IMG/VR virus record: IMGVR_UViG_2713896898_000008
Location: 1-31,078 of that record
Source: a virus
Lineage: Duplodnaviria; Heunggongvirae; Uroviricota; Caudoviricetes
Strand: one strand, 5' to 3'
DNA: 31,078 bases
How positions within the stretch are numbered: the first letter of the stretch is position 1; every line of letters starts with the position of its first letter. The notes under the pieces were generated by a model. It was not told where the DNA came from, did no database searches, and saw nothing but the letters and a program-made list of their open reading frames with translations. Of this stretch, positions 1 through 31,078 are shown in pieces. The position numbers and the translations under genes are program-made.

Positions 1-153
1 ATGAAAAACATTGCAGCTATCAAACGTAATAACCGCAAGATTCACGCTCGTAAGTTCCTGTCTACGCCAGAAGGAAAAGCCTGGCTAGAGCGTAAACAGC
101 GAGAGAACGAAGAAAGAAAACTCCTTAGTGAGTTGAAATGGCTTAAGGATTGA
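1..153 (+). CDS. hypothetical small basic protein (50 aa)
   Basis: ATG at 1, TGA at 151-153; below the ORF-track size cutoff; Lys/Arg-rich; no family recognised. Confidence 0.25.
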   Translation: MKNIAAIKRNNRKIHARKFLSTPEGKAWLERKQRENEERKLLSELKWLKD

Positions 154-718
154 ACCACCAGTAGGCGCATAACACATCCAGCGATCAAAGATGTGTTTAT
201 GCACCTGATAGTGAAATTATTAAAGTCGTTTAGTTAACATCGCCATTGCTTGAGCAATAATTGCAACAGCGTCCATCTCTTCACTGGAAGCGATGCAAAT
301 GCGGTAACTAATAGCCACAACGAATACATCAATAACGAGAAAGTGAATAGTGTGAAGATGTTTTGAAAGTAAATGCATAACTTCCTCCGGTTTTACGATA
401 GGAAGATTAGAACATGCATTAAATGATGTTACAAGGGTGGTAATTTACCCTAATAGTCTACTATTCACCTCAATCTACGTCAACCAATATTTGATGTAGA
501 TTTAATTTTCTTTTAAAAACAATGTGTTGCAATTTGTTGAATTTTGGGGTTAGGTTGTTTTTTGAACGTTTTCATCAAGTGTAAAGATACGTTTAGCCTT
601 CATAGTGAGTTCAGTTACTGTCTTTTTCTCTGAAATCGGCGCAGACGTGATCAATGTTTAACGCGAAGATCAGCGGCGTCAGGCCCACGCAGCGACAATT
701 CTCAAATATCAGGAGGCA

Positions 719-1276
719 TTACGCTTCCTGCTCTTTCTTGATACGTTGCACCGTCTGTGTGCTGACACTGAAATCTTTTGCTACGCTCCGAATTGATCCA
801 CCATTCGCGAGAGCGGCAACAATTCCCGCTCGATCAATTGCTTTTCCATTACCACGTTTTGCTATACGTCCAGCGGCCTTAGCTGCGGCGATCCCCTCAC
901 GCTGCCGCTCAAGCATCATTTCACGTTCCATTTGTGCCACTGCTGCAAGCACTGTGAGCATCATATTCCCTGCGGGAGAGTTCTTCCCTGTCTTAAAGTC
1001 TTCTTTATGGAAATGCACAGACACGCCGCGCTCTGTTAATTGCTCAACCGTTGCCAGAAGGTCGGCTGTATTACGACAAAGGCGATCAATACTATGGACG
1101 TGTAACACGTCACCCTCCCGCACATAGTTCATCATTGCCTCAAACTGTGGGCGCTGAGTGTTCTTGCCTGACGCTTTATCTTCAAAGACTTTATCAAGAG
1201 TTACTCCAGCTAATTGACGGTCTGTGTTTTGTTGCACAGTCGATACCCTAATGTATCCAATATTAGCCATTTTCAT
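719..1276 (-). CDS. small serine recombinase (resolvase / DNA invertase family)
   Basis: 185 aa; N-terminal IGYIRVSTVQQNTDRQ catalytic-serine motif and C-terminal HTH typical of Hin/Gin/TnpR family; likely true start is the internal ATG at 1270 (MANIGYIRV). Confidence 0.85.
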   Translation of the reverse strand: MKMANIGYIRVSTVQQNTDRQLAGVTLDKVFEDKASGKNTQRPQFEAMMNYVREGDVLHVHSIDRLCRNTADLLATVEQLTERGVSVHFHKEDFKTGKNSPAGNMMLTVLAAVAQMEREMMLERQREGIAAAKAAGRIAKRGNGKAIDRAGIVAALANGGSIRSVAKDFSVSTQTVQRIKKEQEA

Positions 1277-1834
1277 TTTCCTTCTGTGTTGATTTGTGTG
1301 TAGTGATTATTGATCGTGTTGATTAGGTGTGTAAAGGACTTTTTTCACTACGAAATTCGAAGGTTTTTAGTGTGGTGATTTAGCCTGCTTTATCACTACA
1401 CGTCTTGCATGAGAATCATGTAGTTACATTTTGGTAAAATTAGCAAGCTATTAAATAGTGTGTTTATTTTGAAAAAATAATTTTTTGTTGCATTAAAGGA
1501 AACTTGTTCGACAAATAATAGATTGATTTTTAATCAACAATTTCTGATAGTGCTCTGTAAGCCGTATTACACAAGGCTTTGCGAAAGTGATGTAAAAGTG
1601 AAGAAAGCTAACATTGCACTTTTTAAGCTACTTTTCATTGGATTTTTACGTAGGAATTACACAGGGATTAATCATCAATTACATTGAATTTAAGCCTGTT
1701 TTAGATGTTTAATTTTGGTAGCAAGAAACACTTTTAGAAGATCATTGCACAGATGCTATGTGATGATTGGATGTAACGGTAGGTCACTGTGAGCTACCCC
1801 TATCAAGTCTGATACCCGATAAGTATAAATAACA

Positions 1835-1933
1835 CCTGGGAAATGAGTTCCGATCTATTTAGGAAATAACCGTGGAAGTGGTTTCCTACCTACCTAGGAA
1901 ATGAGTTCCTATCACCTAGGAAATGATTTCCGA
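1835..1933. repeat. three direct copies of a ~18-bp unit CCT(A/G)GGAAATGA(G/T)TTCC (1835-1853, 1893-1910, 1915-1933) plus a partial copy near 1860
   Basis: read directly; each unit contains inverted half-sites GGAA..TTCC; followed by a very AT-rich tract 1934-2003. Confidence 0.75.
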
Positions 1934-2003
1934 CAATACTATAATTAAACTACAATTAAACTATATAATATAATTCTTTTTTATCTTTATAAGAATAATT
2001 ATA

Positions 2004-2036
2004 GGGATACCCGTTAGGGAGTCTAACGGGTATCCC
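2004..2036. repeat. perfect 14-bp inverted repeat GGGATACCCGTTAG-(5 nt)-CTAACGGGTATCCC
   Basis: read directly; embedded in AT-rich DNA; protein-binding site or hairpin. Confidence 0.8.
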
Positions 2037-2945
2037 TTAATCTATTGGCATTCGCCAGAACCTTGCACAAGTTAGAGTGTTAGTCGTTAGACTGCTTGTC
2101 ATAACACATAGTTTTTGTTTGTTGATGTTAGTTAGTAGATCTATGTTCGCTAATGCCGCTCACAACGAATATGTAATCTACTATGTGCAAATAGCCTACG
2201 GCTTGCGTAAGGCTAAATAGTCTTGCGCTGTGCGCTTCAATAGTTCCATTGATGAGGCTTACGCCAATCTAACGATCATCAATCTATTTAAGAGAAAATC
2301 TATTGTGCAATACTCTGACGAGTGCAATAACCTTGTGTGCTACGCGTTAGCGATGTTAGCACATAGACACAGACAACAACCAACAACAAACAAAAAAGAA
2401 AGAATGGTTTTAGTAGTTGAAGGTTAAATAAGTTTCTACCGCTTAAATCAAGCCGTAGGCGAGCTAAACGTATATAAGGCAGGGAAACCTTAGCGGTAAT
2501 AGATTAGCTCATTATAGAGCTTCTGAGGAGCTTTACAGGTATTTTATAAGGTGTCTGAAATTAGAGTTTATCTATCATCTCCTTTTCATATACCTAACAA
2601 ATACAAAATAAGCCCCTTAAATAAACCTCTGGCGAGCTAAACTGTCATTACATAAGGGAATGTATTGTTTTTATCAAAACCTCGTTAGAACGCGTTTTAG
2701 AGAATAAGGAAGAATAGCATCACACAGAAGAGCACGAATTGCTAAGCAAAATCATAACATACTGAAAAATGATCAATATTTTATGGGCGGGGGTTGACAA
2801 AAGCCTTTAGTTATGGTAAAGTAATATTAGGGACAGGAAAACATTCCTATCCTCTAAATAATTAAACCAATGCACCGCACTTTGAAGCCCAAGAGGCTTG
2901 CAAGGTGTCTTTTTCTTTTAACCAAATAGAATAGGAGGTTAATTA

Positions 2946-3128
2946 GTGAAGTATTTCACTTCTCAAGATGTAGTTGAAGCCTGGAAACGTGGTGAGATCA
3001 ACCGCTTTAGGGTAAGAATGAATAGGAACACAGCGCGACGCTGTGGTTATCCAGAGCGTGAAAAATGTTTTGACGATGCACTAAAAATTATTGATGAACT
3101 GCGTAAGGCAGGAGCAGAGAAAGAATAA
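2946..3128 (+). CDS. hypothetical protein (60 aa)
   Basis: GTG start preceded by strong SD (ataggagg); first gene of a same-strand small-gene cluster. Confidence 0.45.
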   Translation: MKYFTSQDVVEAWKRGEINRFRVRMNRNTARRCGYPEREKCFDDALKIIDELRKAGAEKE

Positions 3129-3151
3129 TAACAGGAGAAGGAGAAAACCAA

Positions 3152-3340
3152 ATGAATATTAATTTTGATTCTGCAACTTATAACGCGTTGTTAAATCGTG
3201 CAAAGGCAGAAGGGAAATCAATTCCAAAACTTGTTAATGAATTACTAATTACAGTCCTTACAAAGGAGGAACTAAATGATCAAAAATATCAAAACAATTG
3301 CCGAAGCGAAAGCCAAATGTCTAAATCAGAAAGATGGTAA
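3152..3340 (+). CDS. putative ribbon-helix-helix (CopG/Arc-like) DNA-binding protein
   Basis: 62 aa; N-terminal beta-strand then helix pattern (NINFDSATYNALLNRAKAEGKSIPKLVNELL); SD ggagaaggag upstream; 3' end overlaps the next gene. Confidence 0.45.
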   Translation: MNINFDSATYNALLNRAKAEGKSIPKLVNELLITVLTKEELNDQKYQNNCRSESQMSKSERW

Positions 3341-3944
3341 ACAAAAATATGTAGTCGTTGAGCAGTGGTTGAAGATGTTTAAAAAGTGGTTCTCACCGTC
3401 AGGTAATGAATACACCGCTACACTGCCAGCCGTTGAAATCTATAGCTATATAGCTGGATTCAATGAACAAGGGCAAGAATGTTACGCCACTCAAAAAACA
3501 TTATCTAATATTGGAATGGTTAGTGATCGCCAGGTTCGCAATATTATAAATATGTTTGTTGATATGGGAGTTCTTTCTGTAGAGGCTCGGGACGGGCAAA
3601 CATCACTCTATAAAGCATTACCATTCACAGATGCACATATTACTCCCCCTGGAGAGTCATCACTACCTGATCCTTCTGAGAAAGAAGACGAATCTAATGA
3701 AATATTGAATGTTTCCGAAATCATCGTTGAAGAAGAAACACAAGAGCCAGAGTTCCCTGAGCGGCCCGAAATTTTTACTTGGCTTCTTTCCCTTGATAAG
3801 AAGAAACCACCGCACGAAGAAACAGAAGATTTTGTAAAACGAGCATTAGATTCAAAGAATATCTATCTTTGTGAAAATGATTTTGACTCTTTGATAATTG
3901 ATCTCAAAAGTGAGAGCACAATATATGATTCACTACCCTTCTAA
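3276..3944 (+). CDS. winged-helix DNA-binding protein with acidic C-terminal region (regulator or replication initiator-like)
   Basis: 222 aa; strong SD aaggagg 7 nt before ATG; HTH-like segment ATQKTLSNIGMVSDRQVRNIINMFVDMGVL resembling the N-terminal DNA-binding domains of phage/plasmid initiators. Confidence 0.5.
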   Translation: MIKNIKTIAEAKAKCLNQKDGKQKYVVVEQWLKMFKKWFSPSGNEYTATLPAVEIYSYIAGFNEQGQECYATQKTLSNIGMVSDRQVRNIINMFVDMGVLSVEARDGQTSLYKALPFTDAHITPPGESSLPDPSEKEDESNEILNVSEIIVEEETQEPEFPERPEIFTWLLSLDKKKPPHEETEDFVKRALDSKNIYLCENDFDSLIIDLKSESTIYDSLPF

Positions 3945-3953
3945 GGAGAATAA

Positions 3954-4223
3954 ATGACTTATAACATCACTATAGGAAACAAAACTATTGAAATAACTGA
4001 AAGCGGATACAACATTTTAAAAGCTATTTTGGACATAGAGTTTTCACCACCGACAGTGGTTAGCTTTTGTAGTTTAGGCGGCTACAGCGCACAACACGTA
4101 AATCATTGGTTAAATCATTTTACATCGTTCGGTGTGCTGGATTATGAAGGGATTAACAGCACTACATTTCGTCTTTTGAAATTAAACAAAGATTTTGAAT
4201 TGTTTCTCACAAACAATCAATAA
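3954..4223 (+). CDS. hypothetical protein (89 aa)
   Basis: ORF with SD aaggag upstream; same-strand operon context. Confidence 0.4.
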   Translation: MTYNITIGNKTIEITESGYNILKAILDIEFSPPTVVSFCSLGGYSAQHVNHWLNHFTSFGVLDYEGINSTTFRLLKLNKDFELFLTNNQ

Positions 4224-4320
4224 CAACAGATCGGGCAATACATATGGCAAATGCATTTATGGCGATATTCATCGTAACAATGGCGTCCAGTTTTTATAAT
4301 CCACATAAAAAGAGGGAAAA

Positions 4321-4704
4321 ATGGGAAGAAAGAAAAAGAACAACTTAAAACGTATTGAAAAAAACAGTAATTTCAATTCAAAAAGACAACGTCCACCGAC
4401 ACACACCAATAACGAAATTCCAGGGGAAGAGATAATCTTTATTCTTGAAACAGAATCCCCTGAATTAAGTGATGAAGAATTAGAAATAATCCAATCAATG
4501 CCAGGCGTTTACTTTCGCCCAAGAACAAGAAAACAAACTATCATTTCTGATGGCACTCTGAAACGTTGGCAGCTTTTAGGGTTTAGCTCCTATCATCATT
4601 TTTTGGGATTTAACGCTTTCAATAATTGTGTAGGTGGTGCATCGGAAGTCGATCTGATGGCTCATTTAGAAGATACATTAGCTTCTAACAAACGTTCTAA
4701 CTAA
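4321..4704 (+). CDS. hypothetical protein with lysine-rich N-terminus (127 aa)
   Basis: ORF preceded by aaagaggg SD-like sequence; AT-rich codon usage consistent with neighbours. Confidence 0.4.
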   Translation: MGRKKKNNLKRIEKNSNFNSKRQRPPTHTNNEIPGEEIIFILETESPELSDEELEIIQSMPGVYFRPRTRKQTIISDGTLKRWQLLGFSSYHHFLGFNAFNNCVGGASEVDLMAHLEDTLASNKRSN

Positions 4705-4719
4705 TAAAATGATGGGTGT

Positions 4720-4965
4720 ATGTATAAGCGCCCAATGAAAATATTCAAAAAAGGAAAAATAATGATTGGCTATATTCAAGAAACACAATTATTTCAGATG
4801 ATCCTGTCTGATGCAAAAAACTATGCAGAGTTAATTCGGCTGGCAAAAGAAACAGAAGACTACGAAGCATTAGAGCGTTACCGTGATGAAGTGCTGACGC
4901 TCAAGACACCTTTTAACATCGTATTGAATATGATTAATGATGCATTACAAGGAGAATACGCATAA
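4720..4965 (+). CDS. hypothetical protein (81 aa; alternative start at internal ATG 4762)
   Basis: ORF in same-strand cluster; stop overlaps next start (ATAATGG). Confidence 0.4.
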   Translation: MYKRPMKIFKKGKIMIGYIQETQLFQMILSDAKNYAELIRLAKETEDYEALERYRDEVLTLKTPFNIVLNMINDALQGEYA

Positions 4966-5264
4966 TGGAAGAAGATATTAGCAATGCAATGGAACAACTT
5001 TTAGATCTGACTATCTCACTACAAACAAGAATAAATCAAGCCTATTCAGATTTATGCGATTACACGCTCTCTCAATGCGTTATTAGCTTAATGAAGGTGA
5101 ATGTAAGCCTTGACGATTTTATCTCTCTGGTGAGCGTATCAGAGGACGATGCAAAACAGTGTAATCAAATCATCACAGACATCGCCACCACGTTAAAGGT
5201 TGCAAGTGAAGAGATTCAGCAATTAGTAGATGATTTAGCAAAAAGTGCTATTTTCTCTAAATGA
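4965..5264 (+). CDS. hypothetical acidic protein (99 aa)
   Basis: ORF translationally coupled to upstream gene. Confidence 0.4.
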   Translation: MEEDISNAMEQLLDLTISLQTRINQAYSDLCDYTLSQCVISLMKVNVSLDDFISLVSVSEDDAKQCNQIITDIATTLKVASEEIQQLVDDLAKSAIFSK

Positions 5265-6248
5265 TAATGAAAATTATTTGCATTTATAATGATTTTGTTA
5301 TATAATAATTTTAGGGGTAGATAAAAAGATTTTAGTTGGTGTTAATCCTTCTACTGTCATAAATCCCTGCATATGGAAGGTGATAGCCTCAAAGGTTGAG
5401 TGGCATTAACCTCTAACAAATATTACCTTCCATCTCTCAAGAAGTTTTAGAATAATCATAACTCCCTCTTTGATTGTTGATTGTTTCTACGTTGTGTTGA
5501 TGAATGTTGTTAGGCATTGTGCTTAATTTTGATAAAAGCGGGTAGGTGTTATCTCCTTGCCCTTCCCGCTCTTATTTTTCATCTATGCTTATCCTAAAGC
5601 TCCTTATTTTGTCAGAAAACATTAAAGAGCCTTACACTGATAGTTATATTTTATAACTATTTACTAACATCATTAAACTATTATTTAATGACAGAAGTTA
5701 GTAACAGAATAATCTATTAAGTTGTTGTCAAAAACAATCATCTGCATAGCGTTAGCCGCAAGCAGAGAGAGTTTAGCTAAGAATGGTGCAATAAACTTTG
5801 GAAATATTGATAGCAAAACGGGTTTTATAGAATGCGGATCTATAAGCTTTGGTTGTAAAAACGATTTTCTGAAACGGTAGATTACTGTTGGTGTAGTTAA
5901 TCATTATTAAAAATTTAATCTGTGAGTAGATTGGAATAGTGATTCCTTAAAATCTGACTGGTGCATCCACACCATGAAAGATAGCGGTTGGCCACCGCGC
6001 CCCGAATAGATATTCCTGATTGATTCCGCATGTTTTCCTAAGAGCATGTTTTCAGGAGTATCTATTCACCCTTTAAGCATATCATCAAGTATATTTAAAA
6101 AGTGTATTTGCTGATATGTTTAATCCTCTTATAGTTTAACTTATCAATTATGTAATTGCCCGCACGTTAAAGCCCCTTTGCTGGTCAGAATTAACCTCTT
6201 ACGGCATTGGGGCTTTTTATTTGTCTGGCACTAACAGGAACATTATTT

Positions 6249-6446
6249 ATGAAACAAGAAATGATTATCAGCAAAGACGGGGAAACGATGATTGTTAGTG
6301 ATGAAAACCTCATTAAGGTTGCCGCACTGTTGGGAGTTACTCCCGAAAGTCTTCGTTCTACCACTGCTCAATTATTTAAATCGGCTGATGCGGTTAGTCT
6401 TGCTGATGCCCTTAAATCTAAAATTAAACAACTGAAAGGAAAATAA
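6249..6446 (+). CDS. hypothetical small protein (ORF-track 6207..6446; internal ATG 6249 preferred)
   Basis: first gene of a tight five-gene plus-strand operon. Confidence 0.35.
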   Translation: MKQEMIISKDGETMIVSDENLIKVAALLGVTPESLRSTTAQLFKSADAVSLADALKSKIKQLKGK

Positions 6447-6450
6447 TCTT

Positions 6451-6834
6451 ATGGCTAACCCATATGGAAAATTAAAAGCAGTGAATGCGGATAACTCCCG
6501 TTCACGCTGTAAGGTAGTAGCTTACGCTGCTGATCCAGTGCTGCAAGATCGCCTCGTCAAACTGGCTTCACCTCTCACTGACGATCTTATTGTCGGGGCT
6601 TTGCTGAAAGCCGATGGCACCAAAGCAACAACCGCATCTGATATTGCTCACGTAGTAGTTGAACCGGCTTATGAAGGACAGGAAAGCGTAGTGGTTGCAC
6701 ATCCTACTTTCGTTATTCTGGCTGAAGATGGGATTGAATTTAACAGCATGGAAAAGGCAAGTGTTATTGCAAAACTGCAATCTCTCGGCTTTGTAATTGC
6801 TGGTTATGAAGAACTTGCGATCCCTACGACTTAA
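6451..6834 (+). CDS. hypothetical protein (127 aa), possibly virion-associated
   Basis: 4-bp spacing from upstream gene; SD aaaggaaaa; sits immediately before a capsid-like 343-aa gene. Confidence 0.45.
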   Translation: MANPYGKLKAVNADNSRSRCKVVAYAADPVLQDRLVKLASPLTDDLIVGALLKADGTKATTASDIAHVVVEPAYEGQESVVVAHPTFVILAEDGIEFNSMEKASVIAKLQSLGFVIAGYEELAIPTT

Positions 6835-6848
6835 CAAGGAAAATAATA

Positions 6849-7880
6849 ATGAATGATTTATCAACATATTTTGGCGTTAATACTGCGGTAGTAACTCCAT
6901 TTGCTTATGAGAATGCACTTAATACCCTGATTACTAATCTCGATCTGTTCGATGTGCAATATCATACAGAAAACAGCATTCTTCTTACCGACCTGATTGA
7001 TCAGTTTGTGCAGGTAGCTGGGGAAACCTCGCCTTACGCTCAAAGCGACTGGAACGCCTCTAAACGTCAGGAATGGTCAAACAAACTTTTCCAGATGAAA
7101 CACGTCGGCAGTATTAACGCTGTTACTTCTCGTGACCTGGAACAATACAGCCGCCAATATCCAAACCGTTCTGATGCTATGCTGGTAGCGGTTAATGATT
7201 TCTCTGAGGCTCATTACCGTTCACACGCAAACCGTGTTGAAGTGGATCTGATTACCGCGCTGCTGGGCCTGAAAGTTGAATCTGAATATGCCGGACAAGG
7301 TGATCTCGACTTCCTCGACGGTCAGGCTAAAACCACGGTACCCGCTATCGACTTTGCATCGACTACTGTTAACCCGTTCCTTGCTATTCGTAAAGCGGTG
7401 CGCTTACAGAGTGAAAAGCTGGGGTCTGGTCTTGCTGCAAAGCGAACTGGTGTAATTATCTTTGCTGCTGGCACTGCTGCTGATGGTTTGTCATCTAACC
7501 CGCTGATCAGTGACATGGTGAAATATGCAGGCGATGCGAGTGCTACGGCCCTGTTTACCCGTATGGTTGATTCTAACCCAGCCTATGACTCTTTCCAGAT
7601 TGGTGGGATCACTGTTATTGATGTGTCAATGTTTCCTGAGATTGTTGCTCACATCGGAGAGAACGGTTTCGCAATTGTTCCGGTAATGGATAAAGCGGCA
7701 CAGTGTTACCAGCTTCATAGCGGCGTTGGTGTGCGTCATGCTGAGTTAGGTCAAGATGCCGTGTTGCATCACCAATATCTAATCAAGGATGAATTCCAAT
7801 TCCCATCTGTGGTTACTGAGACATCTTATCTGCCAGTAAACAACATTCCGCAAGCTATCATCTTCGGATCTGCTGCGTAA
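6849..7880 (+). CDS. hypothetical protein (343 aa), composition reminiscent of a major capsid/coat protein
   Basis: SD aaggaaaa upstream; Ala/Gly/Ser/Thr/Val-rich with no TM segments or enzymatic motifs; functional assignment is inference only. Confidence 0.5.
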   Translation: MNDLSTYFGVNTAVVTPFAYENALNTLITNLDLFDVQYHTENSILLTDLIDQFVQVAGETSPYAQSDWNASKRQEWSNKLFQMKHVGSINAVTSRDLEQYSRQYPNRSDAMLVAVNDFSEAHYRSHANRVEVDLITALLGLKVESEYAGQGDLDFLDGQAKTTVPAIDFASTTVNPFLAIRKAVRLQSEKLGSGLAAKRTGVIIFAAGTAADGLSSNPLISDMVKYAGDASATALFTRMVDSNPAYDSFQIGGITVIDVSMFPEIVAHIGENGFAIVPVMDKAAQCYQLHSGVGVRHAELGQDAVLHHQYLIKDEFQFPSVVTETSYLPVNNIPQAIIFGSAA

Positions 7881-8031
7881 TAAAGCGTTAATAGACGATT
7901 CCCCATCGGGGCAATAAGGGTAAAGGGATTAACTAACCTGTAGGCGCAAATACAGTAACGAATCTCTTTGCCCTTTTTGTTTTTCTACTGTCTACAAACC
8001 CAAATAAAAATATATATGTGAGAGAAAACCA

Positions 8032-8229
8032 ATGAATACAGAAAACCCACAATCCTTTATTCTTAAGGCTGTAAAAGAACTGGCAGCTATTAGCGAGGAA
8101 TCAGTTATAAACACATCGGCGCTTTGCCGCCTTTTAGAAATTGATGCAAATAATGTGCGCCAGCGTGTCTTTCAGACTGGGTGCAGCACTTTCGAAGCAA
8201 TTCAATACTATTGCTCTAAAAAACAATAA
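8032..8229 (+). CDS. hypothetical small protein (65 aa)
   Basis: ORF within operon. Confidence 0.35.
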   Translation: MNTENPQSFILKAVKELAAISEESVINTSALCRLLEIDANNVRQRVFQTGCSTFEAIQYYCSKKQ

Positions 8230-8263
8230 TAAACAACAATCATAATACAGGGAAACAATTAGC

Positions 8264-10105
8264 ATGTTAGAACTTAACGTCAGCCGCTTATCAAACGTTG
8301 TCACCTTCCAGGTTGATCGACCATCATTAGAGAAAGCAAAAGCAGAAGTAGAAAAACTTCGTAAACAAATGGCGGCGGTGAAAGATATAGAATTGCGTGT
8401 TAAGACACATAAACAATCAACTTCTAAAGCAAAAAAAGACGTAGACGATATTGCTAAAAAGCAAGCACAGGCAGATAAAGCCAATGCTAAAGCACAATTA
8501 GCCGCTCAACGTGTAGTTGCAAGAGAACAAAAAGCCCTGGCAGCACGCAAAGAGAAGGCAGACTTAAAACTGTTAGACGTTGGATCAAGCATTAGTGCAT
8601 TGCACCGCCTTTCTGTAGCGGAACAATATAAAGCTATTGCACAGGCTAGAGAAATTGCCCTCCAATATGAAAGAGGAGCTATTAGTCTGGCACGTATGAA
8701 TAGCCAAATGAAACGCCTACAACAGCAACAACGTAAGATTAATGGCAATCGTAACGCTCACGCTAAAGCCTATGCACCTGTTAAGGGTAGCGGGAGTATT
8801 GGCGGCGGTGCTGCGGCTGTTATGCTGGGTGGCTTAGGCGCTGGCGCTACGTATATGGCTATGAGCAAAGCCTCTGAATTTGTTACTAACAGCTTTGCGA
8901 ATGCTGAAACGCTGGGTGAATTGTATAGCCGTGCGAAGCTGGGCGGTGTAGACGTTAACCAGATGAACAATATTGAGCAATGGGCCTACAAAAACGGCGT
9001 TGATTCAATGATGGGGGATCAAGGTAAACGTAAGTATCTCGATCAGATGAAAGATGTGCGTGAGCGTGCAACCAAAAGCTATGATGAGGCTGAATATGTA
9101 GTCGATAAAAAAACAGGCAAAGGTGAATGGAAGGGCGGCGATAGCGGCATCAATACTTTAATGAATGAAGGATTCTTAACTAAAAAGGATCTAAAAGACT
9201 TTGCTGATAATCCGGCTGGTCTGGTTAGTAAAGCAGTTCAGGGAATGGTGAAGAAAGGCTATTCAGATGCACAAATCGGTAGTCGTCTGGAAGATCTGGC
9301 TGATGATTTGATGCTCACCTCTAAATACTGGACACGCTCCGCTAAAGAAGTGGAACAATCAGCACGAGAACAACGAGAATCAGGGCGCTGGGTAACACAG
9401 GCACAACAGGAAAGCGTTATTAAATTCCGTGAACTGAATAATGCACTTAGTGGGCTTTCTGACTCACAAGGGATCGCCTTTGTTGATGGCTTTATGAAAT
9501 CTCTTGATCCGAAAGTGATTGAAGAGTTTAAAAAGAGCATGGTTGCAATGCTGCCAATGTTTACCAAATTAGGCGAGGCTATCGGCGGATTGGTTAACGC
9601 CGTAATGAAAACAATCAACTGGCTGATGAAAAACGACGAGAAGACGGAAGCTATTCAGAAGAATTTAGGGGATGCACCGCCACTATCTAACGAAGGAATG
9701 AAGCAGAATCTTTCTAATCTCACTCCTGATCAATATAAAGGCGCTGGCACCGGAACAACTAAGCCAGATAACAGCAATTCCCTGGTTAACACTATTAAAA
9801 GCTGGTTTATGCCAGAAGAAACGGTAGGTGGGGCGCAGGCTGTAAATCAATACAGTCTCGAAGGACAAAACATTGCAAATCTGAAACAGAGTGCAGCACA
9901 ACAAGCTTTCAAGGCTCCTTCTTACACCTTTGCACCTGTTATTAACTTCAATCCAGAATTACAAGTAAATGCAGAAGTGCCGCTAACTATCGAATCAGAC
10001 ACCGGACGATTGAGCGAATTTATCGACTTCAAATCAAAGGCATCCTCCGCTGAGTTTAGCAAGCTATTAACGCTGGGTGTTATGTCAGGCGGGTCAACCT
10101 ATTAA
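8264..10105 (+). CDS. hypothetical 613-aa protein with long N-terminal coiled coil and Gly-rich hydrophobic segment (tape-measure / ejection / TolA-like architecture)
   Basis: residues ~20-180 are Lys/Ala/Glu/Gln-rich heptad-like; GSGSIGGGAAAVMLGGLGAGATYMAMS hydrophobic stretch; function inferred from architecture only. Confidence 0.5.
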   Translation: MLELNVSRLSNVVTFQVDRPSLEKAKAEVEKLRKQMAAVKDIELRVKTHKQSTSKAKKDVDDIAKKQAQADKANAKAQLAAQRVVAREQKALAARKEKADLKLLDVGSSISALHRLSVAEQYKAIAQAREIALQYERGAISLARMNSQMKRLQQQQRKINGNRNAHAKAYAPVKGSGSIGGGAAAVMLGGLGAGATYMAMSKASEFVTNSFANAETLGELYSRAKLGGVDVNQMNNIEQWAYKNGVDSMMGDQGKRKYLDQMKDVRERATKSYDEAEYVVDKKTGKGEWKGGDSGINTLMNEGFLTKKDLKDFADNPAGLVSKAVQGMVKKGYSDAQIGSRLEDLADDLMLTSKYWTRSAKEVEQSAREQRESGRWVTQAQQESVIKFRELNNALSGLSDSQGIAFVDGFMKSLDPKVIEEFKKSMVAMLPMFTKLGEAIGGLVNAVMKTINWLMKNDEKTEAIQKNLGDAPPLSNEGMKQNLSNLTPDQYKGAGTGTTKPDNSNSLVNTIKSWFMPEETVGGAQAVNQYSLEGQNIANLKQSAAQQAFKAPSYTFAPVINFNPELQVNAEVPLTIESDTGRLSEFIDFKSKASSAEFSKLLTLGVMSGGSTY

Positions 10106-10152
10106 TCATCACTGTGGGGCTGTTTAGCCCCCTTAAATAAGGATTACAAATT

Positions 10153-10830
10153 ATGGCAATGGGTCCGTTAACCATTGGTCGCCCGACTGAGGCGAAAATC
10201 AACAGCACAAGCAACGATAGCAACGGTAGAACAACCAAAGGGGGTAACGGCTTTGCGATCATTACCTCTAATCTCGGCAGTGGTGCAAATGCTGCTTACA
10301 ATGACTACCAGGCATTATCATTTGATAGCGTGGAATCGACGAAAGTTAGCAGAAATGCGGACGTTACAAGCTATGCCGTCGAATCAGGATCAGAAGTTAG
10401 TGATCATGTTCAAATACGGAATAACAAGTTCACATTACAAGGGCGTATCTCTGAAACCGTATTGAAGCTCAATCCTGATATGATTAAGAATGCTGGAATT
10501 AACGGCAATCGACGTATGCTTATGCTTGAATACCTAAATCAGTTGATGGACAGTCGCCAACCTTTCCTACTTGTCACTGAGTTAAAAAATTATGACAACG
10601 TTGTGTTAGTTGGCATGTCTTACGAAGAAGAAGCAAGCGAAAGCCTATTGTTTACTCTTGATTTTGAGCAAATCCGTCTTGTCTCTAAAGCAACTACAAG
10701 CGCAATTGCGGTAAAAACAGCACCAAATAAATCTGTAGGAGGCCAGGTTAAAATGCAGGTAAATACAACAGAACAGAAAAATCAAAAAAGCCCAGGGCAA
10801 GACGTTGTAACGCCAGTATTTAAACAATAG
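10153..10830 (+). CDS. hypothetical protein (225 aa)
   Basis: last gene of operon; followed by hairpin 10872-10903. Confidence 0.45.
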   Translation: MAMGPLTIGRPTEAKINSTSNDSNGRTTKGGNGFAIITSNLGSGANAAYNDYQALSFDSVESTKVSRNADVTSYAVESGSEVSDHVQIRNNKFTLQGRISETVLKLNPDMIKNAGINGNRRMLMLEYLNQLMDSRQPFLLVTELKNYDNVVLVGMSYEEEASESLLFTLDFEQIRLVSKATTSAIAVKTAPNKSVGGQVKMQVNTTEQKNQKSPGQDVVTPVFKQ

Positions 10831-10871
10831 CCTTAAACGCCTATGAAACGCTCTGTAACGAGATAATCATA

Positions 10872-10903
10872 AAAGAGGCATCAGTCTATATTGAAGCCTC
10901 TTT
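10872..10903. terminator. bidirectional stem-loop between convergent genes
   Basis: AAAGAGGC...GCCTCTTT stem; T-rich tract on both strands (TTTATTA on plus, TTTTATGATTAT on minus). Confidence 0.5.
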
Positions 10904-10910
10904 ATTACGT

Positions 10911-12188
10911 CTATAGCGTTGTTTTACGCCTTAAATTTGATTTTTTATTGATTGATAAGCCTTTCTCTATTTCAGGGTAGCGTAAAAGCTCAATATATTT
11001 TTTAAGCTCTATTGGAGAAGCTGCATTTTTGCTATATGTGCGGAATGTTTCTGTATTGCCGCGTGTATGGCCCAGGAGAAGGGCGATCCTGTCTTCTGGA
11101 ATTTGATTTCGATCAAGAAGCTGTGCTACTCCGTGTCTCAGAGAATGAAACACTTTCCTTTCTGTTCCCTTTTCCCCTAAAGCCTTTCGTTTAGCTCTTG
11201 TAAATCGTTGTGTATGCCACGTAGAGCGTTTACCGTCAGCACGTTCTGTAATGCTGGCGTGATAGAACAAAAAGCCATTGTGAGGCTTTTCACGCAGCGA
11301 CAACACCAACGGAGTGATAAGGTTATGCACAGGCACAACACGTGCCGCAGCTTTCGTCTTTCCCTGTGTGATTTCAAAACACAGCACACCTTCGATCTCT
11401 TTCACATCGTCTATTGTGAGACTTGCTATCTCATTGATCCGCATACCTGTATATAAACCGATAAGACACAAAGCCGTCATTTCTTTGTTTTCTGCTGAAT
11501 TACCGGAAAATACTTGCAACACCTGCAATAGCTCTTTGTTAGAAAATGCCTCGTAGCTCTCTCTACTTTGTGCCACATCAAGCCTATGCCCTCGCCAGGG
11601 GGAGAGCGCCCTTTCTGGCGCATCGTGGTAACGTGATGAAGCTAATTCCCATAGCTGGGCCATTGGACTGATATAATTTGCAATTGATTGTTGTGAAAGA
11701 GTTTTTTGCATGTGTTCAATCCAGCCTGTAACAGTGGTGCGGCTTACATCTTGCAATGCAATATCAGGCTTTTTACGGTAGGAGAGAAACATCTCTACCG
11801 CTTTTCTTGCCTTAGCTAAAGTGGCTGGCTTCTTCTTCGTGCTGTTAATTGTCAGGTAGATTTCAAGAATTTTAAGCAATGACGGACACGAAGACGCTGT
11901 ATCTTGCACTCTGGTAGCTGTTTTGGCGTATTTAGCCTTACTGCGTAACAGTTCCAGCGTGTTTTCTATTGTGCTGTTTACAGGGGCAACACTCTCCCGT
12001 AAGCAATGGTATTCATCTGCAATCTGATCACGCTTTCTACGTGCAACACGAAGATTACTTGTGTGTAGACTTCTGACAAACGTCCTTTTTCCTTCAAAAA
12101 AGGGCTGCATATACACAGGCAGCGTGATCCTTAAATAGTAGTTACCGTAAGAATCACAGATTAAGTATTGGTTAGGCTTGTATCTCAT
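10911..12188 (-). CDS. tyrosine recombinase / phage-type integrase (second integrase; ORF-track 10911..12275 begins at TTG)
   Basis: C-terminal catalytic signature HSLRHGVAQ ... LLGHT ... TYSK (R-H-R-Y family); preferred start ATG 12188 has SD GGAG 6 nt upstream. Confidence 0.8.
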   Translation of the reverse strand: MRYKPNQYLICDSYGNYYLRITLPVYMQPFFEGKRTFVRSLHTSNLRVARRKRDQIADEYHCLRESVAPVNSTIENTLELLRSKAKYAKTATRVQDTASSCPSLLKILEIYLTINSTKKKPATLAKARKAVEMFLSYRKKPDIALQDVSRTTVTGWIEHMQKTLSQQSIANYISPMAQLWELASSRYHDAPERALSPWRGHRLDVAQSRESYEAFSNKELLQVLQVFSGNSAENKEMTALCLIGLYTGMRINEIASLTIDDVKEIEGVLCFEITQGKTKAAARVVPVHNLITPLVLSLREKPHNGFLFYHASITERADGKRSTWHTQRFTRAKRKALGEKGTERKVFHSLRHGVAQLLDRNQIPEDRIALLLGHTRGNTETFRTYSKNAASPIELKKYIELLRYPEIEKGLSINKKSNLRRKTTL

Positions 12189-12363
12189 AAAATCTCCGGC
12201 TAAAGTGTCGGAGCGTTTGTAATGTGAAAATTGATTGTGACGCATAGAAAATGATGATTTTTCTATAAGATTCAATCAATTAGTAATGGTCGTAGGTGAT
12301 GGCATTAACACGAGATTAATCGAGTGTTTTACTCCTATTATCGGCACCATTTAAATCAATAAG

Positions 12364-13524
12364 TTATCTCACATTTAAGTAAACCACGTTTTCCTCTTGT
12401 GCCGTATTTGTGCCATTGCGACTTATAATCGCATCGATTTTGCTCGCGTGCTCAGTGAGATGCCCGGCTGAAAGGTGGGCGTATCTTTGAACCATTTCGA
12501 GAGTTTCCCATCCTCCCATCTCTTTAAGTGCAAGAAGAGAGACACCGGACTGAACCAGCCAGCTTGCCCAGGTATGCCTCAGGTCATGGAAGCGGAAGTT
12601 GCTAATGCCTGCCCGCTTTAACGCTCCCTTCCATGCCTTGTTGCTGTCGGTTCTCATCTTCCTTACCGCTGCTGTTTTTGTTCCGTCGTTTCGGTAGGCA
12701 GGTTTGGTGTGGACAAATACCCATCTCTTATGGAGCCCCTGCTGTTTTCTTAATATCTGGCATGCGGTTTCGTTAAGAGGAACTCCGATCGCATTGCCGG
12801 CTTTTGTTTCATCAGGGGGCATCCATGCCATTTTCTTATCCAGATCGACCTGTGACCACTCAAGGTCTGTAACGTTGGAGCGGCGAAGACCTGTAGTGAT
12901 TGCGAACATGACCACAGGGAAGAAATGAGGAGCAATTTCTGCAAACAGGCGCTTCGATTCCTCCTCTGTAAGCCATCTGATTCGTCCATTCTTAACGCGT
13001 GGTGTTGATATTTTTGGCGCCCTGTCAAGCCATCCCCATTCAACAGCCATATTGAGAATAGCGCGAAGTATTGCCAGATGCCGCATCTTCGTTCCTTTGC
13101 TTGCCAGCTTTGGTTTATACTCCGGCACTGGCTTGCCAAGCCGCAAACACCTGTCCCGGCTCATCTCCCAGTTCAGGCGATGGCGGCGGTTTTCCATCCC
13201 GTCTACCGCCTCCATTATTTTTTCTGTTGTTATGTCAGAGAGAATGGTTTCTCTGAAGTGCAACATCCAGAACGATATAATGCTCTTGTCATCATCAATG
13301 GACTTCTTATCCGATTTCTCACGCAGCCACCGTATGCAGGCTTCCTTGAATAGCTTTTTCGGTGATTCCCCGAGATTTTTTACTCTCCACGCTTCTGCTT
13401 TCAGACGATCGTGAAGTTCTTGCGCTTGCCTTTTGTCCGATGTTTCAAGAGAGCGTCTAACTCTTGATCCATCTGGCGCGACGAAATCGCAGTGCCACGT
13501 GCCACCGCGTAGTTTGATTGACAT
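12364..13524 (-). CDS. int: lambdoid phage integrase (tyrosine recombinase)
   Basis: 386 aa; catalytic motifs TGLRRSN, FHDLRHTWAS, VQRYAHL; strong SD AGGAGG; immediately downstream of an excisionase and Red operon as in lambda, but sequence is not lambda Int. Confidence 0.9.
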   Translation of the reverse strand: MSIKLRGGTWHCDFVAPDGSRVRRSLETSDKRQAQELHDRLKAEAWRVKNLGESPKKLFKEACIRWLREKSDKKSIDDDKSIISFWMLHFRETILSDITTEKIMEAVDGMENRRHRLNWEMSRDRCLRLGKPVPEYKPKLASKGTKMRHLAILRAILNMAVEWGWLDRAPKISTPRVKNGRIRWLTEEESKRLFAEIAPHFFPVVMFAITTGLRRSNVTDLEWSQVDLDKKMAWMPPDETKAGNAIGVPLNETACQILRKQQGLHKRWVFVHTKPAYRNDGTKTAAVRKMRTDSNKAWKGALKRAGISNFRFHDLRHTWASWLVQSGVSLLALKEMGGWETLEMVQRYAHLSAGHLTEHASKIDAIISRNGTNTAQEENVVYLNVR

Positions 13525-13748
13525 GCTTTAACCTCCTGCATATCAACCGCATTCACCGCGCTATTGTGTCTCACAGACTTAAGCGCCGCAATGCAGTCTG
13601 ACTTGCAAATGCGATATGGGCTTTTAGGTTTATCTGGATTTATCTTTGCGGCCTGAAGTCGTCCACTTCGTATCCACTGCGTGATAGTGCCTTTGTCTAC
13701 CTTCAGATACGATGCTGCCTCTTCACGAGTGAAGATTTCTTCTTCCAC
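13401..13748 (-). CDS. xis: excisionase-like HTH protein
   Basis: N-terminal FTREEAASYLKVDKGTITQWIRSGRL HTH typical of Xis/AlpA family; positioned directly upstream of int (overlaps int start by ~40 codons, so C-terminal extent uncertain). Confidence 0.6.
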   Translation of the reverse strand: MEEEIFTREEAASYLKVDKGTITQWIRSGRLQAAKINPDKPKSPYRICKSDCIAALKSVRHNSAVNAVDMQEVKACQSNYAVARGTAISSRQMDQELDALLKHRTKGKRKNFTIV

Positions 13749-13817
13749 TTGGAATCTCCATTTATTGAGTTGGTATTATTGCGGTAGGTCTGGATATCAT
13801 TGAGAAATGAACAGGCC

Positions 13818-14096
13818 TCATCGAGTGTGAGGCTGTGTGATTCCATGGTTACCTCTGTTTTTTGAGCGCATGGAACGTAACTTCTTAATGTGTTCTGCCG
13901 TTTCGATCTCTTCTGCTATCCGATCTGCATCAGCTTTATTCACAGGTTCAAAGTCATGATTAAAGCGGAACATGCTGGCGATACATGTTCTGCCTTTTCG
14001 GATGTAGTGAACTTTGTTGTGGGTAGAACGCAGGATTTTGCAGGGAGTGCCGTGGTGGTCGACGTACCAGGTGTTAGGAAAAATGATTCTGAACAT
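13818..14096 (-). CDS. hypothetical early-left-operon protein (92 aa)
   Basis: ORF in the exo-xis accessory region. Confidence 0.4.
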   Translation of the reverse strand: MFRIIFPNTWYVDHHGTPCKILRSTHNKVHYIRKGRTCIASMFRFNHDFEPVNKADADRIAEEIETAEHIKKLRSMRSKNRGNHGITQPHTR

Positions 14097-14143
14097 TTTT
14101 ACACCTCAGTTGGACGATGTTGAAATTTGCTGCTTTGAGGCCA

Positions 14144-14362
14144 TCACAATCCCCATTGTTTGTTCTTAAGTTCGATCTCCTCCTGGCAACTTGCACAAGT
14201 CCGACAACCCTGAACGGCCAGGCGTCTTCGTTCATCTATGGGGTCGCCACACTCACAACAATGAGTGGCAGATATAGCCTGGTGGTTCAGACGACGCATT
14301 TTTATTGCTGTATTGCGCTGTAATTCTTCGATTTCTGATGCTGAATCAATGATGTCTGCCAT
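14144..14362 (-). CDS. TraR/DksA-family C4 zinc-finger protein
   Basis: 72 aa; CxxC...CxxC (CCECGDPIDERRRLAVQGCRTCASCQ) characteristic of phage TraR-like proteins. Confidence 0.65.
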   Translation of the reverse strand: MADIIDSASEIEELQRNTAIKMRRLNHQAISATHCCECGDPIDERRRLAVQGCRTCASCQEEIELKNKQWGL

Positions 14363-14460
14363 CCTCCATTAATCCCTGAATTGTTGGTTAATACGCTTGA
14401 GGGTGAATGCGAATAATAAAAAAGGAGCCTGTAGCTCCCTGATGATTTTGCTTTTCATGT

Positions 14461-14679
14461 TCATCGCTCCTTAAAGACGCCGTTTAACATGCCGATCGCC
14501 AGGCTTAAATGAGTCGGTGTGAATCCCATCAGCGTTACCGTTTCGCGGTGCTTCTTCAGTACGCTACGGCAAATGTCATCGACGTTTTTATCCGGAAACT
14601 GCTGTCTGGCTTTTTTGATTTCAGAATTAGCCTGACGGGCAATGCTGCGAAGGGCGTTTTCCTGCTGAGGTGTCATTGA
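14461..14679 (-). CDS. hypothetical protein (72 aa; ORF-track 14461..14775 trimmed to internal ATG MTPQQ)
   Basis: upstream part of the track ORF overlaps the Dam gene, so the internal start is preferred. Confidence 0.35.
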   Translation of the reverse strand, partial: SMTPQQENALRSIARQANSEIKKARQQFPDKNVDDICRSVLKKHRETVTLMGFTPTHLSLAIGMLNGVFKER

Positions 14680-14752
14680 ACAAGTCCCATGTCGGCAAGC
14701 ATAAGCACACAGAATATGAAGCCCGCTGCCAGAAAAATGCATTCCGTGGTTG

Positions 14753-15310
14753 TCATGCAGCCTCCCGACGGGCAAGAATCCTTGAGCCGAACGCCATCAA
14801 CTCTCCACGATCAACGGTCGTAAAGTGGCAGTGTGTACGGGGGTATGGGTGCCAGATAATGAGCATCGAGCCTTTATTATTTCCACTGACGGGTTTCCCG
14901 GTGAGTGGGTTAATAAATGCCAGTCGTCCTGCCGTGATGAATCTGACCTCACTGGCGGTTTGTATCGCTTCATGAAACCATCCGACAGATGTGTCAGCAG
15001 GCAATAACATTACACATCCCACACTACTGAATTTGTTTTCAGTGGCTGCCTTTTTCACAAAAGGGGAAATATTGCTGTATGGTGGATTCAACCAGACATA
15101 ACCAGAGGCACATCCCATTGCTTCAGGCCATGAAGTGGTTAATGTGTTCTGCTCCTGTGAGATAAAAAGCCGACATAGTCGGTTTTTTTCGCTGGCGGCA
15201 GCATCAAGTTGAAAAACGAACTCTGCATTAAGCGCAGCAAAAATCTCTGGTGGTGTGCGCCAGCTGTCGCGATGTTCGGCAGGAGTATTGCTTCCGGTGA
15301 AATCAGTCAT
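14753..15310 (-). CDS. phage DNA N6-adenine methyltransferase (Dam-like)
   Basis: 185 aa; WRTPPEIF N-terminus and NPPY catalytic motif (WLNPPYS) typical of phage Dam methylases. Confidence 0.8.
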   Translation of the reverse strand: MTDFTGSNTPAEHRDSWRTPPEIFAALNAEFVFQLDAAASEKNRLCRLFISQEQNTLTTSWPEAMGCASGYVWLNPPYSNISPFVKKAATENKFSSVGCVMLLPADTSVGWFHEAIQTASEVRFITAGRLAFINPLTGKPVSGNNKGSMLIIWHPYPRTHCHFTTVDRGELMAFGSRILARREAA

Positions 15311-15464
15311 ACAGCCCCCGTTTATTATTTATCACCTCAGCTAGCCGCTGTGCTTTCAGTGGATTTCGGATAACAGAAAGGCCGGGAAATACCCAGCCTT
15401 GCTTTGTAACGGAGTAGACGAAAGTTATCGCGCCTACCCGGATATTATCGTGAGGATGCTTCAT
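15303..15464 (-). CDS. hypothetical small protein (53 aa) coupled between exo and the Dam gene
   Basis: ATG overlaps exo stop; its TGA overlaps the Dam ATG (ATGACTGA); not in ORF track (size cutoff). Confidence 0.3.
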
Positions 15465-16141
15465 CGCCATTGCTCCCCAAATACAAAACCAATTTCAGCC
15501 AGTGCCTCGTCCATTTTTTCGATGAACTCCGGCACCATCTCGTCAAAACTCGTCATGTACTTTTCATCCCGCTCAACCACGACATAATGCAGTCCTTCAC
15601 GTTTCATACGCGGGTCATAGTTGGCAAAGTACCAGGCATCTTTTCGTGTCACCCACATGCTGTACTGCACCTGGGCCATGTAAGCCGACTTTATGGCCTC
15701 GAAACCACCGAGCCGGAACTTCATGAAATCCCGGGAGGTAAACGGGCATTTCAGCTCAAGGCCGTTGCCGTCACTGCATAAACCATCGGGAGAGCAGGCG
15801 GTGCGCATACTTTCGTCGTGATAGATGATCGGGGATTCAGTAACATTCACGCCGGAAGTAAACTCAAACAGGGCTCTGGCGTCGTTCTCGTACTGTTTTC
15901 CCCAGGCCAGTGCTTTAGCGTTAACTTCCGGAGCCACACCGGTGCAAACCTCGGCAAGCAGGGTGTGGAAGTAGGACATTTTCATGTCAGGCCACTTCTT
16001 TCCGGAGCGGGGTTTTGCTATCACGTTGTGAACTTCTGAAGCGGTGATGACGCCGAGCCGTAATTTGTGCCACGCATCATCCCCCTGTTCGACAGCTCTC
16101 ACATCGATCCCGGTACGCTGCTGGATAATGTCCGGTGTCAT
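15461..16141 (-). CDS. exo: lambda exonuclease (Red alpha)
   Basis: 226 aa, near-identical to my recollection of lambda Exo ([35 protein letters not shown]...FVFGEQWR). Confidence 0.95.
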
Positions 16142-16923
16142 GCTGCCACCTTCTGCTCTGCGGCTTTCTGTTTCAGGAATCCAAGAGCTTTTACTGCTTC
16201 GGCCTGTGTCAGTTCTGACGATGCACGAATGTCGCGGCGAAATATCTGGGAACAGAGTGGCAATAAGTCGTCATCCCATGTTTTATCCAGGGCGATCAGC
16301 AGAGTGTTAATCTCCTGCATGGTTTCATCGTTAACCGGAGTGATGTCGCGTTCCGGCTGACGTTCTGCAGTGTATGCGGTATTTTCGACAATGCGCTCGG
16401 CTTCATCCTTGTCATAGATACCCGCAAATCCGAAGGCCAGACGGGCACACTGAATCATGGCTTTATGCCGTAACATCCGTTTGGGATGCGACTGCCACGG
16501 TCCGGTGATTTCCCTGCCTTCGCGAGTTTTGAATGGTTCGCGGCGGCATTCATCCATCCATTCGGTAACGCAGATCGGATGATTACGGTCCTTGCGGTAA
16601 ATCCGGCATGTACAGGATTCATTGTCCTGCTCAAAGTCCATGCCATCAAACTGCTGGTTTTCATTGATGATGCGGGACCAGCCATCAACGCCCACCACCG
16701 GAACGATGCCGTTCTGCTTATCAGGGAAGGCGTAAATTTCTTTCGTCCACGGATTAAGGCCGTACTGGTTGGCGACGATCAACAATGCGATGAACTGCGC
16801 ATCGCTGGCATCACCTTTAAATGCCGTCTGGCGAAGAGTGGTGATCAGTTCCTGTGGGTCGACAGAATCCATGCCGACACGTTCAGCCAGCTTCCCTGCC
16901 AGCGTTGCGAGTGCTGTACTCAT
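16138..16923 (-). CDS. bet: lambda Beta single-strand annealing protein (Red beta)
   Basis: 261 aa, matches lambda Bet ([68 protein letters not shown]...); ATGA overlap with exo. Confidence 0.95.
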
Positions 16924-16928
16924 TCGTT

Positions 16929-17225
16929 TTATACCTCTGAATCAATATCAACCTGGTGGTGAGCAATGGTTTCAACCATGTACCGGATGTGTTCTGCCAT
17001 GCGCTCCTGAAACTCAACATCGTCATCAAACGCACGGGTAATGGCTTTTTTGCTGGCCCCGTGGCGTTGCAAATGATCGATGCATAGCGATTCAAACAGG
17101 TGCTGGGGCAGGCCTTTTTCCATGTCGTCTGCCAGTTCTGCCTCTTTCTCTTCACGGGCGATCTGCTGGTAGTGACGCGCCCAGCTCTGAGCCTCAAGAC
17201 GATCCTGAATGTAATAAGCGTTCAT
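16929..17225 (-). CDS. gam: Gam, RecBCD inhibitor (short GamS form)
   Basis: 98 aa [21 protein letters not shown]...[10 protein letters not shown] matches lambda Gam C-terminal 98 residues. Confidence 0.9.
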
Positions 17226-17300
17226 GGCTGAACTCCTGAAAATGGCTGTGAAAATAGCGCCCGCGAAATGCCAGGCTGATTAGGAAAACAGGAAAGGGGA

Positions 17301-17507
17301 TTAGTGATTCAGGCCGTTGCCGCGTCCGTCGAGAAAAACTTCCACGAGCAAATCACGGGTATAAGTGCGCTCGATGCCGCGATGCAGATAAAGCCGTCCG
17401 CGTAAATTAGCTGATGCAGTCCAGTTACCATCTTTGTGTTTGACCAGCATTCCTGGCATGACCGCACCTCGATTAACGGTCTGCGTTCCGTAATGTTGAT
17501 GAACCAT
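17301..17507 (-). CDS. hypothetical early protein in the kil/cIII position (68 aa)
   Basis: good SD (CAGGAG) 6 nt upstream of ATG; first convincing ORF downstream of the pL-like promoter; identity not recognised. Confidence 0.5.
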   Translation of the reverse strand: MVHQHYGTQTVNRGAVMPGMLVKHKDGNWTASANLRGRLYLHRGIERTYTRDLLVEVFLDGRGNGLNH

Positions 17508-17774
17508 AAAAACTCCTGCCCGTAAGCTGGGCTGCTGAACAAATAAGGGGTTGCGCAGTATCTGGCGGTGGATGGCCGCCGGTTGTCATAACTAAGCCGC
17601 CTCGTTGAAGCAACTGAGGTATGAAGTGTTGATTTGATTTCAGCTGGTCACACCGACGTTCACGCGTCCGCTTCACCCCTCGCACTCCCCGGAGCCTGCT
17701 GAAATTCAAGCTGCGGATCTAAGCGGTCATCGCAACGGTGAATCAGGTGGTTGCCGTATCGTTGTGTTGTTGCG

Positions 17775-17803
17775 ATATGGTGATAATAGCTATTGCTATT
17801 GGT
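17775..17803 (-). promoter_or_regulatory. pL-like early-left promoter with overlapping operator repeats
   Basis: minus strand -35 TTGATA (17803..17798), 17-nt spacer, -10 TATTAT (17780..17775); operator-like TTGCTATTG motifs (17781-17794, 17811-17819) also present in the cI-cro intergenic region. Confidence 0.6.
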
Positions 17804-17950
17804 GATATCAATACTTGTTGCTATTGGTTGATGTGTTTTGATATTAAATATTTGATAGCAAAAAGAATTAATTTTGTGACTTGCATCGCATAGCGATAAC
17901 TGAAGCGAGGTTGTGGTGGTTTTTTGAACGGTGTGTGATGAGGGGAGGGG

Positions 17951-17980
17951 ACAAAAGAAAACCCGGCACGGTGGCCGGGT
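17951..17980 (-). terminator. rho-independent terminator ending the cI-proximal operon
   Basis: minus strand ACCCGGC-CACCGT-GCCGGGT followed by TTTTCTTTTGT; immediately after stop of the 310-aa gene. Confidence 0.75.
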
Positions 17981-17987
17981 AGCATCA

Positions 17988-18920
17988 CTATTCGATTTTT
18001 TTAACCATGTAGTTACGTCGTGATGTTCCTAATCTTTCATTGTGAATCTCAGAAACGCTTACTACGAGCGATATTCGTTCACCAACTTTATATTTACTTT
18101 GAATTTCTCCTAACATATCAATCGGATAAGAAGCCTTTATTTTTCCAAGCTCGCTTGCAATCTCCAATTTTCCGTACATGGATAAAATAGCAAGTTCGCC
18201 TGATATATGCTCATCCGGTAGCTGAATGACCTTCGTTAAAGCTAAGCGAGCATTCAGTTTTTTTATATCTTCTGAAGAAATTGACACTTGTCTGGTACCA
18301 TCACTTAAAGGTCCAATCCAAGTAAGATCAAAGTTAAGACTATATTTTTCGCACTCATTTATGATGTTTTTTAGGTTAGCTGTTGATTGCGAACCAATTT
18401 CGGCAATTTTAGCCGTGAATGTTTCTTCATCAATGGATGAGAGTAGTGCAAAAATCTCCTTAACAGCATGACTGGATACTGTTTCGATGAGCTCGCAAGA
18501 ACCAGTAGAAAAAGTAACACCTAACTTCGTCGAACCTGGACGCAAGTCTGCCAATCTCATGTCTAATGATTTTTTAACATCAATCGGCACACGACTAGAA
18601 TCTTTCCCAGATCCAAGTCGGTAAACTGCTTTCTGTACAAGGGATGCGAGATTACCTGAAATTACAGATAGAATATCTAACGGAATAGACCCGAAATCGA
18701 CCAAAACACCTTTTAATCTCAACTCCATGAAATCACGTAAAGGATGTTGGTTATCGATTGCACGTTGTCTCTCTCGGAGATCGCTCAGATGGGAGTCAAG
18801 TGATCTAAATATAATGTCATCAGCAAATGATCTCCCCTTATTTTGAGCAAGCAGATCCACATCGCGTTGAATGAACGCAATTCGCTCCTTGAGGGAGTTG
18901 AATGTTTTTTCTTCGCTCAT
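17988..18920 (-). CDS. hypothetical 310-aa protein, partner of nucleotidyltransferase-like gene (rex-position module)
   Basis: start ATG overlaps stop of upstream gene (ATGA); no recognised motifs; located between cI and pL where lambda carries rexA/rexB. Confidence 0.6.
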   Translation of the reverse strand: MSEEKTFNSLKERIAFIQRDVDLLAQNKGRSFADDIIFRSLDSHLSDLRERQRAIDNQHPLRDFMELRLKGVLVDFGSIPLDILSVISGNLASLVQKAVYRLGSGKDSSRVPIDVKKSLDMRLADLRPGSTKLGVTFSTGSCELIETVSSHAVKEIFALLSSIDEETFTAKIAEIGSQSTANLKNIINECEKYSLNFDLTWIGPLSDGTRQVSISSEDIKKLNARLALTKVIQLPDEHISGELAILSMYGKLEIASELGKIKASYPIDMLGEIQSKYKVGERISLVVSVSEIHNERLGTSRRNYMVKKIE

Positions 18921-19390
18921 AACATTACCCTCACGAGGCCTTTAGGATTCTCCTTCCGATCAAAACCAAACCACCCTCTCCAGTAACTTCGCCTTTCACT
19001 ATAATCGATTTCTGGATGATTTTCAGGCAGCAAAAGAACGTCAATGCTGTAGTTTTCTTTAATAAAATCTCTATTTAACAATGAGCTAACCAATGGCATC
19101 AGCGTGTTTGGCAAAGAGTTTAGGGCCAAATAATCGACGACCACGAGTATATCTATGTCATCAGGTTCAGGTTTCTCTGTAGTGAATGAACCATCGATCC
19201 ACACTTCAGAGAAACATAGACACTGCTGATTAACAAGTTTAAATTGCTCAATAAGCTGTATAAAATTACAGTATAGCATACTTCTTCTAACGGATTTTGG
19301 GAAGGTGTCGACACAAAGAGACTTGATGCCATCACTATCCATATCATGAAATCCTGCTGTAAGAAGAGGTGGGAAGCTAGGCTTTTCCAT
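18917..19390 (-). CDS. nucleotidyltransferase-fold protein (Pol-beta/MNT-like), 157 aa
   Basis: motif WIDGSFTTEKPEPDDIDILVVVD fits the G-S-x(9-13)-D-x-D nucleotidyltransferase signature; SD AGGA 7 nt upstream; directly downstream of cI. Confidence 0.55.
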   Translation of the reverse strand: MEKPSFPPLLTAGFHDMDSDGIKSLCVDTFPKSVRRSMLYCNFIQLIEQFKLVNQQCLCFSEVWIDGSFTTEKPEPDDIDILVVVDYLALNSLPNTLMPLVSSLLNRDFIKENYSIDVLLLPENHPEIDYSERRSYWRGWFGFDRKENPKGLVRVML

Positions 19391-19471
19391 CCTAAGTCCT
19401 TGTTTATGCCATATAGTGTTCTATTTAATATTCTTGAAAAGAGTGTGCCTTAAAAAGCTACAGGCTAATTA

Positions 19472-20164
19472 TTAACCATGCTTCCTGTACGTCTGCGGCA
19501 TGCTCCCAATAACCTTACCGAAGATGAACACCCGGTTCATCTCGTCTTTCTCGATCGGGTCCCACGGTGAGTAGCTCTTGTTATCAGAGATAACCAGTAG
19601 CTTATCTTTCATCATTTGCAGGCGCTTTACATGGGCTGTGTCGTCGTACAGAAACGCATAGATACCATCACCGTCGAAAGATTTAACCGTGATATCAACG
19701 AACAGAAGATCACCTGGTTCGATCGTTCCTGACATGCTGTCACCGCGTACGTTAATGATGCGGATATTTTCTGCCTTCCTACCATCGAACATGTGACGAG
19801 CATCGTCAAACGAGTACTCAACCGAGCGTAGAACTTCTACAAACTCACGGTTGATGACACCCGGCCCGGCACTGACTTCTATATCAAGAACGTCAATCTT
19901 GAAGTATTTGGAATGGTTGACAGCAGGCTTCCCTGATTGTTGACCGTCATTTCTCATCGGGCCTATGCCTGATGAGAGCCACTCTGTTCGAACACCCAAT
20001 GCATTAGCTATTTCAACAATTTTTGTTGAGCCGCGCGCGTTGCCGCTTGTCAGTCTCCAGATTGTGGGTTGAGCTACGCCAGACGCCTTTGCAAGAGCGC
20101 CTTGAGACATTCCAGATTGTTCCATCGCTAGGTTTAAGCGATCAGCAAGAGTTTCTTTTTTCAT
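19472..20164 (-). CDS. cI: CI-like prophage repressor (HTH plus S24 LexA-like autopeptidase domain)
   Basis: N-terminal XRE-type HTH (LADRLNLAMEQSGMSQGALAKASGVAQPTIWRL); C-terminal GDSM...K peptidase S24 motif; ORF-track 19472..20200 trimmed to ATG 20164, which lies just downstream of a TTGACC/TATAAA promoter (leaderless, as for lambda pRM). Confidence 0.85.
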   Translation of the reverse strand: MKKETLADRLNLAMEQSGMSQGALAKASGVAQPTIWRLTSGNARGSTKIVEIANALGVRTEWLSSGIGPMRNDGQQSGKPAVNHSKYFKIDVLDIEVSAGPGVINREFVEVLRSVEYSFDDARHMFDGRKAENIRIINVRGDSMSGTIEPGDLLFVDITVKSFDGDGIYAFLYDDTAHVKRLQMMKDKLLVISDNKSYSPWDPIEKDEMNRVFIFGKVIGSMPQTYRKHG

Positions 20165-20274
20165 AAGTTTTAATTTATACGCTTGCGTATTGATGGTCAA
20201 AACACGTTTTGCTATTGCTTAGGTTAATACGTATTGCTATTATTCCTTCATTGCAATACCAATAGGAATTGATA
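20165..20274. promoter_or_regulatory. divergent pRM/pR-like promoters and operator repeats (immunity switch)
   Basis: minus strand -35 TTGACC (20200..20195) and -10 TATAAA (20179..20174); plus strand -35 TTGCTT (20215-20220), 17-nt spacer, -10 TATTAT (20238-20243); repeated TTGCTATTG-type motifs shared with the pL region. Confidence 0.6.
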
Positions 20275-20502
20275 ATGACAAATCAAACCATTCAACTCGC
20301 AATCAGTATTACAGGTAGTCAAAAACGACTGGCAGATCTATGCGGTGTAGCCCAACCCACAGTTTGGCGTTGGCTACACGGTGGCGGAATTGATGCCCGC
20401 TATGTAATGAAAATTGTCTCAGCCACTGGTGGAAAGATTAAACCAGCAGATATTCGTCCCGACCTCGCACCATTGTTTAACGCGAGTAATTCTGCCGCCT
20501 AA
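20275..20502 (+). CDS. cro: Cro-like HTH repressor
   Basis: 75 aa from ATG 20275 (track ORF starts at TTG 20269); HTH SQKRLADLCGVAQPTVWRW; divergent from cI. Confidence 0.75.
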   Translation: MTNQTIQLAISITGSQKRLADLCGVAQPTVWRWLHGGGIDARYVMKIVSATGGKIKPADIRPDLAPLFNASNSAA

Positions 20503-20526
20503 ACTGCGGCGTTAACTGATAAGGCA

Positions 20527-21072
20527 ATGACTATGCAACCACTTACATACCAACAGACTAGCGGGTTTAGCCCGACTGCGGTGATAAATCGTTCTCAAAC
20601 AAAACAGGCGCCAGGCCACGAAAAAATCCGTGATGCCGTTCGCGCCTGGTCGGCTGCAGATAATCAGGATGTTGTTGCCGCACTCATTGTGAATGAGTAT
20701 CGGGAGCAGGGCGGCGGCACCATCGATTTCCCTGATGATGTCAGCCGTGCACGCCAGAAGTTGTTCCGCTTCCTCGATAACAAATTCGATTCTGAAAAAT
20801 ACCGAAATAACGTGCGTGAACTGACCCCGGCAATTCTGGCGGTACTACCGCTGGAATATCGCGGCCACCTGGTTGAGCAGGATAGCTTCATGGCTCGGCT
20901 GGCTGAAATGGAAAAGGAACTCAGTGAGGCAAAGCAGGCGGTCATTCTCAACGCACCACGCCACCAGAAACTGAAGGAAATGAGTGAAGGTATTGTGTCG
21001 ATGTTTCGTGTGGACCCGGATCTGGCTGGCCCATTAATGGCGATGGTTGCCACCATGCTGGGGGCAATATGA
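20527..21072 (+). CDS. CII-like / YdaT-like regulatory protein (181 aa)
   Basis: occupies the cII position between cro and O; family assignment from recollection of ~170-aa CII-like prophage proteins, not verified. Confidence 0.4.
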   Translation: MTMQPLTYQQTSGFSPTAVINRSQTKQAPGHEKIRDAVRAWSAADNQDVVAALIVNEYREQGGGTIDFPDDVSRARQKLFRFLDNKFDSEKYRNNVRELTPAILAVLPLEYRGHLVEQDSFMARLAEMEKELSEAKQAVILNAPRHQKLKEMSEGIVSMFRVDPDLAGPLMAMVATMLGAI

Positions 21073-21158
21073 CAGGTTCAGAAATGGCGAAAGTCGGTCT
21101 GCGGGAACAGAACCGACTTTCAGGTGCAAATCGTAACACACTCATTGCGGGAGGAATT

Positions 21159-22088
21159 ATGGCAAACACTGCTGAGATATTCAATTTTCCAGTACCGGAT
21201 GTGGCACAAAAGGAGCCGCGCGTGGCAGATCTCGATGATGGTTATACGCGCATTGCAAATGAGTTGCTGGAAGCTGTAATGCTGGCCGGATTAACACAGC
21301 ACCAGCTTCTGGTCTTCCTGGCTGTCATGCGCAAAACATATGGCTTTAATAAAAAACTGGATTGGGTGAGCAACGAGCAACTTTCCGAATTGACCGGGAT
21401 ATTGCCGCACAAGTGTTCTGCTGCAAAAAGCGTTCTGGTAAAGCGTGGGATTCTTATTCAGAGCGGGCGGAATATCGGCATCAATAATGTGGTCAGTGAA
21501 TGGTCAACATTACCCGAATCAGGTAAGAAAAATAAAGTTTACCTGAAAGAGGTAAATTTACCTGAATCAGGTAAGAAAAGTTTACCCAAATCAGGTAAAG
21601 GCACTTACCCGAATCAGGTAAACACAAAAGACAAACTAACAAAAGACAATATAAAACCTTTTTCGTCCGAGAATTCTGACGAATCCTCTGACCAGCCAGA
21701 AAATGCCCTTCCTGTGGTGAAACCGGATGCTGCGATTCAGAGCGGCAGCAAGTGGGGGACAGCAGAAGACCTGACCGCCGCAGAGTGGATGTTTGACATG
21801 GTGAAGACCATCGCGCCATCAGCCAGAAAACCGAATTTTGCAGGGTGGGCTAACGATATCCGCCTGATGCGTGAACGTGACGGACGTAACCACCGCGACA
21901 TGTGCGTGCTGTTCCGCTGGGCATGCCAGGACAACTTCTGGTCCGGTAACGTGCTAAGTCCGGCCAAACTCCGCGACAAGTGGACCCAACTCGAAATCAA
22001 CCGTAACAAGCAACAGGCAGGCGTGACAGCTAGCAAACCAAAACTCGACCTGACAAACACAGACTGGATCCACGGGGTGGATCTATGA
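21159..22088 (+). CDS. O: replication initiation protein O
   Basis: N-terminal domain matches lambda O (DLDDGYTRIANELLEAVMLAGLTQHQLLVFLAVMRKTYGFNK); iterons inside the gene; start chosen at ATG 21159 with SD GGGAGG (track ORF 21069..22088). Confidence 0.85.
   Translation: MANTAEIFNFPVPDVAQKEPRVADLDDGYTRIANELLEAVMLAGLTQHQLLVFLAVMRKTYGFNKKLDWVSNEQLSELTGILPHKCSAAKSVLVKRGILIQSGRNIGINNVVSEWSTLPESGKKNKVYLKEVNLPESGKKSLPKSGKGTYPNQVNTKDKLTKDNIKPFSSENSDESSDQPENALPVVKPDAAIQSGSKWGTAEDLTAAEWMFDMVKTIAPSARKPNFAGWANDIRLMRERDGRNHRDMCVLFRWACQDNFWSGNVLSPAKLRDKWTQLEINRNKQQAGVTASKPKLDLTNTDWIHGVDL
21510..21623. repeat. origin of replication iterons within O (five copies of ~TTACCCGAATCAGGTAAG)
   Basis: direct repeats at ~21510, 21538, 21558, 21581, 21604 followed by A-rich tract, the arrangement of ori-lambda. 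Confidence 0.8.
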
Positions 22089-22786
22089 AAAACATCGCCG
22101 CACAGATGATTAACTTTGACCGTGAGCAGATGCGTCGGATCGCCAACAACATGCCGGAACAGTACGACGAAAAGCCGCAGGTACAGCAGGTAGCGCAGAT
22201 CATCAATGGTGTGTTCAGCCAGTTACTGGCAACTTTCCCGGCGAGCCTGGCTAACCGGGACCAGAACGAACTGAACGAAATCCGCCGCCAGTGGGTGCTG
22301 GCTTTCCGGGAAAACGGGATCACCACAATGGAACAGGTTAACGCAGGAATGCGCGTAGCCCGTCGGCAGAATCGACCATTCCTGCCATCACCCGGGCAGT
22401 TTGTTGCCTGGTGCCGGGAAGAAGTATCCGTTATCGCCGGGCTGCCAAACGTCAGCGAGCTGGTTGATATGGTTTACGAGTATTGCCGGAAGCGTGGCCT
22501 GTATCCGGACGCAGAGTCTTATCCGTGGAAATCAAACGCGCACTACTGGCTGGTTACCAACCTGTACCAGAACATGCGGGCCAATGCGCTGACTGACGCG
22601 GAATTACGGCGCAAGGCTGCCGATGAACTGACTTGTATGACCGCGCGAATTAACCGTGGTGAGGCGATACCTGAACCAGTAAAACAACTTCCTGTCATGG
22701 GCGGCAGACCTCTAAATCGAGCACAGGCTCTGGCGAAGATCGCAGAAATCAAAGCTAAGTTCGGACTGAAAGGAGCAAGTGTATGA
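22085..22786 (+). CDS. P: replication protein P (DnaB helicase loader)
   Basis: 233 aa, near-identical to my recollection of lambda P (MKNIAAQM.NFDREQMRRIANNMPEQYDEKPQVQQ...KAKFGLKGASV); ATGA overlap with O. Confidence 0.95.
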   Translation: MKNIAAQMINFDREQMRRIANNMPEQYDEKPQVQQVAQIINGVFSQLLATFPASLANRDQNELNEIRRQWVLAFRENGITTMEQVNAGMRVARRQNRPFLPSPGQFVAWCREEVSVIAGLPNVSELVDMVYEYCRKRGLYPDAESYPWKSNAHYWLVTNLYQNMRANALTDAELRRKAADELTCMTARINRGEAIPEPVKQLPVMGGRPLNRAQALAKIAEIKAKFGLKGASV

Positions 22787-23094
22787 CGGGCAAAGAGGCA
22801 ATTATTCATTACCTGGGGACTCATAAGAGCTTCTGTGCGCAGGACGTTGCCGCGGTAACAGGCGCAACAGTAACCAGCATAAATCAGGCAGCGGCTAAAA
22901 TGGCGCGGGCAGGAATCCTGGTCATTGATGGTAAGGTCTGGCGAACGGTGTATTACCGGTTCGCTACCAGAGAAGAACGGGAAGGAAAGGTGAGCACGAA
23001 CCTGATTTTTAAGGAGTGTCGCCAGAGTGTCGCGATGAAACGAGTGTTGGCTGTGTATGGAAAAGTAAACGCACTATCATTGATGACAACCTAA
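22783..23094 (+). CDS. ren: Ren (Rex exclusion protein)
   Basis: MTGKEAIIHYLGTH.SFCA.DVAA.TGATVTSINQAAAKMARAG matches lambda Ren. Confidence 0.85.
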   Translation: MTGKEAIIHYLGTHKSFCAQDVAAVTGATVTSINQAAAKMARAGILVIDGKVWRTVYYRFATREEREGKVSTNLIFKECRQSVAMKRVLAVYGKVNALSLMTT

Positions 23095-23173
23095 ATATTT
23101 ACAAAATGGAATTATCAATGGTCATATAATTACATGCCCCGGCACATAATGCTTGGGGTAAATATATTGAATG

Positions 23174-23560
23174 TTAATAGTTTATTCTTTCTGATATATA
23201 CCCGTCGAGATCTGAAAGAATTTCGCCAGTTTCAATATCTATTGCGGTTAATATTCTATCAATATAGAAACTTCGCATGCTTTTTCTTAAATGGCACCGT
23301 GCATATATTTTTTTCTTTGAAGGGTCGTATTTTATGATAGATATATGGCGATTAGTGATTTCGCCCTTCGCATCCTGATAAGTTATATCTAACTCAATGA
23401 TATCGGTACTATAACTATAGTTAGTTTGCGTTTTTTTATGTGTGGGTGCCTTTATTTTTTTAGTAGTACGAACTGGTTGCGAAGGTGGATTTTGGGATTT
23501 GGAGCTTTTAAAAACGAAAGCGGCAATAATCAGGATAGCTATTAATACTATAAACCACAT
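23174..23560 (-). CDS. membrane-anchored WYL-like domain protein (moron)
   Basis: N-terminal TM helix (WFIVLIAILIIAAFVF); C-terminal KIYARCHLRKSMRSFYIDRI resembles the WYL-domain core; start at ATG 23560 with SD AGGTG; AT-rich and antisense to flanking phage genes. Confidence 0.5.
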   Translation of the reverse strand: MWFIVLIAILIIAAFVFKSSKSQNPPSQPVRTTKKIKAPTHKKTQTNYSYSTDIIELDITYQDAKGEITNRHISIIKYDPSKKKIYARCHLRKSMRSFYIDRILTAIDIETGEILSDLDGYISERINY

Positions 23561-23922
23561 ATTTAACACCTAAAAACTGTTTAAAGTCAGTATGATAGAG
23601 CGATTTCTGGAACCTGTTGAGTGATGGTGATCACATTATGAGAATGAATGACTGCGGTTGACCGCCACCATTCACTGGGGCTAATTCTTTGTGTTGCCGC
23701 AAAATCGGCACACGGGATTGGCGTCCCGGAACACTACTCAACGCATACCGCGTTAAGCAGTTTTTTATGCGCTAAGCGCGGCTACGCCCAAATTATGGTG
23801 GGCTGTGTGAGGGCTTCTTCGGAAGCGCCGGGTTTGTGTAGCCGGTTACGCCAACCTTGCACAGTTCACTACCTGTCGATTGGCGTCGTTGGTGGTGATT
23901 GTTAACCTGATGAGGTGATACT

Positions 23923-24240
23923 ATGACTACTCAATTAGCATTCCACAAAACGACGTTTACCCCGATTTGCCACAACAACAGAATTTGGCTTACTGCCACT
24001 GAAGTTGGTTTAGCAATGGAATATGCGGACGATAACGCAGCTAAGCGCATTTACTCTCGTCACTCAGATGAATTTACAGACATGATGATAGGAGGGGTCA
24101 AAGTGACCACCCTCGTGGAATGCAGGCGTCTCGAGTATTTAGCCTTCGGGGAGACCAACGGATCGTCATGTTCGCACGAACTCCTGTGGTCAAAGAGTTC
24201 CCCCGCTGGGTTCTGAATATTCTCGATCGAGAAGTTCAAT
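23923..24240 (+). pseudogene. Bro-N-like antirepressor-domain gene with an apparent -1 frameshift at a C-run (~24110-24112)
   Basis: frame 1 reads ...DEFTDMMIGGVKVTT then degenerates; the adjacent frame continues PRGMQASRVFSLRG...MFARTPVVKEFPRWVLNILDREVQ*, a typical Bro-N C-terminus. Confidence 0.45.
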
Positions 24241-24482
24241 AATCCCCAATCACAGAACAATTCACTGATAACGAACTTCTTTTTATACTGTTGATAAATG
24301 TTTTTAGGCTGCTTATACACTATATTCTTTTGTGTCTGTGAATTTATGTGGCAGCAAATTGCTATGGGGTATTTGTTGTATATTTAAGAAAATGTGATCT
24401 CGATTGTCTTTTTAAATAAAAATTAAACAAAATTATAACTCGCCGCTAAGGTTTATAAAAGTATGCATTAGCAGGTGTCAAC

Positions 24483-26009
24483 ATGAAAAAAGCCATAGCA
24501 TATATGCGATTTTCATCACCAAGCCAGATGTCTGGTGATTCATTAAACCGTCAGAGAAGGCTTATTACTGAATGGCTAAAGGTAAATAGTGATTATTACC
24601 TTGATACCGTAACGTATGAAGATTTGGGGTTAAGCGCATTCAATGGAAAGCATGCACAGTCAGGAGCTTTTTCGGAATTTTTAGATGCCATAGAGCATGG
24701 CTGTATATTGCCAGGAACTACATTGCTAGTTGAAAGTCTGGACAGACTTTCAAGAGAAAAAGTCGGTGAGGCGATTGAACGCCTGAAACTGATTTTAAAT
24801 CATGGTATTGATGTTATAACTCTGTGCGATAATACAACTTATAATATTGATTCTTTAAATGAACCATATTCATTAATAAAAGCAATACTTATAGCTCAAA
24901 GAGCCAATGAAGAAAGCGAGATAAAGTCAAGCCGAGTTAAATTATCATGGAAGAAAAAAAGACAAGATGCAATGGAGTCAGGTACGATTATGACGGCATC
25001 TTGCCCGAGATGGCTTTCATTAGATGAAAAAAGAACGTCGTTTGTCTTAGACCCTGACAGGGTGAAAACGATTGAGCTGATTTTTAAACTAAGGATGGAA
25101 AGACGCTCTTTGAATGCAATTGCTAAGTATTTAAATGATCATGCTATAAAGAATTTCTCAGGAAAAGAAAGTGCATGGGGGCCTTCTGTAATTGAAAAAT
25201 TATTAGCTAATAAAGCGCTGATAGGTATATGCGTACCTTCATATCGTGCAAGAGGGAAGGGAATAATTGAAATCGCTGACTATTATCCCAGAGTGATATC
25301 AGATGATTTGTTTTACTCTGTGCAGGAAATTCGGCTGGCACCTTTTGGTATTAGCAATAGTAGCAAGAATCCTATGTTGATAAATCTACTGCGAACAGTT
25401 ATGAAGTGCGGCGCTTGTGGTAATACTATGATTGTTAATGCAGTATCAGGAAGCTTGCACGGCTATTATGTTTGCCCGATGAGAAGATTGCATCGATGTA
25501 ACAGGCCATCAATAAGAAGAGATTTGGTTGACTATAATATAGTTAATGAATTGCTTTTTAATTGTAGTAAAATCCAACCAGTTGAAAATAAGAAAGATGT
25601 TAATGAAACTCTGGAATTGAAAGTTATTGAACTTCAGATGAAAATTAATAATTTAATTGTTGCATTATCTGTTGCACCTGAAGTTACCGCTATAGCAGAA
25701 AAAATTAGAGTATTAGATAAAGAATTGCGAAGGGTTTCTATATCATTAAAAACTTTGAAGAGTAAAGGTGTAAGTACACTTGGTGATTTCCATGACATTG
25801 ATTTAACCAGTAAAAATGGGCGGGAATTATGTCGTACACTTGCTTATAAAACATTCGAAAAAATTATAATAAACACAGATAACAAAACATGTGATATCTA
25901 TTTTATGAATGGTATTGTTTTTAAACACTATCCTTTGATGAAAATAATATCTGCCCAACAGGCGATAAGTACTCTCAGGTATATGATTGATGGGGAAGTT
26001 TATTTTTAA
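24483..26009 (+). CDS. large serine recombinase (resolvase-domain plus recombinase and zinc-ribbon regions)
   Basis: 508 aa; N-terminal AIAYMRFSSPSQ...SLNRQ catalytic-serine resolvase motif; Cys cluster CGACGN...C; AT-rich codon usage unlike the flanking nin genes. Confidence 0.8.
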   Translation: MKKAIAYMRFSSPSQMSGDSLNRQRRLITEWLKVNSDYYLDTVTYEDLGLSAFNGKHAQSGAFSEFLDAIEHGCILPGTTLLVESLDRLSREKVGEAIERLKLILNHGIDVITLCDNTTYNIDSLNEPYSLIKAILIAQRANEESEIKSSRVKLSWKKKRQDAMESGTIMTASCPRWLSLDEKRTSFVLDPDRVKTIELIFKLRMERRSLNAIAKYLNDHAIKNFSGKESAWGPSVIEKLLANKALIGICVPSYRARGKGIIEIADYYPRVISDDLFYSVQEIRLAPFGISNSSKNPMLINLLRTVMKCGACGNTMIVNAVSGSLHGYYVCPMRRLHRCNRPSIRRDLVDYNIVNELLFNCSKIQPVENKKDVNETLELKVIELQMKINNLIVALSVAPEVTAIAEKIRVLDKELRRVSISLKTLKSKGVSTLGDFHDIDLTSKNGRELCRTLAYKTFEKIIINTDNKTCDIYFMNGIVFKHYPLMKIISAQQAISTLRYMIDGEVYF

Positions 26010-26116
26010 ATAATTAACTCTGTTTCGGAATAAATATTAAGTTAGAGAATGCTGCCACAGCTATTTAGAGTAAATTGTATATTGTTTGTTGGCTGCACAT
26101 ATGATTTAGATAAAAA

Positions 26117-26138
26117 GTAACCCACCGAAGTGGGTTAC
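26117..26138 (-). terminator. stem-loop terminator downstream of the lipoprotein gene
   Basis: GTAACCCAC-CGAA-GTGGGTTAC; minus strand followed by TTTTTATCTA. Confidence 0.65.
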
Positions 26139-26143
26139 TATCA

Positions 26144-26500
26144 TCATCCTGCGTTTTCGCATCCAGGAAGGCTGCGGTCAATAATGAGATTCCCTTCAAC
26201 ACGTAAACCAATTTTACCAACCAGGAATGATTGGTTAAGTTGTGTTACAACAACGTCAGTCAGACCCACAGCGCAACGGTCTTGCTCGATTGCACGATCG
26301 GCAGCAGTTTTTACATTGGGAATACCTGTTGGGAAGATGATAACAGGATAGCTATCTTCTGCAGTTACGCGTTTTCCTTTGTAAAATTTACCACCATTTA
26401 AATTATAGTTTTTTGTACTGGCTACAGTAAGGTCTGCTACACGAACGGTACATCCGGTCAGCAAAAGGGTTGCCAATGCGACAGCCAACATTTTTTTCAT
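26144..26500 (-). CDS. lipoprotein (signal peptide with lipobox LLTGC), function unknown
   Basis: MKKMLAVALATLLLTGC signal/lipobox; 118 aa; moron-like position in the nin region. Confidence 0.6.
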   Translation of the reverse strand: MKKMLAVALATLLLTGCTVRVADLTVASTKNYNLNGGKFYKGKRVTAEDSYPVIIFPTGIPNVKTAADRAIEQDRCAVGLTDVVVTQLNQSFLVGKIGLRVEGNLIIDRSLPGCENAG

Positions 26501-26770
26501 TATTTTTTCCTTTTGTTACACTAAAAAATCCGGCGGATTCTATCATGTGGTTCTTATCTGATCACATCATTTACCGATAAAATTCTTTTGATTTTCAATT
26601 ATCAATAAGAGAAAATTCTTCTGCTGTCGGCCTGAACACCCGGCGGTGGGGTTGCGCTAAACGGGGACGTTTATGCGCACATACAATCCAAACTCTCTTC
26701 TCCCTTCACAGATGCAGAAATGCACCTGCAATTCTTTGCATCTAGCGTTTGACCTCTGCGGAGGTGAAGC

Positions 26771-27226
26771 GTGAACCTCTCACAAGACGGCATCAAACTG
26801 CATCGCGGTAACTTCACCGCTATCGGTCAGCAGATCCAGCCTTATCTGGAGGACGGTAAATGCTTTCGCATGGTGCTTAAACCGTGGCGCGAGAGACGCA
26901 GTCTTTCCCAGAATGCACTCAGCCACATGTGGTACAGCGAAATCAGTGAGTACCTCATCAGCAGGGGTAAAACGTTCGCTACTGCAGTATGGGTAAAAGA
27001 TGCACTCAAACACACATACCTCGGTTATGAAACCAAAGACCTGGTTGATGTCGTAACCGGTGAAATCACTACGATCCAGTCGTTACGCCATACCTCCGAT
27101 CTTGATACCGGAGAGATGTATGTCTTCCTGTGTAAGGTTGAAGCCTGGGCGATGAATATTGGCTGTCACCTGACTATTCCGCAGAGCTGCGAGTTCCAGC
27201 TGCTGCGCGACAAGCAGGAGGCGTAA
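26771..27226 (+). CDS. ninB: NinB-like recombination protein
   Basis: motif [18 protein letters not shown] resembles lambda NinB RNRSLDQNRKLW...; GTG start with SD GGAGG; nin-region position. Confidence 0.55.
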
Positions 27227-27396
27227 TGGCTACACCACTTATTCGTGTCATGAGCGGACACATCTACAGAGTACCAAATCGTCGTAAGCGTAAACCGGAG
27301 CTGAAGCCTTCCGAAATACCAACACTGCTCGGATATACCGCCAGCCTGGTTGATAAAAAATGGTTGCGACTGGCAGCAAGGAGGAATCATGGCTGA
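27226..27396 (+). CDS. ninE: NinE-like small protein (56 aa)
   Basis: not in ORF track (size cutoff); ATG overlaps ninB stop (TAATGG); C-terminus LVDKKWLRLAARR resembles lambda NinE LWDIRWLRRRARK. Confidence 0.5.
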   Translation: MATPLIRVMSGHIYRVPNRRKRKPELKPSEIPTLLGYTASLVDKKWLRLAARRNHG

Positions 27397-27679
27397 TTTG
27401 AGAAAAGCAGCGCGTAGTCGGGAATGCCAGGTAAGAATCCCTGGCGTATGTAATGGCAACCCTGAAACGTCTGTACTGGCACATATCCGGCTGACTGGAT
27501 TGTGCGGCACCGGTACCAAACCGCCAGACCTGATTGCCACCATTGCATGTTCTGCCTGCCACGACGAAATCGACCGTCGCACGCATTTTGTTGACGCTGG
27601 ATATGCAAAAGAATGTGCGCTGGAAGGTATGGCGAGAACACTGGTTATCTGGCTGAAAGAAGGGGTAATCAAGGCGTGA
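27389..27679 (+). CDS. ybcO: DUF1364-family zinc-binding protein (YbcO-like)
   Basis: 96 aa [27 protein letters not shown]...CSACHDEID matches my recollection of DLP12 YbcO; start at internal ATG of track ORF 27350..27679. Confidence 0.6.
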
Positions 27680-28038
27680 ATACTTACTGCATCACACTAC
27701 CCTGGCCGCCGAGCAATAATCGCTATTACCGCCATAATCGCGGACGCACGCATATCAGCGCAGAGGGGCAGGCATACCGCGATAACGTCGCCCAAATCAT
27801 TAAAAACGCAATGCTGGATATCGGCCTGGCTATGCCAGTGAAAATCCGTATTGAGTGCCACATGCCGGATCGCCGTCGCCGTGACCTGGATAATCTGCAA
27901 AAAGCAGCTTTTGACGCACTCACCAAAGCAGGTTTCTGGCTGGATGATGCTCAGGTCGTTGATTATCGCGTTGTGAAGATGCCCGTTACCAAGGGTGGAA
28001 AGCTGGAGCTGACCATCACTGAACTGGGAGATGAATGA
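27676..28038 (+). CDS. rusA: RusA Holliday-junction resolvase
   Basis: GTG start; [104 protein letters not shown] matches E. coli RusA. Confidence 0.9.
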
Positions 28039-28175
28039 TGTTTGAGTCTTATATATCAGAACTCCTTCGCTGTCGCAGGGGGCTCCTGTGCTTATGTCGT
28101 TTCCCCGATTCGGTTTTGAACGATTACCGAATGTTGAAGAATTATGCCAAAACACTGAAAGGGACAATCGTATGA
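28035..28175 (+). CDS. ylcG: YlcG-like small protein (46 aa)
   Basis: not in ORF track; [43 protein letters not shown] resembles DLP12 YlcG between rusA and Q; ATG overlaps rusA stop. Confidence 0.45.
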
Positions 28176-28259
28176 AGCTGGGGATAACGATGGGTTTATA
28201 CCCTTTTATTGATTTTTGCTGGCAATTGGTGTGCTGGGCTGATTTTGTGGAGAAAGTTG

Positions 28260-28604
28260 ATGCGTGATATGTATGAAGTATTGGACCGCTGGGGAGCATG
28301 GGCTGCAGCAGACAACAGTGGTGTGGACTGGCAGCCGGTAGCAGCAGGCTTCAAGGGGCTTTTACCTCATGGCAAAAAGTCACGGATTCAGTGTGATGAT
28401 GACGAAGGCATTATGATAGACAGTTGTGTGGCTCGGTTGAGAAGGTATAAACCAGAGGAATATGAGCTCATCATAGCCCACTTTGTTATTGGTATCTCAT
28501 TACGCACTATTGCCAAAAAGAGAAGGTGCTCTGATGGCACTATTAGGAAGGAGTTGCAAACCGCAATCGGTTTTATAGAGGGGGTTGTAAGTATACTTGT
28601 GTAA
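28260..28604 (+). CDS. Q: late-gene antiterminator Q (phage 82 / QuuD-like)
   Basis: MRDMYEVLDRWGAWAA...FKGLLPHGKKSRIQCDDDEG...RRCSDGTIRKELQTAIGFIEG resembles Q82-type antiterminators; start at ATG 28260 with SD GGAG (track ORF 28209..28604). Confidence 0.7.
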   Translation: MRDMYEVLDRWGAWAAADNSGVDWQPVAAGFKGLLPHGKKSRIQCDDDEGIMIDSCVARLRRYKPEEYELIIAHFVIGISLRTIAKKRRCSDGTIRKELQTAIGFIEGVVSILV

Positions 28605-28610
28605 AATAAT

Positions 28611-28633
28611 AAAAGGCGGTAGTACCGCCTTAA
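28611..28633 (-). terminator. stem-loop terminator at the 3' end of the antisense cassette, abutting Q
   Basis: AAGGCGGTA-(3 nt)-TACCGCCTT; minus strand followed by TTATTATTTTAC; overlaps the stop codon of the 28630..29244 gene. Confidence 0.7.
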
Positions 28634-29244
28634 TGATCGAATCGTTGTATGTTTTCATGGAATCTACAAAAGTGAATAGATATTTTGAATAGTAAAATGT
28701 AGAAACCAACTTGACTTAAAGTTATGGCTTTGCATTTATCATTCAAGAGTTTTTGTAATTCTTCCGTTGGTAATTGGTATACATCATCAAGAAAAACGAT
28801 GCATTCTTCTAAGTTGTCTGATTCAGGAAGATAAAAAATATTAGTAATTAACTGCTTCCTTATAGCATCAATTTTGCTATCTATTGAAGTCTTAGAAACT
28901 CCGTTGGAGAGAAGAATAGCTTCGAACTTAGATAAACTTACTAACGGAGCAAAGACTGCACGCATTGGCACATCACGATTATTACTTGTATCTATATCGC
29001 AACTGTTGCTTAATATAATGCCTCGTGTTTTTTTAGTCCCTTTAATTGAATATACTGTAAGCTCCTTAAATATATCTCCCTGAAGTGCAGCATTTTTCAG
29101 ATCATCATGATAATTGCTAAGGTAGTAGTTAGTGTTTTCAGGGAAATCTCTAAGTGCATTTATTAGTCCTTCTTTTTGAGGAGCTGTTAAATAATATGGA
29201 ATTTGATCTTTGAATTTCTCGATATCAAAAATGTTATTACTCAT
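28630..29244 (-). CDS. hypothetical protein C of antisense cassette (204 aa)
   Basis: ATG 29244 directly follows the upstream stop (TAAGTGATG); AT-rich; no motif recognised. Confidence 0.55.
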   Translation of the reverse strand: MSNNIFDIEKFKDQIPYYLTAPQKEGLINALRDFPENTNYYLSNYHDDLKNAALQGDIFKELTVYSIKGTKKTRGIILSNSCDIDTSNNRDVPMRAVFAPLVSLSKFEAILLSNGVSKTSIDSKIDAIRKQLITNIFYLPESDNLEECIVFLDDVYQLPTEELQKLLNDKCKAITLSQVGFYILLFKISIHFCRFHENIQRFDH

Positions 29245-29247
29245 CAC

Positions 29248-29592
29248 TTAATCCAAGTATAAATCCCACAGTGAAGCATGAACGACTTTATTTATTTCAC
29301 TGCCTAAAGACACCTGGTTTGTTGATAATTTTTCATAAAAGTTTGTCATCGAGACTGCAAGTCTTTGATCAACTGAGATTGTGCTCCCTGCTTTATATGT
29401 TTGTGTGATGGAATGAACTGAATCGGTAGTTGAAGACTTATACTCCAAAGCGTGATTTTTGACGATTAAACTTTGTTGAGGACCATGCTGTTGATTTTGG
29501 GCAATGTCTGTTAATGCAGTTATATGCAGACTATATAAAACCAAAGTTAATACTTGAAGTTGAGCTCGATAAACATGATGAGACGGATACAT
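29248..29592 (-). CDS. hypothetical protein B of antisense cassette (114 aa, hydrophobic N-terminus)
   Basis: SD-like GGTGG upstream; 15-nt spacing from upstream gene stop; LQVLTLVLYSLHITAL hydrophobic segment. Confidence 0.5.
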   Translation of the reverse strand: MYPSHHVYRAQLQVLTLVLYSLHITALTDIAQNQQHGPQQSLIVKNHALEYKSSTTDSVHSITQTYKAGSTISVDQRLAVSMTNFYEKLSTNQVSLGSEINKVVHASLWDLYLD

Positions 29593-29607
29593 ATCATACC
29601 ACCATTT

Positions 29608-30357
29608 CTATTTGTAGGATGGTTCTAGTTCTTGAATTGTTGACTCTTTAAGGCAACTAAAGAAAGCTAATTTATTACAGGCGTGAAGATCATCAAGAAT
29701 TTTTTTGGGTTCGTTTTTAAACTTATCTATTTCATCAGTATTAGTGATTTGCCTAATGCTGTCTATGTCTAGGATTAGTCCTTTTTTATTAAATTCTCCA
29801 TTATCTGACATGACTAAAGCATGAGATAATATTTGAATTATATTTAGAAATGCGCCTTCATTTTTATCGATTCTGATATTGATCGGATAATTAGACATAG
29901 ACTCGCCAGCCATATTTAAGCTGACGTTTAGCTTATCAAATAAATTAGAATCGTCTTCTTTTGGGAAAAAATCTACATACTTTAATGAGTAGCGGATGAT
30001 GTTGTCATTTAAATTTAATTTGTTAAGCTCATTTAATACATGAATGATTTTTTCTCTAAAATGACTCCACCCTTGATATTTGGTGCTGGTGGATACAACA
30101 ACACCATGGTCACTTAGTCCAATATAGTACCCTTCGATTTCGAGGCGACTGACAACTGCGTAATGTAATTGTTCATCTCCCTCACGAACATTTTTAGGTA
30201 TTTGACTGGGTGGTAAACTAATTACTGGTTTTGTACAACCTAGAGCGTGAAAAAGAAACCCTGGAACTATTTCCGATATTTGTGTTTCTTTAGAAAAACG
30301 CATTTCGAAAGCAGCTTCGATTACTGGTTGTTTTGATAGAGATGTTGGAATGAGCAT
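29608..30357 (-). CDS. hypothetical protein A of antisense cassette (249 aa)
   Basis: first gene of tightly packed three-gene minus-strand operon; AT-rich; no motif recognised. Confidence 0.55.
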   Translation of the reverse strand: MLIPTSLSKQPVIEAAFEMRFSKETQISEIVPGFLFHALGCTKPVISLPPSQIPKNVREGDEQLHYAVVSRLEIEGYYIGLSDHGVVVSTSTKYQGWSHFREKIIHVLNELNKLNLNDNIIRYSLKYVDFFPKEDDSNLFDKLNVSLNMAGESMSNYPINIRIDKNEGAFLNIIQILSHALVMSDNGEFNKKGLILDIDSIRQITNTDEIDKFKNEPKKILDDLHACNKLAFFSCLKESTIQELEPSYK

Positions 30358-30584
30358 TTAAAACCCATAGTATGTTTTATGAGCTGATTGGATTTTGAGC
30401 ATAGCTACCGCACGAATCTTCGAGGAAGATCCAAACATGTGCCTAATGTCGCATCATGCTCAAGGCGGCATAAATTTTGTTTACTGAGTATAAGATTAAC
30501 AACCATTAACTTCCATCAAAAATGCTAACGCGTACGCAAAAACTATTGTATCGTGTTAAGAGTGGTCACTTCGCCACACAGCTT

Positions 30585-30615
30585 AAACCCGCCGTCGAGC
30601 GGGTTTGTCGTTTCT
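30585..30615 (+). terminator. stem-loop upstream of the holin gene (possible tR'-like leader terminator)
   Basis: AAACCCGC-CGTCGA-GCGGGTTT followed by GTCGTTTCT; lies where lambdoid phages carry pR'/qut/tR'. Confidence 0.4.
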
Positions 30616-30757
30616 GGACCCGGCTATTTGTTGAGCCTGGTCTATACCGCAGTTATCCATTGGCTCGGCCTCTTTTACGTTTCCGCTTCTGATTTGCGGT
30701 ACATGATGTTCCCTCAATTTGCACCTCCTGTATTGGCGAGGTGAGAGATAACTACAA

Positions 30758-31078
30758 ATGCCTCATAACCCAAATACCTGGCTGGAGTTGGTCCAGAGCT
30801 GGTGGCGTGGAGACACACCGCTGGGCGCAGTGATTATGTCGATTGTTATGGCTGGTTTACGTATTGCCTATTTTGGCGGTGGTGGCGGCTGGAAGCGAAA
30901 AACACTCGAAATTCTACTCTGTGGCGCTCTGACGCTGACTTTTGCATCCGCTCTTGAGTATGTCGGATGGCCTAAATCACTATCTGTTGCCATTGGTGGT
31001 GGGGTGGGGCTGATCGGTGTCGATGCTATTCGTGGGGCTGCAATGAGAGTAATCGGTAACAAGTTTGGTGGCTCTAAG
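30758..31078 (+). CDS. lambda S-family holin (3' end lies beyond the window; open to the last base)
   Basis: 107 codons with no stop; hydrophobic segments; ...LRIAYFGGGGG...LSVAIGGGVGLIGVDAIRGAAMR parallels lambda S ...LRGRYNGGAF...SVFIGYIGTDSIGSLIKR; first gene after Q and the late leader. Confidence 0.65.
   Translation, partial: MPHNPNTWLELVQSWWRGDTPLGAVIMSIVMAGLRIAYFGGGGGWKRKTLEILLCGALTLTFASALEYVGWPKSLSVAIGGGVGLIGVDAIRGAAMRVIGNKFGGSK

Follow-up and report, generated by a model that had tools for sequence, protein, structure and literature searches.

In lambda ori, a palindrome follows the AT-rich tract. The initiator encoded by a satellite of the SaPI/PICI type is specific for the iteron origin of that satellite; this origin flanks an AT-rich region, and the specificities vary among related islands. 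In SaPIs the Rep protein is a helicase, a separate protein serves as primase (Pri-Rep), and the origin is found downstream of rep. The described system that is closest to the locus analyzed here is the PLE satellite of Vibrio cholerae and its phage ICP1. The PLE origin lies within a large non-coding region with several repeat families (PMC7145576). ICP1 encodes Odn, a RepA_N-like domain joined to T5orf172, and the iterons are required for its cutting of the PLE origin (PMC8263062). Odn is also thought to drive the swapping of replicon modules among PLEs (PMC8263062).

We analyzed a non-coding block at 1277-2945 of a 31,078-nucleotide stretch of DNA (the window). The block lies on a ~13-kb island inserted at thrW; of 5426 complete E. 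coli genomes, 734 carry it, including those of O104:H4 outbreak strains. From our results, the most likely role of 1835-2036 is that of replication origin for this integrative, phage-satellite-like island. An island origin, matched pairs of initiators and iterons, and attack by a phage nuclease jointly make up the explanation that fits best, and we regard it as probable. This proposes a concrete, testable function for a block that is annotated in none of the 734 carrier genomes.

Layout of the non-coding block

The first-pass annotation had described 1277-2945 as a 1.7-kb AT-rich non-coding block. The base composition (64.8% A+T vs. 57.1% for the window) and the lack of long ORFs (the longest encode 65, 54 and 47 aa) held up, but the block is composite, as 1277-1500 is part of a recombinase cassette and 2794-2945 holds the promoter and leader sequences for the operon that follows.

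Table 1. Positions of features in and around the putative origin (window coordinates).
Feature	Position	Strand	Sequence or remark
Accessory serine recombinase gene (719-1276) with upstream region	719-1500	-	promoter-like site 1335..1306
Conserved left part of non-coding region	1501-1800		81-98% identity in relatives
Lone "orphan" type-D palindrome	1780-1796		TAGGTCACTGTGAGCTA; in conserved left flank
Iteron 1 (type A)	1835-1851		CCTGGGAAATGAGTTCC; dyad GGAA-N5-TTCC
Half-site	1858-1869		TTTAGGAAATAA; 5' of iteron 2
Iteron 2, degenerate fourth copy	1870-1886		CCGTGGAAGTGGTTTCC
Iteron 3	1893-1909		CCTAGGAAATGAGTTCC
Iteron 4	1915-1931		CCTAGGAAATGATTTCC
AT-rich tract, candidate DNA-unwinding element	1934-2003		88.6% A+T
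Palindrome, 14-bp arms, 5-nt spacer	2004-2036		arms GGGATACCCGTTAG (2004-2017) and CTAACGGGTATCCC (2023-2036)
Near-invariant non-coding segment	2037-2223		99.0% mean pairwise identity
Sigma-70-like promoter	2794-2822	+	TTGACA-17-TAAAGT, TG extension; operon including candidate initiator
Leader RNA	2827-2919	+	hairpin 2827-2857, terminator-like hairpin 2877-2908, then CUUUUUCUUUU
Small ribbon-helix-helix-like ORF	3152-3274	+	within swapped cassette
Candidate initiator	3276-3944	+	winged-helix DNA-binding domain ~30-125 (type A, swapped cassette)
Tape-measure-like gene	8264-10105	+	tail-gene homologue
Dit-like gene	10153-10830	+	tail-gene homologue
Tyrosine integrase gene	10911-12275	-	adjoins attR
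attR	12331-12350		20-nt direct repeat of thrW 3' end; right end of ~13-kb island

The motif CCTRGGAAATGAKTTCC occurs exactly three times in the window, at iterons 1, 3 and 4, where 0.19 occurrences are expected by chance, and none of 100 shuffles gave three. This confirms the three CCT-type repeats with internal palindromes that had been proposed, and also their location, although the array ends at 1931, two bases before the end of the proposed span (1835-1933). The dyad is present in every unit, including the degenerate fourth copy, and the start-to-start spacings of 35, 23 and 22 bp correspond to a phasing of about two helical turns. Thus, 1835-1931 contains at least three phased direct repeats of one motif, as expected of an iteron origin, and the adjoining AT-rich, easily melted region that is likewise expected is found at 1934-2003. 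The latter, noted earlier as an extremely AT-rich tract of ~70 bp, has the lowest duplex stability of any 70-bp segment in the window (nearest-neighbour dG -65.2 kcal/mol vs. a mean of -92.3, sd 7.2), and an AT tract is kept beside the array in the ten relatives read.

Some observations count against an origin. The 14-bp inverted repeat is perfect in the window, as first reported, but its right arm carries 2-4 mismatches in all seven aligned relatives, so that its perfection is not conserved. Plasmid iteron origins, unlike that of lambda, typically have DnaA boxes and IHF sites, and we found no TTWTNCACA, no R-box within one mismatch and a single IHF-like site, at 1516. The left arm of the palindrome, GATACCCGTTA, is a repeat of GATACCCGATA found at 1811-1821, and two copies therefore bracket the iteron/AT module.

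The remainder of the block is conserved to different degrees. In the conserved left part, ATTACACARG repeats are found at 1566 and 1656, and the orphan type-D palindrome is present in 8 of 10 loci read. On the other side of the palindrome, 181 of the 187 columns of the near-invariant segment are identical in eight loci, the flanks of which are 75-93% identical. Coding was rejected as an explanation for this segment, since its ORFs are frameshifted in four relatives (L002, L006, L008 and L010); more generally, the ORFs examined in 2037-2430 were frameshifted in relatives. The segment had no match in Rfam, where a search at gathering thresholds gave only a C4 RNA in the neighbouring prophage and a permissive search of 1100-3100 gave matches at chance level. 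Similarly, blastn against phages showed no relevant match for 2030-2330 or for the origin region. Folding of 2040-2480 gave z-scores of -2.7 for one strand and -3.0 for the other, hence no strand preference for a structured RNA. Conservation of the core is too high to show covariation, and a structured RNA was set aside. A hairpin at ~2335-2365 has the same shape in two sequence alleles, in an alignment judged by eye. Further downstream, the -35 box TTGACA is invariant in all ten loci and the -10 region is variable. The leader RNA has a fold z-score of -3.4, with a stem sequence that varies among relatives.

Co-variation of arrays and initiator domains

The candidate initiator is encoded 1.3 kb from the putative origin, a distance that also counts against the origin reading. 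Its winged-helix domain is followed by an acidic disordered linker (128-160) and a small helical C-terminal domain that ends in ...IYDSLPF, a conserved Y-D-x-(I/L)-P-F tail. A Pfam scan gave HTH_36 only (E 5.5e-5), with no match to RepA_N (PF06970), and neither Pfam nor PHROG detected a helicase or primase domain. PHROG replication-initiation and DnaD-like families did match, more strongly for the phage-encoded copies described below, and DnaD_N and Phage_rep_O gave weak Pfam matches for the phage copies only. By sequence, the whole protein had no significant match in PDB and a profile of the domain matched short helix-turn-helix stretches only (E >= 0.002). In an AlphaFold model the winged-helix domain is predicted with pLDDT 85-94, and its best fold match in PDB (Foldseek) was 4RO3, the N-terminal domain of PLE RepA (E 5.5e-3, TM 0.54-0.63), followed by the Staphylococcus aureus RepA_N initiators 4PQL/4PT7 and DnaD-N 2V79. 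The top matches range from E 5e-3 to 0.1, with generic MarR/Fur winged helices interleaved among the initiators.

The arrays and the initiators vary together. Among ~22 related contigs, just two segments are swapped as cassettes, namely the array of repeats (1800-1944) and the segment for the winged-helix domain at the N-terminus of the initiator (~3148-3650), and the flanks of these are 80-99% identical. The arrays fall into four types with the cores AGGAAATGAGTTCC (A), ACAGAAAACTGT (B), GTAACGATTCGTTAC (C) and TAGGTCACTGTGAGCTA (D), and each type pairs with one of four types of N-terminal domain, without exception in the about 22 contigs where both array and domain are readable. The type of the small ribbon-helix-helix-like ORF does not follow that of the array. 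The DNA between array and domain is conserved and recombines independently: type B is found with both alleles of the intervening segment 2318-2436, and an insertion at 2470-2612 is found with types A, B and C. Simple linkage is therefore insufficient to account for the match. In two islands of type D (L004 and L146) there is an additional type-A array and no type-A protein, which a simple pairing model does not predict. As judged from these alignments, the array and the DNA-binding domain of the initiator appear to form a specificity pair that is exchanged as matched cassettes, with at least four such pairs, and the window carries type A. The co-variation points to a probable cognate initiator nearby, as expected for an iteron origin.

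The first-pass annotation had called for a database search of the repeat. Since scans with a single iteron were drowned in chance 15-mers, IMG/VR was scanned with two-iteron patterns, and among 2.9 million contigs tandem type-A arrays were found in just 6 and tandem type-B arrays in only 9. The contigs with tandem A or B arrays are 17-58 kb long, none having the size of a ~150-kb phage, and all 12 of the tandem-array contigs with a readable Rep domain carry island Rep genes.

Taken together, the co-variation of array and domain, the initiator-like profile and fold, and the least stable duplex of the window support the earlier proposal that the iterons and an AT-rich unwinding element form an origin served by the winged-helix protein 3276-3944, and we consider the origin reading well supported. 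The satellite context, the swapping of cassettes and the related DNA-binding domains in phages had not been anticipated by the first-pass annotation. Dimers of this protein would bind the four phased palindromic iterons, whereupon the 70-bp tract (89% A+T) would melt. Because the protein has no helicase or primase domain it would have to recruit replication proteins of the host or a helper phage, possibly via the C-terminal domain and its Y-D-x-(I/L)-P-F tail.

Other functions of the repeats have to be weighed against this. The first-pass annotation had considered that they could be res or crossover subsites, and hix sites can be added to these, for the small serine recombinase (185 aa), which adjoins the block, belongs to the Resolvase family and has a match to phrog_125 ("DNA invertase"); the sites of resolvases consist of arrayed imperfect palindromes. 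The array units, however, are palindromes of 13-17 bp and not recombinase sites of ~28 bp, and they lie ~560 bp from the gene. Furthermore, the same recombinase region (95-98% nucleotide identity) is found beside the unrelated arrays of types A, B, C and D, and arrays are present without any recombinase in L002, L003, L004 and L006, so the repeats are not recombinase sites. A search for an invertible segment was also negative, as all eight aligned loci are collinear. The recombinase adjoins the origin and is not part of it, and we see hardly any chance that the repeats are its targets. A less remote, still unlikely explanation is that the palindromes are an operator array through which the winged-helix protein would repress or activate the island as its master regulator, in the manner of Stl in SaPIs. 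Palindromes are suitable sites for regulators that bind as dimers, MarR/Fur-type folds are among the fold matches, and source databases name the homologues "transcriptional regulator" or "helix-turn-helix domain-containing protein". On the minus strand, TAGACT-16-TATAAT (2025..1998) resembles a promoter and is directed into the AT tract and array, and an operator and its repressor would co-vary equally well. Nevertheless, the only strong promoter that is conserved (2794-2822) lies ~860 bp from the array, with no overlap between the two. The palindrome adjacent to that promoter, GGAAAACATTCC at 2836, was rejected as an operator of the initiator, since it is conserved irrespective of protein type and is part of the leader hairpin. 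The profile matches are to replication initiators and DnaD-like loaders and the top fold matches to RepA_N-type initiators including PLE RepA; moreover, the array adjoins the least stable duplex of the window, and the acidic linker, C-terminal domain and conserved tail of the protein would be superfluous in a simple repressor.

The thrW island and phage-encoded domain-nuclease chimeras

To what class of element the island belongs was examined by scanning most island ORFs of at least 60 aa with Pfam, PHROG, NCBIfam and PADLOC. These scans revealed no P4 alpha primase-helicase with sid/psu/delta, no alpA or pri-rep of PICIs and no portal, protease or small terminase of cfPICIs; they recovered only MCP-like, tape-measure-like and Dit-like proteins, the integrase and the recombinase. 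By hallmark genes the island would thus fit none of the P4-like, PICI and cfPICI classes. A scan of genome contigs with the capsid-like protein of the island gave no match. The tape-measure-like and Dit-like genes match the adjacent muut_231/muut_230 of Stephanstirmvirinae phages (30% and 50-53% protein identity, respectively), and the best-ranked phage matches of the Dit-like protein are to 131-152-kb phages of the phAPEC8/ESCO5/Mt1B1_P17 type. These two tail-protein homologies, at 30-53% identity, may link the island to a possible helper phage. No E. coli satellite of Stephanstirmvirinae phages was found described in the literature searched. We put at roughly even the chances that the thrW/tRNA-Gly island family is an undescribed E. 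coli satellite of ~150-kb Stephanstirmvirinae (phi92/phAPEC8-like), engaged in an arms race that is centred on the origin.

The same phages encode the DNA-binding domains of the island. Four lytic Stephanstirmvirinae (muut, inny, Mt1B1_P17 and BI-EHEC), the only distinct phages with such a chimera among 50,697 records, carry tandem copies of these domains. In the three phages examined, the domains share 88-99% identity with types A, B and C of the island, and a T5orf172/MUG113 nuclease domain is joined to them. The first domain of inny_184 shows 88% identity to type C (over 140 aa) and that of the Mt1B1_P17 protein 99% identity to type B (over 105 aa); the second domain of muut, inny and Mt1B1_P17 shows 88-89% identity to type A, and its recognition helix, SDRQVRNIINMF, is the same. 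BI-EHEC has a type-A domain (90% identical). At the nucleotide level, window positions 3371-3631 are 93.5% identical to muut.

The assignment of the C-terminal domain as a nuclease combines borderline Pfam scores with profile and motif evidence. The domain scored 22.5 bits against MUG113 (cutoff 22.3), was below the family cutoff for T5orf172 (E 0.03) and matched phrog_681 "endonuclease" at 2e-18. Distant homologues, found by an exhaustive search where a word-index protein search gave none, matched MUG113 (24/50), CapR (22/50) and T5orf172 (15/50), and the residues Y, K-G, R, E and GYTET, including the presumed catalytic Arg and Glu, are invariant or nearly so among them, Y, K, G, R, E and E being invariant. 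The predicted structure of the chimera is poor (pLDDT 51 overall and ~30 in the C-terminal domain). This, the borderline scores, the occurrence in just 4 phages and the limited tail-protein homologies count against a phage attack on the island. On this evidence the phage protein appears to contain both parts of an Odn-like protein, a DNA-binding domain like that of a satellite initiator and a nuclease domain of the GIY-YIG superfamily. By analogy with ICP1 Odn at the PLE origin, it would bind and cut the island iterons, its two heads covering two initiator specificities at once, and the island would escape by swapping cassettes. The near-identical domains in phages suggest an arms race similar to that in cholera bacteria.

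The presence of the domain in phages can be explained in other ways. The array could be a packaging site of the pac/cos type for a small-terminase-like winged-helix protein, the domain being kept by phages for packaging. Small terminases have winged-helix domains and repeated sites, and there are capsid-like and tail-like genes on the island. The protein, however, has no match to terminase families and matches initiator families instead, and the phage copy is joined to a nuclease domain of the kind found in T5orf172 homing endonucleases. In addition, the 146-kb muut genome contains none of the iteron cores A-D, so that the phage copy cannot serve phage packaging; for the same reason the phage was rejected as a source of the sites. 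This leaves the packaging explanation very improbable. A more serious contender, which we nonetheless consider less probable than an attack on the island, is that the phages simply encode a homing endonuclease of the ordinary kind, or a phage regulator, in which the shared domain is fortuitous and implies no antagonism, the origin still being real. Consistent with this, the relatives of the chimera are homing-endonuclease-like T5orf172 proteins with varied DNA-binding domains. Against it, three island specificities (A, B and C) have been captured at 88-99% identity as tandem pairs, tandem A and B arrays are in IMG/VR restricted to island-type contigs and missing from muut together with the other cores, and the Odn precedent is a close fit (PMC8263062).

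If the conflict is real, an origin-directed nuclease strategy that is known only from ICP1/PLE in V. cholerae would have arisen independently in E. coli, giving a second, experimentally tractable case of the PLE/ICP1 Odn conflict; muut, inny and Mt1B1_P17 propagate on laboratory strains. Since Stephanstirmvirinae are candidates for phage therapy and biocontrol, island types and the matching phage nuclease alleles could help to predict which strains restrict these phages. The matched cassettes may also be regarded as a natural set of four orthogonal initiator/origin pairs.

Comparison with known replicons and satellites

Compared with RepA_N plasmids of Firmicutes (pSK41, pTZ2162; 4PT7, 4PQL), the island has a DNA-binding domain of possibly similar fold and iterons that are direct repeats with inverted sub-repeats. 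In those plasmids, however, the iterons are usually within the rep gene, and Pfam PF06970 is not matched by the island protein. With SaPIs and PICIs it would share an initiator specific for its own origin, iterons by an AT-rich region and specificities that differ among islands, whereas the island protein has no helicase or primase domain and the PICI gene order is missing.

The resemblance to lambda ori is closer in layout, as 4-5 dyad-symmetric iterons at about two helical turns are followed by an AT-rich tract in both cases. A lambdoid origin in the same window illustrates this, with five palindromic iterons at 21510-21626, spaced by 23-24 bp, and then an A-rich tract. Like lambda O, the candidate initiator seems to combine an N-terminal specificity domain with a C-terminal recruitment domain, and DnaA boxes are lacking. 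The iterons of lambdoid phages are inside the O gene, making origin and domain one physical cassette, whereas the island array is in non-coding DNA, 1.3 kb from the initiator gene; no gene for a P-like helicase loader was identified in the island.

The most extensive parallel is with PLE and ICP1. No sequence homology between the thrW island and PLE was detected, and Pfam RepA_N does not match the island protein. The integrase of the island is a tyrosine recombinase, with a tRNA gene as its site, where PLE has a large serine recombinase; the island is found in an E. coli host with ~150-kb Stephanstirmvirinae as candidate helpers in place of a Vibrio host with ICP1. The phage chimera differs from Odn by having two tandem DNA-binding domains of different specificity, and by domain identities of 88-99% between island and phage vs. 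42% between Odn and PLE1 RepA. Furthermore, the island family has at least four specificities, and PMC8263062 mentions the RepA type of PLE 1/4/5 only. Nevertheless, the candidate initiator of the island, like PLE RepA, has a winged-helix N-terminal domain, in the island possibly of the RepA_N/DnaD type, an unrelated C-terminal domain and no helicase or primase, and in both systems the semi-palindromic iterons are situated in a large non-coding region with several repeat families (PMC7145576). In both, modules of origin and N-terminal domain are swapped among relatives, and in both a lytic phage encodes a chimera of the DNA-binding domain of the satellite initiator and a T5orf172-type nuclease (PMC8263062).

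Repeat array and surrounding non-coding DNA

The window is E. coli chromosome, and the non-coding block was found in 734 of 5426 complete E. coli genomes, unannotated in every one. In O104:H4 it lies within an island that begins at the tRNA-Thr gene thrW, after proA. Its other end is marked just past the tyrosine integrase gene, where 20 nt of the thrW 3' end recur (12331-12350), giving an island of about 13 kb; from about 12.4 kb on the window is a lambdoid prophage, unrelated to the island. Hallmark genes of P4-like, PICI and cfPICI satellites were not found in the island, nor was any PADLOC defence match, and our literature search turned up no description of the island family or of the phage chimeras discussed below; one may exist.

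Features of the thrW island
Feature	Position	Strand
Small serine recombinase	719-1276	minus
Non-coding block	1277-2945	
Iterons, exact copies	1835-1851, 1893-1909, 1915-1931	
Iteron, degenerate fourth copy	1870-1886	
AT tract	1934-2003	
Palindrome	2004-2036	
Conserved promoter, upstream of initiator operon	2794-2822	
Several small proteins	2946 onward	
Winged-helix protein, 222 aa	3276-3944	
Capsid-like protein	6849-7880	
Tape-measure-like protein	8264-10105	
Dit-like tail protein	10153-10830	
Tyrosine integrase	10911-12275	minus

The three palindromic repeats reported in the first-pass annotation are real, as CCTRGGAAATGAKTTCC matches the window three times where 0.19 matches are expected by chance and no shuffle gave three. 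With the degenerate copy the units are spaced 35, 23 and 22 bp start-to-start, and every unit contains the dyad GGAA-N5-TTCC. The extremely AT-rich tract noted directly after them was also confirmed: its 70 bp are 88.6% A+T and form the least stable 70-bp duplex in the 31-kb window (nearest-neighbour energy -65.2 kcal/mol vs. a mean of -92.3, sd 7.2). Phased palindromic repeats thus adjoin the most meltable DNA of the window. The inverted repeat that follows is perfect in the window, as first described, but its right arm has 2-4 mismatches in all seven aligned relatives. Similarly, the 1.7-kb block is indeed non-coding, its longest ORF being 65 aa, but it is composite, as 1277-1500 moves with the recombinase gene and carries a promoter-like site for it. 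This 185-aa recombinase of DNA-invertase type belongs to an accessory cassette (about 618-1500) that is replaced by other DNA in some relatives; its target site was not found.

The segment 1501-1800 is kept in all relatives and contains ATTACACARG repeats as well as palindromes of other types, each present once as an "orphan". On the right-hand side of the origin candidate, 2037-2223 showed 99.0% pairwise identity among eight loci (181 of 187 columns invariant), vs. 75-93% for the flanking non-coding DNA. It is not coding, its ORFs being frameshifted in relatives, and it had no match in Rfam or phages. An inverted repeat of ~30 nt (2043-2071/~2300-2330), nearly perfect in the allele of the L002 type, encloses this near-invariant segment. 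In two relatives of tRNA-Gly/O157 type, whose non-coding region is about 3 kb, the segment is replaced by G+C-rich GATCTTTTGCCTTCCGGCGTTAGC... (L003 4723-4830, L004 5777-5870). Further downstream, before the first gene, the leader 2826-2919 contains a hairpin and then a terminator-like one with a U-run, and the stem varies in sequence among relatives. Such a leader after a conserved promoter points to antitermination or attenuation as a gate on initiator-operon expression. Elsewhere in the island, 5265-6450 (about 1.2 kb) is a second stretch poor in ORFs and is unannotated in O104:H4; of the five next-least-stable duplex windows, three start here (5265, 5644 and 6087), and it has a 16-bp inverted repeat (6004-6019/6052-6067).

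Pairing of array and winged-helix domain

Relatives for comparison were drawn from IMG/VR and from further E. coli genomes; between them and the window, wholesale replacement was confined to two segments, 1800-1944 and ~3148-3650, with flanks 80-99% identical. The former is the repeat array; the latter takes in a small ORF and roughly the first 125 residues of the winged-helix protein. Four unrelated repeat families occupy the array position, all with palindromic units, a phasing of about 22-23 bp and an AT tract beside the array: type A, present in the window (AGGAAATGAGTTCC, 4 copies), type B (ACAGAAAACTGT, 5 copies), type C (GTAACGATTCGTTAC, 5-6 copies) and type D (TAGGTCACTGTGAGCTA, 3-5 copies). 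After the AT tract, members of the window's subfamily share one palindrome; L003 and L004 carry other sequence there. The N-terminal domain likewise falls into four types, which matched the array type without exception in about 22 distinct contigs; at the sequence level, array and domain types are paired one-to-one. This is not mere linkage, since the type B array co-occurs with either allele of the 2318-2436 segment between array and domain, the insertion 2470-2612 co-occurs with types A, B and C, and the type of the cassette's small ORF is independent of array type. In two related loci the type-D array has a full additional type-A array next to it (L004 5481-5570, L146 11721-11802), with a type D initiator and no type-A protein; the additional array may be a relic, or act as a decoy or sensor.

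The winged-helix protein matches PHROG replication-initiator and DnaD-like loader families, the phage copies more strongly, and has no match to Pfam RepA_N. In the AlphaFold model the winged-helix domain (residues 30-125, pLDDT 85-94) leads into an acidic linker, which is disordered, and then into a small C-terminal domain made of helices. The best PDB fold matches were both chains (A and B) of 4RO3, which is the N-terminal part of the PLE initiator RepA (PLE being a Vibrio satellite), and then 4PQL, 4PT7 and 2V79, which comprise plasmid initiators of the RepA_N type from S. aureus together with DnaD (PMC7145576), with modest E-values and generic winged helices interleaved among them. This initiator-like profile and predicted fold favour the origin reading as support, not as proof. 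The protein ends (3918-3941) in ...IYDSLPF, and relatives (P0016, P0112, L003 and L004 were also compared) in ...IYDSIPF, ...YEDFDIPF or ...FFDPIPF; F222 is invariant, and conservation reaches at least 90% at Y217, D218 and P221. We take this tail to resemble DFDDDIPF, the tip at the C-terminal end of E. coli SSB, on which proteins such as PriA, primase and the chi subunit dock. By analogy, the tail may be the route by which the initiator recruits replication proteins.

The first-pass annotation had offered res/crossover subsites for the adjacent serine recombinase as an alternative. This is ruled out, since the recombinase region is 95-98% identical beside all four array types and is absent from four loci (L002, L003, L004 and L006) where arrays persist. 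The array might also be an operator, a reading we favour less: it is clear of the only conserved promoter, conservation of the palindrome close to this promoter does not depend on protein type, and the profile and fold matches are to replication initiators and DnaD-like loaders. Taken together, the array and the AT tract probably constitute a replication origin; the original proposal that the neighbouring winged-helix protein serves it is supported by the co-variation and by the initiator-like profile and fold. Initiator dimers would bind the iterons, the AT tract would open and the C-terminal domain would recruit replication proteins.

Captured domains in lytic phages

A protein search showed that muut, inny, Mt1B1_P17 and BI-EHEC, lytic E. 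coli phages of the Stephanstirmvirinae, encode proteins sharing the winged-helix domain. Among 50,697 records these four are the only distinct phages with such a chimera, as expected of an accessory counter-measure, and every chimera includes a type-A domain. The three proteins analysed closely have 328-367 aa and two winged-helix domains in tandem, the second 88-89% identical to type A. In inny_184 the first domain shares 88% identity with type C over 140 aa; in the Mt1B1_P17 protein it shares 99% with type B over 105 aa, a stretch that extends into the beginning of the island linker; and in muut_154 it is of a further, unassigned type. The type-A recognition helix is identical in island and phage proteins, and window 3371-3631 shares 93.5% nucleotide identity with muut. 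The phage proteins lack the island linker and C-terminal domain and end in another domain, which matched Pfam MUG113 just above cutoff, T5orf172 below cutoff and phrog_681 "endonuclease" (2e-18). An exhaustive search gave 91 homologues of it, always C-terminal in their proteins. Among 50 aligned homologues MUG113 was matched in 24, the CapR domain in 22 and T5orf172 in 15, and Tyr, Lys-Gly, Arg, Glu and a GYTET motif show little or no variation. Judged by homology, the phage chimeras are captured island domains joined to a nuclease-family domain.

Iteron cores of all four types have 0 copies in the whole 146-kb muut genome. The database search for the repeat unit proposed in the first-pass annotation restricted tandem A or B arrays to 15 of 2.9 million IMG/VR contigs (17-58 kb, none phage-sized); the Rep domain was readable in 12, all with island Rep genes. 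The island family is therefore the only DNA found with sites matching the phage binding domains. The muut genome has its own annotated repeat region (75316-75400; L133 1693-1777), whose units, of GAGAATGATTATCA type, lie between divergent genes and are unrelated to the island iterons. Of the island tail proteins, the Dit-like one is 50% identical to muut_230 and the tape-measure-like one 30% identical to its neighbour muut_231; among phages the Dit-like protein is matched best (53%) by 131-152-kb phages of phAPEC8/ESCO5/Mt1B1_P17 type. This tail-protein homology makes a helper relationship between Stephanstirmvirinae-type phages and the island plausible.

Comparison with known origins and satellites

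The lambdoid prophage served as an internal comparison. Its origin (21510-21653), inside the O-like gene, has five palindromic iterons TTACCYGAATCAGGTAA (21510-21626) with 23-24 bp phasing and then an A-rich tract, a layout like that of the island. The lambda origin has no DnaA boxes, and likewise none were found in the island block. The prophage also carries a C4 antisense RNA (Rfam RF01695, 70 bits; 23791-23876) beside a 508-aa ORF (24483-26009), a region resembling the immunity or antirepressor control elements of P1/P7 type, here within a lambda-like phage.

The closest precedent is PLE, the Vibrio cholerae satellite of phage ICP1. The ICP1 nuclease Odn joins a domain 42% identical to the PLE RepA DNA-binding domain to a T5orf172 nuclease domain, requires the iterons for cutting the PLE origin, and is thought to drive swapping of PLE replicon modules (PMC8263062). 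By the same logic, the phage chimera would bind and cut the island array, and cassette exchange would be the island's escape route; we give this full arms-race picture about an even chance. Like the candidate origin of the island, the PLE origin is inside a large non-coding region with several repeat families, and the union of a satellite DNA-binding domain with a nuclease domain in ICP1 is matched by the phage chimeras described here.

Follow-up and report, generated by a model that had tools for sequence, protein, structure and literature searches.

A compact block of genes beside an integrase raises the question of what its products build, and in whose service. The block lies in a 31,078-nucleotide stretch of viral DNA (IMGVR_UViG_2713896898_000008:1-31078; hereafter, the window). 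An earlier, sequence-only reading offered two answers: either these are the structural genes of a small satellite-like element that forms capsids and goes with the neighboring integrase, or they make up a new envelope or defense-related system. That reading spoke of a five-gene operon, whereas ORF and RefSeq/PGAP calls give six genes:

6249 to 6446, plus strand: A65, a small protein encoded first in the operon, 65 aa from its ATG, possibly an HTH protein.
6451 to 6834, plus strand: gpD/SHP-like capsid decoration (cement) protein, 127 aa, from a fold match and gene position.
6849 to 7880, plus strand: major capsid protein, 343 aa, with an HK97 fold and membership of the gpE family, from the family profile and Foldseek.
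8032 to 8229, plus strand: D65, a small HTH-like protein of 65 aa between the head and tail genes.
8264 to 10105, plus strand: tape measure protein (TMP), 613 aa, from phrog_16051 and alignment with phage TMPs.
10153 to 10830, plus strand: Dit-like tail-tube initiator or baseplate protein, 225 aa, from Pfam Dit_like.

The protein lengths, close spacing (intergenic gaps of 4, 14, 151, 34, and 47 nt), and SD-like motifs (AAGGA, AGGGA, or GAGAG 5' of every ATG) were all found as first described. The proposed operon start at 6207 corresponds to a TTG-extended, 79-aa version of the first gene, for which the ATG is at 6249. The noncoding gap placed before the operon, at roughly 0.9 kb, was also present: positions 5265 to 6248 (~0.98 kb) contain no annotated gene, Rfam match, or phage DNA match. 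RefSeq/PGAP annotates the same six genes in 140 complete Escherichia coli genomes. Because dN/dS is 0.09 to 0.27 for all six against a diverged E. coli copy, and because orthologues are retained in more than 10 enterobacterial genera, these ORFs are, as judged by sequence comparison, real genes under purifying selection and more than chance ORFs. The operon ends at a candidate terminator:

10872 to 10903: terminator-like hairpin that separates the operon from the convergently oriented integrase, from folding of both strands.

The bidirectional terminator claimed for this position is plausible but not proven. The stem (AAAGAGGC / GCCTCTTT; dG of -16.9 kcal/mol) is comparable on both strands and is flanked by A and T runs. 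On the other side, the T-tract is weak, and a simple terminator scan made no call at the hairpin, because an extended stem-loop does not fit the short-loop pattern of the scan.

The 343-aa protein had been called capsid-like from its composition, and profile and fold searches bear this out. PF03864 (Major capsid protein E) is matched by 9 of the 14 family members searched against Pfam (best E value, 1.6e-8), the window's own protein falling below detection for this profile. Its structure model is of modest quality (pLDDT, 58.5; pTM, 0.59), and all 18 Foldseek matches at an E value of ≤0.001 are phage major capsid proteins, including that of PhiTE (1.5e-9). Identity to the Phapecoctavirus major capsid protein is 25% (E value, 6e-5). 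Profile and predicted fold together identify the protein as an HK97-fold major capsid protein of the PF03864 family. For the 127-aa protein (AF2 model pLDDT, 82.9), Foldseek ranks the decoration proteins of PhiTE, Bas63, and Sf14 first (E values of 2e-5 to 4e-4), followed by phage 21 SHP and lambda gpD. Moreover, its gene immediately precedes that of the coat, a position equivalent to that of the Phapecoctavirus decoration gene. On its modeled gpD-like fold and its adjacency to the coat gene, we identify it as a gpD/SHP-like capsid cement protein.

The 613-aa protein has the architecture originally noted, a coiled coil followed by a Gly-rich hydrophobic segment: its N-terminal ~165 residues are charged and coiled-coil-like, and GSGSIGGGAAAVMLGGLGAGATYMAM follows. 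This arrangement had been taken to fit either a tape measure or a TolA-like envelope protein. The protein matches phrog_16051 (3.4e-34 with the PHROG profile) and aligns over its full length with the Phapecoctavirus TMP (28% identity; E value, 4e-29). The 134 phage records that match it come almost entirely from 130- to 150-kb genomes of the Phapecoctavirus/Justusliebigvirus group. Profile and alignment thus identify it as a tape measure protein, and the envelope option finds no support. The 225-aa protein matches Pfam Dit_like (PF21821; 1.2e-27), is 49 to 53% identical to the product of the gene directly 3' of the TMP gene in phapecoctaviruses, and is encoded by DNA with short nucleotide matches (80 to 85%) to phapecoctavirus DNA; by these comparisons it is a Dit-like tail-tube initiator or baseplate protein. 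Two of the six proteins, none of which had been recognized at first, are therefore found by standard profile libraries.

The virion-like character of the operon holds for these four proteins and probably stops there. A65 (dN/dS, 0.19), which has an orthologue in another island locus (L007), gives one faint Pfam match, to HTH_3. D65 (dN/dS, 0.27) is conserved across genera and has an HTH-like motif; six of nine members scanned give subthreshold Pfam HTH matches at residues ~22 to 47. HTH_17-type matches among the small HTH proteins are likewise all subthreshold. Both 65-aa proteins are probably DNA-binding proteins and not virion parts. The operon otherwise follows the gene order of the Phapecoctavirus structural module, minus the portal, terminase, neck, sheath, and tube genes, and Pfam and PHROG scans found no portal, terminase, protease, or lysis gene in any island ORF.

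That the block lies outside the lambdoid core and goes with the adjacent integrase was correctly perceived. It sits in an island bordered by 28-nt att repeats of thrW (tRNA-Thr), 12,955 bp apart, which contains these further features:

12326 to 12353, plus strand: attR, which repeats 28 nt of the thrW 3' end and forms the right end of the island; the neighboring lambdoid prophage uses this site too.
10911 to 12275, minus strand: the island's tyrosine integrase, DUF6538 plus Phage_integrase (PGAP: 425 aa, ending at window position ~12188).
719 to 1276, minus strand: Hin/Gin-type serine invertase, 185 aa (Pfam Resolvase, 1.1e-38; phrog_125 DNA invertase, 2.3e-62).
3152 to 3340, plus strand: orf62, a small regulator-like protein with a weak PHROG "transcriptional regulator" match.
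4321 to 4704, plus strand: orf127a, a gene of the conserved core of this island family, traced by tblastn.

A lambdoid prophage is integrated beside the island in the window, and attR lies between the two integrases. In STEC1588, the island is present without this prophage. The six-gene block, by these borders and this copy, is part of the att-bounded island and not of the lambdoid prophage. In nearly every complete locus of the family the integrase directly adjoins the structural block; in one locus (L009), a 202-aa gene occupies the position next to the block. The product of orf127a is 30 to 50% identical to counterparts in most island loci of other genera (tblastn), with no Pfam or PHROG family match. 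No DNA inversion was seen at the invertase among the island copies compared.

The island is carried by 140 of 5,426 complete E. coli genomes (~2.6%). A synteny search, proposed earlier as a check, showed that the same architecture recurs in more than 10 enterobacterial genera; Klebsiella, Citrobacter, Kluyvera, Raoultella, Phytobacter, Kosakonia, Buttiauxella, Scandinavium, and Yersinia carry it elsewhere in the chromosome. The reduced gene set and its order persist from E. coli through to Yersinia, at 29 to 56% coat-protein identity. Since att sites differ across so many genera, the family must transfer horizontally. We found no earlier description of it in the literature.

Which phage would such an element exploit? 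Evidence comes from a short element near the left end of the window:

633 to 715, plus strand: look-alike of a Phapecoctavirus DTR boundary, a candidate packaging or cleavage site.

This ~80-bp segment is 80% identical to positions 150846 to 150926 of Mt1B1_P17 (the match to the boundary spans window positions 633 to 711), with window position 660 aligning to base 1 of that phage's exact 328-bp DTR; the look-alike is short and covers one edge of the phage repeat only. Two conserved boxes within it, GTGCTTAACGCGA and CAAATATCA, recur at the phi92 terminus, and physical DTRs are present in Stephanstirmvirinae genomes. The element occurs in the invertase-bearing E. coli islands compared. The window copy matches Phapecoctavirus, whereas other island copies match phi92-like Justusliebigvirus: two of them (L011 and L014) have a 93 to 97% match straddling the annotated phi92 DTR boundary at 343 in place of the Mt1B1_P17 type. 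Also, orf62 is 98% identical in nucleotide sequence to bas60_0101 of Justusliebigvirus PaulScherrer. The one non-E. coli island tested, from Klebsiella, gave no DNA-level link to sequenced phages.

A second link to the same phages runs through a putative replication module:

1834 to 1935, plus strand: three 22-nt palindromic iterons (ACCTGGGAAATGAGTTCCGATC), a candidate origin or operator.
3276 to 3944, plus strand: HTH222, DNA-binding and Rep-like, in which the N-terminal wHTH varies and the C-terminal domain is conserved.

HTH222 matches Pfam HTH_36 and PHROG replication-initiator families, and its N-terminal domain types covary with the iteron sequence, giving at least four specificity types. 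It could be a repressor instead of a replication initiator. Some of the phages encode nuclease fusions in which island-type domains, 88 to 100% identical to those of the islands, stand in tandem. HTH222 residues 30 to 122 are 88 to 89% identical to one domain of these fusions: Mt1B1_P17 QNJ49226 consists of a type C domain (99%, from Met1), a type A domain (88%), and a nuclease, and the fusion of phage inny_184 consists of type B (88%), type A (89%), and a nuclease. Island and phage share DNA in runs of 355 to 625 bp at 95 to 99% identity. The nuclease domain matches phrog_681 "endonuclease" (2.4e-18), and its Pfam matches (MUG113, 4.4e-4; T5orf172, 0.037) are both below curated cutoffs. These phages thus appear to aim nucleases back at the island.

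We consider it likely that the block is the morphogenetic module of the thrW island, and that this island is a satellite of large virulent Stephanstirmvirinae myoviruses; of the answers first offered, structural genes of a small capsid-forming, satellite-like element is the one that fits the coat, cement, tape measure, and Dit-like genes of an att-bounded island. We infer the following course from induction to mobilization. Upon infection, the island would excise by means of its own integrase, possibly aided by a small HTH protein, and would replicate from the iteron origin via HTH222. Operon expression would then yield a shell of island coat and cement, probably small (sized for 13 kb), built on the portal, scaffold, and protease of the helper. 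The island tape measure and Dit-like ring would seed chimeric tails, which helper tube, sheath, baseplate, and fibers would complete, as for PLE, the satellite discussed below. Helper terminase would cut and package island DNA at the terminal-repeat-boundary look-alike, producing particles and presumably interfering with the helper. As the island coat is only ~25% identical to that of the putative helper, its fit with helper portal and scaffold is unproven, and the true helper may be an unsequenced relative.

A defense-only island is the alternative that survives best, although we think it unlikely. Diverged coat, cement, tape measure, and Dit-like proteins would act as dominant-negative decoys that poison Stephanstirmvirinae assembly, with no packaging or transfer by those phages. 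The proteins are indeed diverged homologues of phage parts; the apparent phage countermeasure speaks of harm to phages; none of nine near-island-size metagenome contigs checked was an excised or circular island-only form, and the IMG/VR matches are prophage-region calls; and mobile elements are known to interfere with tail assembly (Tai and Rta). Nevertheless, if there is no packaging, the two genus-specific phage-terminus look-alikes are difficult to account for, the several specificities of the Rep-iteron module imply that the island drives its own replication, the varied att sites imply horizontal transfer, and PADLOC found no family match in the island. In any case, defense does not truly compete with the satellite reading, since such satellites defend too. 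Far less probable is that the six genes are leftovers without a role, in the decaying remains of a temperate phage whose structural module was formerly complete. In favor of this, the set of structural genes is incomplete, and an integrase adjoins the block at a tRNA gene that is a hotspot of cryptic prophages, CP4-6 among them; against this stand the gene set and order conserved as far as Yersinia, purifying selection on every gene, intact att repeats and integrase, and nearest phage relatives that are strictly virulent myoviruses of about 145 to 151 kb. A cargo (moron) module of the lambdoid prophage, whose integrase the block adjoins in the window, or a TolA-like envelope system with no connection to phage particles, as the coiled coil and Gly-rich segment might suggest, can be dismissed, being contradicted by the island's own att sites, the STEC1588 copy, the end-to-end TMP alignment, and the capsid and tail folds of the other proteins.

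Returning to the satellite interpretation, the closest comparison is PLE of Vibrio cholerae, which with ICP1 forms the best-studied case so far of a satellite of a virulent phage, with tail remodeling and a phage nuclease of borrowed specificity. PLE virions incorporate a PLE-encoded TMP and baseplate hub, as evidenced for PLE11 by virion proteomics. Both are integrative islands set against a large virulent myovirus, a relationship read here from sequence alone. Both encode their own tape measure and baseplate or tube-initiator proteins (20% and 41% identical to the helper's in PLE; 28% and 49% to the putative helper's here) and a Rep-iteron replicon with exchangeable specificities. In each pairing, the phage encodes a chimeric nuclease bearing the satellite Rep DNA-binding domain. 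Like Odn of ICP1, the nuclease is an accessory protein, carried by only some isolates, that joins a GIY-YIG-superfamily (T5orf172-like) domain to a copy of a satellite Rep domain; unlike Odn, it stacks two different island specificities in tandem, its identity to the satellite domain is 88 to 100% versus 42%, and its activity and target are predicted. The island further differs from PLE in host, in its 13-kb size, tyrosine integrase, and tRNA gene site, and in encoding its own coat and cement, whereas PLE takes the ICP1 coat and adds TcaP, an external scaffold. In the island, no tail assembly chaperone was recognized, the libraries used detected no gene family common to both, and nothing was annotated as PLE-type in Pfam, PHROG, and PADLOC scans.

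Other satellites share single traits. SaPIbov5-type Ccm is a satellite-encoded HK97 homologue that remodels capsids, P4 Psu and Sid are capsid-binding proteins that do so, and the cos sites of P4 and SaPIbov5 are satellite copies of a helper packaging site. The island resembles these in combining predicted capsid proteins with a candidate packaging-site look-alike, but there is no sequence relationship, its coat and cement pair is joined with tail-core genes, and its look-alike corresponds to a DTR boundary and not to cos. Pfam and PHROG scans of the island ORFs matched none of the P4-like core (Psu, Delta, Sid, Alpha primase, Epsilon, and AlpA) and no primase family, a Rep-like wHTH protein and iterons being present. 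Like cf-PICIs, the island is small and enterobacterial, encodes an integrase and an HK97-fold coat of its own, and would depend on a helper for the rest. It lacks the full capsid-assembly set (portal, prohead protease, head-tail adaptor/connector, TerS/TerL, and HNH), having coat and cement only; no alpA or pri-rep was detected; and its putative helpers are virulent myoviruses of about 145 to 151 kb, not temperate siphoviruses. Under the SatelliteFinder definition of cf-PICIs, it has the required major capsid protein and integrase but also tape measure and Dit-like genes, although tail and holin genes are forbidden (de Sousa et al. 2023). Some cf-PICIs have been reported with putative tmp genes.

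The best reading of these sequence comparisons is a new satellite family that is PLE-like in its working but also makes its own capsid shell. With somewhat less assurance, we propose a satellite family that is widespread in Enterobacterales and the first to exploit large virulent coliphages (Stephanstirmvirinae); it would form its shell from its own coat and cement only, start chimeric tails from a tape measure and tube initiator that it likewise encodes, switch helper genus by swapping alternative packaging-site look-alikes, and engage in an arms race with phages that amass tandem captured Rep domains on a nuclease. Coat and cement together with tape measure and tube initiator would be a new gene combination, and the tandem-domain nucleases would be a clear example of how specificity for DNA targets evolves by modules. 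Were E. coli and related bacteria to have a comparable system, conflict of the PLE-ICP1 type would prove to be general, and the system would be tractable, because the strains and phages (BASEL phages, phi92, and phAPEC8-like phages) are standard. Phapecoctaviruses and justusliebigviruses are common choices in phage therapy and biocontrol, and ~2.6% of complete E. coli genomes carry an island that may block these phages or be spread by them.

The six plus-strand ORFs listed in the sequence-only reading were borne out, with an SD-like motif 5' of every ATG.

6249-6446, plus strand: 65-aa ORF (A65)
6451-6834, plus strand: 127-aa ORF (cement protein)
6849-7880, plus strand: 343-aa ORF (coat protein)
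8032-8229, plus strand: 65-aa ORF (D65)
8264-10105, plus strand: 613-aa ORF (tape measure)
10153-10830, plus strand: 225-aa ORF (Dit-like protein)

The genes are spaced by 4, 14, 151, 34, and 47 nt. The noncoding gap described ahead of them is also present; it is unannotated and about 0.98 kb long, a DNA search found nothing in it in common with any phage, and in a promoter scan, it scored below the shuffled average in number of promoter-like sites. On the 3' side of the block, before the convergent integrase gene, lies a hairpin (10872-10903; -16.9 kcal/mol). The same genes are carried by 140 of 5,426 complete E. coli genomes, where RefSeq labels five of them "hypothetical" and one "phage baseplate protein." Each of the six genes has a dN/dS value between 0.09 and 0.27 when L007, a diverged E. 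coli copy, serves as the comparison. Rfam gave zero matches over window positions 1-12400, and PADLOC found no known defense family.

Two products of the block resemble tail proteins of Stephanstirmvirinae, the large virulent coliphages that are candidate helpers. The 613-aa protein matches a PHROG tape-measure family (3.4e-34) and aligns along its full length, N to C terminus, with the vB_Eco_J-01 tape measure (28% identity; E, 4e-29); nearly all of its 134 phage matches are in 130- to 150-kb genomes of the Phapecoctavirus/Justusliebigvirus group. The 225-aa protein matches Pfam Dit_like (1.2e-27) and is 49 to 53% identical to the product of the phapecoctavirus gene directly after the tape measure gene.

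Because tblastn of the 343-aa protein against phages returned zero matches, recognizing its homology required profiles and a fold search. The family is small and enterobacterial; the Pfam profile for major capsid protein E (PF03864) is matched by 9 of its 14 members. The AlphaFold model is modest (pLDDT, 58.5; pTM, 0.59). A capsid-like character had been proposed from composition, and every one of the 18 proteins that Foldseek matched at E ≤ 0.001 is a coat protein with the HK97 fold, with PhiTE first (1.5e-9) and the coat proteins of ICP1, Bas63, and Sf14 also among them. Identity to the candidate helper's coat protein is about 25%. The 127-aa protein gave a confident model (pLDDT, 82.9), which matches the decoration proteins of PhiTE, Bas63, and Sf14, the same capsids as the coat matches, and then phage 21 SHP and lambda gpD. 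Searched against PDB sequences, the coat and cement family profiles gave a marginal capsid match (E, 0.02) and otherwise noise.

In the phage, the gene order is decoration, coat, ten neck, sheath, tube, and chaperone genes, a small gene, tape measure, and Dit-like; the island order is the phage structural order minus its middle part. D65, encoded between the head and tail genes, is conserved across genera and has an HTH-like motif; in six of the nine members scanned, Pfam HTH families match the same residues at scores below threshold. A role for D65 as a tail assembly chaperone was ruled out, since it is dissimilar to the phage pre-tape-measure protein and HTH-like instead.

The block belongs to a discrete element. 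In STEC1588, it sits between tRNA-Thr (thrW) and yagP/paoD in prophage-free surroundings; MS1718 is a further island-positive E. coli strain. The thrW 3' end is repeated directly over 28 nt at the island's attL and attR, which are spaced by 12,955 bp. Inserted at the island attR is a lambdoid prophage whose integrase is of the thrW type; two independent elements thus share a single tRNA site in the window. The tandem prophage spans 12364-31078, and its integrase region matches mEp043/HK542-type phages, which use the thrW att site. Landmarks of the island outside the block are as follows.

719-1276: Hin/Gin-type invertase
1834-1935: three 22-nt palindromic iterons, within a 1.7-kb ORF-poor stretch
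12326-12353: attR

The island otherwise contains small genes and HTH222, a 222-aa wHTH protein with weak matches to replication initiators; none of its genes was recognized as encoding a portal, terminase, protease, scaffold, sheath, tube, or lysis function. The ORF-poor region also contains, just 3' of its iterons, a near-perfect hairpin (1994-2046; 24-nt arms, 5-nt loop) that may be part of the origin. An invertible switch beside the invertase was considered and rejected, given that none of ten other E. coli copies compared showed an inversion nearby and that the inverted repeats there are weak. The far-left recombinase slot (window 719-1276; L003 3835-4395; L028 4130-4678) is occupied in E. 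coli by a serine invertase and in Klebsiella and Yersinia by a short (~185-aa) tyrosine recombinase, followed in each by an ORF-poor stretch of about 2 kb.

A synteny search for the block, suggested by the sequence-only reading, found the same layout elsewhere in the chromosomes of several taxa: a recombinase, an ORF-poor gap, small genes, a cement protein of ~125 aa, a coat protein of ~345 aa, an HTH protein of ~62 aa, a tape measure of ~615 aa, and a DUF6538-type integrase. It is present in Klebsiella (at tRNA-Gly), a second E. coli lineage, Citrobacter, Kluyvera, Raoultella, Phytobacter, Kosakonia, Buttiauxella, Scandinavium, and Yersinia, where coat protein identity is only 29%. This family-wide pattern rules out random prophage decay. 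The cement-protein family comprises 159 clusters, and among the matches listed, the source names are all "hypothetical protein." The Dit-like gene occurs in some family members only and in one case at a different island position; this variant, L008, carries it in the left module (6786-7424) rather than after the tape measure. L008 is also flanked by a second, different integrase of the Arm-DNA-bind_3 type (14773-16044), pointing to a possible further tandem insertion. The small left-half gene orf127a (window 4321-4704), which has no family match, is conserved at 30 to 50% identity in most of the loci from other genera. Across nine E. coli copies (L010 to L018), the left half (window 1-6300) is strongly mosaic, with segments replaced or only 78 to 99% identical; the coat protein is 99 to 100% identical in all nine.

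A sensitive DNA search of the left half against phages returned three kinds of matches, all to Stephanstirmvirinae. Window 633-711 and Mt1B1_P17 150846-150926 share 80% identity. In the record of this phage, the direct terminal repeat is exact over 328 bp, and its first base aligns to window 660; the look-alike is short, covering one edge of the phage repeat. Members of the subfamily have been reported with direct terminal repeats, including one of 342 bp in BME3 by PhageTerm, and that of phi92 is annotated as 343 bp. Two E. coli copies (L011 and L014) are without the Phapecoctavirus-type element; the same slot holds another element, 93 to 97% identical to Justusliebigvirus genomes, that straddles the annotated phi92 repeat boundary. 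In a four-way alignment, the boxes GTGCTTAACGCGA and CAAATATCA are common to all, and both phage termini begin no more than 1 nt from AACGCGA. The stretch of about 40 nt between the boxes is genus specific, and each version is copied by one island type. From these alignments, we read the terminus look-alikes as putative sites of packaging or cleavage that are alternatives to each other. The invertase always co-occurs with the Phapecoctavirus-type look-alike in the E. coli copies compared.

A small RHH-like regulator candidate, orf62 (window 3138-3304), has 98% DNA identity to bas60_0101 of Justusliebigvirus PaulScherrer/Bas60 and to phage VEcB. The island iterons are absent from the phage genome, and the T4-type late promoter TATAAATA is not enriched in the phage. 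Outside E. coli, one island was compared with sequenced phages, that of Klebsiella, and it matched them at tRNA-Gly only. Several "Campylobacter phage" records of ~146 kb (A150, A145, C3, and A110a) and one "Acinetobacter phage" match like E. coli phapecoctaviruses, and their host labels may be unreliable.

The wHTH domain of HTH222 also recurs in phage genes. Among E. coli copies, HTH222 has at least four unrelated N-terminal domains and a common C-terminal domain, and each N-domain type comes with a palindromic iteron set of its own about 1.3 kb upstream. Judged by this pairing, HTH222 and its iterons behave as a putative Rep-origin (or repressor-operator) specificity module. Two phages carry tandem fusions of these domains.

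L034 20722-21708: Mt1B1_P17 QNJ49226 (328 aa), type C + type A + C-terminal endonuclease-family domain
L038 1501-2604: phage inny gene 184, type B (88%) + type A (89%) + the same nuclease as QNJ49226

In QNJ49226, the type-C domain (residues 1-105) is 99% identical from the initiator Met, and the type-A domain is 88% identical. The nuclease domain matches phrog_681 (2.4e-18) as well as Pfam MUG113 (4.4e-4) and T5orf172 (0.037), both below curated cut-offs. Stretches common to island and phage DNA reach 355 bp (98.6% identity) and 625 bp (95.4%), and the fusions retain the linker motif of the island protein, suggesting that the phages captured island segments. The fusion gene is found in a few phages only: among phapecoctaviruses, Mt1B1_P17 and BI-EHEC have it, and ESCO5 and phAPEC8 do not. 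In phage inny, an equivalent small gene lies directly 5' of it, as orf62 lies 5' of HTH222. In ICP1, the T5orf172 nuclease Odn has a domain 42% identical to RepA of the satellite PLE and cuts the PLE origin at iterons; PLEs evade it through replicon exchange. The Mt1B1_P17 and inny proteins likewise join island-type Rep DNA-binding domains to a GIY-YIG-like nuclease domain, and by this analogy they are candidate anti-satellite nucleases.

The best-supported reading is that the island is a phage satellite working like PLE. The tail proteins known from PLEs are a tape measure, a chaperone, and, in some, a baseplate hub (20 to 41% identity to ICP1 counterparts); they are incorporated in chimeric tails, and deletion of tmp lowers transduction by 99.9%. 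Unlike PLEs, the island encodes coat and cement too and so probably assembles a small shell of its own, suited to a genome of 13 kb. Also inferred are its excision and replication, its capsid size, and its chimeric tails and packaging. No excised form was seen in nine metagenome contigs of near-island size, all of them chromosomal fragments without circular overlap; the IMG/VR island loci are prophage-region calls from isolate genomes and uninformative on packaging. A defense-only island that poisons assembly without transfer is a less likely reading, which leaves the two terminus look-alikes and the replicon unexplained.

Returning to the satellite reading, the island is not a cf-PICI as defined by SatelliteFinder, because it is without portal, protease, terminase, HNH, and connectors and has "forbidden" tail genes, and it is not P4-like and probably not a PICI. 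Mathur et al. went no further than to mention putative tmp genes in some cf-PICIs and Vibrio elements. No earlier description of the island was found in the openly accessible literature. We rate the island as a probable new family of phage satellites.

Follow-up and report, generated by a model that had tools for sequence, protein, structure and literature searches.

An internal junction of a tandem array at thrW: an integrative island beside a lambdoid prophage with a putatively split attL

The region of the two integrase genes in the window (the whole stretch of 31,078 nt analysed here) is probably the internal junction of a tandem array, in which a lambdoid prophage was resident first and an island was inserted second into the tRNA-Thr gene thrW, splitting the phage attL. 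As a tandem array at a tRNA hot spot, the junction is a textbook case, and tandem arrays at thrW are already known; the island is the less ordinary part of the array. The array is predicted to run from proA through intact thrW, the 12.96-kb island and a 19-nt thrW fragment (12331–12349) to the lambdoid prophage, each element having its own integrase that would act at a different place in thrW. The island is not lambdoid debris. It is a member of a conserved, size-constrained family integrating at tRNA 3' ends, it is probably mobilised by some phage other than the neighbouring lambdoid one, and it is possibly an undescribed, phage-parasitic element.

Table 1. Coordinates of the features of the island, the junction and the prophage in the window.
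Feature	Position	Strand	Evidence or remark
thrW-integrated island, ~12.96 kb in full	1..12330	+	First 606 bp, and intact thrW before them, are immediately left of the window
Small serine recombinase (DNA invertase)	719..1276	-	PF00239 Resolvase 1.1e-38; phrog_125 DNA invertase 2.3e-62
Three 22-nt iteron-like direct repeats	1834..1935	+	Repeat family D1 and TRF; possible origin or operator
HTH_36 protein	3276..3944	+	PF13730 5.5e-5 (bit score under the Pfam gathering cut-off); phrog_270 3.6e-6
Island major capsid protein, HK97 fold, lambda gpE family (distant)	6849..7880	+	phrog_29 5.5e-5
Tape-measure-like protein, phi92 gp134 homologue	8264..10105	+	PDB 21vq_V 1.5e-22; phrog_16051 3.4e-34
Dit-like tail tube initiator, phi92 gp135 homologue	10153..10830	+	PF21821 1.2e-27; PDB 21vq_N 7.4e-54
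Island tyrosine integrase	10911..12188	-	ATG start, 425 aa, DUF6538 type
thrW-like relic in the island right arm, ATTAGTAAT-GGTCGTAGGT	12279..12297	+	Matches thrW positions 31-54 with a 5-nt gap
19-nt copy of the thrW 3' end, ACTCCTATTATCGGCACCA	12331..12349	+	Island attR repeat; sole remnant here of the phage 46-bp core
Lambdoid integrase, SfX/HK75/mEp213 (thrW-specific) type	12364..13524	-	386 aa, PF00589 9.5e-35
Candidate P' arm-type Int-binding repeats, TTGTGCCGTATTTGTGCCAT	12397..12416	+	Within the 3'-terminal part of the lambdoid int; putative function
Excisionase (HTH_17)	13401..13748	-	Overlaps the int start, as in mEp213
Rest of the lambdoid prophage	13749..31078	.	exo-bet-gam, cI, O/P, ren, nin region, rusA, Q

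Integrases and thrW remnants at the junction

Two different tyrosine integrases adjoining each other on the minus strand had been recognised in the initial annotation, and this description holds: both ORFs (10911..12188/12275 and 12364..13524) are intact, both products contain PF00589, and the two share 24% identity over 123 aa of the catalytic domain (E 2e-4). A 175-bp gap separates the stop of the lambdoid int (12364) from the start of the island int (12188). Translation of the latter could alternatively begin at a TTG codon (10911..12275, 454 aa); the RefSeq annotation of the identical protein uses the 425-aa start. Besides PF00589 Phage_integrase (1.5e-17), the island integrase carries the domains DUF6538 and Phage_int_SAM_5. 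Its gene is located at the tRNA-distal end of the island, reads inward and converges on the other island genes.

An att core had also been predicted within 12189–12363, and the thrW 3' end was located there, at 12331–12349. ACTCCTATTATCGGCACCA constitutes the final 19 nt of thrW and occurs once in the window; none of 100 shuffles matched it, even with 3 mismatches allowed. Its orientation is that of the tRNA gene, thrW being on the + strand in related loci. No complete tRNA was detected in the window by ARAGORN; by alignment to locus L001, the window starts 606 bp to the right of intact thrW. The island repeat spans thrW from the T-loop to the CCA end (~19 nt). Direct repeats delimiting the left-hand element, proposed at the outset as something to look for, bound the island in L001, where the 19-bp copies lie at 3377–3395 (the thrW end) and 16332–16350.

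The phage att core of 46 bp (ATTCGTAATGCGAAGGTCGTAGGTTCGACTCCTATTATCGGCACCA) starts at the anticodon loop (PMC3636060). It is contained in full in the mEp213 attP, and the window junction retains 19 nt only. Upstream of these 19 nt, where the complete core would adjoin the lambdoid int, lies island sequence, identical to that in island-only genomes; the incompleteness of the core is attributed to the island insertion and is no argument against the identity of the integrase. The early suggestion that the island shares or abuts the phage att site is correct as to the tRNA gene, which is common to both elements, but not as to the att site, a 46-bp core for the phage versus a 19-bp repeat for the island. 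A 20-nt repeat is common to the P and P' arms of the mEp213 attP, its P' copy corresponding to the candidate arm-type sites of Table 1.

The local-alignment score of the thrW-like relic was reached by 0 of 5000 shuffles. The relic is separated from the 19-nt fragment by a 33-nt spacer (12298–12330), is identical in island-only genomes and has a mismatch in the anticodon.

The island and its relatives

Island homology extends from base 1 of the window up to the 19-nt core. Window 1–12330 is 100% identical to E. coli AH21I008 and 99.9% to O104:H4. Of 5,426 complete E. coli genomes, 759 contain at least parts of the island family; the left end of the island is present in 502 genomes, and the size of the E. 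coli copies is conserved (12.1–13.1 kb). The right neighbour varies across the inspected loci, where the end of a fossil int, a lambdoid int, a P4-like int with 90% identity to the IntS of Sakai Sp2, and a truncated P4-like int (followed by vat in L004) were seen. The P4-like IntS was the only tblastn match in the flanks right of the island in L010 and L018 and is part of a different neighbouring element. In IMG/VR the island occurs only as integrated copies, inside viral calls of 20–58 kb, and the scan gave no virion-type contig of ~13 kb. The ST131 GI-thrW was considered as the identity of the island and rejected, since the GI-thrW described is a different island (10.8 kb, with type I restriction-modification). 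Literature searches on the RefSeq protein accessions, on DUF6538 and on satellites together with Stephanstirmvirinae returned nothing.

The architecture recurs in a Cronobacter relative located at tRNA-Gly(CCC), whose perfect 27-bp repeats likewise start in the T-loop and are spaced 13,039 bp apart. Its integrase has the same position and orientation, iterons are found at the equivalent place, and gene order and similar size are kept at protein identities down to 47%. Comparison of the gene-free stretches by blastn and tblastx revealed no nucleotide conservation between the island and this relative. Relatives of the capsid protein are also present in Klebsiella, Enterobacter and Citrobacter.

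The invertase is variable cargo, absent from the Cronobacter and STEC relatives; no convincing inverted repeats of an invertible segment were found beside it. The iteron-like repeats are situated in a gene-poor stretch of ~2 kb (1277–2945). The HTH_36 protein shows weak similarity to replication initiators (phrog_270 is a replication initiation protein). Homologues of the island capsid protein carry PF03864, and its hhalign comparison with the ESCO5 major head protein gave E 9.7e-5 at a probability of just 58%. The AlphaFold model of this protein is weak (pLDDT 55) and was used for the fold class only; the top Foldseek matches were all capsid proteins (best E 1.3e-8). No match to it was found by tblastn among 50,697 phage records. 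For the 127-aa protein encoded upstream, the identity of a decoration protein was not demonstrable in the search.

The tape-measure-like protein has ~30% identity to the tape measure proteins of Stephanstirmvirinae, and the Dit-like tube initiator has 53% identity to proteins of Phapecoctavirus and Justusliebigvirus; both are related to those of virulent phi92/phAPEC8-like myophages. Terminase, portal and lysis genes were not found in the island, nor were AlpA or a primase with Pfam, PHROGs and NCBIfam. PADLOC gave no match for the island proteins.

A short list of structural genes, the long gene-poor stretches and the failure to find terminase, portal or lysis genes could be explained by a decayed, immobile remnant of a temperate phi92-like relative, with the integrase as a relic. 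This explanation is unlikely. The island ORFs are intact, and gene order and a similar size are maintained even in the Cronobacter relative, which has protein identities as low as 47%, occupies a different tRNA gene and is bounded by perfect 27-bp repeats; this speaks against decay. In the four inspected loci with the island left end (L001, L002, L004 and L009), the island directly abuts intact thrW, as expected of an active integrator. These thrW copies stand at the equivalent place of the window array, both ends of which fall outside the window.

Locus states and the order of integration

Locus states were surveyed in 5,426 complete E. coli genomes. Deletion of the island in silico between its 19-bp repeats reproduced a natural empty site, the comparison proposed in the initial annotation, with 100% identity in 948 genomes. 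A second reconstruction, thrW joined to window 12350 onward, reproduced a natural junction of thrW with an SfX/HK75-type int at 99–99.8% identity in 650 genomes, and in at least 393 genomes thrW is followed by the island. The junction of island and int was found in 9 genomes, with int alleles of 97% to 85% identity; just one complete genome covers at least 80% of window 10000–14500, at 97.4% identity. The tandem integration originally envisaged is supported by the empty site, by the homology boundaries of phage and island and by the occurrence of each element alone elsewhere.

The lambdoid Int (SfX/P22 type) would use a 46-bp identity block beginning at the anticodon loop, and the island Int (DUF6538 type) ~19 nt at the end of thrW. 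Given these two extents, the prophage was therefore most likely resident before the island. Integrases reportedly cross over at the 5' end of the identity block (the tRNA sublocation rule ascribed to Williams, 2002, and summarised by Islander, PMC4383910), a rule that would place the crossover of the SfX-type Int at the anticodon loop. According to the proposed history, the int of the resident prophage would have adjoined intact thrW; the island could then have entered this thrW at the attL of the prophage, the tRNA gene being regenerated on the left and the 19-nt fragment left on the right. The phage attL is presumably split as a result, its crossover region lying in intact thrW 13 kb to the left and its P' arm (candidate sites 12397–12416) beside int. 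Excision of the prophage would be expected to be blocked until the island excises and restores the connection of thrW to int. Three further tandem genomes inspected (L002, L019 and L020) all have decayed lambdoid remnants, with no intact far prophage end seen in them; this fits immobilisation, but cryptic remnants are common at thrW anyway.

An identical array would be produced if a chromosome with the island and that of a lysogen underwent homologous recombination, through transduction or conjugation, with no site-specific event in the lineage. Recombination is frequent in E. coli, the island matches at 100% identity the copy in an unrelated blood isolate, which there has a vat island to its right, and the closest tandem genome is just 97% identical across the junction. 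Such an origin is nevertheless distinctly unlikely: given the clean joint of att type at the junction, it would only push the site-specific event back to an ancestor, and the tandem junctions, with int alleles of 97, 94, 93 and 85%, suggest several independent origins.

Very unlikely is the reverse order, in which the island was resident and the lambdoid phage arrived second, using the 19-nt thrW fragment at the island right end as a secondary attB. The junction sequences are alike for both orders, and therefore the sequence alone cannot separate them; the island is, moreover, common at thrW (left end in 502 genomes). However, of the 46 core bases the fragment lacks 27, among them the anticodon loop, at which crossover is expected for such integrases. 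The thrW-like relic has an anticodon mismatch, the 5-nt gap and 33 inserted nt, and island-only genomes have it in the same form; therefore it was not the place of a crossover. The preferred target, intact thrW, would have been on offer, and in the single case studied by experiment SfI, on arrival, used the site with the intact tRNA (PMC3306764). If an SfX-type Int cut within the final 19 nt, the phage could be second, entering the island attR with its attL intact.

The idea, contained in the initial annotation, that the 425-aa integrase and its neighbours form part of the lambdoid genome as a b-region module or a nested element was rejected as having practically no probability, despite the phage-like character of the adjacent genes (capsid, tape measure, Dit-like): homology to HK75, mEp213, ECP1 and SfX (98%) starts exactly at 12331, none of the 272 phage records matching the region extends left of this position, the island integrase, capsid and tail proteins have no lambdoid relatives, no phage protein in 50,697 records is more than 28% identical to the integrase, and the island exists by itself at thrW, bounded by repeats of its own, with the exact empty site known as well.

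Comparison with known systems

In Shigella flexneri, phage SfI enters thrW at the attL of an SfX prophage that is already there (PMC3306764). The tRNA gene, the SfX-like right-hand integrase and the position of the incoming element at the resident attL beside proA-thrW are the same as in the prophage-first history of the window array. In contrast, SfI and SfX share the 46-bp core, and all their att sites are complete; here the incoming integrase belongs to another family, would use the last 19 nt only and would split attL.

In E. coli O157:H7 Sakai, the lambda-like Sp1 and the P4-like Sp2 are in tandem at thrW (PMC8190617). As in the window, unrelated integrases of one lambdoid and one small element are combined, but the order is reversed, with the lambdoid int next to the tRNA and the P4-like one distal. 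Sp2 is a classical P4-like satellite (sid, psu, primase), unlike the window island.

Islander/TIGER recorded 125 tandems among 3,919 islands, and the crossover subsites in tRNA genes are the anticodon loop or the T-stem/acceptor junction (PMC4383910). As far as the window reaches, the array fits the definition of such arrays and does not differ in kind: each member has its own integrase (PF00589 in both), a tRNA fragment in tRNA orientation (19 nt, + strand) stands between the members, each member occurs alone elsewhere, and empty sites exist, at the counts of the survey. The intact tRNA gene expected at one end and the further fragment expected at the other would lie outside the window. Its two members represent two different crossover subsite classes.

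Helper-embedded PICIs, equipped with the PICI gene set, disrupt late genes of the very phage that serves as their helper (PMC10111431). They likewise place a small island inside sequence that a lambdoid prophage needs, and the phage function returns only on excision; in the window array it is attL that would be interrupted, and the lambdoid prophage is not assigned as helper. The cf-PICIs and the PLE of Vibrio cholerae are alike in outline only, as integrative islands of conserved size (~12–18 kb) with phage-type structural genes. PLE parasitises a virulent myophage of ~126 kb. The cf-PICIs encode terminase, portal, protease and connectors but have no tail genes, whereas the window island has capsid, tape measure and tube initiator.

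The island could not be placed in the satellite classes compared. Gram-negative PICIs have int-alpA-primase/replicase running unidirectionally from the att-proximal end and no tail genes; no AlpA or primase was detected in the island, its int is tRNA-distal and convergent, and it contains the tape measure and tube-initiator homologues. Of the capsid-forming PICI set (terminase, portal, protease, connectors and capsid), only the capsid homologue was detected in it. The psu-delta-sid operon, alpha primase and P4-type integrase of P4-like satellites gave no match in it.

Satellite reading and significance

A satellite in function would show helper-dependent excision, replication, packaging and transfer; the signs of this in the sequence are indirect, namely the conserved size of 12.1–13.1 kb, an integrase of the island's own, iterons accompanied by a Rep-like gene, and some of the structural genes of a phage. 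It could be proposed, tentatively and with considerable doubt, that the island belongs to an undescribed satellite family or to decoy-type anti-phage islands of Enterobacterales directed against phi92/phAPEC8-like myophages of ~150 kb (Stephanstirmvirinae) and that it gates lambdoid excision. With an HK97-fold capsid of its own, a shorter tape measure and a tube initiator, it might alter the size of a lytic helper's head and tail alike. The pair PLE and ICP1 is comparable in outline, but the present host is E. coli, and tail genes are disqualifying for current satellite finders (in SatelliteFinder they are forbidden components).

Since an integrator at a tRNA 3' end can insert inside the attL of an anticodon-loop prophage, excision of the phage would become island-dependent, a simple and testable way for one mobile element to control another. 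The island structural genes are related only to virulent phages under development for therapy; if the island is a satellite or defence island acting on these phages, prediction of their host range would be affected. For annotation, such arrays are of value as prophage finders merge them into one "prophage", as seen with the island inside the IMG/VR calls.

The lambdoid prophage

The int/xis region (12331–13850) has 97.7–98.4% nucleotide identity to the SfX, HK75 and mEp213 types and the layout of mEp213. Judged by this similarity, it is a thrW-specific integration module of the SfX/P22 type. The remaining prophage genes were called from synteny with the annotation of L002 and from Pfam matches; the late genes and the far att site are beyond the window. 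An ant-like gene split by the 508-aa serine recombinase of the nin region was considered and rejected: the ant-like ORF is just short and frameshifted, with no second half past the recombinase. In the Rfam search at gathering thresholds, which gave nothing in the island, the single match in the prophage was a C4 antisense RNA.

Junction between the two integrases

Both integrase reading frames reported on the minus strand in the initial annotation are real. The island integrase could also be read from a TTG start at 12275, which gives 454 aa; the RefSeq annotation of an identical protein has the 425-aa form. The two integrases share 24% identity over 123 catalytic-domain residues and are thus only distant relatives. 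The gap of 175 bp between them includes the last 19 nt of the tRNA-Thr gene thrW (ACTCCTATTATCGGCACCA), spanning the end of the T-loop to CCA. This fragment is present in a single copy in the window, and no shuffled sequence gave a match; a whole tRNA was not found in the window by ARAGORN.

Homology to phage genomes (megablast, ~98%) begins exactly at 12331 and spans int and xis. It is shared with HK75, mEp213, mEp043, HK542, ECP1 and SfX, and the mEp213 record carries an attachment site annotated there as "similar to thrW". Positions 1-12330, referred to here as the island, form a separate unit in complete E. coli genomes (megablast), with 100% identity to E. coli AH21I008 and 99.9% to O104:H4 strains. 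The possibility that the left integrase is part of a phage b-region is rejected, since all phage records stop at 12331, none continuing further left, and no phage relative of the island integrase above 28% identity was found.

Features of the island and of its junction with the lambdoid prophage (window positions)
Feature	Position	Strand	Remarks
DNA invertase	719-1276	-	island
Gene-poor stretch	1277-2945		~2 kb; few ORFs, none sizeable
Iterons	1834-1935		three, 22 nt each; within the first gene-poor stretch
Strong hairpin	1994-2046		24-bp stem
Promoter-like site	near 2797-2822		consensus-like
HTH_36 protein	3276-3944		weak match; resembles replication initiators
Second stretch without sizeable ORFs	5265-6206		island
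Capsid protein	6849-7880		343 aa
Tape-measure-like protein	8264-10105		613 aa
Dit-like protein	10153-10830		225 aa
Island integrase	10911..12188	-	ATG, 425 aa; Phage_integrase, DUF6538, SAM-like domain
thrW 3'-end fragment	12331-12349	+	last 19 nt of thrW
Lambdoid integrase	12364..13524	-	386 aa; strong Phage_integrase match
Excisionase	13401..13748		HTH_17; next to lambdoid int
Lipoprotein gene	26144-26500	-	lambdoid prophage, not island; adjoins the 508-aa serine recombinase

States of the thrW locus

The search for direct repeats around the left element, proposed earlier, was successful: 19-nt copies flank the island with a spacing of 12,955 bp at the thrW locus of E. coli strain 503025 (L001). 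The order there is proA, thrW (3320-3395), island, 19-nt copy (16332-16350), int fossil, yagP pseudogene and paoD; window base 1 corresponds to position 4002, i.e., 606 bp right of thrW.

Three synthetic junctions were built and searched against 5,426 complete genomes. For the empty site, made by joining thrW to what follows the island on its right, 948 genomes gave matches that cover at least 80% of the junction, the best of them 100% identical. A junction of thrW with the window from 12350 on, which places the phage-type int right beside the tRNA gene, was found in 650, including UPEC 536, with up to 99.8% identity. The junction of thrW with the island left end was present in at least 393 genomes, and the island left end by itself in 502. 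The real window junction (12130-12560) was covered in nine genomes, whose int alleles range from 97% down to 85% identity. According to these counts, each element inserts independently, the empty site is exactly known, and the tandem state is rare yet recurrent. The earlier interpretation of tandem integration is therefore right; tandem arrays of this kind are well known in tRNA genes.

The 'empty' site of the 948 genomes is not pristine: an int fossil adjoins the tRNA directly and is followed by the truncated LysR gene yagP. In L001 (16351-16420), the fossil is a diverged SfX-type int 3' end of ~70 bp, which includes the candidate arm-site repeat.

Two crossover places in one tRNA gene

The mEp213 attP includes ATTCGTAATGCGAAGGTCGTAGGTTCGACTCCTATTATCGGCACCA; PMC3636060 gives this 46-bp core for SfI, SfII, SfV, SfX and P22. 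The phage core starts in the thrW anticodon loop, whereas the island repeat comprises the last 19 nt only. The bases upstream of the 19-nt fragment are not the other 27 bases of the phage core; they are island sequence, identical in island-only genomes. Two classes of crossover subsites, the anticodon loop and the T-stem/acceptor junction, are distinguished by Islander (PMC4383910). The related island of Cronobacter turicensis, located at tRNA-Gly(CCC), has perfect 27-bp repeats starting in the T-loop, and thus shares the habit of att repeats confined to the 3' part of the tRNA.

The reconstructed attP of the island (12279-12330; left arm, L001 3396-3420) resembles a degenerate SfX/P22-type attP. 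It contains a thrW-like relic (thrW positions 31-54, one mismatch, 5-nt gap; score matched by 0 of 5000 shuffles), followed by a 33-nt insert and then the 19-nt core. Right of the core, AAATCAATAACTTAGCT is similar to AAATCAATAAGTTATCT of the phage (50 of 5000 shuffles were as good). This suggests that the island att region is derived from an SfX/P22-type phage, though the island integrase is unrelated.

Order of integration

Integrases targeting tRNA genes reportedly cross over at the 5' end of the identity block, as Williams is said to have described in 2002, and the same is assumed here for the SfX-type Int. A resident prophage would first have its int beside an intact thrW; the island would then insert into the 3' end of that gene, giving the order thrW-island-19 nt-phage. 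With crossover at the 5' end of the block, the array could arise by site-specific recombination in one way only, so the prophage was probably resident first and the island arrived second.

This order fits the constant left and variable right neighbour of the island. In all four inspected loci that include its left end, the island abuts intact thrW. On its right, the inspected loci taken together show several neighbours: the int fossil, a lambdoid int, a P4-like int with 90% identity to IntS of Sakai Sp2, and a truncated P4-like int, the latter followed by vat in one locus (L004). The tandem of lambda-like Sp1 and P4-like Sp2 that Sakai carries at thrW fits this order as well, as does the only experimental precedent, the entry of SfI at attL of a resident SfX prophage (PMC3306764). 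Assembly of the array by homologous recombination would leave identical sequence and is considered unlikely. Identical sequence would also result from the reverse order, island first and phage second, which the assumed crossover position does not allow and which is still less probable.

Predicted locking of the prophage

With the prophage resident first, its excision could be affected by the island. Both arms of the mEp213 attP, P and P', contain the 20-nt unit TTGTGCCGTATTTGTG(A/C)CAT, and its copy in the P' arm falls within the int 3' end. Arm-type Int sites are expected to be repeated in this way, which makes the unit a candidate for them. The P' copy is located at 12397-12416 in the window, and the unit is still recognisable in the int fossil at empty sites. 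In the array, the candidate arm sites and int are located right of the island, and the presumed anticodon-loop crossover region is 13 kb further left, within the intact thrW. The phage attL would thus be split, and the prophage should be locked until the island leaves and restores the thrW-int junction. Right of the island, the other tandem genomes inspected (three of three) have decayed lambdoid remnants, which agrees with this prediction without proving it. The lambdoid prophage in the window appears intact as far as Q.

One such remnant (L019, NZ_CP148493.1, 675-7442; ~6.5 kb) combines a truncated int and xis with defence genes that are intact, namely those for AbiEi/AbiEii and for an RNA-directed DNA polymerase of 1,069 aa.

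Gene content and nature of the island

Along with the predicted locking from inside attL, the nature of the island is worth pursuing. Small ORFs occupy its left end, several small ORFs of no known function follow the HTH_36 protein, and the integrase at the right end reads inward. In the Cronobacter relative, gaps free of genes and iterons occupy corresponding positions, without nucleotide similarity.

Clear homology links the 613-aa protein to the phi92 tape measure gp134 (E 1.5e-22) and the 225-aa protein to the phi92 tube initiator gp135 (E 7e-54). In the phage collection searched, most of their relatives come from virulent myophages of ~130-152 kb that belong to the phi92/phAPEC8 group; the tube initiators share 53% identity and the tape measures ~30%. 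Relatives of the capsid protein have PF03864 (lambda gpE family), and all Foldseek matches of its low-confidence model are HK97-fold capsid proteins, which points to a possible HK97 fold. Its similarity to the capsid protein of phage ESCO5 is weak (hhalign E 1e-4, probability 58%); the island gene order matches that of ESCO5 (decoration protein, major head protein, tape measure, tube initiator). Terminase, portal, protease, lysis gene, AlpA and primase were not detected in the island, and none of its proteins matched the defence-system models.

Gene order, size and repeats are conserved in its relatives, which makes the island look unlike a prophage that has decayed at random. The element of Cronobacter turicensis keeps this gene order at 42-50% protein identity within a 13,039-bp span, with its own tRNA target, perfect repeats and iterons. 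Repeat spacing in E. coli copies is 12.1-13.1 kb only, and 759 of the 5,426 genomes contain a match to at least part of the island. The small conserved size, own integrase, putative replicon and subset of structural genes are typical of phage satellites. However, the island does not fit any of the four satellite families in SatelliteFinder, where the presence of tail genes leads to rejection (PMC10085698), and no published description of it was found in the literature. It could possibly represent an undescribed satellite or decoy-type anti-phage family directed against phi92/phAPEC8-like myophages, which is a tentative lead and not a finding.

Other features of the lambdoid prophage

A 508-aa large serine recombinase (24483-26009, +; Resolvase, Recombinase and Zn_ribbon_recom; phrog_95) is encoded in the nin region, within a low-GC block (~24300-26600, 34-38% GC). 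This enzyme and the island invertase bring the number of recombinases in the window to four. A moron or a nested element could account for the nin-region gene.

A C4 antisense RNA (23791-23876, +; Rfam RF01695, 70 bits) is directly followed by a short, apparently frameshifted Ant/BRO-N-like ORF (23923-24242); the pair looks like a c4-ant immunity module of the P1/P7 type, here carried by a lambdoid prophage. Between ren and this RNA, a 131-aa ORF (23174-23569, -) has a weak WYL-domain match (PADLOC 5.9e-9, 2.3e-5). The gene pair between gam and cI (17988-19390, -; 157 aa, DUF6932, and 310 aa) matches A and B of the PADLOC candidate anti-phage system PDC-M63 (E 7e-43 and 4e-42).

Three genes of 205, 114 and 249 aa (28630-30357, -; 33-34% GC) are located directly after the antiterminator Q. 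Pfam and PADLOC gave no match for them, but PHROGs of unknown function match strongly. Theirs is a moron position, where Stx phages carry toxin genes.

Follow-up and report, generated by a model that had tools for sequence, protein, structure and literature searches.

A conserved RNA with a predicted two-stem-loop fold in the early-left leader of N-less lambdoid coliphages: a candidate antiterminator analogous to put

What could stand in for N between the pL promoter and the early-left genes of a lambda-like phage in which no N gene is apparent? The question is raised by the early-left leader of a prophage in a 31,078-nt stretch of viral DNA, the whole of which was analysed and is referred to here as the window. 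Put is regarded as a rarity of HK022-like phages; its read-through of terminators occurs in cis, without phage proteins, and is blocked by mutations affecting the zinc-binding domain of rpoC, such as Y75N. To our knowledge, it is the only well-characterised RNA that confers protein-free terminator resistance on bacterial RNA polymerase, and the put antiterminator RNAs of HK022 and HK639 were reportedly described by King et al. in 1996 and 2011. The put antiterminator RNA was later studied by cryo-EM (Hwang et al. 2022; PMC9378689), and a 2025 paper raises, as speculation only, a use of put by lambdoid phages without N (PMC12315714). A first-pass annotation of the window proposed that this leader lacks a convincing N gene and carries a candidate antitermination element, either RNA-based (put-like) or divergent.

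A lambda-like (lambdoid) prophage fills the window. Its left operon lies on the minus strand and includes kil, gam, bet, exo (15461-16141), dam and xis; int (12364-13524) and cI (19472-20200) lie on the same strand. The rightward genes follow on the plus strand in the order cro, a YdaT/CII-like gene, O, P, ren, ninB, rusA and a gene for a Q-like antiterminator (28209-28604). Two moron genes lie between cI and a strong terminator at 17961-17980, which separates them from the pL-like promoter. This gene pair occupies the rexAB position (17988-19390, minus strand), encodes a DUF6932/nucleotidyltransferase-like protein of 157 aa and a 310-aa phrog_6603 protein, and is possibly a prophage-expressed defence moron. 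A search of the whole window with Rfam gave a single real match, a C4 antisense RNA (70 bits; 23791-23876, plus strand) in the nin region between ren and ninB. Its neighbours are short Ant-like ORFs and a serine recombinase/integrase-like gene (ORFs at 23648-23905, 23923-24216 and 24483-26009), and the region looks like a P1/P7-type immunity (c4/ant) module within the lambda-like prophage.

The pL-like sigma-70 promoter (17811-17783, minus strand) consists of a -35 element TTGATA (17811-17806), a 17-nt spacer and a -10 element TATTAT (17788-17783). It matches the consensus at 10 of 12 positions in a promoter scan and is embedded in OL operator repeats, and transcription from it would start at about 17776. 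The first 19 nt of the transcript, as read from the sequence, form a 5'-terminal hairpin, AUCG[CAACAACACAA]CGAU (17758-17776, minus strand), which is common to immunity types A and B; the pL transcripts of phi80 and HK639 have a similar 5' start, AUCGA[AACGAAACA]UCGAU. The CA-rich loop of this hairpin resembles the C/A-rich sequences bound by GcvB-type sRNAs. At least three immunity types differ in the operator region, and the leader downstream of it is constant.

A leader of about 270 nt without an N gene separates this promoter from kil, the first gene of the left operon (17301-17507, minus strand; 68 aa), which encodes a KilR-type FtsZ inhibitor and is followed by gam, bet and exo. The first-pass annotation had picked out 17301-17507 as the first ORF with a good ribosome-binding site, and this stands: an AGGAG Shine-Dalgarno sequence lies at 17513-17517, and kil is also the first ORF with family support, matching phrog_294 over its full length (E=1e-36, residues 1-68) and NF008465 with E=2.6e-16 and 59 bits, which is under the curated cut-off of 92. 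Thousands of E. coli genomes and 16 isolated phages, among them PhiR30_1, 4A7, Lambda_4C10 and Perceval, contain DNA nearly identical to the window; the annotation of the two near-identical records examined, from phage and RefSeq entries, includes no N gene. The absence of a convincing N gene was thus correctly recognised from the sequence.

The leader is non-coding and composite, being made up of two RNA elements, a 104-nt module (17634-17737, minus strand) and a structured 3' element (17508-17625, minus strand). The module, a candidate cis-acting antiterminator RNA, lies about 40-140 nt after the inferred pL start. It is present at full length with at least 90% identity (mostly at least 95%) in 2210 of 5426 complete E. 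coli genomes (41%), in none of which it is annotated. It is joined to at least three operator/promoter types, two of which share the transcript from its first base, the third joining at about 17743. The module is far more conserved than the synonymous sites of the neighbouring kil gene; in one subgroup of relatives, dozens of kil sites differ, compared with only 2 of about 240 leader positions. A covariance model of the module (R2) scores 131 bits on a single copy in the window, and neither blastn-short nor R2 with filters off found a second copy of the module or leader there, the pR operon included. No Rfam family matches the leader at the gathering threshold, and at E<=10 only chance-level eukaryotic families appear; among the papers searched, none contained the module or 3'-element sequences.

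A divergent homologue was first found in a profile search of fetched loci, in locus L391 (nhmmer E=1e-18). This second type is known from 15 viral loci, collected with an exact-word scan, and from one metagenome contig, which carries a variant of it; the other 107 metagenome matches were chance matches. No further type was found beyond type 1 (that of the window), type 2 and this one variant when about 480 fetched loci, including 43 Kil loci of other Enterobacteriaceae, were searched with nhmmer and R2 and the metagenomes were scanned for exact words, and no module was found beside the Kil genes of these 43 other enterobacterial species.

Comparison of the two types points to the structure of the module. 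Both are 104 nt long, and nearly all of their approximately 18 differences fall in the stems of two helices, P1 (17689-17716) and P2 (17652-17671), or in the P2 loop. From type 1 to type 2, an A-U pair becomes C-G and a G-C pair becomes A-U in P1, whose internal mismatch position is freely variable. In P2, an A-U pair becomes G-C, G.U alternates with A-U, G.G alternates with G-C or U.G, and the loop differs. Three pairs in P1 and P2 together are doubly compensated. The segment GACCGCUUAGA, the P1 loop, the invariant G-rich linker GGGGAGUGCGAGGGGUG (17674-17690) and GUGUGACCAGCUGAAA are nearly unchanged between types. The covariation score for P1/P2 is 0.19, compared with 0.105 in shuffles (0 of 500) and no more than 0.05 in slid controls, a score that rests on one type-1/type-2 split. 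RNAalifold recovers P1 and P2 unaided, nested in two adjacent stem-loops, SL-I (17681-17725) and SL-II (17642-17680), whose outer helices are invariant, and single-sequence minimum free energy (MFE) folds of three variants from both types show the same two-stem-loop architecture. The folding energies are no better than those of shuffled sequences (z of -0.05 to -1.6 for the module). The first-pass description of the interval as GC-rich with several potential stems is true and, taken alone, uninformative, the folding z being only -0.8 for the whole leader (-0.4 and -1.6 for its halves). HK022 putL itself reaches a z of only -0.7, showing that folding energy against shuffles is uninformative even for a genuine put.

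The surroundings of the module point to its possible function. Put sites were located with a covariance model (R1) built from 13 putL sequences, with put sites taken from HK022, HK639 and IMG/VR and with helices that follow the cryo-EM description in PMC9378689; R1 found every control, scoring 88-103 bits on putL and 37-46 bits on putR. Type-2 modules always lie in pL leaders that start like those of phi80 and HK639 (CCAUCGAAACGAAACAUCGACAGCUGAGCGAAGUUAGCCAGCGGCG...). When 165 copies of the leader start AGCTGAGCGAAGTTAGCCAGCG were sorted by the sequence that follows, about 70 continued into put, 13 into a type-2 module and about 80 into a boxA-like sequence of the phi80 type. HK639, which carries putL, and loci L391 and L403, which carry the module, have identical flanks around the exchanged cassette (...GAAGTGGAG / cassette / ...TTACCAGCAGCTCTTTGCGAGGGGCTGACGGTAAAC). 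A further locus, L304, mirrors the window: it carries putL (95.6 bits) followed after 12 nt by the 3' element, and its junction AATCAAAC...CATACTTCAGT is homologous to AATCAAATCAACACTTCATACCTCAGT in the window. These flank comparisons show that the module is interchangeable with putL in two leader backgrounds, and such a flank-to-flank swap points to a function tied to transcription elongation.

The same searches brought to light other put-type RNAs. Unannotated putL-type RNAs are present in the Enterobacter phage CobraSix (L007, 1630-1705; 94.9 bits) and the Salmonella phage S9-5 (L008, 913-988; 93.7 bits). This widens the range of put antitermination to phages of Enterobacter and to P22-like (Lederbergvirus) phages of Salmonella. 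A single put is present in each of the stretches fetched for HK639, CobraSix, S9-5 and L304; thus, putR is not universal. One locus, L452, is a hybrid in which a 5' part resembling put stem I is combined with a perfect TGCTCTTTAACAA, the rrn boxA.

Terminators lie downstream of the module in both types. In type-2 loci, none of which contains put, one to three canonical intrinsic terminators occur 0.7-1.8 kb downstream and are followed by the 3' element and the kil/gam/recombination genes; the tL1-type terminator has the sequence AAGCCGCCTAACCAGCGGCTTTTTT. The ORFs between module and terminator are heterogeneous morons (TerB-like, TciB-like and unassigned), no antiterminator or N-like family was found among them, and no homologue of phi80 N or Nun was found in any module locus. 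Upstream of the canonical terminators of type-2 phages, no conserved candidate other than the module is found. In type-1 loci, a strong terminator lies about 3.3 kb downstream, before xis-int, in 60 of the 62 loci with enough downstream sequence. In the window, where no terminator separates the module from kil-gam-bet-exo, this is the intrinsic terminator AGGGAGCUACAGGCUCCUU + UUUUAUUAUU (14422-14440, minus strand), which a terminator scan placed 3.3 kb beyond the module, after the recombination/dam genes and ahead of xis-int; it could simply be the operon end. This layout, with a leader RNA upstream of terminators, is the same as that in put phages.

Since the module sits in the slot where related phages carry put, RNA-based terminator read-through is proposed. 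We favour, at a confidence close to even though short of it, the reading that the module is a cis-acting antiterminator RNA that would be analogous to put and unrelated to it. The module would be transcribed about 40 nt after the pL start and would fold as two adjacent stem-loops joined by invariant G-rich single-stranded segments. The nascent RNA would then stay on the RNA polymerase that made it, and a polymerase bearing it would resist downstream terminators, replacing N/nutL. In the window phage, the terminator to be overcome would be the conserved one at 14422-14440 before xis-int, and in type-2 relatives it would be those of the tL1 type before kil-gam-bet-exo. The conservation of the module, its compensated structure, the cassette swap with putL, the downstream terminators and the absence of put and N are observations. 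We infer from sequence its antitermination activity and its mechanism on RNA polymerase. The idea in the first-pass annotation that RNA-based antitermination takes the place of N has in this way gained considerable comparative support from a conserved cassette that swaps with putL, and its function is what we infer.

The analogy can be stated precisely. Like the put sites of HK022 and HK639, the module is encoded on the transcribed strand of the pL leader in a lambdoid phage without N, soon after the promoter and with terminators downstream; it too is predicted to fold as two adjacent stem-loops with internal loops, and it takes the same slot as putL in homologous leaders. However, it has no sequence or covariance-model similarity to put, it is longer (about 84-104 nt, compared with about 72 nt for put), its invariant G-rich linker is absent from put, no putR-like second copy exists in the window, and its activity would be assigned by analogy. 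With lambda N/nutL, it has in common its location, after pL and ahead of the early-left genes, and its presumed task. However, lambda nutL is made up of boxA and boxB, and the module phage has no N gene, no boxA and no counterpart of nutR.

An alternative, which we consider unlikely but by no means negligible, is that the leader exerts post-transcriptional or attenuation control over the toxic kil gene and the early-left genes and is not an antiterminator. Variants of this explanation include a Rho-dependent attenuator, control of mRNA stability or processing, translational control, and a source or sponge of sRNA. For the 3' element, such a role is plausible. This element, which is widespread and unannotated, begins with H1, a long irregular hairpin (17586-17624, minus strand) with the base UCAUA/UAUGA and an invariant AUG at 17587-17589. 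It is followed by H2 (17564-17580, minus strand), GGCGG-CCAUCCA-CCGCC, whose loop CYAUCCA is near-invariant among 129 distinct copies, and then by a variable spacer and H4 (together 17508-17563, minus strand). H4, GCCC-agcuuac-GGGC (17518-17532), is seen in the MFE fold and abuts the kil Shine-Dalgarno sequence at 17513-17517; its counterpart in other phages has a different sequence, GCGC/GCGC or GCC/GGC, and lies just before the Shine-Dalgarno sequence of the next gene. In the alignment of H1 (A6), pairing holds in 97% of cells, double changes occur at 7 pairs and some pairs take as many as 6 pair types; the covariation score is 0.38, whereas shuffles give 0.126 (0 of 500) and slid controls 0.04-0.07. 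A small ORF in the element, MTTGGHPPP, was rejected as a gene: although its AUG is invariant, the encoded peptide lacks conservation, since indels shift H2 into each of the three frames.

The 3' element is common to phi80, HK225, HK639, CobraSix, S9-5 and prophages of Enterobacter, Citrobacter, Klebsiella and other genera (L004, 2498-2610; L005, 3000-3135; L006, L007 and L008, each 2501-2640; and many IMG/VR and GTDB loci). Among the 129 distinct copies, 97 directly follow a tL1-type intrinsic terminator, the T-run of which is followed by CATACC. In phi80, the element comes after the terminator that follows the N-position gene, and in HK639, two genes separate putL from it; the window family is unusual in that the element adjoins the module directly, without an intervening terminator. 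This H1/H2 post-terminator element is a separate, widespread RNA that is well supported by covariation, and it merits its own study.

For the leader as a whole, control of kil would be consistent with its approximately 270 untranslated nucleotides, parts of which, at the 5' end and at 17626-17650, are rich in C and poor in G, with the position of H4 against the kil Shine-Dalgarno sequence, and with the sequestering of an AUG by H1. Rho reportedly silences kilR of the Rac prophage, as described by Cardinale et al. in 2008. The 5' UTR of Rac kilR also has its own sRNA, KilS (PMC8175672), which in E. coli K-12 is a RefSeq sRNA feature (L248, 2906-3003). Like the leader, KilS is non-coding RNA situated directly before the gene of a KilR-type division inhibitor. 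However, it is a separate sRNA that has a promoter and a terminator of its own, sequence comparison found no homology between it and the leader, and the leader has no Rfam match. Anti-sRNAs of the AgvB/AsxR type were also considered and set aside, as they sit downstream of PR' and not at pL. The location of the type-2 modules argues further against this alternative: they lie 0.7-1.8 kb, with genes and terminators between, away from kil, and the module is therefore not kil-specific, while the putL swap points to elongation.

It is also conceivable, if rather improbable, that the module is a nut-like recruitment site that would act together with a host Nus-type complex or with a phage protein whose gene lies elsewhere in the genome. 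In phi80 (L005, 2290-2345) and about 80 IMG/VR loci, a pL-leader hairpin is followed by the boxA-like sequence TGCTTTTTAACAA, identical to the rrn boxA in 12 of 13 positions. This sequence occupies the same slot as the module; therefore, protein-dependent cassettes do use it. The phi80 leader resembles that of type-2 modules in the first ~55 nt of the pL transcript and in the downstream terminator with the 3' element. However, TGCTTTTTAACAA, a leader of about 400 nt and an N-position gene are features of phi80, and none of them is found in module phages. The phi80 'N' gene is a poor marker, because homologues were found in only 5 of 84 phi80-type loci. The invariant single-stranded segments of the module could bind a protein, and the search for one covered part of each phage genome. 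However, the module has no constant neighbour gene, being accompanied by kil in type 1 and by unrelated morons in type 2, and module loci contain no N, phi80-N or Nun homologue, in agreement with the near-identical records. A boxA (YGCTCTTTA) was absent, allowing 1 mismatch, from 17508-17776 and from the vicinity of pR, the right operon holds no second site, and inspection of the leader revealed no boxB-like hairpin, including none with the GNRA-like pentaloop of lambda nutL boxB.

A third explanation is that an arginine-rich ORF in the leader is translated, either as a short N-like protein or as an N-terminal extension of Kil, which we regard as very improbable. The 78-aa ORF with a TTG start reported in the first-pass annotation (17473-17709, minus strand) does exist, with its GVKRTRERR stretch, and KRTRERR is like an arginine-rich motif. 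The ORF was said to lack a Shine-Dalgarno sequence. This is correct for the TTG at 17709 and incorrect for an in-frame GTG at 17676, for which a ribosome-binding site is conceivable because GGGGAG (17690-17685) lies 8 nt upstream. The product would be 67-78 aa in the window. In 72 of 88 distinct relatives, the GTG ORF is 125 aa long and fused in frame to kil. Several phage GenBank records give the name 'Kil' to the leader ORF or its long version (17301-17676, minus strand); these are probably misannotations, and the 68-aa kil ORF alone fully covers the Kil family profile. In the remaining 16 relatives (18%), however, the GTG ORF is shortened to 20, 29, 39, 67, 68 or 80 aa, including in the plaque-forming isolated phage PhiR30_1 (68 aa), the form in the window being 67 aa. 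Among 88-89 distinct leader copies from IMG/VR, the variable sites of the ORF are spread evenly over codon positions 1, 2 and 3, in contrast to those of kil, which fall overwhelmingly on position 3. In the type-2 homologue, the frame is closed, reading GTG-TAA and TTG...TGA, and the 3' half of the ORF crosses H1 and H2, a region read in any of the three frames in related phages. No Pfam, NCBIfam or PHROG family was matched by the ORF, whose arginine codons, CGG ACG CGU GAA CGU CGG, are the two strands of hairpin P2. We judge the ORF from these comparisons to be non-coding. A degenerate N gene is likewise not what is found, given an ORF that is not conserved as coding and has stops in its type-2 homologue, and the lack of a boxA or nutR-like copy.

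That the leader holds a divergent member of the put family itself, as its putL-like position and strand, the missing N gene and the two-stem-loop architecture might suggest, has hardly any probability left, since R1 is silent in 17508-17790 at E<=10 with filters off and inspection by eye revealed neither of the put hallmark motifs, CGAACGGC and GGYYMAGGAWGA, there. The best R1 match in the window reaches 10 bits and lies inside bet, and R1 found no match in L001 and L002, which carry the same leader. The put-like reading in the sense of homology has therefore fallen away.

The reading of the module as an antiterminator analogous to put is directly testable, because natural swaps exist in which putL and the module stand in identical flanks. 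It is possible, and we suggest it with some reserve, that the module founds a second class of self-sufficient antiterminator RNAs, one that is not homologous to put, would act in cis on E. coli polymerase, would be carried by prophages of about 40% of complete E. coli genomes and could be exchanged as a cassette for put or for boxA/N-type sites. If this is true, RNA-only antitermination would have arisen more than once, and structural studies of the elongation complex would gain a new natural ligand in the module. The expression of the early-left genes in a very common group of N-less lambdoid coliphages and prophages (4A7, Lambda_4C10, Perceval and the PhiR series) would also be explained.

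Follow-up and report, generated by a model that had tools for sequence, protein, structure and literature searches.

Directly behind the cI repressor gene of an E. coli lambdoid prophage, at the place where lambda carries rexA and rexB, the 31,078-nt stretch of viral DNA analysed here (the window) holds two genes, A and B. We asked what this pair is and what it could do, considering that the cI-adjacent slot is where temperate phages put genes that work in the lysogen. The repressor gene (19472..20200, minus strand; HTH_3 and Peptidase_S24 domains), annotated as cI in phage PhiR30_1, probably starts at the ATG at 20164 and would then encode 230 aa. It lies upstream of gene A (18917..19390, minus strand, 157 aa) and gene B (17988..18920, minus strand, 310 aa), both with ATG starts. 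The A/B junction reads ...GTA ATG TTA TGA GCG..., so that the ATGA at 18917..18920 holds both the ATG with which B starts and the TGA with which A stops, an overlap pointing to translational coupling. The two minus-strand genes and their overlap are therefore as the first-pass annotation had described them.

The signals around the pair are those of an immunity region. Past the B stop codon by 8 nt, a rho-independent terminator (17951..17980, minus strand) closes the cI-A-B unit with a stem of 7 pairs, 6 of them GC (17980..17961), and then the tail TTTCTTTTGT. Beyond this terminator stands a pL-like promoter (17811..17783, minus strand; TTGATA-17-TATTAT, 10/12 match), in the order that had been reported. 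The promoter is contained in an OL-like operator block (17777..17825, unstranded), a 49-nt repeat whose partner copy, the OR-like block D1 (20193..20241, unstranded, 49 nt), lies between cI and a cro-like ORF taken from the open reading frame list (20269..20502, plus strand). The two repeats are 73% identical, share TTGCTATTG motifs and flank the whole immunity region on both sides, with A and B in the interval from cI to OL/pL; the proposed rexAB-equivalent position holds. Between cI and A there is an 81-nt spacer (19391..19471, minus strand) with the A ribosome-binding site (AAGGACTTAGG ATG), the only part of the spacer that is conserved among enterobacterial copies. We found no minus-strand terminator-like site in these 81 nt, and no conserved promoter travelling with the cassette in the spacers of the enterobacterial copies. 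Because there is thus neither a terminator-like site between cI and A nor a conserved promoter of its own for the pair, we infer from these signals that cI, A and B would be co-transcribed in the lysogen. No RNA element in 17000-20600 matched Rfam at E<=1.

We also compared the locus by blastn with phages 4A7 and PhiR68_2. Homology ends at 17979/17980 and restarts at 19470/19476, delimiting an exchangeable cassette (17981..19469, minus strand) made of A, B and the upstream spacer, with the terminator directly outside it. Both phages have other two-gene cargo in the gap, which in 4A7 is PDC-M11, in agreement with the earlier view of the locus as a cargo hotspot. A slot with sharp boundaries and interchangeable two-gene cargo is a natural place to seek new conflict systems. 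The module has a GC content of 36-42% versus 51-53% in the flanks, a low value of the kind typical of acquired cargo, as which its composition would mark it. Of 5426 complete E. coli genomes, 98 have the module at an identity of at least 99%, and so does PhiR30_1, an isolated phage. Considering this recurrence, the distinct GC content and the hundreds of homologues found for each protein, A and B are genuine genes and not chance ORFs.

The first-pass annotation could not name the family, and here it has to be corrected. A belongs to Pfam DUF6932 (PF22014; 92.5 bits against a cut-off of 27 over residues 8-155, passing the gathering threshold) and to PADLOC PDC-M63A (PDLC04744, E 7.4e-43), while B is PDC-M63B (PDLC04749, E 4e-42, plus five further M63B models); in PHROGs, they are phrog_9194 and phrog_6603, respectively. 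PADLOC requires adjacent genes for PDC-M63, and A and B are co-oriented with a 4-bp overlap, so that the locus as a whole matches the candidate system PDC-M63A/B. This system is an unverified "phage defence candidate", listed computationally by independent curators. An NCBIfam search of A and B returned nothing above noise. Searching the literature for DUF6932, PF22014, PDC-M63 and the RefSeq protein accessions returned a single study, on E. coli NILS69, and no description of a PDC-M63 mechanism or structure was found in the literature or the PDB. The family name was therefore already known; new here are the pairing counts, the active site and fold of A, the layout of B with its Ser130, the swappable slot, and the diverged copies behind unrelated cI genes.

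The likeness to lambda RexA/RexB stops at position (after cI, inside the immunity region, terminator before OL/pL) and probable expression logic, as neither sequence nor architecture is similar. Family searches with A and B returned DUF6932/PDC-M63 only and no RexA or RexB homology; A is a nucleotidyltransferase (NTase) and not a RexA/RdgC-like DNA-binding protein, and B is soluble and lacks a membrane segment, whereas RexB is a polytopic membrane protein. The earlier statement that neither protein resembles RexA or RexB is thus upheld. A further likeness is to BstA, other repressor-adjacent prophage defence genes and the P2/P4 hotspots, where cargo also sits in a fixed, swappable slot beside the repressor; their proteins are unrelated to A and B, and PDC-M63 is a candidate defence system. 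Defence-type cargo next to a prophage repressor or in P2/P4 hotspots is described in 10.1101/2020.07.13.199331 and PMC9122126.

The pairing of A and B is nearly obligate. Of 80 loci, 78 have B directly behind A and in the same orientation; the loci come from Proteobacteria, Bacteroidota, Nitrospirota, Verrucomicrobiota, Bacillota, Acidobacteriota and Parcubacteria. An NTGA overlap joins the genes in 47 of these 78 loci, in many phyla, and most of the others overlap by 7-25 nt or abut, suggesting from gene layout that A and B are almost always translationally coupled. All six PDC-M63B models are matched by every one of 107 diverse B homologues, and B representatives are all about 300-330 aa long, with no fusions. 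From Parcubacteria to Enterobacterales, PDC-M63 consists of the same two proteins, and we are nearly certain that it is a conserved, co-translated module of an NTase and its partner, carried here as prophage cargo.

Which of the two proteins acts, and on what, has to be read from their conserved features. The G-S-x(9)-D-x-D motif noticed earlier is present in A as W-I-D-G67-S68-x9-D78-I-D80, 97-100% conserved in 80 homologues, among which G67, S68, T71, K73, D78 and D80 reach 100% and D117 88%. A shows the hG[GS] motif, the DxD pair on the next strand, the third acidic residue and the alpha/beta NTase fold of the Pol-beta superfamily, and its assignment as a nucleotidyltransferase stands. PDB sequence searches of A, with the single sequence and with a profile, gave no significant match; its closest structures, though distant, are minimal NTases, MNT antitoxins, HI0073 and ANT adenylyltransferases. 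With no TM-like segment (maximal KD19 1.26), A is a soluble minimal NTase with a complete active site, predicted to be a live enzyme. CBASS is a different case, since it combines a CD-NTase of about 300 aa with a cyclic-nucleotide-activated effector, and neither A nor B is of this kind.

B had been described as having no recognisable feature, which proved too pessimistic, as it has a C-terminal OB fold and one invariant serine. Its N-terminus is a helical hairpin or coiled coil (about residues 10-56), followed by an alpha/beta domain with no structural match (about 59-228), which bears the invariant G129-S130 loop, and by the OB fold (about 229-309, structural match), of the kind that SSB, RPA and PriB have. 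Ser130, in this flexible Gly-Ser loop, is the sole invariant residue of B among 107 diverse homologues. B is a soluble protein, with no TM-like segment (maximal 19-residue hydropathy, KD19, 1.54). With a median pI of about 6.9 in the family, its OB domain is not basic, hence nucleic-acid binding is not assured. No recognisable effector domain (nuclease, HEPN, TM, TIR or protease) was found in B, no recurrent family came out of a Pfam scan of 107 B homologues at E<=0.05, and PDB searches with B, by single sequence and profile, gave nothing significant. The best PDB match of the B N-terminus, a keratin coiled coil, was rejected as compositional. We also rejected a HEPN identity, as both the motif and a fold match are absent. 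Nor can G125-x3-G129-S-T-R be taken for a Walker-A motif, whose pattern GxxxxGK[ST] it fails to match. No serine-recombinase or serine-hydrolase motif (e.g., GxSxG, YxRVST) supports such a role for S130. Residues 62-148 of B are remotely similar to the N-terminus of PDC-M32A-like proteins; such proteins were found at none of the loci examined, and the literature on PDC-M32 was uninformative.

Considering that the catalytic site of A is fully conserved and that a single serine is all that B has of a catalytic motif, the roles could be those of a toxic NTase effector, A, and a sensor or regulator, B. A would then act like the MenT/AbiEii NTase toxins, tailing or blocking tRNA, RNA or DNA 3' ends or modifying a protein of the host or the phage, and the OB fold of B would recognise phage ssDNA or an SSB or recombinase and release or activate A. 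NTase toxins are an established class, the OB fold is of the SSB, RPA and PriB type, and phage SSB or ssDNA is sensed by many defence systems, e.g., AbpAB. However, A is small, with only 157 aa, and the additional domain with which known NTase toxins bind their substrate is missing from it. It also lacks the DUF1814/AbiEii-type toxin domain of AbiE/MenAT systems (no Pfam or PADLOC match at E<=1), and it is closest to minimal NTases, MNT antitoxins and small-molecule adenylyltransferases. In addition, A is encoded first, where MNT-HEPN pairs usually have their antitoxin. We consider this reversal of roles improbable.

The combination of an NTase, an OB fold and one invariant hydroxyl residue in a flexible loop also fits a nucleic-acid product. 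A would polymerise a short homopolymer, possibly primed on B Ser130 and held by the B OB fold, and phage nucleases or SSBs that remove the ligand or compete for it would activate the complex. Models for this are Hailong, in which an effector is guarded by an NTase-made oligodeoxyadenylate, and those defence reverse transcriptases that synthesise protein-primed homopolymers. Hailong, with the nucleotidyltransferase HalB and the membrane effector HalA, is likewise a two-gene, NTase-based module, and a single-stranded nucleic-acid ligand is plausible for PDC-M63 as in Hailong because B has an OB fold. On the contrary, neither A nor B has the TM-like segment of an ion-channel effector, B has no other effector domain either, and Hailong-/HalB-like structures are absent from A's top structural matches (PDB copy to April 2026). 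Moreover, minimal NTases of A's size are not known as processive polymerases, and the OB domain of B is not basic. Protein-primed homopolymer synthesis has an anti-phage precedent (PMC12483538); for PDC-M63, such a product appears very unlikely.

The arrangement of the pair points instead to the MntA-HepT (MNT-HEPN) systems, type VII pairs in which a minimal NTase AMPylates its partner and is encoded first, overlapping the partner gene. As in these systems, a small minimal NTase gene comes first and overlaps the gene of a larger partner, the catalytic GS...DxD...D triad is conserved, and the nearest structures of A include MNT antitoxins and HI0073. The difference is in the partner, as B is not a HEPN RNase and does not have Rx4-6H. 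Our tentative best guess, less probable than not as a whole, is thus a type-VII-toxin-antitoxin-like conflict module, lysogen-expressed, in which A nucleotidylylates B. The lysogen would transcribe the pair together with cI, A and B would form a complex, and A would nucleotidylylate B Ser130 from an NTP, following the logic of type VII pairs such as MntA-HepT; modified B would be kept inactive. If infection with another phage or loss of the module upset this balance, unmodified B, using the OB fold and the coiled coil through which it would oligomerise, could target a protein of replication or recombination or else single-stranded nucleic acid, and thereby arrest either the phage or the infected cell. 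Obligate pairing, the conserved active site of A and the NTase-first overlapping gene order favour this scheme; the step in which A modifies B at Ser130, a candidate acceptor by conservation analysis, is rather unlikely.

In its full form, the proposal would place PDC-M63 in a class of its own among conflict systems, one controlled by nucleotidylylation. The single invariant serine of a non-HEPN OB-fold partner would receive a nucleotide from a minimal NTase, or serve it as the primer for a short nucleic-acid chain, and lambdoid prophages would use this switch in place of Rex, expressed from the cI transcript; we regard this as unlikely. If serine nucleotidylylation were true, NTase-based toxin control would reach beyond HEPN RNases, and type VII chemistry would gain a serine acceptor and an effector fold new to it. 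Concrete handles on PDC-M63 are available in the intact D78, D80 and D117 of A and in the invariant S130 and the OB fold of B.

Whether PDC-M63 acts against phages at all is addressed by its sole published test, in which PDC-M63AB was deleted in the native prophage host, E. coli NILS69. Infectivity of 10 virulent dsDNA phages was unchanged, and no protection was seen. If the module were inert against phages, it would be a useful caution on guilt-by-association candidate lists. Diverged A-B pairs lie directly behind unrelated cI genes in phage mEpX1 and Erwinia phage vB_EhrS_59, and others behind S24 repressor genes in Pseudomonas, Halopseudomonas and Trinickia. Further copies are found in a DUF927-primase island, beside a Tn3/mer element and on plasmids, or adjoin type I R-M, Cas3 or PD-T7-4 genes. 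A known defence gene is the immediate neighbour in only a minority of the 80 loci, these counts being purely descriptive. We lean slightly towards a role in phage or mobile-element conflict, counting for it the cargo-swap slot, the repressor-adjacent pairs, the R-M, Cas3 and PD-T7-4 neighbours and the low GC content, and against it the negative NILS69 deletion, the lack of a recognisable effector domain in B and the minority share of loci with defence neighbours.

The absence of a defence phenotype in the native host would also fit a module that serves the prophage, either by tuning the lysogeny-lysis switch or induction, in the way reported for RexA and RexB of lambda, or as a plain addiction module stabilising the prophage and its other carrier elements. 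Its place inside the immunity region with repressor-linked expression and its presence on several types of mobile element (primase island, Tn3 neighbourhood, plasmids) are consistent with this, and PMC12315714 cites a part played by RexAB when lytic growth sets in. Such a service is nonetheless unlikely, as the pair is just as well conserved at many loci that have neither a repressor nor a prophage close by, among them those next to R-M, Cas3 and PD-T7-4 genes, and the sibling phage 4A7 fills the same slot with another defence candidate. An IS3 insertion, tolerated in one E. coli genome, speaks against it as well and argues against a simple, strongly expressed toxin. This insertion truncates A and leaves B intact, and probably silences B too.

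The window holds an E. coli lambdoid prophage, which in this region is 98.9% identical to PhiR30_1, an isolated phage. On its minus strand, a cI-type repressor gene (19472..20200; HTH_3 and Peptidase_S24) is followed, after a spacer of 81 nt, by gene A (18917..19390, 157 aa) and gene B (17988..18920, 310 aa), the A stop codon and the B ATG sharing the four bases ATGA. Eight bases past B lies a strong terminator-like hairpin (stem 17980..17961, then a T-run), and beyond it a pL-like promoter (17811..17783), both also on the minus strand. The description given in the first-pass annotation was accurate. An operator-bearing 49-nt repeat (17777-17825 and 20193-20241) flanks the cI-A-B unit on both sides; therefore, A and B are inside the immunity region, at the position of rexAB in lambda. 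As no terminator-like site was found between cI and A, and the RBS alone, with no promoter, is conserved among related copies of the spacer, the simplest model is that A and B would be expressed by read-through from the cI promoters. We also looked for an N-like ORF in the stretch from the pL-like promoter to the kil-like gene (17301-17507), but found none there (17510-17790, minus strand) or in the PhiR30_1 annotation; the leader of about 270 nt after this promoter is predicted to fold no more stably than shuffled sequence (z -0.76), and no Rfam family matched it.

Protein A matched Pfam DUF6932 with 92.5 bits against a cut-off of 27, its Pfam matches to Pol-beta nucleotidyltransferases (NTases) being sub-threshold, and PADLOC placed A in PDC-M63A (E 7e-43) and B in PDC-M63B (E 4e-42, six models). 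Judged by these defining HMMs, the pair is a member of PDC-M63/DUF6932; the family that the first-pass annotation could not name is thus already a named one. PHROGs places both proteins in families of unknown function, an NCBIfam search returned nothing, and neither single-sequence nor profile searches gave a solved structure related in sequence to A or B. PDC entries are unpublished "phage defence candidates" of PADLOC (PMC11811056), and a literature search for DUF6932, PF22014 and the RefSeq protein accessions returned no paper naming them. PDC-M63 is already listed in PADLOC, and this instance is common in E. coli; new are the anatomy of the two proteins (an OB fold and a single invariant serine in B, an intact NTase site in A), the near-universal coupling of their genes, the exact cassette boundaries and the finding that the pair recurs after unrelated repressors.

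A scan of one genome per species gave 80 loci with relatives of A, spanning Gamma-, Beta-, Alpha- and Deltaproteobacteria, Bacteroidota, Nitrospirota, Verrucomicrobiota, Bacillota, Acidobacteriota, Parcubacteria and others. A B homologue was found directly 3' of A on the same strand in 54 of them with a narrow enterobacterial profile, and in 78 after one profile iteration. The four-base NTGA overlap was present in 47 of these 78 loci, the remainder mostly overlapping by 7-25 nt or abutting. Such tight coupling argues for a stoichiometric complex of A and B. Exhaustive profile searching recovered B relatives in 275 clusters at 50% identity (E<=1e-3); among the 150 clusters listed, lengths were about 300-330 aa without domain fusions, except for a few short, probably partial entries. 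Moreover, all six PDC-M63B models were matched by 107/107 diverse aligned B members.

The G-S-x9-D-x-D motif noted earlier in A is present. Among the 80 homologues, R36, W64, G67, S68, T71, K73, P76, D78 and D80 are 100% conserved, followed by D66, K150 and G151 (97%), W137 (92%) and D117 (88%); this conservation of active-site and other residues indicates that A is under selection as an active enzyme. Its structural neighbours are distant (13-21% identity) and include aminoglycoside/lincosamide adenylyltransferases (scores 5.8-5.1) and the MNT antitoxins of HEPN-MNT pairs (5.5 and 5.0), with CD-NTases and poly(A)/CCA enzymes scoring slightly lower. With a pI of 4.8, A is acidic, and it lacks membrane segments. 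Its C-terminal motif RSYWRGWFGFDR (residues ~130-146, window 18917-19000) is also highly conserved; in a profile search it weakly matched ribosome modulation factor (PDB 2jrm, E 0.33), probably by chance.

The AF2 model of B is usable (pLDDT 80.5): a pair of long N-terminal helices (residues 10-56) is followed by an alpha/beta domain with loops of low confidence (~59-228) and, at the C-terminus, by a well-predicted beta-barrel (229-309). When 107 homologues with 17-53% identity to the query were aligned, Ser130 was the single invariant column and Gly129 was kept in 106, within the motif [DN]-L-R-[LF]-x-G-[LIV]-x-x-G-S-[TS]-[RK]-[LI]-x-[ILV]-[TS]-[GA]. This motif falls in the least confident stretch of the model (residues 121-150, pLDDT 56-65), as expected for a mobile loop. 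The segment with the Ser130 loop (residues 62-148, window 18477-18737) also remotely matches the start (first ~90 positions) of PDC-M32A, a further PADLOC candidate protein, in 35/107 family members (best E 7e-8). B is near-neutral and soluble, with an OB domain that is not markedly basic (family median pI 6.9); nucleic-acid binding is therefore plausible, not assured. A reading in which B is an OB-fold sensor and A the effector seems unlikely to us. The pair comprises a minimal NTase with an intact active site, whose translation is obligatorily coupled to that of a soluble partner combining a coiled coil, an alpha/beta domain and an OB fold.

In type VII toxin-antitoxin MntA-HepT, a minimal NTase is encoded first, overlaps its partner and AMPylates it into an inactive form. 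We consider this system the closest mechanistic precedent: the two pairs may work alike, but A/B is not a member of MNT-HEPN because B does not test as HEPN. By this analogy, A would nucleotidylylate B at Ser130, a step in which we have rather low confidence. Unmodified B would be active: by oligomerising and by way of its OB fold, it would target single-stranded nucleic acid or a replication/recombination protein; a superinfecting phage would upset the A/B balance, leading to abortive infection or direct interference by B. The pair also lacks the defining features of CBASS, AbiE/MenAT and Hailong; that A makes a B-bound or B-primed oligonucleotide as a guard ligand, in a Hailong-like manner, appears quite improbable. 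We class A/B among the conflict modules that join an NTase to a partner, here a non-HEPN one, and lean modestly towards its acting as a conflict system.

The earlier idea of a Rex-replacing defence or toxin-antitoxin-like module was reasonable and agrees with the independent PADLOC catalogue, but the sole experiment so far is negative: in the only paper found on PDC-M63, the native prophage of E. coli NILS69 was stripped of PDC-M63AB, without effect on infection by 10 virulent dsDNA phages. This result, together with the reported second role of RexAB (to which A/B is unrelated despite its Rex position), favours the view that the pair serves the prophage's own switch or stability instead of defence, which we nonetheless regard as a minority possibility next to a conflict role.

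Homology to phages 4A7 and PhiR68_2, which share with the window the C-terminal half of cI and the pL side, ends at 17979/17980 and restarts at 19470/19476. Based on these breaks, the mobile unit is 17981-19469, its two ends lying just within the terminator and at the cI stop codon. The slot of 4A7 (L009, its locus in our comparison, 1582-2998) carries a 353-aa protein and an ASCH-domain protein, corresponding to PADLOC PDC-M11A/B (E 3e-133 and 7e-52), and that of PhiR68_2 (locus L010, 1579-3034) a different overlapping two-gene cassette (341 aa and 149 aa) with no Pfam or PADLOC match at E<=0.001, which may be uncatalogued cargo. The A/B cassette is AT-rich (GC 36-42% versus 51-53%) and occurs at >=99% identity in 98/5426 complete E. 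coli genomes, in each case as part of the chromosome. It is tied to at least two repressor alleles (81% identity overall) with different N-terminal DNA-binding halves and identical C-terminal S24 halves (compared locus L011 versus window 19472-20164), implying that cI has recombined internally or that immunity types have exchanged the cassette.

Temperate phages repeatedly put the pair behind their repressor. Diverged pairs follow unrelated repressors in two further temperate phages: in mEpX1, with B 55% identical, nutL/N comes next after cI, A and B, and in Erwinia phage vB_EhrS_59 B is 72% identical. A co-oriented S24-type repressor gene is directly upstream in loci of three Pseudomonas species, Halopseudomonas and Trinickia. 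Other copies lie inside a DUF927-primase island (Edwardsiella), adjoin a Tn3/mer element (Pseudoalteromonas) or an imuB/dnaE2-like cassette (Bermanella), and three plasmid records carry the pair. Among 150 flanking genes of the 80 loci, HTH_3 (9), Peptidase_S24 (5) and IS1 transposase (4) were the commonest families; many were ordinary housekeeping genes, and a few were known defence genes, with Cas3, PD-T7-4 and PDC-S02 found once each and type I R-M at two or three of the loci. These descriptive neighbour counts fit a small mobile cargo with some defence association. In E. coli OkiPb01716 (locus L013, 4940-6200), an IS3 sits exactly at the A/B junction, leaving B intact and replacing the eight C-terminal residues of A, among them the near-invariant K150-G151. 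As it probably also removes the coupled translation signal of B, this variant does not separate the models.

Elsewhere in the window, positions 1-12275 form a separate element, which encodes a tyrosine integrase of its own (10911-12275) as well as a 'phage baseplate protein' and abuts the lambdoid prophage integrase (12364-13524). Bases 1-12000, the extent of the comparison, recur at 100% identity in E. coli AH21I008; the genes annotated there past the match are not of lambdoid prophage type. At 23791-23876 on the plus strand, the Rfam model for C4 antisense RNA (RF01695) matched over its full length with 70 bits (gathering score 45), which suggests that the late-early region of the lambdoid prophage carries an antisense immunity element of the P1/P7 type.

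What the first reader, a model, noticed from the sequence alone, without database searches (positions are those of the whole stretch)
23095..23640. Orphan membrane-anchored WYL-like domain protein as an AT-rich moron between ren and the nin region
Seen in sequence: minus-strand gene 23174..23560 in an AT-rich island, antisense to the flanking replication and nin genes. Predicted product has one N-terminal transmembrane helix and a C-terminal segment (KIYARCHLRKSMRSFYIDRI) resembling the conserved core of WYL domains. Established knowledge: WYL domains are ligand-sensing modules commonly found in regulators of defense systems. Inference: a small TM-tethered WYL protein without an attached effector is unusual and may be a sensor or exclusion factor.
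Basis: partly seen in the sequence, partly recalled or inferred. Interest (0 to 1): 0.6.

Follow-up and report, generated by a model that had tools for sequence, protein, structure and literature searches.

The report
Membrane-anchored WYL protein in prophage hotspot
A small gene inserted backwards into a lambda-like prophage encodes a membrane anchor carrying a nucleic-acid-sensing WYL domain; it belongs to a large family nobody has studied, which temperate phages keep in the spots where they carry genes against rival phages.

Summary
A 128-aa gene lies on the minus strand at 23174-23560, in a 589-bp island of 33% GC between ren and a c4-RNA/rha module.

- **Structure.** The product has one N-terminal membrane helix, a basic disordered linker and a C-terminal five-strand barrel.
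- **Not an orphan architecture.** At least 600 clusters (50% identity) share it. About three quarters of the best 150 are membrane-anchored, and some carry two WYL copies or a C-terminal TerB domain.
- **Context.** Relatives are single-gene cargo in temperate phages, several directly downstream of the lysogeny repressor. In a sister lambdoid phage this slot holds SNIPE (PD-lambda-1), a membrane-bound nuclease that cuts entering phage DNA.

Best reading, inferred and untested: a lysogen-expressed exclusion or defence factor whose cytoplasmic WYL domain binds invader nucleic acid at the membrane. I found no experimental work on this family.

The parts
23062..23650 (.). AT-rich cargo cassette (589 bp, 33.3% GC) between the end of ren and the conserved c4-RNA/rha flank
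   Evidence: Homology to phages PhiR26_1 and IdasGreatGrand stops at 23061 (23028 for IdasGreatGrand) and resumes at 23651 (23656). The same slot holds SNIPE/PD-lambda-1, Vch_cass14, DUF6864 or other genes in other prophages.
23174..23560 (-). Coding sequence of the 128-aa membrane-anchored WYL protein (stop codon 23174-23176)
   Evidence: ORF. Homologues. Identical 128-aa protein annotated 'hypothetical protein' in E. albertii and E. coli.
23504..23557 (-). Residues 2-19: single transmembrane helix, predicted N-out/C-in
   Evidence: Helix 2-19 in the AlphaFold2 model. There are no charged residues before the helix and 8 K/R with 0 D/E in the 35 residues after it. Across the family, 101 of 111 membrane-anchored members have more K+R on the domain side (mean 3.8 vs 0.44).
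23399..23503 (-). Residues 20-54: basic, low-complexity linker modelled without secondary structure
   Evidence: pLDDT 64-71 and no secondary structure. Composition.
23222..23398 (-). Residues 55-113: WYL-type Sm-like five-strand barrel, including the family-specific D-x-x-T-G-E motif (108-113)
   Evidence: Strands 55-62, 68-79, 84-89, 94-99 and 103-108, with pLDDT 96-98. Pfam WYL matches residues 57-105. PDB profile hits; structural hits. Conserved Y61, R71, C89, R92, R96, F98, R102, D108, T111, G112 and E113.
23183..23209 (-). Residues 118-126: short C-terminal helix after the barrel
23567..23571 (-). Shine-Dalgarno sequence AGGTG, 6 nt upstream of the ATG
   Evidence: Sequence read.
23592..23620 (-). 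Promoter-like site TCAACA-17 nt-TATCAT upstream of the gene (weak evidence)
   Evidence: Consensus scan: 9 of 12 matches. The number of sites in the region is not above the shuffle expectation (3 found, 2.9 expected).

Best explanation
**What it is (shown).** This is a real single-gene cargo cassette in a lambdoid prophage. It encodes a bitopic inner-membrane protein. A 17-residue anchor leaves almost nothing in the periplasm. A basic linker of about 35 residues follows, and a WYL-type Sm-like barrel faces the cytoplasm. The protein has no HTH, no WCX dimerisation domain and no enzymatic effector.

**What it does (inferred).** It is probably expressed from its own promoter in the lysogen, when the converging pR early transcript is repressed. 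It probably serves the prophage in conflict with incoming mobile DNA, as an exclusion or defence factor.

**How (most likely, inferred).** The conserved arginine/cysteine groove of the WYL domain binds single-stranded nucleic acid exposed by an invader at or near its point of entry or early replication. Because the domain is held at the membrane, binding sequesters or immobilises the invading genome there. That would be a direct, non-suicidal block. It would tell self from non-self by location, as SNIPE does in the same slot of a sister phage, but without a nuclease.
For: **Identity**
- Makarova et al. describe a WYL signature of four basic residues plus a cysteine lining a groove (PMC4012209). 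It is present here (R71, R92, R96, R102, C89) and 76-98% conserved over 170 domain copies.
- WYL domains of CapW bind ssDNA through equivalent arginines (PMC11662680).

**Topology**
- Positive-inside bias places the domain in the cytoplasm in 101 of 111 anchored relatives, whatever the number of helices.

**Cargo and lysogeny context**
- The cassette replaces SNIPE/PD-lambda-1, which is also on the minus strand, in PhiR26_1. It replaces other cargo in other E. coli prophages.
- SNIPE is an N-out single-pass membrane protein that cuts phage DNA during injection (PMC13190303).
- Relatives lie directly downstream of, and co-oriented with, the lysogeny repressor in two unrelated phage groups (L005/L006; L020-L025).
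- Other relatives lie next to XRE immunity genes in phage phiAP1, antisense between Q and the lysis genes in another lambdoid prophage, antisense in a Salmonella prophage, and between tail genes of a P2-like prophage.
- No conserved partner gene recurs, so the gene acts as a self-contained module.
- The identical protein persists in prophages that differ in Q type and neighbouring cargo.
Against: - No experiment exists. Function and ligand are inferred from domain family and position only.
- Sharing a hotspot with SNIPE does not imply a shared mechanism.
- Incoming phage DNA is double-stranded apart from cohesive ends, whereas characterised WYL domains prefer ssDNA or ssRNA with micromolar affinity.
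- Characterised WYL domains bind ligand as dimers helped by a WCX domain, which this protein lacks.
- Soluble 69-aa versions of the same domain occur in early or replication regions of lytic Autographiviridae phages. That points to a more general ssDNA-handling or counter-defence role for the domain.
- The promoter call is weak and no terminator was found.
- PADLOC holds no defence model matching the whole protein.
Confidence: 0.4

Rival explanations
1. Abortive-infection sensor-effector. The WYL domain binds a phage-derived nucleic acid or nucleotide. Ligand-driven clustering of the membrane helices then depolarises or permeabilises the inner membrane, killing or arresting the infected lysogen. 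This is how the membrane helix plus sensor effectors Cap15 (CBASS) and Cam1 and Csx23 (type III CRISPR) work.
For: - The architecture is the same: one to four membrane helices plus a small ligand-binding barrel with no enzyme.
- Sm-like WYL barrels were predicted to form multimeric assemblies, and tandem WYL copies occur in the family (PMC4012209).
- The prophage cargo positions fit equally well.
- That the named effectors work this way is from my own knowledge, not from a tool.
Against: - Those effectors depend on a dedicated signal synthase encoded next to them. No partner gene recurs here.
- The membrane helix is a featureless hydrophobic stretch, poorly conserved and variable in number. 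That fits an anchor better than a defined pore.
- No toxicity data exist.
Confidence: 0.2
2. A phage-own function. The protein would be a membrane tether or handler for the phage's own single-stranded replication or recombination intermediates. This is analogous to phi29 p16.7, a 130-aa protein with an N-terminal membrane helix and a C-terminal DNA-binding domain that organises membrane-associated replication.
For: - The gene sits next to the replication genes O and P.
- Size and layout resemble p16.7 (my own knowledge, not a tool result).
- Soluble copies of the domain lie beside primase and helicase genes in lytic Stenotrophomonas phages.
Against: - The gene is antisense to the early operon, AT-rich and replaceable by unrelated cargo.
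- It is absent from 5,426 complete E. coli genomes, although 3,631 of them match a query that spans its flanks.
- In other phages it is co-transcribed with the lysogeny repressor, which is off during lytic replication.
- Elsewhere it lies in tail or Q-lysis regions.
Confidence: 0.1
3. Counter-defence decoy. The prophage-encoded WYL domain soaks up the ssDNA or other ligand that host WYL repressors (CapW, BrxR) use to switch on CBASS, BREX and similar systems. This would protect the prophage at induction.
For: - CapW senses ssDNA and blocks lambda prophage induction through CBASS (PMC11662680).
- Small stand-alone WYL proteins are common in phages, including lytic ones.
Against: - A decoy has no obvious need for a membrane anchor, yet about 75% of the best 150 relatives have one.
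- Stoichiometric titration of ssDNA by a small membrane protein is implausible.
- Positions next to the lysogeny repressor suggest expression before induction, not at induction.
Confidence: 0.07
4. The WYL resemblance is a chance motif match, and the ORF is a spurious or unrelated small membrane protein.
For: The single sequence is below Pfam's gathering score (16.8 vs 21.8 bits). NCBIfam has no match.
Against: - 600 relatives at E <= 1e-3.
- 33 of 47 relatives hit PF13280, best 5.8e-17.
- Profile hit to PafBC at 4.4e-9.
- Confident model, with every top structural match a WYL protein.
- The WYL signature residues are conserved.
Confidence: 0.02

Closest known systems
wHTH-WYL-WCX transcription factors (CapW, BrxR, PafBC, DriD)
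   Same: Same WYL Sm-like barrel with a conserved arginine/cysteine groove. They are the best sequence-profile and structural matches. Their ligand is ssDNA (PMC11662680).
   Different: This protein has no HTH DNA-binding domain and no WCX dimerisation domain. A membrane helix takes the N-terminal position, so it cannot act as a transcription factor. It also carries a family-specific D-x-x-T-G-E motif and a short helix after the barrel.
SNIPE / PD-lambda-1 (membrane-bound GIY-YIG nuclease)
   Same: It occupies the same ren|rha slot on the same strand in the sister phage PhiR26_1. It has the same predicted topology: N-out single-pass anchor with a cytoplasmic nucleic-acid-interacting part (PMC13190303).
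   Different: There is no DUF4041 and no GIY-YIG nuclease, and no sequence similarity. The protein is 128 aa against about 500 aa.
TM-WYL-TerB proteins (the WYL-TerB fusion listed by Makarova et al. 2014, citing Anantharaman et al. 2012)
   Same: Same family by sequence: same WYL subtype with the D-x-x-T-G-E motif and the same N-terminal anchor.
   Different: The window protein stops about 15 residues after the barrel and has no TerB domain. In long members, 12 of 20 tails match PF05099.
Membrane helix plus sensor effectors of CBASS and type III CRISPR (Cap15, Cam1, Csx23)
   Same: Same design logic: membrane helices plus a small cytoplasmic ligand-binding domain and no enzyme (my own knowledge for those proteins; for this one).
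   Different: The sensor fold differs. Those proteins need a neighbouring signal synthase, and none is found here.
phi29 p16.7 (membrane-anchored DNA-binding replication organiser)
   Same: About 130 aa, with an N-terminal membrane helix and a C-terminal nucleic-acid-binding domain (my own knowledge).
   Different: The DNA-binding fold is unrelated. p16.7 is a conserved early gene of a lytic phage, not sporadic antisense cargo.

Membership tests
WYL domain superfamily (Pfam PF13280; refined definition of Makarova et al. 2014) | Sequence match to the Pfam WYL model at or above its gathering score | tested here: not met
   The window protein scores 16.8 bits (E 0.0068) against a cut-off of 21.8. 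33 of 47 aligned relatives match at E <= 0.01, best 5.8e-17. PADLOC WYL models match at 5e-9 and 2.1e-5. The single-sequence Pfam test fails, and membership rests on the profile, relatives and fold rows.
WYL domain superfamily (Pfam PF13280; refined definition of Makarova et al. 2014) | Profile-level homology to WYL domains of solved proteins | tested here: met
   The family profile A1 hits PafBC 6sj9 at 4.4e-9, the WYL-bearing AAA ATPase 8bnv at 1.6e-6, PafC 7p5x at 2.1e-5 and CapW 7tb5 at 4.8e-4. The alignments are motif-in-register.
WYL domain superfamily (Pfam PF13280; refined definition of Makarova et al. 2014) | Sm-like SH3 five-strand beta-barrel fold | tested here: met
WYL domain superfamily (Pfam PF13280; refined definition of Makarova et al. 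2014) | Four conserved basic residues plus a frequent cysteine predicted to line the ligand groove | tested here: met
   R71, R92, R96, R102 and C89 are present in the window protein. They are 97, 85, 97, 76 and 98% conserved over 170 domain copies. The definition is quoted from PMC4012209. That they line a groove in this protein was not measured.
WYL domain superfamily (Pfam PF13280; refined definition of Makarova et al. 2014) | Binding of a negatively charged ligand (ssDNA, ssRNA or nucleotide) | not testable with these tools
   Needs purified protein and binding assays.
wHTH-WYL-WCX transcriptional regulators (CapW/BrxR/PafBC/DriD class) | N-terminal winged-helix DNA-binding domain | tested here: not met
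   There is no HTH match in Pfam. Residues 2-19 form a membrane helix.
wHTH-WYL-WCX transcriptional regulators (CapW/BrxR/PafBC/DriD class) | C-terminal WCX dimerisation domain | tested here: not met
   Only about 15 residues follow the barrel, forming one short helix. There is no WCX match.
SNIPE / PD-lambda-1 | DUF4041 plus GIY-YIG nuclease domains behind an N-terminal anchor | tested here: not met
   There is no such match in Pfam or PADLOC. Only the anchor, topology and genomic slot are shared.
TM-WYL(-TerB) family defined here | WYL barrel with Y..D..G..T.R / A.C.LR...R.F..DR / D..TGE motifs, preceded by at least one membrane helix | tested here: met
   All motif residues are present. E-values to relatives are 7e-24 to 1e-10. 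A membrane helix precedes the domain in about three quarters of the best 150 representatives.
TM-WYL(-TerB) family defined here | C-terminal TerB domain (long subclass only) | tested here: not met
   The window protein ends at residue 128. TerB is found in 12 of 20 long-member tails, and the tail profile hits PDB TerB 2ou3 at 4.5e-5.
Signal-dependent membrane effectors (Cap15, Cam1, Csx23) | Adjacent cyclic-nucleotide or oligonucleotide synthase that supplies the activating ligand | tested here: not met
   No conserved neighbouring gene across nine independent contexts.

The most novel reading that the evidence does not exclude
The protein is a nuclease-free 'location-based' immune factor. A single-stranded-DNA reader is held at the inner face of the membrane. 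It captures the single-stranded parts of DNA as they enter the cell and blocks establishment without killing the host. Those single-stranded parts could be the 12-nt cohesive ends of lambdoid genomes, the transferred strand of conjugative plasmids, or ssDNA phage genomes. If so, a family of at least 600 clusters of TM-WYL(-TerB) proteins would be a widespread, previously unrecognised single-gene entry-exclusion system.
Probability: 0.15. Interest if true: 0.8.

Novelty: new variant of a known kind. Interest (0 to 1): 0.55.

Why it matters
WYL domains are so far understood as ligand-sensing switches bolted onto transcription factors, helicases or nucleases. This protein has the sensor with nothing attached except a membrane anchor. 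That layout recurs in hundreds of sequence clusters and in the lysogeny-expressed cargo positions of unrelated temperate phages.

If it protects lysogens, it would be one of the smallest single-gene defence or exclusion modules known. It would also add a second, nuclease-free example to the idea, just established for SNIPE, that bacteria can tell foreign DNA from their own by where it is rather than by what it says. The gene is 387 bp, so it is easy to test.

If instead it proves to be a replication tether or a decoy, it would still assign a first function to a large unannotated family ('hypothetical protein' in Escherichia, 'WYL domain-containing protein' in Salmonella).

Tried and rejected
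- Megablast of the cassette found nothing in 50,697 phage records or in 5,426 complete E. coli genomes. tblastn found nothing in plasmids. The gene is therefore rare in finished E. coli genomes. It was later found by exact look-up in E. albertii and draft E. coli assemblies.
- The word-indexed protein search found only the protein's own cluster, and little more with profiles. The exhaustive HMMER search was what revealed the family.
The single protein found nothing in genome contigs. A four-sequence alignment then worked.
- The AlphaFold database library was unavailable.
- The Anantharaman 2012 paper on Ter systems and the Brenes and Laub 2025 prophage-defence paper are not held.
- Literature searches for a membrane-anchored WYL protein in defence or exclusion found nothing relevant.

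**Analyses that gave no usable signal**
- Single-sequence AlphaFold2 gave a poor model (pLDDT 56). It was replaced by the alignment-based model.
- No intrinsic terminator was found downstream of the gene. The hairpin at 23095-23180 is not better than shuffles (z -1.07).
- No flanking repeats mark the cassette ends.
- A selection test on near-identical copies was uninformative, with only 1 substitution in the ORF per copy.

**Ideas rejected**
- A cleavable signal peptide: there is no charged n-region and no AXA-type cleavage site, and the positive charges follow the helix.
- The plus-strand ORFs overlapping the gene (for example 23134-23337): I did not search them, but they lie antisense to a coding frame that is well supported by homologues.
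- The 85-aa ORF at 23648-23905: it overlaps the C4 RNA match.

Full report
**1. What is in the sequence**

A minus-strand ORF runs from the ATG at 23560 to the stop at 23174-23176 and encodes 128 aa. An AGGTG Shine-Dalgarno sequence lies 6 nt upstream. The alternative GTG start at 23569 falls inside that Shine-Dalgarno sequence. Public records annotate the 128-aa form.

The gene sits in an AT-rich block. By alignment with the related phages PhiR26_1 and IdasGreatGrand, homology ends at 23061 (23028 for IdasGreatGrand) and resumes at 23651 (23656). This 589-bp block is 33.3% GC, against 51.6% for cII-O-P-ren and 49.4% for the right flank. The flanks are lambda-type cII, O, P and ren at 95-97% identity.

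The right neighbour is not the nin region itself. It is a C4-type antisense RNA (Rfam RF01695, 70 bits, 23791-23876) and a truncated rha/antirepressor gene. A ybcK-type serine recombinase segment follows, and then the nin genes.

A sigma-70-like site (TCAACA-17-TATCAT, 23620-23592) lies upstream of the gene. Such sites are no more frequent here than in shuffled sequence, and no terminator was found. Expression signals are therefore plausible but unproven.

**2. The protein**

- Residues 2-17 are entirely hydrophobic, and AlphaFold2 models residues 2-19 as a helix.
- Residues 20-54 are basic (8 K/R, no D/E) and modelled without secondary structure.
- Residues 55-108 form five strands at pLDDT 96-98.
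- A T-G-E turn (111-113) and a short helix (118-126) follow.

These features come from the alignment-based model (pLDDT 87.9) and from the composition analysis. The earlier single-sequence model was poor.

With one residue before the helix and all the positive charge after it, the positive-inside rule predicts N-out/C-in, which puts the barrel in the cytoplasm. The same bias holds in 101 of 111 anchored relatives, whether they have 1, 2, 3 or 4 helices (mean K+R 3.8 on the domain side against 0.44).

**3. Is it a WYL domain?**

Pfam WYL gives 16.8 bits (E 0.0068), below the gathering score of 21.8. NCBIfam gives nothing.

Every more sensitive test agrees with WYL:
- PADLOC's WYL models match at 5e-9 and 2e-5.
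- 33 of 47 aligned relatives match PF13280, the best at 5.8e-17.
- A profile of the family hits the WYL domains of PafBC (4.4e-9), a WYL-bearing AAA ATPase (1.6e-6), PafC (2e-5) and CapW (5e-4), with the motifs in register.
- Foldseek's top 15 PDB matches are all WYL proteins.

Makarova et al. redefined the domain by four basic residues and a cysteine lining a groove, not by the letters W-Y-L (PMC4012209). Here these are R71, R92, R96, R102 and C89, conserved at 76-98% over 170 domain copies. By motif register, the literal W-Y-L positions are K83-K84-I85 in this protein, so the name-giving residues are absent, as in many members.

By the same register, R102 is likely the counterpart of CapW R184/R200, which is needed for ssDNA binding. 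This equivalence is an inference from spacing, not a structural superposition.

**4. Not an orphan architecture**

An exhaustive HMMER search of 1.84 billion cluster representatives with residues 22-128 found 600 proteins at E <= 1e-3 and 22 at E <= 1e-10. The closest are 44-53% identical.

Of the best 150 representatives, about three quarters have at least one hydrophobic helix before the domain. Classes are anchor plus one WYL, anchor plus two WYL, and either of these followed by about 125 residues. That tail is a TerB domain: 12 of 20 tails match PF05099 (best 2.8e-9), and the tail profile hits the solved TerB 2ou3. A WYL-TerB fusion was listed in 2014.

The subfamily has its own mark outside the Pfam WYL model, a D-x-x-T-G-E motif after the last strand (86-96% conserved).

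Close copies of the window protein are annotated 'hypothetical protein' in Escherichia albertii and E. coli. A Salmonella relative is annotated 'WYL domain-containing protein'. I found no paper that studies a membrane-anchored WYL protein.

**5. Context**

The ren|rha slot is a cargo hotspot.
- In phage PhiR26_1 it holds PD-lambda-1 on the minus strand.
- Other E. coli prophages hold Vch_cass14 (minus strand), DUF6864 plus a hypothetical gene, or other small genes there.

PD-lambda-1 is now called SNIPE. It is an N-out single-pass inner-membrane protein whose cytoplasmic DUF4041 and GIY-YIG domains cut phage DNA during injection (PMC13190303).

The exact 128-aa protein occurs in many assemblies, always in this slot. 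The prophages carrying it differ in Q antiterminator type, in what follows rha, and in what follows cI.

More distant relatives are also single-gene cargo in mobile elements:

| Position of the relative | Element |
|---|---|
| Directly downstream of, and co-oriented with, an S24 CI-type repressor | L005, L006 |
| Directly downstream of an HTH_3 repressor, divergent from a primase module | six IMG/VR contigs, L020-L025 |
| Beside XRE regulators | phage phiAP1 |
| Antisense between Q/RusA and the methylase/lysis genes | another lambdoid prophage, L019 |
| Antisense near the integrase end | Salmonella prophage |
| Between tail genes S and the baseplate genes | P2-like prophage |
| Beside the replication gene | small Rep3 plasmid |

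No partner gene recurs. Soluble 69-aa copies of the domain occur beside primase genes in lytic Stenotrophomonas phages. Small WYL proteins are common among viral structure predictions.

**6. Mechanism**

Shown here:
- The gene is real.
- The protein has a membrane helix and a WYL barrel with the ligand-groove residues.
- The barrel is predicted to be cytoplasmic.
- The gene is sporadic, self-contained cargo in positions that temperate phages use for lysogen-expressed functions.

Inferred:
- It is expressed in the lysogen.
- It binds single-stranded nucleic acid.
- It acts against incoming DNA.

I commit to a lysogen-expressed exclusion or defence factor that binds invader nucleic acid at the membrane and blocks establishment directly (confidence 0.4).

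The main rival is an abortive mechanism, in which ligand-driven clustering of the helices damages the membrane, as in Cap15, Cam1 and Csx23 (0.2). Against it, there is no signal-generating partner and the helix looks like a featureless, variable anchor.

Lesser rivals:
- A phi29 p16.7-like tether for the phage's own replication (0.1). The antisense, replaceable, repressor-linked positions argue against it.
- A decoy against host WYL repressors (0.07). The membrane anchor argues against it.

Weak points of the favoured model:
- Entering phage DNA is mostly double-stranded.
- Known WYL domains bind as WCX-assisted dimers with micromolar affinity.
- Sharing a hotspot says nothing about mechanism.

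**7. Comparison, novelty and score**

The protein works most like a WYL sensor and sits where SNIPE sits. It is a member of neither the wHTH-WYL-WCX regulators (no HTH, no WCX) nor the SNIPE family (no DUF4041, no nuclease). It belongs to the WYL superfamily and, within it, to an uncharacterised membrane-anchored subfamily whose long form is the known WYL-TerB fusion.

I rate it a new variant of a known kind, with interest 0.55. The recurring lysogeny-linked positions make a defence or exclusion role a concrete hypothesis that can be tested cheaply.

Noticed in passing
window 23791-23876 (+): Rfam match to C4 antisense RNA (RF01695; 70 bits, E 7e-12), the P1/P7-type regulator of antirepressor expression. 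It lies just upstream of the rha/antirepressor-like ORF. The 85-aa ORF at 23648-23905 overlapping it is probably spurious.
   Followed up: partly
window 23923-24278 (+): The rha / P22 antirepressor-like gene is truncated. The ORF is only 97 aa (23923-24216). Homology to the intact 202-aa rha of PhiR26_1 ends at 24278, where an AT-rich segment begins.
   Followed up: partly
window 24279-26600: A 35% GC segment carries a 508-aa large serine recombinase (24483-26009; Resolvase, Recombinase and Zn_ribbon_recom domains). It is about 91% identical to the DLP12 ybcK region of many E. coli. A 118-aa lipoprotein gene lies on the opposite strand (26144-26500). Sister prophages with the identical TM-WYL gene have a 260-aa gene here instead.
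   Followed up: partly
window 17988-19390 (-): Two genes lie directly downstream of the CI-type repressor (19472-20200), in the position of lambda rexAB. They are a DUF6932 protein (157 aa) and a 310-aa protein with no Pfam match. Sister prophages carry SocA_Panacea plus a 127-aa gene, or a 126-aa gene, at the same place. This is a second cargo hotspot and a possible two-gene defence or toxin-antitoxin module.
   Followed up: no
window 10911-13524 (-): Two tyrosine integrase genes lie back to back (454 aa with DUF6538, and 386 aa), which suggests two integrated elements in tandem. Window 1-12300 is 100% identical to many E. coli chromosomes and is annotated there with a phage baseplate protein and recombinases.
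   Followed up: no
L012:2983-3192 (Stenotrophomonas phage Stm18, gene 014) and BFVD A0A868BZ36 (Xanthomonas phage): 69-aa soluble proteins consisting of only this WYL subtype, including the D-x-D-T-G-E motif, lie next to primase genes of lytic Autographiviridae. The domain therefore also has a role outside lysogeny.
   Followed up: partly
L019:7773-8240: A 155-aa relative (51% identical in the domain) sits antisense between the Q antiterminator/RusA genes and the methylase/holin/lysozyme genes of another lambdoid prophage. In Shiga-toxin phages this is the position of the stx genes. A Hok-like gene is nearby at 11006-11218.
   Followed up: partly
window 23562: Two metagenomic copies (L001, L002) differ at 23562, upstream of the ATG. 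This would change residue 3 (N to S) if the GTG at 23569 were the start. The protein from the ATG onward is identical, which weakly favours ATG as the start.
   Followed up: partly

What the first reader, a model, noticed from the sequence alone, without database searches (positions are those of the whole stretch)
24241..26770. Large serine recombinase and lipoprotein embedded in the nin region
Seen in sequence: a 508-aa large serine recombinase (24483..26009) with AT-rich codon usage, followed by a convergent lipoprotein gene (26144..26500) and a shared hairpin terminator, sits between a disrupted Bro-N gene and ninB. The prophage already has a tyrosine int/xis pair, so this recombinase is not needed for its integration. 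Inference: either a remnant of a second element nested in the nin region, or a recombinase acting as a DNA switch; its cognate att or invertible sites are not evident to me.
Basis: partly seen in the sequence, partly recalled or inferred. Interest (0 to 1): 0.6.

Follow-up and report, generated by a model that had tools for sequence, protein, structure and literature searches.

The report
ybcK recombinase gene of DLP12-type prophages
The recombinase is the already catalogued but functionally unstudied ybcK gene that about a quarter of E. coli genomes carry at this same spot in lambda-like prophages, and the lipoprotein next to it is an unrelated add-on gene, so the finding is real but ordinary.

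Summary
Window 24483-26009(+) encodes a 508-aa large serine recombinase (LSR) with all catalytic and zinc-ribbon residues. Window 26144-26500(-) encodes a lipoprotein. The block lies between a truncated antirepressor gene and ninB.

The LSR is the ortholog (94% aa) of E. coli K-12 DLP12 ybcK. ybcK occurs in 1421 of 5426 complete E. coli genomes and in viable lambdoid phages such as Perceval and 4A7, always in the ren-ninB slot. Perceval, whose whole record I read, also carries a tyrosine Int/Xis.

It is not decaying: 84 of 84 sampled copies are intact and dN/dS is about 0.06. I found no att-like or inverted repeats. The block's homology boundaries differ between contexts. No inversion polymorphism and no permuted prophage were seen. 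Relatives at 40-60% identity appear as single-gene modules in other lambdoid nin regions, at prophage ends and on plasmids.

The lipoprotein (phrog_7441) is a separate moron with its own minus-strand terminator. It is absent from the complete E. coli genomes. In Klebsiella and Salmonella phages it sits in the tail module.

A C4 antisense RNA at 23791-23876 shows the disrupted gene is a c4-ant immunity module.

Verdict: a known gene of unknown biochemical target. Neither the nested-element reading nor the DNA-switch reading is supported.

The parts
23791..23876 (+). C4-type antisense RNA, the regulator of the downstream antirepressor gene (P1 immI-like c4-ant module)
   Evidence: Rfam RF01695 scores 70 bits against a gathering score of 45. 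The intact sister module in phage PhiR26_1 has isrK + C4 + a full-length Rha.
23923..24278 (+). Remnant of the Bro-N/Rha-type antirepressor gene: residues 1-120 of 202, frameshifted near 24111 and cut off at 24278
   Evidence: tblastn to PhiR26_1 Rha gives aa 1-63 and aa 64-120 in two different frames. PHROG anti-repressor families match. DNA homology to PhiR26_1 ends at 24278.
24279..24482 (+). AT-rich untranslated leader that travels with ybcK. It corresponds to the K-12 leader reported to hold a Rho/NusG-dependent terminator.
   Evidence: Homology to E. coli ybcK loci starts at 24278/9. The proximal ~110 nt are 88% identical, against 78% for the whole leader. Literature: PMC4150792.
24483..26009 (+). 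ybcK ortholog, a 508-aa large serine recombinase. Catalytic domain 24492-24965, recombinase domain 25053-25334, zinc ribbon 25386-25553, then the coiled-coil/C-terminal part.
   Evidence: Pfam. 94% aa identity to the E. coli YbcK cluster. R9, S11, Q15, D87, R88, R91 and four Cys are invariant in the family. The family profile matches the SprA, A118, TP901-1 and phiC31 integrases. dN/dS is 0.06.
26116..26139 (-). Intrinsic terminator hairpin of the lipoprotein gene. On the plus strand no T-run follows it.
   Evidence: Terminator scan: 10-bp stem, 5 GC pairs, loop of 4, then TTTTT, on the minus strand only.
26144..26500 (-). Independent moron: a 118-aa outer-membrane-type lipoprotein of unknown function (phrog_7441)
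   Evidence: Lipobox LLTGC. phrog_7441 matches at 1e-67 over the full length. Absent at DNA level from 5426 E. coli genomes. 68-90% aa identity in Klebsiella, Salmonella and Cronobacter phages, where it lies in the tail module.
26673..26774 (+). ylcH-like 33-codon ORF within the conserved pre-ninB junction sequence, where homology to other DLP12-type phages resumes (from 26587/26653)
   Evidence: blastn boundaries. A 33-aa gene is called at this place in L183-L187 and in E. coli records. The same ~104 nt occur twice in PhiR26_1, flanking its ant cassette.
26771..27226 (+). ninB/ybcN (Orf-family recombination mediator), the right-hand conserved neighbour
   Evidence: 95-96% nt identity to E. 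coli ybcN and phage 82 orf151. Pfam NinB match at 3.3e-4.

Best explanation
SHOWN. The gene is the ortholog of E. coli DLP12 ybcK. It is a catalytically intact large serine recombinase and a long-standing single-gene accessory module of DLP12/phage-82-type lambdoid phages. It sits in the non-essential ren-ninB slot. Perceval, whose complete record I read, and the window prophage integrate with their own tyrosine Int/Xis. In this lineage the AT-rich ybcK block abuts a c4-ant antirepressor gene that it truncates. The lipoprotein gene next to it is a separate moron of Klebsiella/Salmonella-phage type with its own terminator. The two genes are neighbours through ordinary mosaic exchange in this hotspot and do not form a functional unit.

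INFERRED MECHANISM. YbcK is kept silent in the lysogen. K-12 data place Rho-dependent termination in its leader. On induction it would be transcribed with the early-right operon, because it has the same orientation as O-P-ren-ninB-Q. It would then act in trans as a normal serine recombinase: dimers bound at two specific sites, concerted double-strand cleavage through Ser11, subunit rotation and religation. The sites are not the edges of its own block.

My rough split for the substrate is:
- a site in its own conserved leader or elsewhere on the phage or plasmid genome (resolution or dimerisation of replicating circles), about 25%;
- DNA of competing or co-resident mobile elements, about 25%;
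- a secondary chromosomal attachment site, about 15%;
- the remainder unknown, including a non-recombination role.
For: Identity and position. The protein is 94% identical to the E. coli YbcK cluster. The same slot is occupied in K-12-like, Bongo and Perceval loci. ybcK is found in 1421 of 5426 genomes, 1398 of them near full length. The emrE-ybcK junction is contiguous in 1400 genomes. Perceval carries tyrosine Int/Xis as well as YbcK, and the window has Int and Xis.

Functionality. 84 of 84 copies are intact. dN/dS is 0.06 at dS 0.37-0.46. Catalytic and Zn-ribbon residues are invariant across relatives down to 30% identity. The family profile matches solved serine integrases.

A module, not an element.
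- Left boundary: L001 position 2914 against the fliE-locus remnant, but 2962 against the window.
- Right boundary: 4705, about 4765 or 4997, depending on the partner.
- Homology between family members in different contexts is trimmed to the gene plus 60-200 nt upstream.
- Relatives lie in nin regions of other lambdoids: a Pantoea prophage that also encodes its own tyrosine integrase within the locus, and an Atlantibacter prophage. Others lie at prophage ends and on plasmids.

Silencing. A Rho/NusG-dependent terminator lies in the K-12 ybcK leader (PMC4150792).

Lipoprotein independence. It has a minus-strand terminator, is absent from the complete E. coli genomes, and sits in the tail module of other phages. 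It is paired with ybcK only in the window-type lineage.
Against: No recombination site, partner site or product has been identified, so the mechanistic part is inference from family membership. No conserved motif was found in the flanks.

The left edge of the block is sharp, within 1-2 nt, in two contexts, and an IS1-like insertion lies at the same point. Antirepressor fragments flank ybcK on opposite sides in the two arrangements. Both facts could still be traces of a single old insertion whose mechanism is unknown.

The only published phenotype, sabinene tolerance on overexpression (PMC7181518), does not point to recombination.
Confidence: 0.65

Rival explanations
1. A nested, self-mobilising mini-element. 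On this reading ybcK, with or without the lipoprotein cargo, is or recently was an integrative element that inserted itself into the antirepressor gene by its own serine-recombinase activity, with attL at about 24278 and attR at about 26026 or 26587.
For: The block is AT-rich and foreign. It interrupts the ant gene. An N-terminal ant fragment lies to its left in the window and a C-terminal ant fragment lies to its right in most E. coli loci. The left edge is sharp. Family members appear as gene-sized modules in many contexts. There is a clean 2083-nt presence/absence difference between emrE and ybcL.
Against: The two ant fragments overlap by 59 nt (aa 100-120), so the junctions are not the same crossover point. 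Block boundaries differ between contexts by 48 nt on the left and up to about 290 nt on the right. There are no att-like repeats or shared junction motif. The emrE-ybcK linkage is fixed in 1400 genomes. No locus shows ant-N + ybcK + ant-C together, and none shows an empty ant site with matching ends.
Confidence: 0.1
2. A local DNA switch. On this reading YbcK inverts or deletes an adjacent segment, for example the lipoprotein cassette, to control expression.
For: Serine recombinases in other cryptic prophages, PinQ and PinR, invert nearby DNA with a phage-defence effect (PMC12529663). The lipoprotein gene is convergent with ybcK. A 21-nt, 76% complementary pair flanks ybcK (24336-24356 and 26050-26070).
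Against: That repeat is not conserved in E. coli ybcK loci, and all inverted repeats found are at chance level. Among 84 loci the only inverted homologies are IS elements. Five further window-type loci are strictly collinear over 6-7 kb. The cargo next to ybcK differs between lineages, so no conserved invertible segment exists.
Confidence: 0.03
3. A second integration system. On this reading YbcK is a true phage integrase captured from LSR-integrating prophages, and it lets the phage integrate at an alternative chromosomal site.
For: Relatives at 50-60% identity are the terminal gene of prophages, next to host genes (ssrA/smpB, lepA, an aldehyde dehydrogenase gene). That is where an integrase would sit. 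The domain set is that of serine integrases.
Against: All 84 sampled loci have phage DNA on both sides of ybcK, and loci without ninB are simple deletions. 1400 of about 1400 E. coli copies keep the phage-side emrE junction. No permuted prophage was seen. The far ends of the prophages that carry the terminal relatives could not be read, so their integrase role is itself unproven.
Confidence: 0.12

Closest known systems
YbcK of the E. coli K-12 DLP12 cryptic prophage (also annotated in phages Perceval, 4A7, D2, 1W and 3W)
   Same: Same 508-aa length and 94% aa identity. Same ren-ninB slot and the same orientation. Same AT-rich leader.
   Different: A diverged allele (dS 0.37-0.46, about 91% nt) that is absent from the 5426 complete E. 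coli genomes. The left neighbour is a truncated c4-ant module instead of emrE. The right neighbour is a lipoprotein instead of ybcL-ybcM, an ant C-terminal fragment or an alpha/beta hydrolase.
Serine integrases of temperate phages (A118 Int, SPbeta SprA, TP901-1, phiC31, Bxb1)
   Same: Catalytic domain, recombinase domain and zinc ribbon with an inserted coiled-coil region. Profile-level homology to the solved structures.
   Different: The gene is not at a prophage end. No adjacent attP and no recognisable directionality factor were found. The host phage integrates with a tyrosine Int/Xis. A single-sequence search finds no PDB relative.
LSR excisionases and transposases (CcrA of SCCmec, XisF, TnpX/TndX)
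   Same: Same superfamily. These are the only NCBIfam models touched (CcrA 53 bits, XisF 49 bits).
   Different: The scores are far below the family cutoffs of 700 and 375 bits. No element with defined ends was found.
Small serine invertases of cryptic prophages (PinE, PinQ, PinR, Gin, Cin)
   Same: Accessory serine recombinases carried by prophages that already have another integrase. phrog_125 'DNA invertase' matches the catalytic part.
   Different: Those proteins are about 190 aa with a C-terminal HTH and sit beside an invertible segment flanked by inverted repeats. Here the protein is 508 aa and no such segment exists.
Lambda-type morons (bor, lom) and phage exclusion lipoproteins (Cor, T5 Llp), for the lipoprotein gene
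   Same: A small lipoprotein gene on the opposite strand with its own terminator, placed between conserved phage genes and absent from sister phages.
   Different: No sequence or fold similarity to any characterised protein. The best Foldseek PDB E-value is 0.2 on a model with pLDDT 76. An exclusion function is only a guess from its place in tail modules.
P1 immI c4-icd-ant and Gifsy isrK-anrP antirepressor modules, for the disrupted upstream gene
   Same: A C4 RNA directly upstream of a Bro-N/Rha antirepressor gene. The intact version with isrK + C4 is in PhiR26_1.
   Different: Here the antirepressor is frameshifted and truncated at residue 120, so only the RNA gene looks intact.

Membership tests
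Large serine recombinase superfamily | N-terminal resolvase-type catalytic domain with the Ser nucleophile and conserved Arg/Asp residues | tested here: met
   PF00239 at 1.1e-18. The motifs YMRFSSPSQ and ESLDRLSR are present. R9, S11, Q15, D87, R88 and R91 are invariant in 26 relatives.
Large serine recombinase superfamily | Recombinase domain plus a zinc-ribbon domain with four Cys | tested here: met
   PF07508 at 7.4e-15 and PF13408 at 1.8e-8. C309, C312, C331 and C339 are invariant.
Large serine recombinase superfamily | Coiled-coil motif inserted in the zinc-ribbon domain | tested here: inconclusive
   The family profile aligns through residues 141-470 of SprA and 189-475 of A118 Int, which include their coiled coils. 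No dedicated coiled-coil or structure prediction was run.
Large serine recombinase superfamily | Catalyses recombination between specific DNA sites | not testable with these tools
   No sites were identified, and no experimental report was found.
YbcK orthologous group (DLP12-type lambdoid phages) | Full-length high identity to E. coli YbcK | tested here: met
   94% identity over 100% of 508 aa to cluster P0001, which has 6144 member sequences.
YbcK orthologous group (DLP12-type lambdoid phages) | Location between ren and ninB/ybcN, in the early-right orientation | tested here: met
   Window order is P, ren..., ybcK..., ylcH, ninB, ninE, rusA, Q. The order is the same in L001-L003.
Phage serine integrase module (integrase of the element that carries it) | Is the element's integrase: sits next to attP, hence at a prophage end, with no other integrase needed | tested here: not met
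   The gene is internal to the prophage. Phage DNA lies on both sides in 84 loci and in 1400 genomes. Tyrosine Int/Xis are present.
Nested integrative element bounded by attL/attR | Identical element boundaries in independent contexts, and an empty site whose two halves match the flanks | tested here: not met
   Left boundaries are 2914 and 2962. Right boundaries are 4705, about 4765 and 4997, all in L001 coordinates. The ant fragments overlap by 59 nt.
Site-specific DNA inversion switch | Inverted repeats flanking a segment next to the recombinase, with both orientations found in nature | tested here: not met
   Only chance-level, non-conserved inverted repeats were found. There are no inverted homologies except IS elements. 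Window-type loci are collinear.
Known anti-phage defence systems (PADLOC-DB 2.0) | Match to a defence-protein model | tested here: not met
   No PADLOC hit for YbcK or for the lipoprotein.
Moron (autonomous accessory gene in a phage genome), for the lipoprotein gene | Own transcription signals, placement between conserved genes, absence from close relatives | tested here: met
   Minus-strand intrinsic terminator. Absent from all other ybcK loci and from E. coli genomes. No consensus promoter was found upstream of the gene, so that part is open.
C4/IsrK-controlled antirepressor module | C4-family RNA immediately upstream of a Bro-N/Rha/Ant gene | tested here: met
   RF01695 at 70 bits, located 47 nt upstream of the ant start codon. 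The ant gene itself is truncated.

The most novel reading that the evidence does not exclude
YbcK-family recombinases may be a distinct class of orphan large serine recombinases. They are gene-sized modules spread over enterobacterial lambdoid nin regions, prophage termini and plasmids, and are kept under strong purifying selection. On this reading they act in trans in conflicts between mobile elements, for example by recombining or breaking competitor phage or plasmid DNA, or they move themselves as minimal one-gene elements. Either way they would not be serving as the integrase of their carrier.
Probability: 0.15. Interest if true: 0.65.

Novelty: already known. Interest (0 to 1): 0.22.

Why it matters
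ybcK is one of the most common recombinase genes in E. coli. It is present in about 26% of complete genomes, always intact in the sample examined and strongly constrained, yet no DNA substrate or biological role has been published. The present window adds a diverged allele and a new pair of neighbours: a truncated c4-ant module and a Klebsiella-type lipoprotein. It gives no new handle on the mechanism.

If the target sites were found, there would be two gains. One is a new E. coli-native serine recombinase for genome engineering. The other is an explanation of why lambdoid phages that already have Int/Xis retain a second, unrelated recombinase in their early operon.

Tried and rejected
1. Direct and inverted repeat searches around the block, in the window and in three E. 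coli or phage loci, gave only short, chance-level, non-conserved pairs. One 15-nt pair (ybcK 25679-25693 / ninB 26802-26816) is conserved, but both arms lie inside coding sequence and about 0.5 such pairs are expected by chance.

2. Looking for an 'empty site'.
- PhiR26_1 lacks ybcK but differs by replacement, not by insertion.
- The emrE-ybcL-ybcM remnant at fliE gives a clean 2083-nt indel, but its ends do not coincide with the other boundaries and carry no repeat.

3. Searching for a conserved flank motif among 23 family members, upstream and downstream 300 nt, found nothing beyond close relatives.

4. Searching for inversion polymorphism found only IS elements.

5. Searching for alternative integration, that is ybcK at a prophage-host junction, found none. 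Loci lacking ninB are deletions into the tail gene J.

6. A cassette-capture idea, that variable cargo starts at one fixed point after ybcK, was rejected. Divergence points lie at +17, about +77-95, about +280 and about +420 nt after the stop codon.

7. Recurrent adjacency to antirepressor or KilA-N genes is not general. The Atlantibacter nin locus has a C5 methylase and DinI instead.

8. PADLOC gave no hit for YbcK or the lipoprotein.

9. For the lipoprotein, Pfam and NCBIfam gave nothing beyond the lipobox. An AlphaFold model (pLDDT 76) has no significant PDB match.

10. Complete phage genomes with 40-60% identical relatives, which would show whether those are sole integrases, are not in the phage collection.
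Full report
WHAT IS THERE

The large ORF carries the three Pfam domains that define a large serine recombinase (LSR): Resolvase, Recombinase and Zn_ribbon_recom. GC falls to 0.29-0.40 across it, against about 0.5 on either side.

The small ORF starts MKKMLAVALATLLLTGC, which is a signal peptide with a lipobox. It matches phrog_7441 (unknown function) end to end.

The hairpin between the two genes (26116-26139) is a good intrinsic terminator, but only for the minus strand. On the plus strand no T-run follows it. 'Shared' is therefore only half right.

The right neighbour at 26771-27226 is ninB/ybcN. The left neighbour at 23923-24278 is a Bro-N/Rha antirepressor gene. It is frameshifted near 24111 and stops being homologous to the intact gene of phage PhiR26_1 at residue 120, precisely at 24278.

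The prophage has a tyrosine integrase at 12364-13524(-) and an excisionase-type gene at 13401-13748(-).

WHAT IT IS

The recombinase is the ortholog of ybcK, a gene of the DLP12 cryptic prophage of E. coli K-12.
- It is 94% identical in protein and about 91% in DNA to E. coli alleles.
- ybcK is present in 1421 of 5426 complete E. coli genomes, near full length in 1398 of them.
- It is present in twelve phage records, including Perceval, 4A7, Lambda_4C10, D2, 1W, 3W and several PhiR phages.
- In the loci whose annotation I read it lies between ren (usually followed by emrE) and ninB/ybcN, in the orientation of the early-right operon.
- Perceval, a complete phage genome, has a tyrosine integrase and an excisionase as well as 'Large serine recombinase, YbcK homolog'.

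The recombinase is therefore a regular resident of this phage lineage, and it is not the lineage's integrase.

The exact window arrangement (P, ren, a 128-131-aa minus-strand gene, ant remnant, ybcK, lipoprotein, ylcH, ninB) exists in at least 24 other contigs, including an Escherichia albertii chromosome. Five that I compared are collinear with the window over 6-7 kb. Window 1-10900 is 100% identical to a thrW island of E. coli.

IS IT A DECAYING REMNANT?

No. All 84 copies I collected are intact. That set comprises 80 IMG/VR loci, three annotated loci and the window. dN/dS between the window allele and E. coli alleles is 0.06, at dS 0.37-0.46. One further window-type copy (L185) has a 1-nt frameshift.

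The residues that do the chemistry in serine recombinases are all present: R9, S11, Q15, D87, R88 and R91. So are the four zinc-ribbon cysteines. They are invariant in an alignment reaching down to 30% identity. A profile of that alignment finds the solved serine integrases SprA, A118 Int, TP901-1 Int and phiC31 Int. The single sequence finds none.

IS IT A NESTED ELEMENT WITH ATT SITES?

I compared the block in every context I could find.
- Against E. coli ybcK loci, window homology runs from 24278 to 26026, which is L001 2962-4705.
- Against the ybcK-less emrE-ybcL-ybcM remnant that about 2300 E. coli genomes carry at fliE-yedK, the K-12 locus has a clean 2083-nt extra segment, L001 2915-4997.
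- Against the most common E. coli arrangement, the K-12 type diverges about 77-95 nt after the stop codon. Other types diverge at about +280 and about +420.

The left edge is thus 2914 or 2962, and the right edge is 4705, about 4765 or 4997, depending on the partner. A site-specific recombinase would leave the same edges every time.

The window has ant residues 1-120 to the left of ybcK. Most E. coli loci have ant residues 100-202 to its right. The two fragments overlap by 59 nt, so the junctions are not one crossover point. A single old illegitimate insertion into the ant gene, followed by replacement of one flank in each lineage, explains this best.

Repeat searches found nothing conserved or beyond chance. 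The emrE-ybcK junction is contiguous in 1400 genomes.

One point remains in favour of a defined left end. Homology starts within 1-2 nt of the same position in the emrE context and in the window, and an IS1-like element is inserted at that same point in one locus. I treat this as a fragile AT-rich spot next to the emrE terminator hairpin, but it is not explained.

IS IT A SWITCH?

Among the 84 loci the only sequences found in opposite orientation are IS elements. The window-type loci are collinear. The DNA next to ybcK differs between lineages, so there is no conserved segment to invert.

THE WIDER FAMILY

Proteins of 505-522 aa and 40-60% identity occur across Enterobacterales. Their contexts fall into three groups.

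(a) The nin region of other lambdoid prophages.
- Pantoea dispersa: between the replication genes and Q, in a prophage with its own tyrosine integrase.
- Atlantibacter sp. RC6: after O and P, next to a C5 methylase, before DinI, NinG and Q.
- 'Candidatus Pantoea alvi': between P and Q, in the opposite orientation.

(b) The last gene of a prophage, after the tail-fibre and tail-fibre-assembly genes and next to host genes. This is seen in Atlantibacter (540 nt from ssrA), Yersinia, Erwinia, Ewingella and Pantoea.

(c) Plasmids or conjugative DNA. One lies beside an IncFII repA and one beside MobA and a shufflon-like gene.

When two relatives sit in different contexts, the shared DNA is trimmed to the gene plus 60-200 nt upstream and 0-17 nt downstream. 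No motif is shared by the flanks across the family. The family therefore behaves as a one-gene accessory module. The group (b) members could be genuine integrases, but I could not read the far ends of those prophages.

HOW IT MOST LIKELY WORKS

Shown: an intact, constrained LSR gene with a co-travelling AT-rich leader, in the early-right operon orientation, in phages that integrate by other means.

From the literature: in K-12 the leader contains a Rho/NusG-dependent terminator that keeps ybcK off (PMC4150792). Overexpression raises sabinene tolerance (PMC7181518). No recombination experiment was found.

Inferred: the enzyme is made mainly when antiterminated early transcription runs through the nin region. 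It then acts in trans by the standard serine-recombinase mechanism on a pair of sites that are not the edges of its block.

The proximal 110 nt of the leader are 88% conserved, where neutral sites would be about 65-70%. A cis site there is possible, but a promoter, rut site and ribosome-binding site would explain the conservation just as well.

I split the substrate question roughly as follows:
- own replicon, meaning resolution or dimerisation near the replication module, which would fit groups (a) and (c): 25%;
- other mobile elements: 25%;
- a secondary chromosomal site: 15%;
- the rest unknown.

THE LIPOPROTEIN

It is not part of a unit with ybcK.
- It accompanies ybcK only in the window-type lineage.
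- It is absent at DNA level from all 5426 complete E. coli genomes.
- It has its own terminator.
- Its homologs (68-90% aa) in Klebsiella, Salmonella and Cronobacter phages lie inside the tail gene cluster, just before the tape-measure or tail protein gene.
- The family is strikingly conserved, 68-90% identity across Enterobacterales, Aeromonas, Shewanella and Pseudomonas, but has no known domain.
- An AlphaFold model (pLDDT 76) has no significant match in the PDB.

A receptor-masking or exclusion role like Cor or Llp is a guess from position only.

THE DISRUPTED NEIGHBOUR

Rfam finds a C4 antisense RNA at 23791-23876, 47 nt upstream of the ant start codon. PhiR26_1 has isrK + C4 + an intact Rha at the same place. 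The 'disrupted Bro-N gene' is therefore the antirepressor of a P1 immI / Gifsy isrK-type module. In this prophage it has lost its C-terminal 80 residues to the ybcK block.

COMPARISON, NOVELTY AND VERDICT

By sequence and synteny this is a member of the YbcK group and of the LSR superfamily. It fails the tests for a carrier's integrase, for an att-bounded nested element and for an inversion switch.

The gene is already annotated in K-12 and in published phage genomes, so I rate it as already known. What is new here is only a diverged allele and its neighbours. The open question is what an orphan, strongly constrained LSR does in a quarter of E. coli genomes. That question is real, but this window does not make it more testable. 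Interest is low to moderate.

Noticed in passing
window 23791-23876 (+): C4 antisense RNA (Rfam RF01695, 70 bits) lies directly upstream of the truncated antirepressor gene. The ORF called at 23648-23905 overlaps it and is probably not a gene. The sister phage PhiR26_1 has isrK + C4 + an intact Rha.
   Followed up: partly
window 23174-23569 (-): An AT-rich 131-aa ORF with an N-terminal membrane helix and a C-terminal stretch matching the PADLOC 'RTasWYL-YodC' model (5.9e-9) and, weakly, Pfam WYL. It occupies the post-ren position where PhiR26_1 carries the defence gene PD-lambda-1.
   Followed up: no
window 17988-19390 (-): Two genes next to the cI repressor gene, in the position of lambda rexAB, match the PADLOC candidate defence system PDC-M63. 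The B component is 17988-18920 (4e-42). The A component is 18917-19390 (7e-43, Pfam DUF6932).
   Followed up: partly
window 1-12275: The left 10.9 kb are 100% identical to an E. coli island at tRNA-Thr (thrW, next to proA). The island carries a small serine recombinase (719-1276, -) and its own tyrosine integrase (10911-12275, -). That integrase abuts the lambdoid prophage's integrase (12364-13524, -). The window therefore holds four recombinase genes and a tandem integration.
   Followed up: partly
window 26653-26756; L004 (PhiR26_1) 3067-3170 and 5001-5104: The ~104-nt ylcH/pre-ninB sequence occurs twice as a direct repeat (89% identity) in PhiR26_1, bracketing its isrK-C4-Rha-hyp cassette. 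It looks like a homologous 'linker' at which cassettes are exchanged in this slot.
   Followed up: partly
L180/L181 (E. coli UM146, DA33133), fliE-yedK locus: About 2300 complete E. coli genomes carry an old prophage remnant, emrE-ybcL-ybcM-porin, at fliE. It is about 90% identical to the DLP12 genes but lacks ybcK. It differs from K-12 DLP12 by a clean 2083-nt indel between emrE and ybcL.
   Followed up: partly
window 28630-30357 (-): Three minus-strand genes (205, 114 and 249 aa) lie just after the Q antiterminator gene, where DLP12 has the porin nmpC. They have no Pfam or PADLOC match. The same trio is present in L184, L186 and L187.
   Followed up: no
L072 about 590-640; L061 and L033: An IS1-like element is inserted within 1-2 nt of the left edge of the ybcK homology block in one IMG/VR locus. 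A 1.33-kb IS is inserted 49-51 nt after the ybcK stop codon in another.
   Followed up: no
L098, L099, L175 (Ewingella), about 60-70 nt upstream of the LSR start codon: A palindrome, TGTTCAC-N5-6-TGAACA, sits in the leader of the Ewingella relatives. It looks like an operator and is not shared with the E. coli or window leader.
   Followed up: no
L185 6212-7739: One window-type locus has a 1-nt insertion that frameshifts ybcK after about codon 408. It is the only disrupted copy seen among 89.
   Followed up: no

Follow-up and report, generated by a model that had tools for sequence, protein, structure and literature searches.

The three minus-strand genes that lie between the Q antiterminator gene and the holin gene of this lambdoid E. 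coli prophage form a unit that recurs in the same order across phyla, occupies a variable slot in E. coli prophages and matches no known system. We put the probability at roughly 0.55 that the three genes act together as a conflict module which is self-contained and moves horizontally; it would most likely be an anti-phage system of the toxin-antitoxin-like or abortive-infection type. For one of the proteins a fold like that of the MazF/CcdB toxins is predicted, which makes the triad a good candidate for a new anti-phage or toxin-antitoxin-type system; its toxicity, its anti-phage activity, its expression from the prophage and the roles of the single proteins we infer.

The cassette and its slot between Q and the late leader

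The Q gene (28260..28604, plus strand, 114 aa) matches PF06530, Phage_antitermQ, at 1.2e-44. The window, i.e. the whole stretch of 31,078 nucleotides that was analysed, ends within a gene for a lambda-S-family holin (30758..31078, plus strand, incomplete at the window end; PF05106 at 5.5e-25), and the identical region in RefSeq is labelled 'phage holin, lambda family'. Between the two, and exactly where the earlier note had placed them, lie three packed genes on the minus strand, namely gene 1 (29608..30357, 249 aa), gene 2 (29248..29592, 114 aa) and gene 3 (28630..29244, 204 aa; a GTG at 29247 could serve as start instead). Since the order and the size of all three are kept across phyla, these reading frames are real genes and not chance. 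The AT-richness that had been noticed is likewise borne out: the GC content is 0.30-0.36 over 28650-30300, while the flanks have about 0.50 (nin/Q region and holin, 0.47-0.53), and the cassette, at about 0.33, also lies below the host with its GC content of about 0.50.

The cassette also brings the terminator of its own that had been proposed to abut Q. A hairpin of 8 bp with 5 GC (28613..28631) is followed on the minus strand by TTATTATTTT and overlaps the stop codon of gene 3; on the plus strand a T-run is absent at this hairpin. The junction hairpin differs by cargo, every alternative cargo having its own (alignment A8). At the other end, the region 5' of the operon (30358..30522, no strand assigned), where the promoter would be expected, is specific to this cargo and absent from prophages with other cargo (alignment A7). 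A scan of its minus strand found no sigma-70 site with at least 9 of 12 matches, and the best candidate by eye reaches 8/12, with ttgtta as -35 (30502-30497), a 17-nt spacer and caaaat as -10 (30479-30474). It is followed by the late-region leader (30523..30757, plus strand), which is conserved and common to prophages with differing cargo (alignment A7). A promoter-like site on the plus strand (30496-30523) has its predicted start at the edge of this conserved block, where a candidate start for PR' lies at about 30530, and within the leader stands a 76-bp element (30531-30609) with a terminator-like hairpin (30584-30607) at its end. Many E. coli have the same element, at about 88% identity, 5' of their holins; in K-12 it stands in DLP12 between the antisense nmpC and essD. 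As the cassette is antisense and located upstream of the late leader and its terminator, its position would insulate it from late transcription.

Comparison of the Q-to-holin interval of related prophages revealed presence/absence polymorphism, in agreement with the earlier view that this is a cargo operon, so far uncharacterised, at a site of variable content. Of 5426 complete E. coli genomes, 639 have the Q family and 92 the triad, which fills the slot in 92 of these 639 genomes; in related prophages, at least seven other antisense cassettes stand between Q and the conserved leader and holin. The occupants include, besides the triad, a type IV Thoeris-like TIR+caspase cargo, PDC-M53, an SDH protease and the nmpC porin. 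The TIR+caspase cargo is matched by the PADLOC models of ThsB (2e-12) and of the caspase (1.6e-19), and this architecture has been validated as type IV Thoeris (bioRxiv 10.1101/2024.10.24.620036); the SfII cassette in the slot matches the PADLOC candidate PDC-M53. With variable content between core genes and alternates that include the defence type, the cassette corresponds to prophage defence-hotspot cargo.

The junctions are conserved on both sides of the slot, and according to the alignments (A7 and A8) the recombination breakpoints fall within the 3' end of Q on one side and at the late leader on the other. The exchanged unit begins at about 28575, and thus includes the final ~30 nt of Q, and reaches as far as about 30522; from about 30523 to the holin ATG, the DNA is conserved among prophages with different cargo. 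The final ~30 nt of Q vary along with the cargo, Q matches of greater divergence end at about nt 315 of 345, and Q alleles of at least 95% identity are present in exactly as many genomes as the triad, namely 92. The 92 triad copies, from diverse E. coli, are at least 99% identical and have all three reading frames intact; this identity and the GC content of about 0.33 suggest that the cassette is of foreign origin and has spread recently. The defence or exclusion role suggested in the earlier note is plausible, since two of the alternatives in the slot match defence models, none of the triad proteins matches a lysis or structural family, and the cassette is not core in related prophages.

The three proteins and their proposed roles

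That the three proteins carry no recognisable motif, as had been stated, is nearly right, except that gene 1 belongs to TIGR04255 of NCBIfam (96.4 bits, E 2.3e-27, model positions 2-251 of 252; the curated cutoff is 30 bits for the whole protein over the full-length model). The RefSeq protein identical to its product, WP_000907077.1, is named TIGR04255 family protein. TIGR04255 is a sporadic family of unknown function, and a literature search, with supplementary tables outside the index, returned no papers on 'TIGR04255' or on the RefSeq accessions of the proteins. The AF2 model of gene 1 (pLDDT 94) shows a TBP-like double alpha/beta repeat, and a search of BFVD gave further, weak TBP-like matches. 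Among its residues, the conserved charged ones are E18, R20, R122, K126, D197, D199 and H225.

Genes 2 and 3 gave no meaningful match in sequence searches of Pfam, NCBIfam, PADLOC or PDB. Gene 2 matches phrog_5728 at 2e-58; all PHROGs matches of the triad proteins are to families of unknown function without a functional category. Conservation of gene 2 is limited to about 35 C-terminal residues, F[YF]E.LS.NQ.[LP]G.E[FI]..V…[NS]LWDLY (alignment A2), and the protein can be aligned across loci over about 52 C-terminal residues only. Its N-terminal half is variable, with a moderately hydrophobic segment (median Kyte-Doolittle 1.6 in a 17-residue window). We considered that gene 2 might work in the periplasm or the membrane, but this segment would make a borderline membrane helix only and is missing in the low-GC versions of the Bacilli type.

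Gene 3 is predicted to consist of a core with the MazF/CcdB/Kid fold, an N-terminal helix region (IPYYLT) and a long C-terminal helix (HFCRFHE), the core corresponding to the SH3-like barrel of the MazF/PemK/Kid/CcdB superfamily. The kinship to MazF shows at the level of the predicted fold alone: Pfam, with its PemK_toxin and CcdB families, gave nothing at E<=1, a profile search of PDB sequences retrieved neither MazF nor CcdB, and hhalign returned a probability of 0.1% with a PemK protein and likewise with E. coli MazF. When the G[IV][IV]LSN and FAPL strands are aligned by hand (alignment A4), the position equivalent to R29 of MazF is variable (R/K/T/Q/L) and that equivalent to T52 of E. coli MazF is V or I. 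Because these equivalents are not conserved in the hand alignment, RNase chemistry is a candidate activity only. Other invariant polar residues of gene 3, D57, S79, N80, C82, D83, R90, K187, R194 and E197, could form a different site. A zinc site made up of C82, H191, C193 and H196, the last three from the invariant HFCRFHE, was set aside, as homologues from Bacilli and Tenericutes show YFMRPED there. The partners of gene 3 match no antitoxin family in Pfam, NCBIfam or PADLOC and bear no likeness to classical DNA-binding antitoxins.

In the mechanism that we propose, gene 3 would be the effector, a MazF/CcdB-fold protein which targets RNA or a nucleic-acid enzyme and so arrests the cell. Gene 2, a small protein, may act as adaptor or antitoxin and dock by its conserved acidic and aromatic C-terminal tail, in analogy to MazE, whose C-terminal tail sits in the groove of MazF. 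Gene 1, the faster-evolving TBP-fold protein, would then serve as a sensor or regulator that releases the effector in response to a phage cue or to the loss of a labile partner. The pattern of conservation fits an effector with a sensor: median identity is 43% for gene 3 vs 32% for gene 1, gene 3 is the more conserved in 57/57 loci, and gene 2 is conserved in its tail. The roles could, however, be permuted among the three proteins. The predicted MazF/CcdB fold of gene 3 strengthens the case for a defence role. Only tentatively do we go further and regard the triad as an unrecognised, phylum-spanning anti-phage system composed of a TBP-fold TIGR04255 sensor, a tail-docking adaptor and a non-canonical MazF/CcdB-fold effector. 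Since this effector would lack the catalytic dyad of MazF, its chemistry or its target would be one that is undescribed for this fold.

Distribution of the triad and alternative explanations

The triad occurs in alpha-, beta-, gamma- and delta-proteobacteria, Bacteroidota, Ignavibacteria, Chloroflexi, Bacilli and Tenericutes, in part in MAGs (Bacilli/Tenericutes and Chloroflexi); on plasmids it is rare (2 of 72,556 records). Gene order and sizes are maintained in about 69 of the 79 loci that were fetched, and the order 1-2-3 with about 250, 100-115 and 200 aa is retained in Allochromatium, Trinickia and Symbiobacter. By HMM all three genes were found in 47 of the 79 genome loci and genes 1 and 3 in another 18; in 15 of these 18, an ORF of about 100 aa that bears the gene 2 motif fills the gap, and in nearly all loci such an ORF with the C-terminal motif separates gene 1 from gene 3. 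Co-occurrence is strict, in that no intact gene 3 was seen without both partners among the loci with upstream DNA at hand, and the most divergent TIGR04255 matches are likewise flanked by triad partners. Genes 1 and 2 typically overlap by 8 bp across the homologous loci. Frameshifted copies occur in some genomes (for example at loci L031, L056, L059, L067, L074, L075 and L079); the comparison of homologues indicates long-term purifying selection on the triad across phyla.

Three unrelated types of temperate phage carry the triad in a prophage cargo slot, one of them being the present phage with its interval from Q to the late leader. In the P2-like phage Dobby it adjoins the portal gene, in the gpA-gpQ interval that is a defence hotspot of P2-like phages (Rousset 2022, PMC9122126); in phage VW-6S it is located directly 3' of cI on the same strand. 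In Comamonas it adjoins prophage lysis genes and HicAB. Loci outside phages have no conserved triad neighbour, integrases being the commonest family with 7 of 284 neighbour proteins. Some adjoin type I RM, DISARM DrmB, MADS, Hma, PARIS-like AriA, MazEF, ParE/BrnT or Wadjet. The association of non-phage loci with defence islands is suggestive but modest, as the neighbours are mostly housekeeping genes and these are raw counts with no control set.

But might the cassette be an addiction module, stabilising the prophage or island by post-segregational killing with no anti-phage role? The small, tightly coupled genes, the predicted MazF/CcdB-fold protein, the location on prophages and beside integrases and the classical toxin-antitoxin pairs near some loci would all agree with this. 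We nonetheless consider it unlikely, as many loci are small insertions amid housekeeping genes with no recognisable mobile element, and as both the P2-like and the lambdoid slots of the triad alternate with validated or candidate defence systems; besides, addiction and defence are not mutually exclusive. Quite improbable is a function in the lytic cycle of the phage itself, such as lysis timing, counter-defence or host takeover. It would account for the position of the cassette beside the lysis genes, which it adjoins both here (the holin/endolysin block) and in the Comamonas prophage; transcription of the cassette converges with early rightward transcription. Yet the cassette is antisense to the early and late operons and upstream of the conserved late leader, most related prophages do without it (carriers being 92 of the 639 genomes with the same Q family), other phages hold it at sites unrelated to lysis, after cI or beside the portal gene, it is common in genomes without nearby phage genes, and a PHROG functional category is absent.

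Lysogenic-conversion morons such as the nmpC and lc porins and bor benefit the host outside of conflict, and the triad might similarly act in stress regulation, metabolism or envelope change. To this we attach just as little probability, since enzyme or transporter families were not detected in Pfam and NCBIfam, a partner with a predicted MazF/CcdB fold is obligatory, and the sporadic, phylum-spanning, island-like spread is typical of conflict systems. That the cassette is decaying or silent foreign DNA without function in E. coli, for instance AT-rich DNA silenced by H-NS, is scarcely credible: its GC content of about 0.33 vs about 0.50 for the host, the lack of a strong promoter in the scan and the frameshifted copies in some genomes would suit it, but three intact frames at no less than 99% identity in 92 genomes and the long-term purifying selection across phyla speak against it.

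If the conflict-module reading is confirmed, the known anti-phage and toxin-antitoxin systems would gain a compact three-gene member of about 1.75 kb, the TIGR04255 family its first function and the MazF/CcdB fold a larger effector which has other conserved residues and is invisible to sequence methods. The triad may also alter the phage susceptibility of the 92 E. coli genomes, among them APEC and NDM-named human isolates. The interval from Q to the late leader of lambdoid prophages is a cassette-exchange hotspot for antisense cargo, and with the breakpoints given above and its varied occupants it can be mined systematically, like the P2/P4 hotspots.

Comparison with known systems

None of the three proteins matches a family of the PADLOC-DB 2.0.0 HMMs at E<=1, although this database does recognise alternative cargo of the same slot (TIR+caspase and PDC-M53). 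The likeness to MazEF, Kid-Kis and CcdAB consists in the fold predicted for gene 3. Different from these toxins, however, gene 3 is twice as big, having an additional region at the N-terminus and a long helix at the C-terminus, and by hand alignment it lacks conserved equivalents of MazF R29 and T52 and has no membership at the sequence level. Type II toxin-antitoxin systems are two-gene operons in which a small DNA-binding antitoxin neutralises a growth-arresting toxin; the triad operon has three genes, an AbrB- or RHH-type antitoxin is absent, and the third partner, an obligatory TIGR04255 protein of 250 aa, has no counterpart in MazEF, Kid-Kis or CcdAB. The triad resembles tripartite modules (TAC with HigBA and a SecB-like chaperone, MqsR/A/C, PARIS and retron-type systems), which likewise comprise three co-inherited genes, one of them toxin-like. 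They share with the proposed triad the logic of an effector, a neutraliser and a sensing or regulating component, but no component family. Rst_3HP ('hp+hp+hp') also consists of three proteins with no recognised domain and comes from the P2 cos-proximal hotspot, the site of the triad in Dobby. Identity of the two was rejected, as the proteins of Rst_3HP (pFR109, from E. coli E1114) differ in size, with 338, 357 and 227 aa, and are unrelated in sequence (Table S2A, PMC9122126).

With regard to location, the earlier note had drawn an analogy to the Shiga toxin genes, which is imprecise as to position and orientation: stx genes are in sense, sit downstream of PR'/tR' and are transcribed with the late operon in a Q-dependent manner, whereas the triad is antisense and upstream of the late leader. 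A closer parallel are the antisense morons nmpC of DLP12 and lc of PA-2 between Q and the lysis genes, in a slot whose content varies among related prophages. In DLP12, nmpC has the same slot and orientation as the triad, in the order Q, antisense cargo, 76-bp leader element with hairpin, and holin; different from nmpC and lc, the triad is predicted to be a cytoplasmic three-gene module and contains no porin. Finally, type IV Thoeris (TIR and caspase-like) and PDC-M53 occupy the identical antisense slot between Q and the leader in sister prophages of E. coli and Shigella. Their proteins are entirely different from those of the triad, and they are thus alternatives at the same site rather than relatives.

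The cassette and other features of the window

The three minus-strand open reading frames claimed in the earlier note lie exactly at the coordinates it gave, gene 1 at 29608-30357 (249 aa), gene 2 at 29248-29592 (114 aa) and gene 3, the putative effector, at 28630-29244 (204 aa). They are flanked by plus-strand phage genes, namely by a NinB-like gene (a weak match of 20.9 bits, under the Pfam cutoff of 23.8 bits), YbcO, RusA and then Q (28260-28604; PF06530, 1.2e-44) on one side and by a holin of the lambda-S family (start at 30758; PF05106, 5.5e-25) on the other. The AT-richness ascribed to the cassette is borne out (GC 0.30-0.36 inside, 0.47-0.53 on either side), as is its own terminator abutting Q: a minus-strand hairpin at 28613-28631, with a T-run on that strand only, ends the operon, at a distance of 8 nt from the stop codon of Q.

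The statement that none of the proteins carries a recognisable motif stands for genes 2 and 3, for which Pfam, NCBIfam, PADLOC and PDB sequence searches returned no match, but not for gene 1, which is a TIGR04255-family protein (96 bits against a cutoff of 30). Genes 2 and 3 match PHROG families of unknown function only. Relatives of gene 3 sharing 45-50% identity nevertheless number in the hundreds among distant bacteria, and its 999 clusters among 1.84 billion cluster representatives searched are all of about 200 aa, with fusion to another domain never seen. Identification of the triad as Rst_3HP was considered and rejected, and no paper in the searchable literature mentions 'TIGR04255' or the RefSeq protein accessions of the triad.

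Further unusual elements lie in the replication/nin region. A full-length C4 antisense RNA at 23791-23876 (+) (RF01695, 70 bits) is followed by an ORF of 97 aa (23923-24216, +), and together these would constitute a P1/P7-style antirepressor-control element within the lambdoid replication/nin region. A second AT-rich island (24150-26250, GC 0.29-0.40) lies within the nin-type region, and ORF 24483-26009 (+) encodes a 508-aa, ybcK-like large serine recombinase (Resolvase, Recombinase and Zn_ribbon_recom). Two antisense ORFs in the early-right operon, at 26144-26500 (-) and 23174-23569 (-), may both be further morons; one encodes a 118-aa lipoprotein (lipobox LLLTGC, LPAM_1) and the other a 131-aa protein with a membrane-like segment at its N-terminus.

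An obligate triad in diverse bacteria

The three reading frames are genuine genes that occur as an obligate unit. Around the homologues in Allochromatium, Trinickia and Ca. Symbiobacter, genes of 249, 114 and 203-211 aa are called in the same order as in the window, with genes 1 and 2 overlapping by 8 bp. One genome was scanned per species, which gave 79 loci; at 47 of these, HMMs built from our own alignments matched all three genes in order. At a further 18, genes 1 and 3 were matched with a gap of about 290 bp between them, which in 15 cases holds an ORF of about 100 aa bearing the C-terminal motif of gene 2. The rest are mostly cut by contig ends or visibly decayed, one locus (L078) standing outside this sorting. 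Triads missed by the HMMs occur in Bacilli/Tenericutes and Chloroflexi MAGs (241-245, 93-112 and 191-219 aa), and the most diverged TIGR04255 matches (26-29% identity) likewise belong to triads. Wherever upstream sequence existed at the loci examined, no intact gene 3 was found without its partners.

The P2-like phage Dobby carries the triad next to its portal gene, at a site in the cos-proximal gpA-gpQ region, which is a defence hotspot of P2-like phages (Rousset et al. 2022, PMC9122126). In Pseudomonas phage VW-6S the triad is encoded on the strand of cI, between that gene and the integrase; in Comamonas it has HicAB on one side and prophage lysis genes on the other. Thirty-seven non-phage loci, viewed over four genes on each side, have no conserved neighbour; most neighbours are housekeeping genes, and the commonest family is phage integrase (7 of 284 proteins). 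Some of these loci have type I RM, DrmB, MADS, Hma, AriA-like or OLD-like genes next to them, and others have MazEF, ParE/BrnT or Wadjet; as no control set was compared, this association with defence and TA genes is suggestive only.

A cassette-exchange slot between Q and the late leader

In E. coli prophages the interval from Q to the late leader is a cassette-exchange slot. Triad DNA is present in 92 of 5426 complete E. coli genomes, every copy at 99% identity or more, and sister prophages carry other antisense cassettes in the same place. In E. coli strain 779 the slot holds a TIR protein (133 aa) and a caspase (321 aa) (locus L090, 725-2102; PADLOC ThsB 2e-12, caspase 1.6e-19), a pair with the architecture of type IV Thoeris, for which defence against phage has been shown (bioRxiv 10.1101/2024.10.24.620036). 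Phage SfII carries the PADLOC candidate system PDC-M53, phage cdtI a DUF6731 protein with a hypothetical protein, SfIV and likewise FDAARGOS_144 two hypothetical proteins, and K-12 DLP12 the nmpC porin with IS5. The SDH-family Clp-fold serine protease that stands alone in strain CT01 (locus L091, 909-1904), without a PADLOC match, may be another candidate cargo.

The Q family of the window occurs in 639 genomes, and distant Q matches stop near nt 315 of 345, which places the left breakpoint within the 3'-terminal part of Q. The final ~30 nt of the gene (28575-28604) vary among prophages in step with the cargo, and a Q allele of at least 95% identity is present in exactly the 92 triad-bearing genomes. 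Cassette exchange thus appears to recombine inside the end of Q, altering its C-terminal ~10 residues. Not one of the complete E. coli genomes covers as much as 80% of window positions 3101-28100, and the gene upstream of Q encodes a DUF968 protein in the 92 genomes as against RusA/YbcO in the window; the Q-cassette-holin block is therefore common to otherwise mosaic prophages.

On the other side, six prophages with differing cargo share sequence from about 30523 to the holin ATG, including a hairpin at 30584-30607. From a promoter-like site at 30496-30523 (+), whose A/T-rich -10-like hexamer is kept in all six, transcription would start at the edge of this conserved block. We infer from these sequence features that the cargo precedes the late promoter, leader and terminator and that the cassette hence lies outside the late transcript. 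The stx genes of Stx phages, in contrast, lie downstream of PR'/tR' in sense orientation, whereas the triad is antisense. A 76-bp element (30531-30609, +) ending in a terminator-like hairpin is about 88% conserved ahead of the holin gene in a great many E. coli prophages, lying between antisense nmpC/IS5 and essD in K-12 DLP12; it matches no Rfam family and probably represents leader and terminator of the late transcript.

Conservation and proposed function

Conservation is higher in gene 3 than in gene 1 at 57 of 57 loci (with the proteins of the window as reference, median identity is 43% and 32%, respectively), and gene 2 is alignable over only about 52 residues in this comparison. Gene 3 residues QGD (55-57), G75, LSN[ST]CD (78-83), AP (99-100), K187, R194 and E197 are kept in all lineages including the Bacilli type, and the HFCRFHE motif is proteobacterial rather than universal. 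In low-GC triads (at about 8.8-10.4 kb in each of the loci L085-L087, from Bacilli/Tenericutes MAGs) the effector has YFMRPED in its place, and the middle protein, which ends in FDYYD, lacks the hydrophobic stretch of gene 2; such natural variants are useful for telling which residues are essential. Conservation of gene 2 is confined to its last ~35 residues (…Q.[LP]G.EF..V…NLWDLY), its N-terminal half containing a moderately hydrophobic stretch (median Kyte-Doolittle maximum 1.6 over 17 residues).

On the best reading, the three genes make up a conflict module that is mobile and self-contained, its three components including an effector of predicted MazF/CcdB fold; most likely it is a prophage-carried toxin-antitoxin-like or abortive-infection defence. 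Gene 3 would be the effector, being the best conserved of the three and having a predicted toxin fold; gene 2 would be a tail-docking neutraliser or adaptor, because its C-terminal tail alone is conserved; and gene 1 would act as sensor or regulator, given its faster evolution and ligand-binding type of fold. A role in addiction only, a function in the phage lytic cycle and a contribution to host fitness as a moron are less well supported, and so is silent DNA. We regard the triad as a candidate defence or TA module located in a prophage hotspot and absent from PADLOC 2.0 on profile search with all three proteins.

The relationship of gene 3 to MazF/CcdB-type proteins is invisible to sequence methods (hhalign probability 0.1%), and by hand alignment the positions matching R29 and T52 of E. 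coli MazF are not conserved. Membership of the triad in the MazEF/CcdAB type fails at the level of sequence, and its architecture differs, yet it is to these systems that the triad comes nearest in its proposed working.
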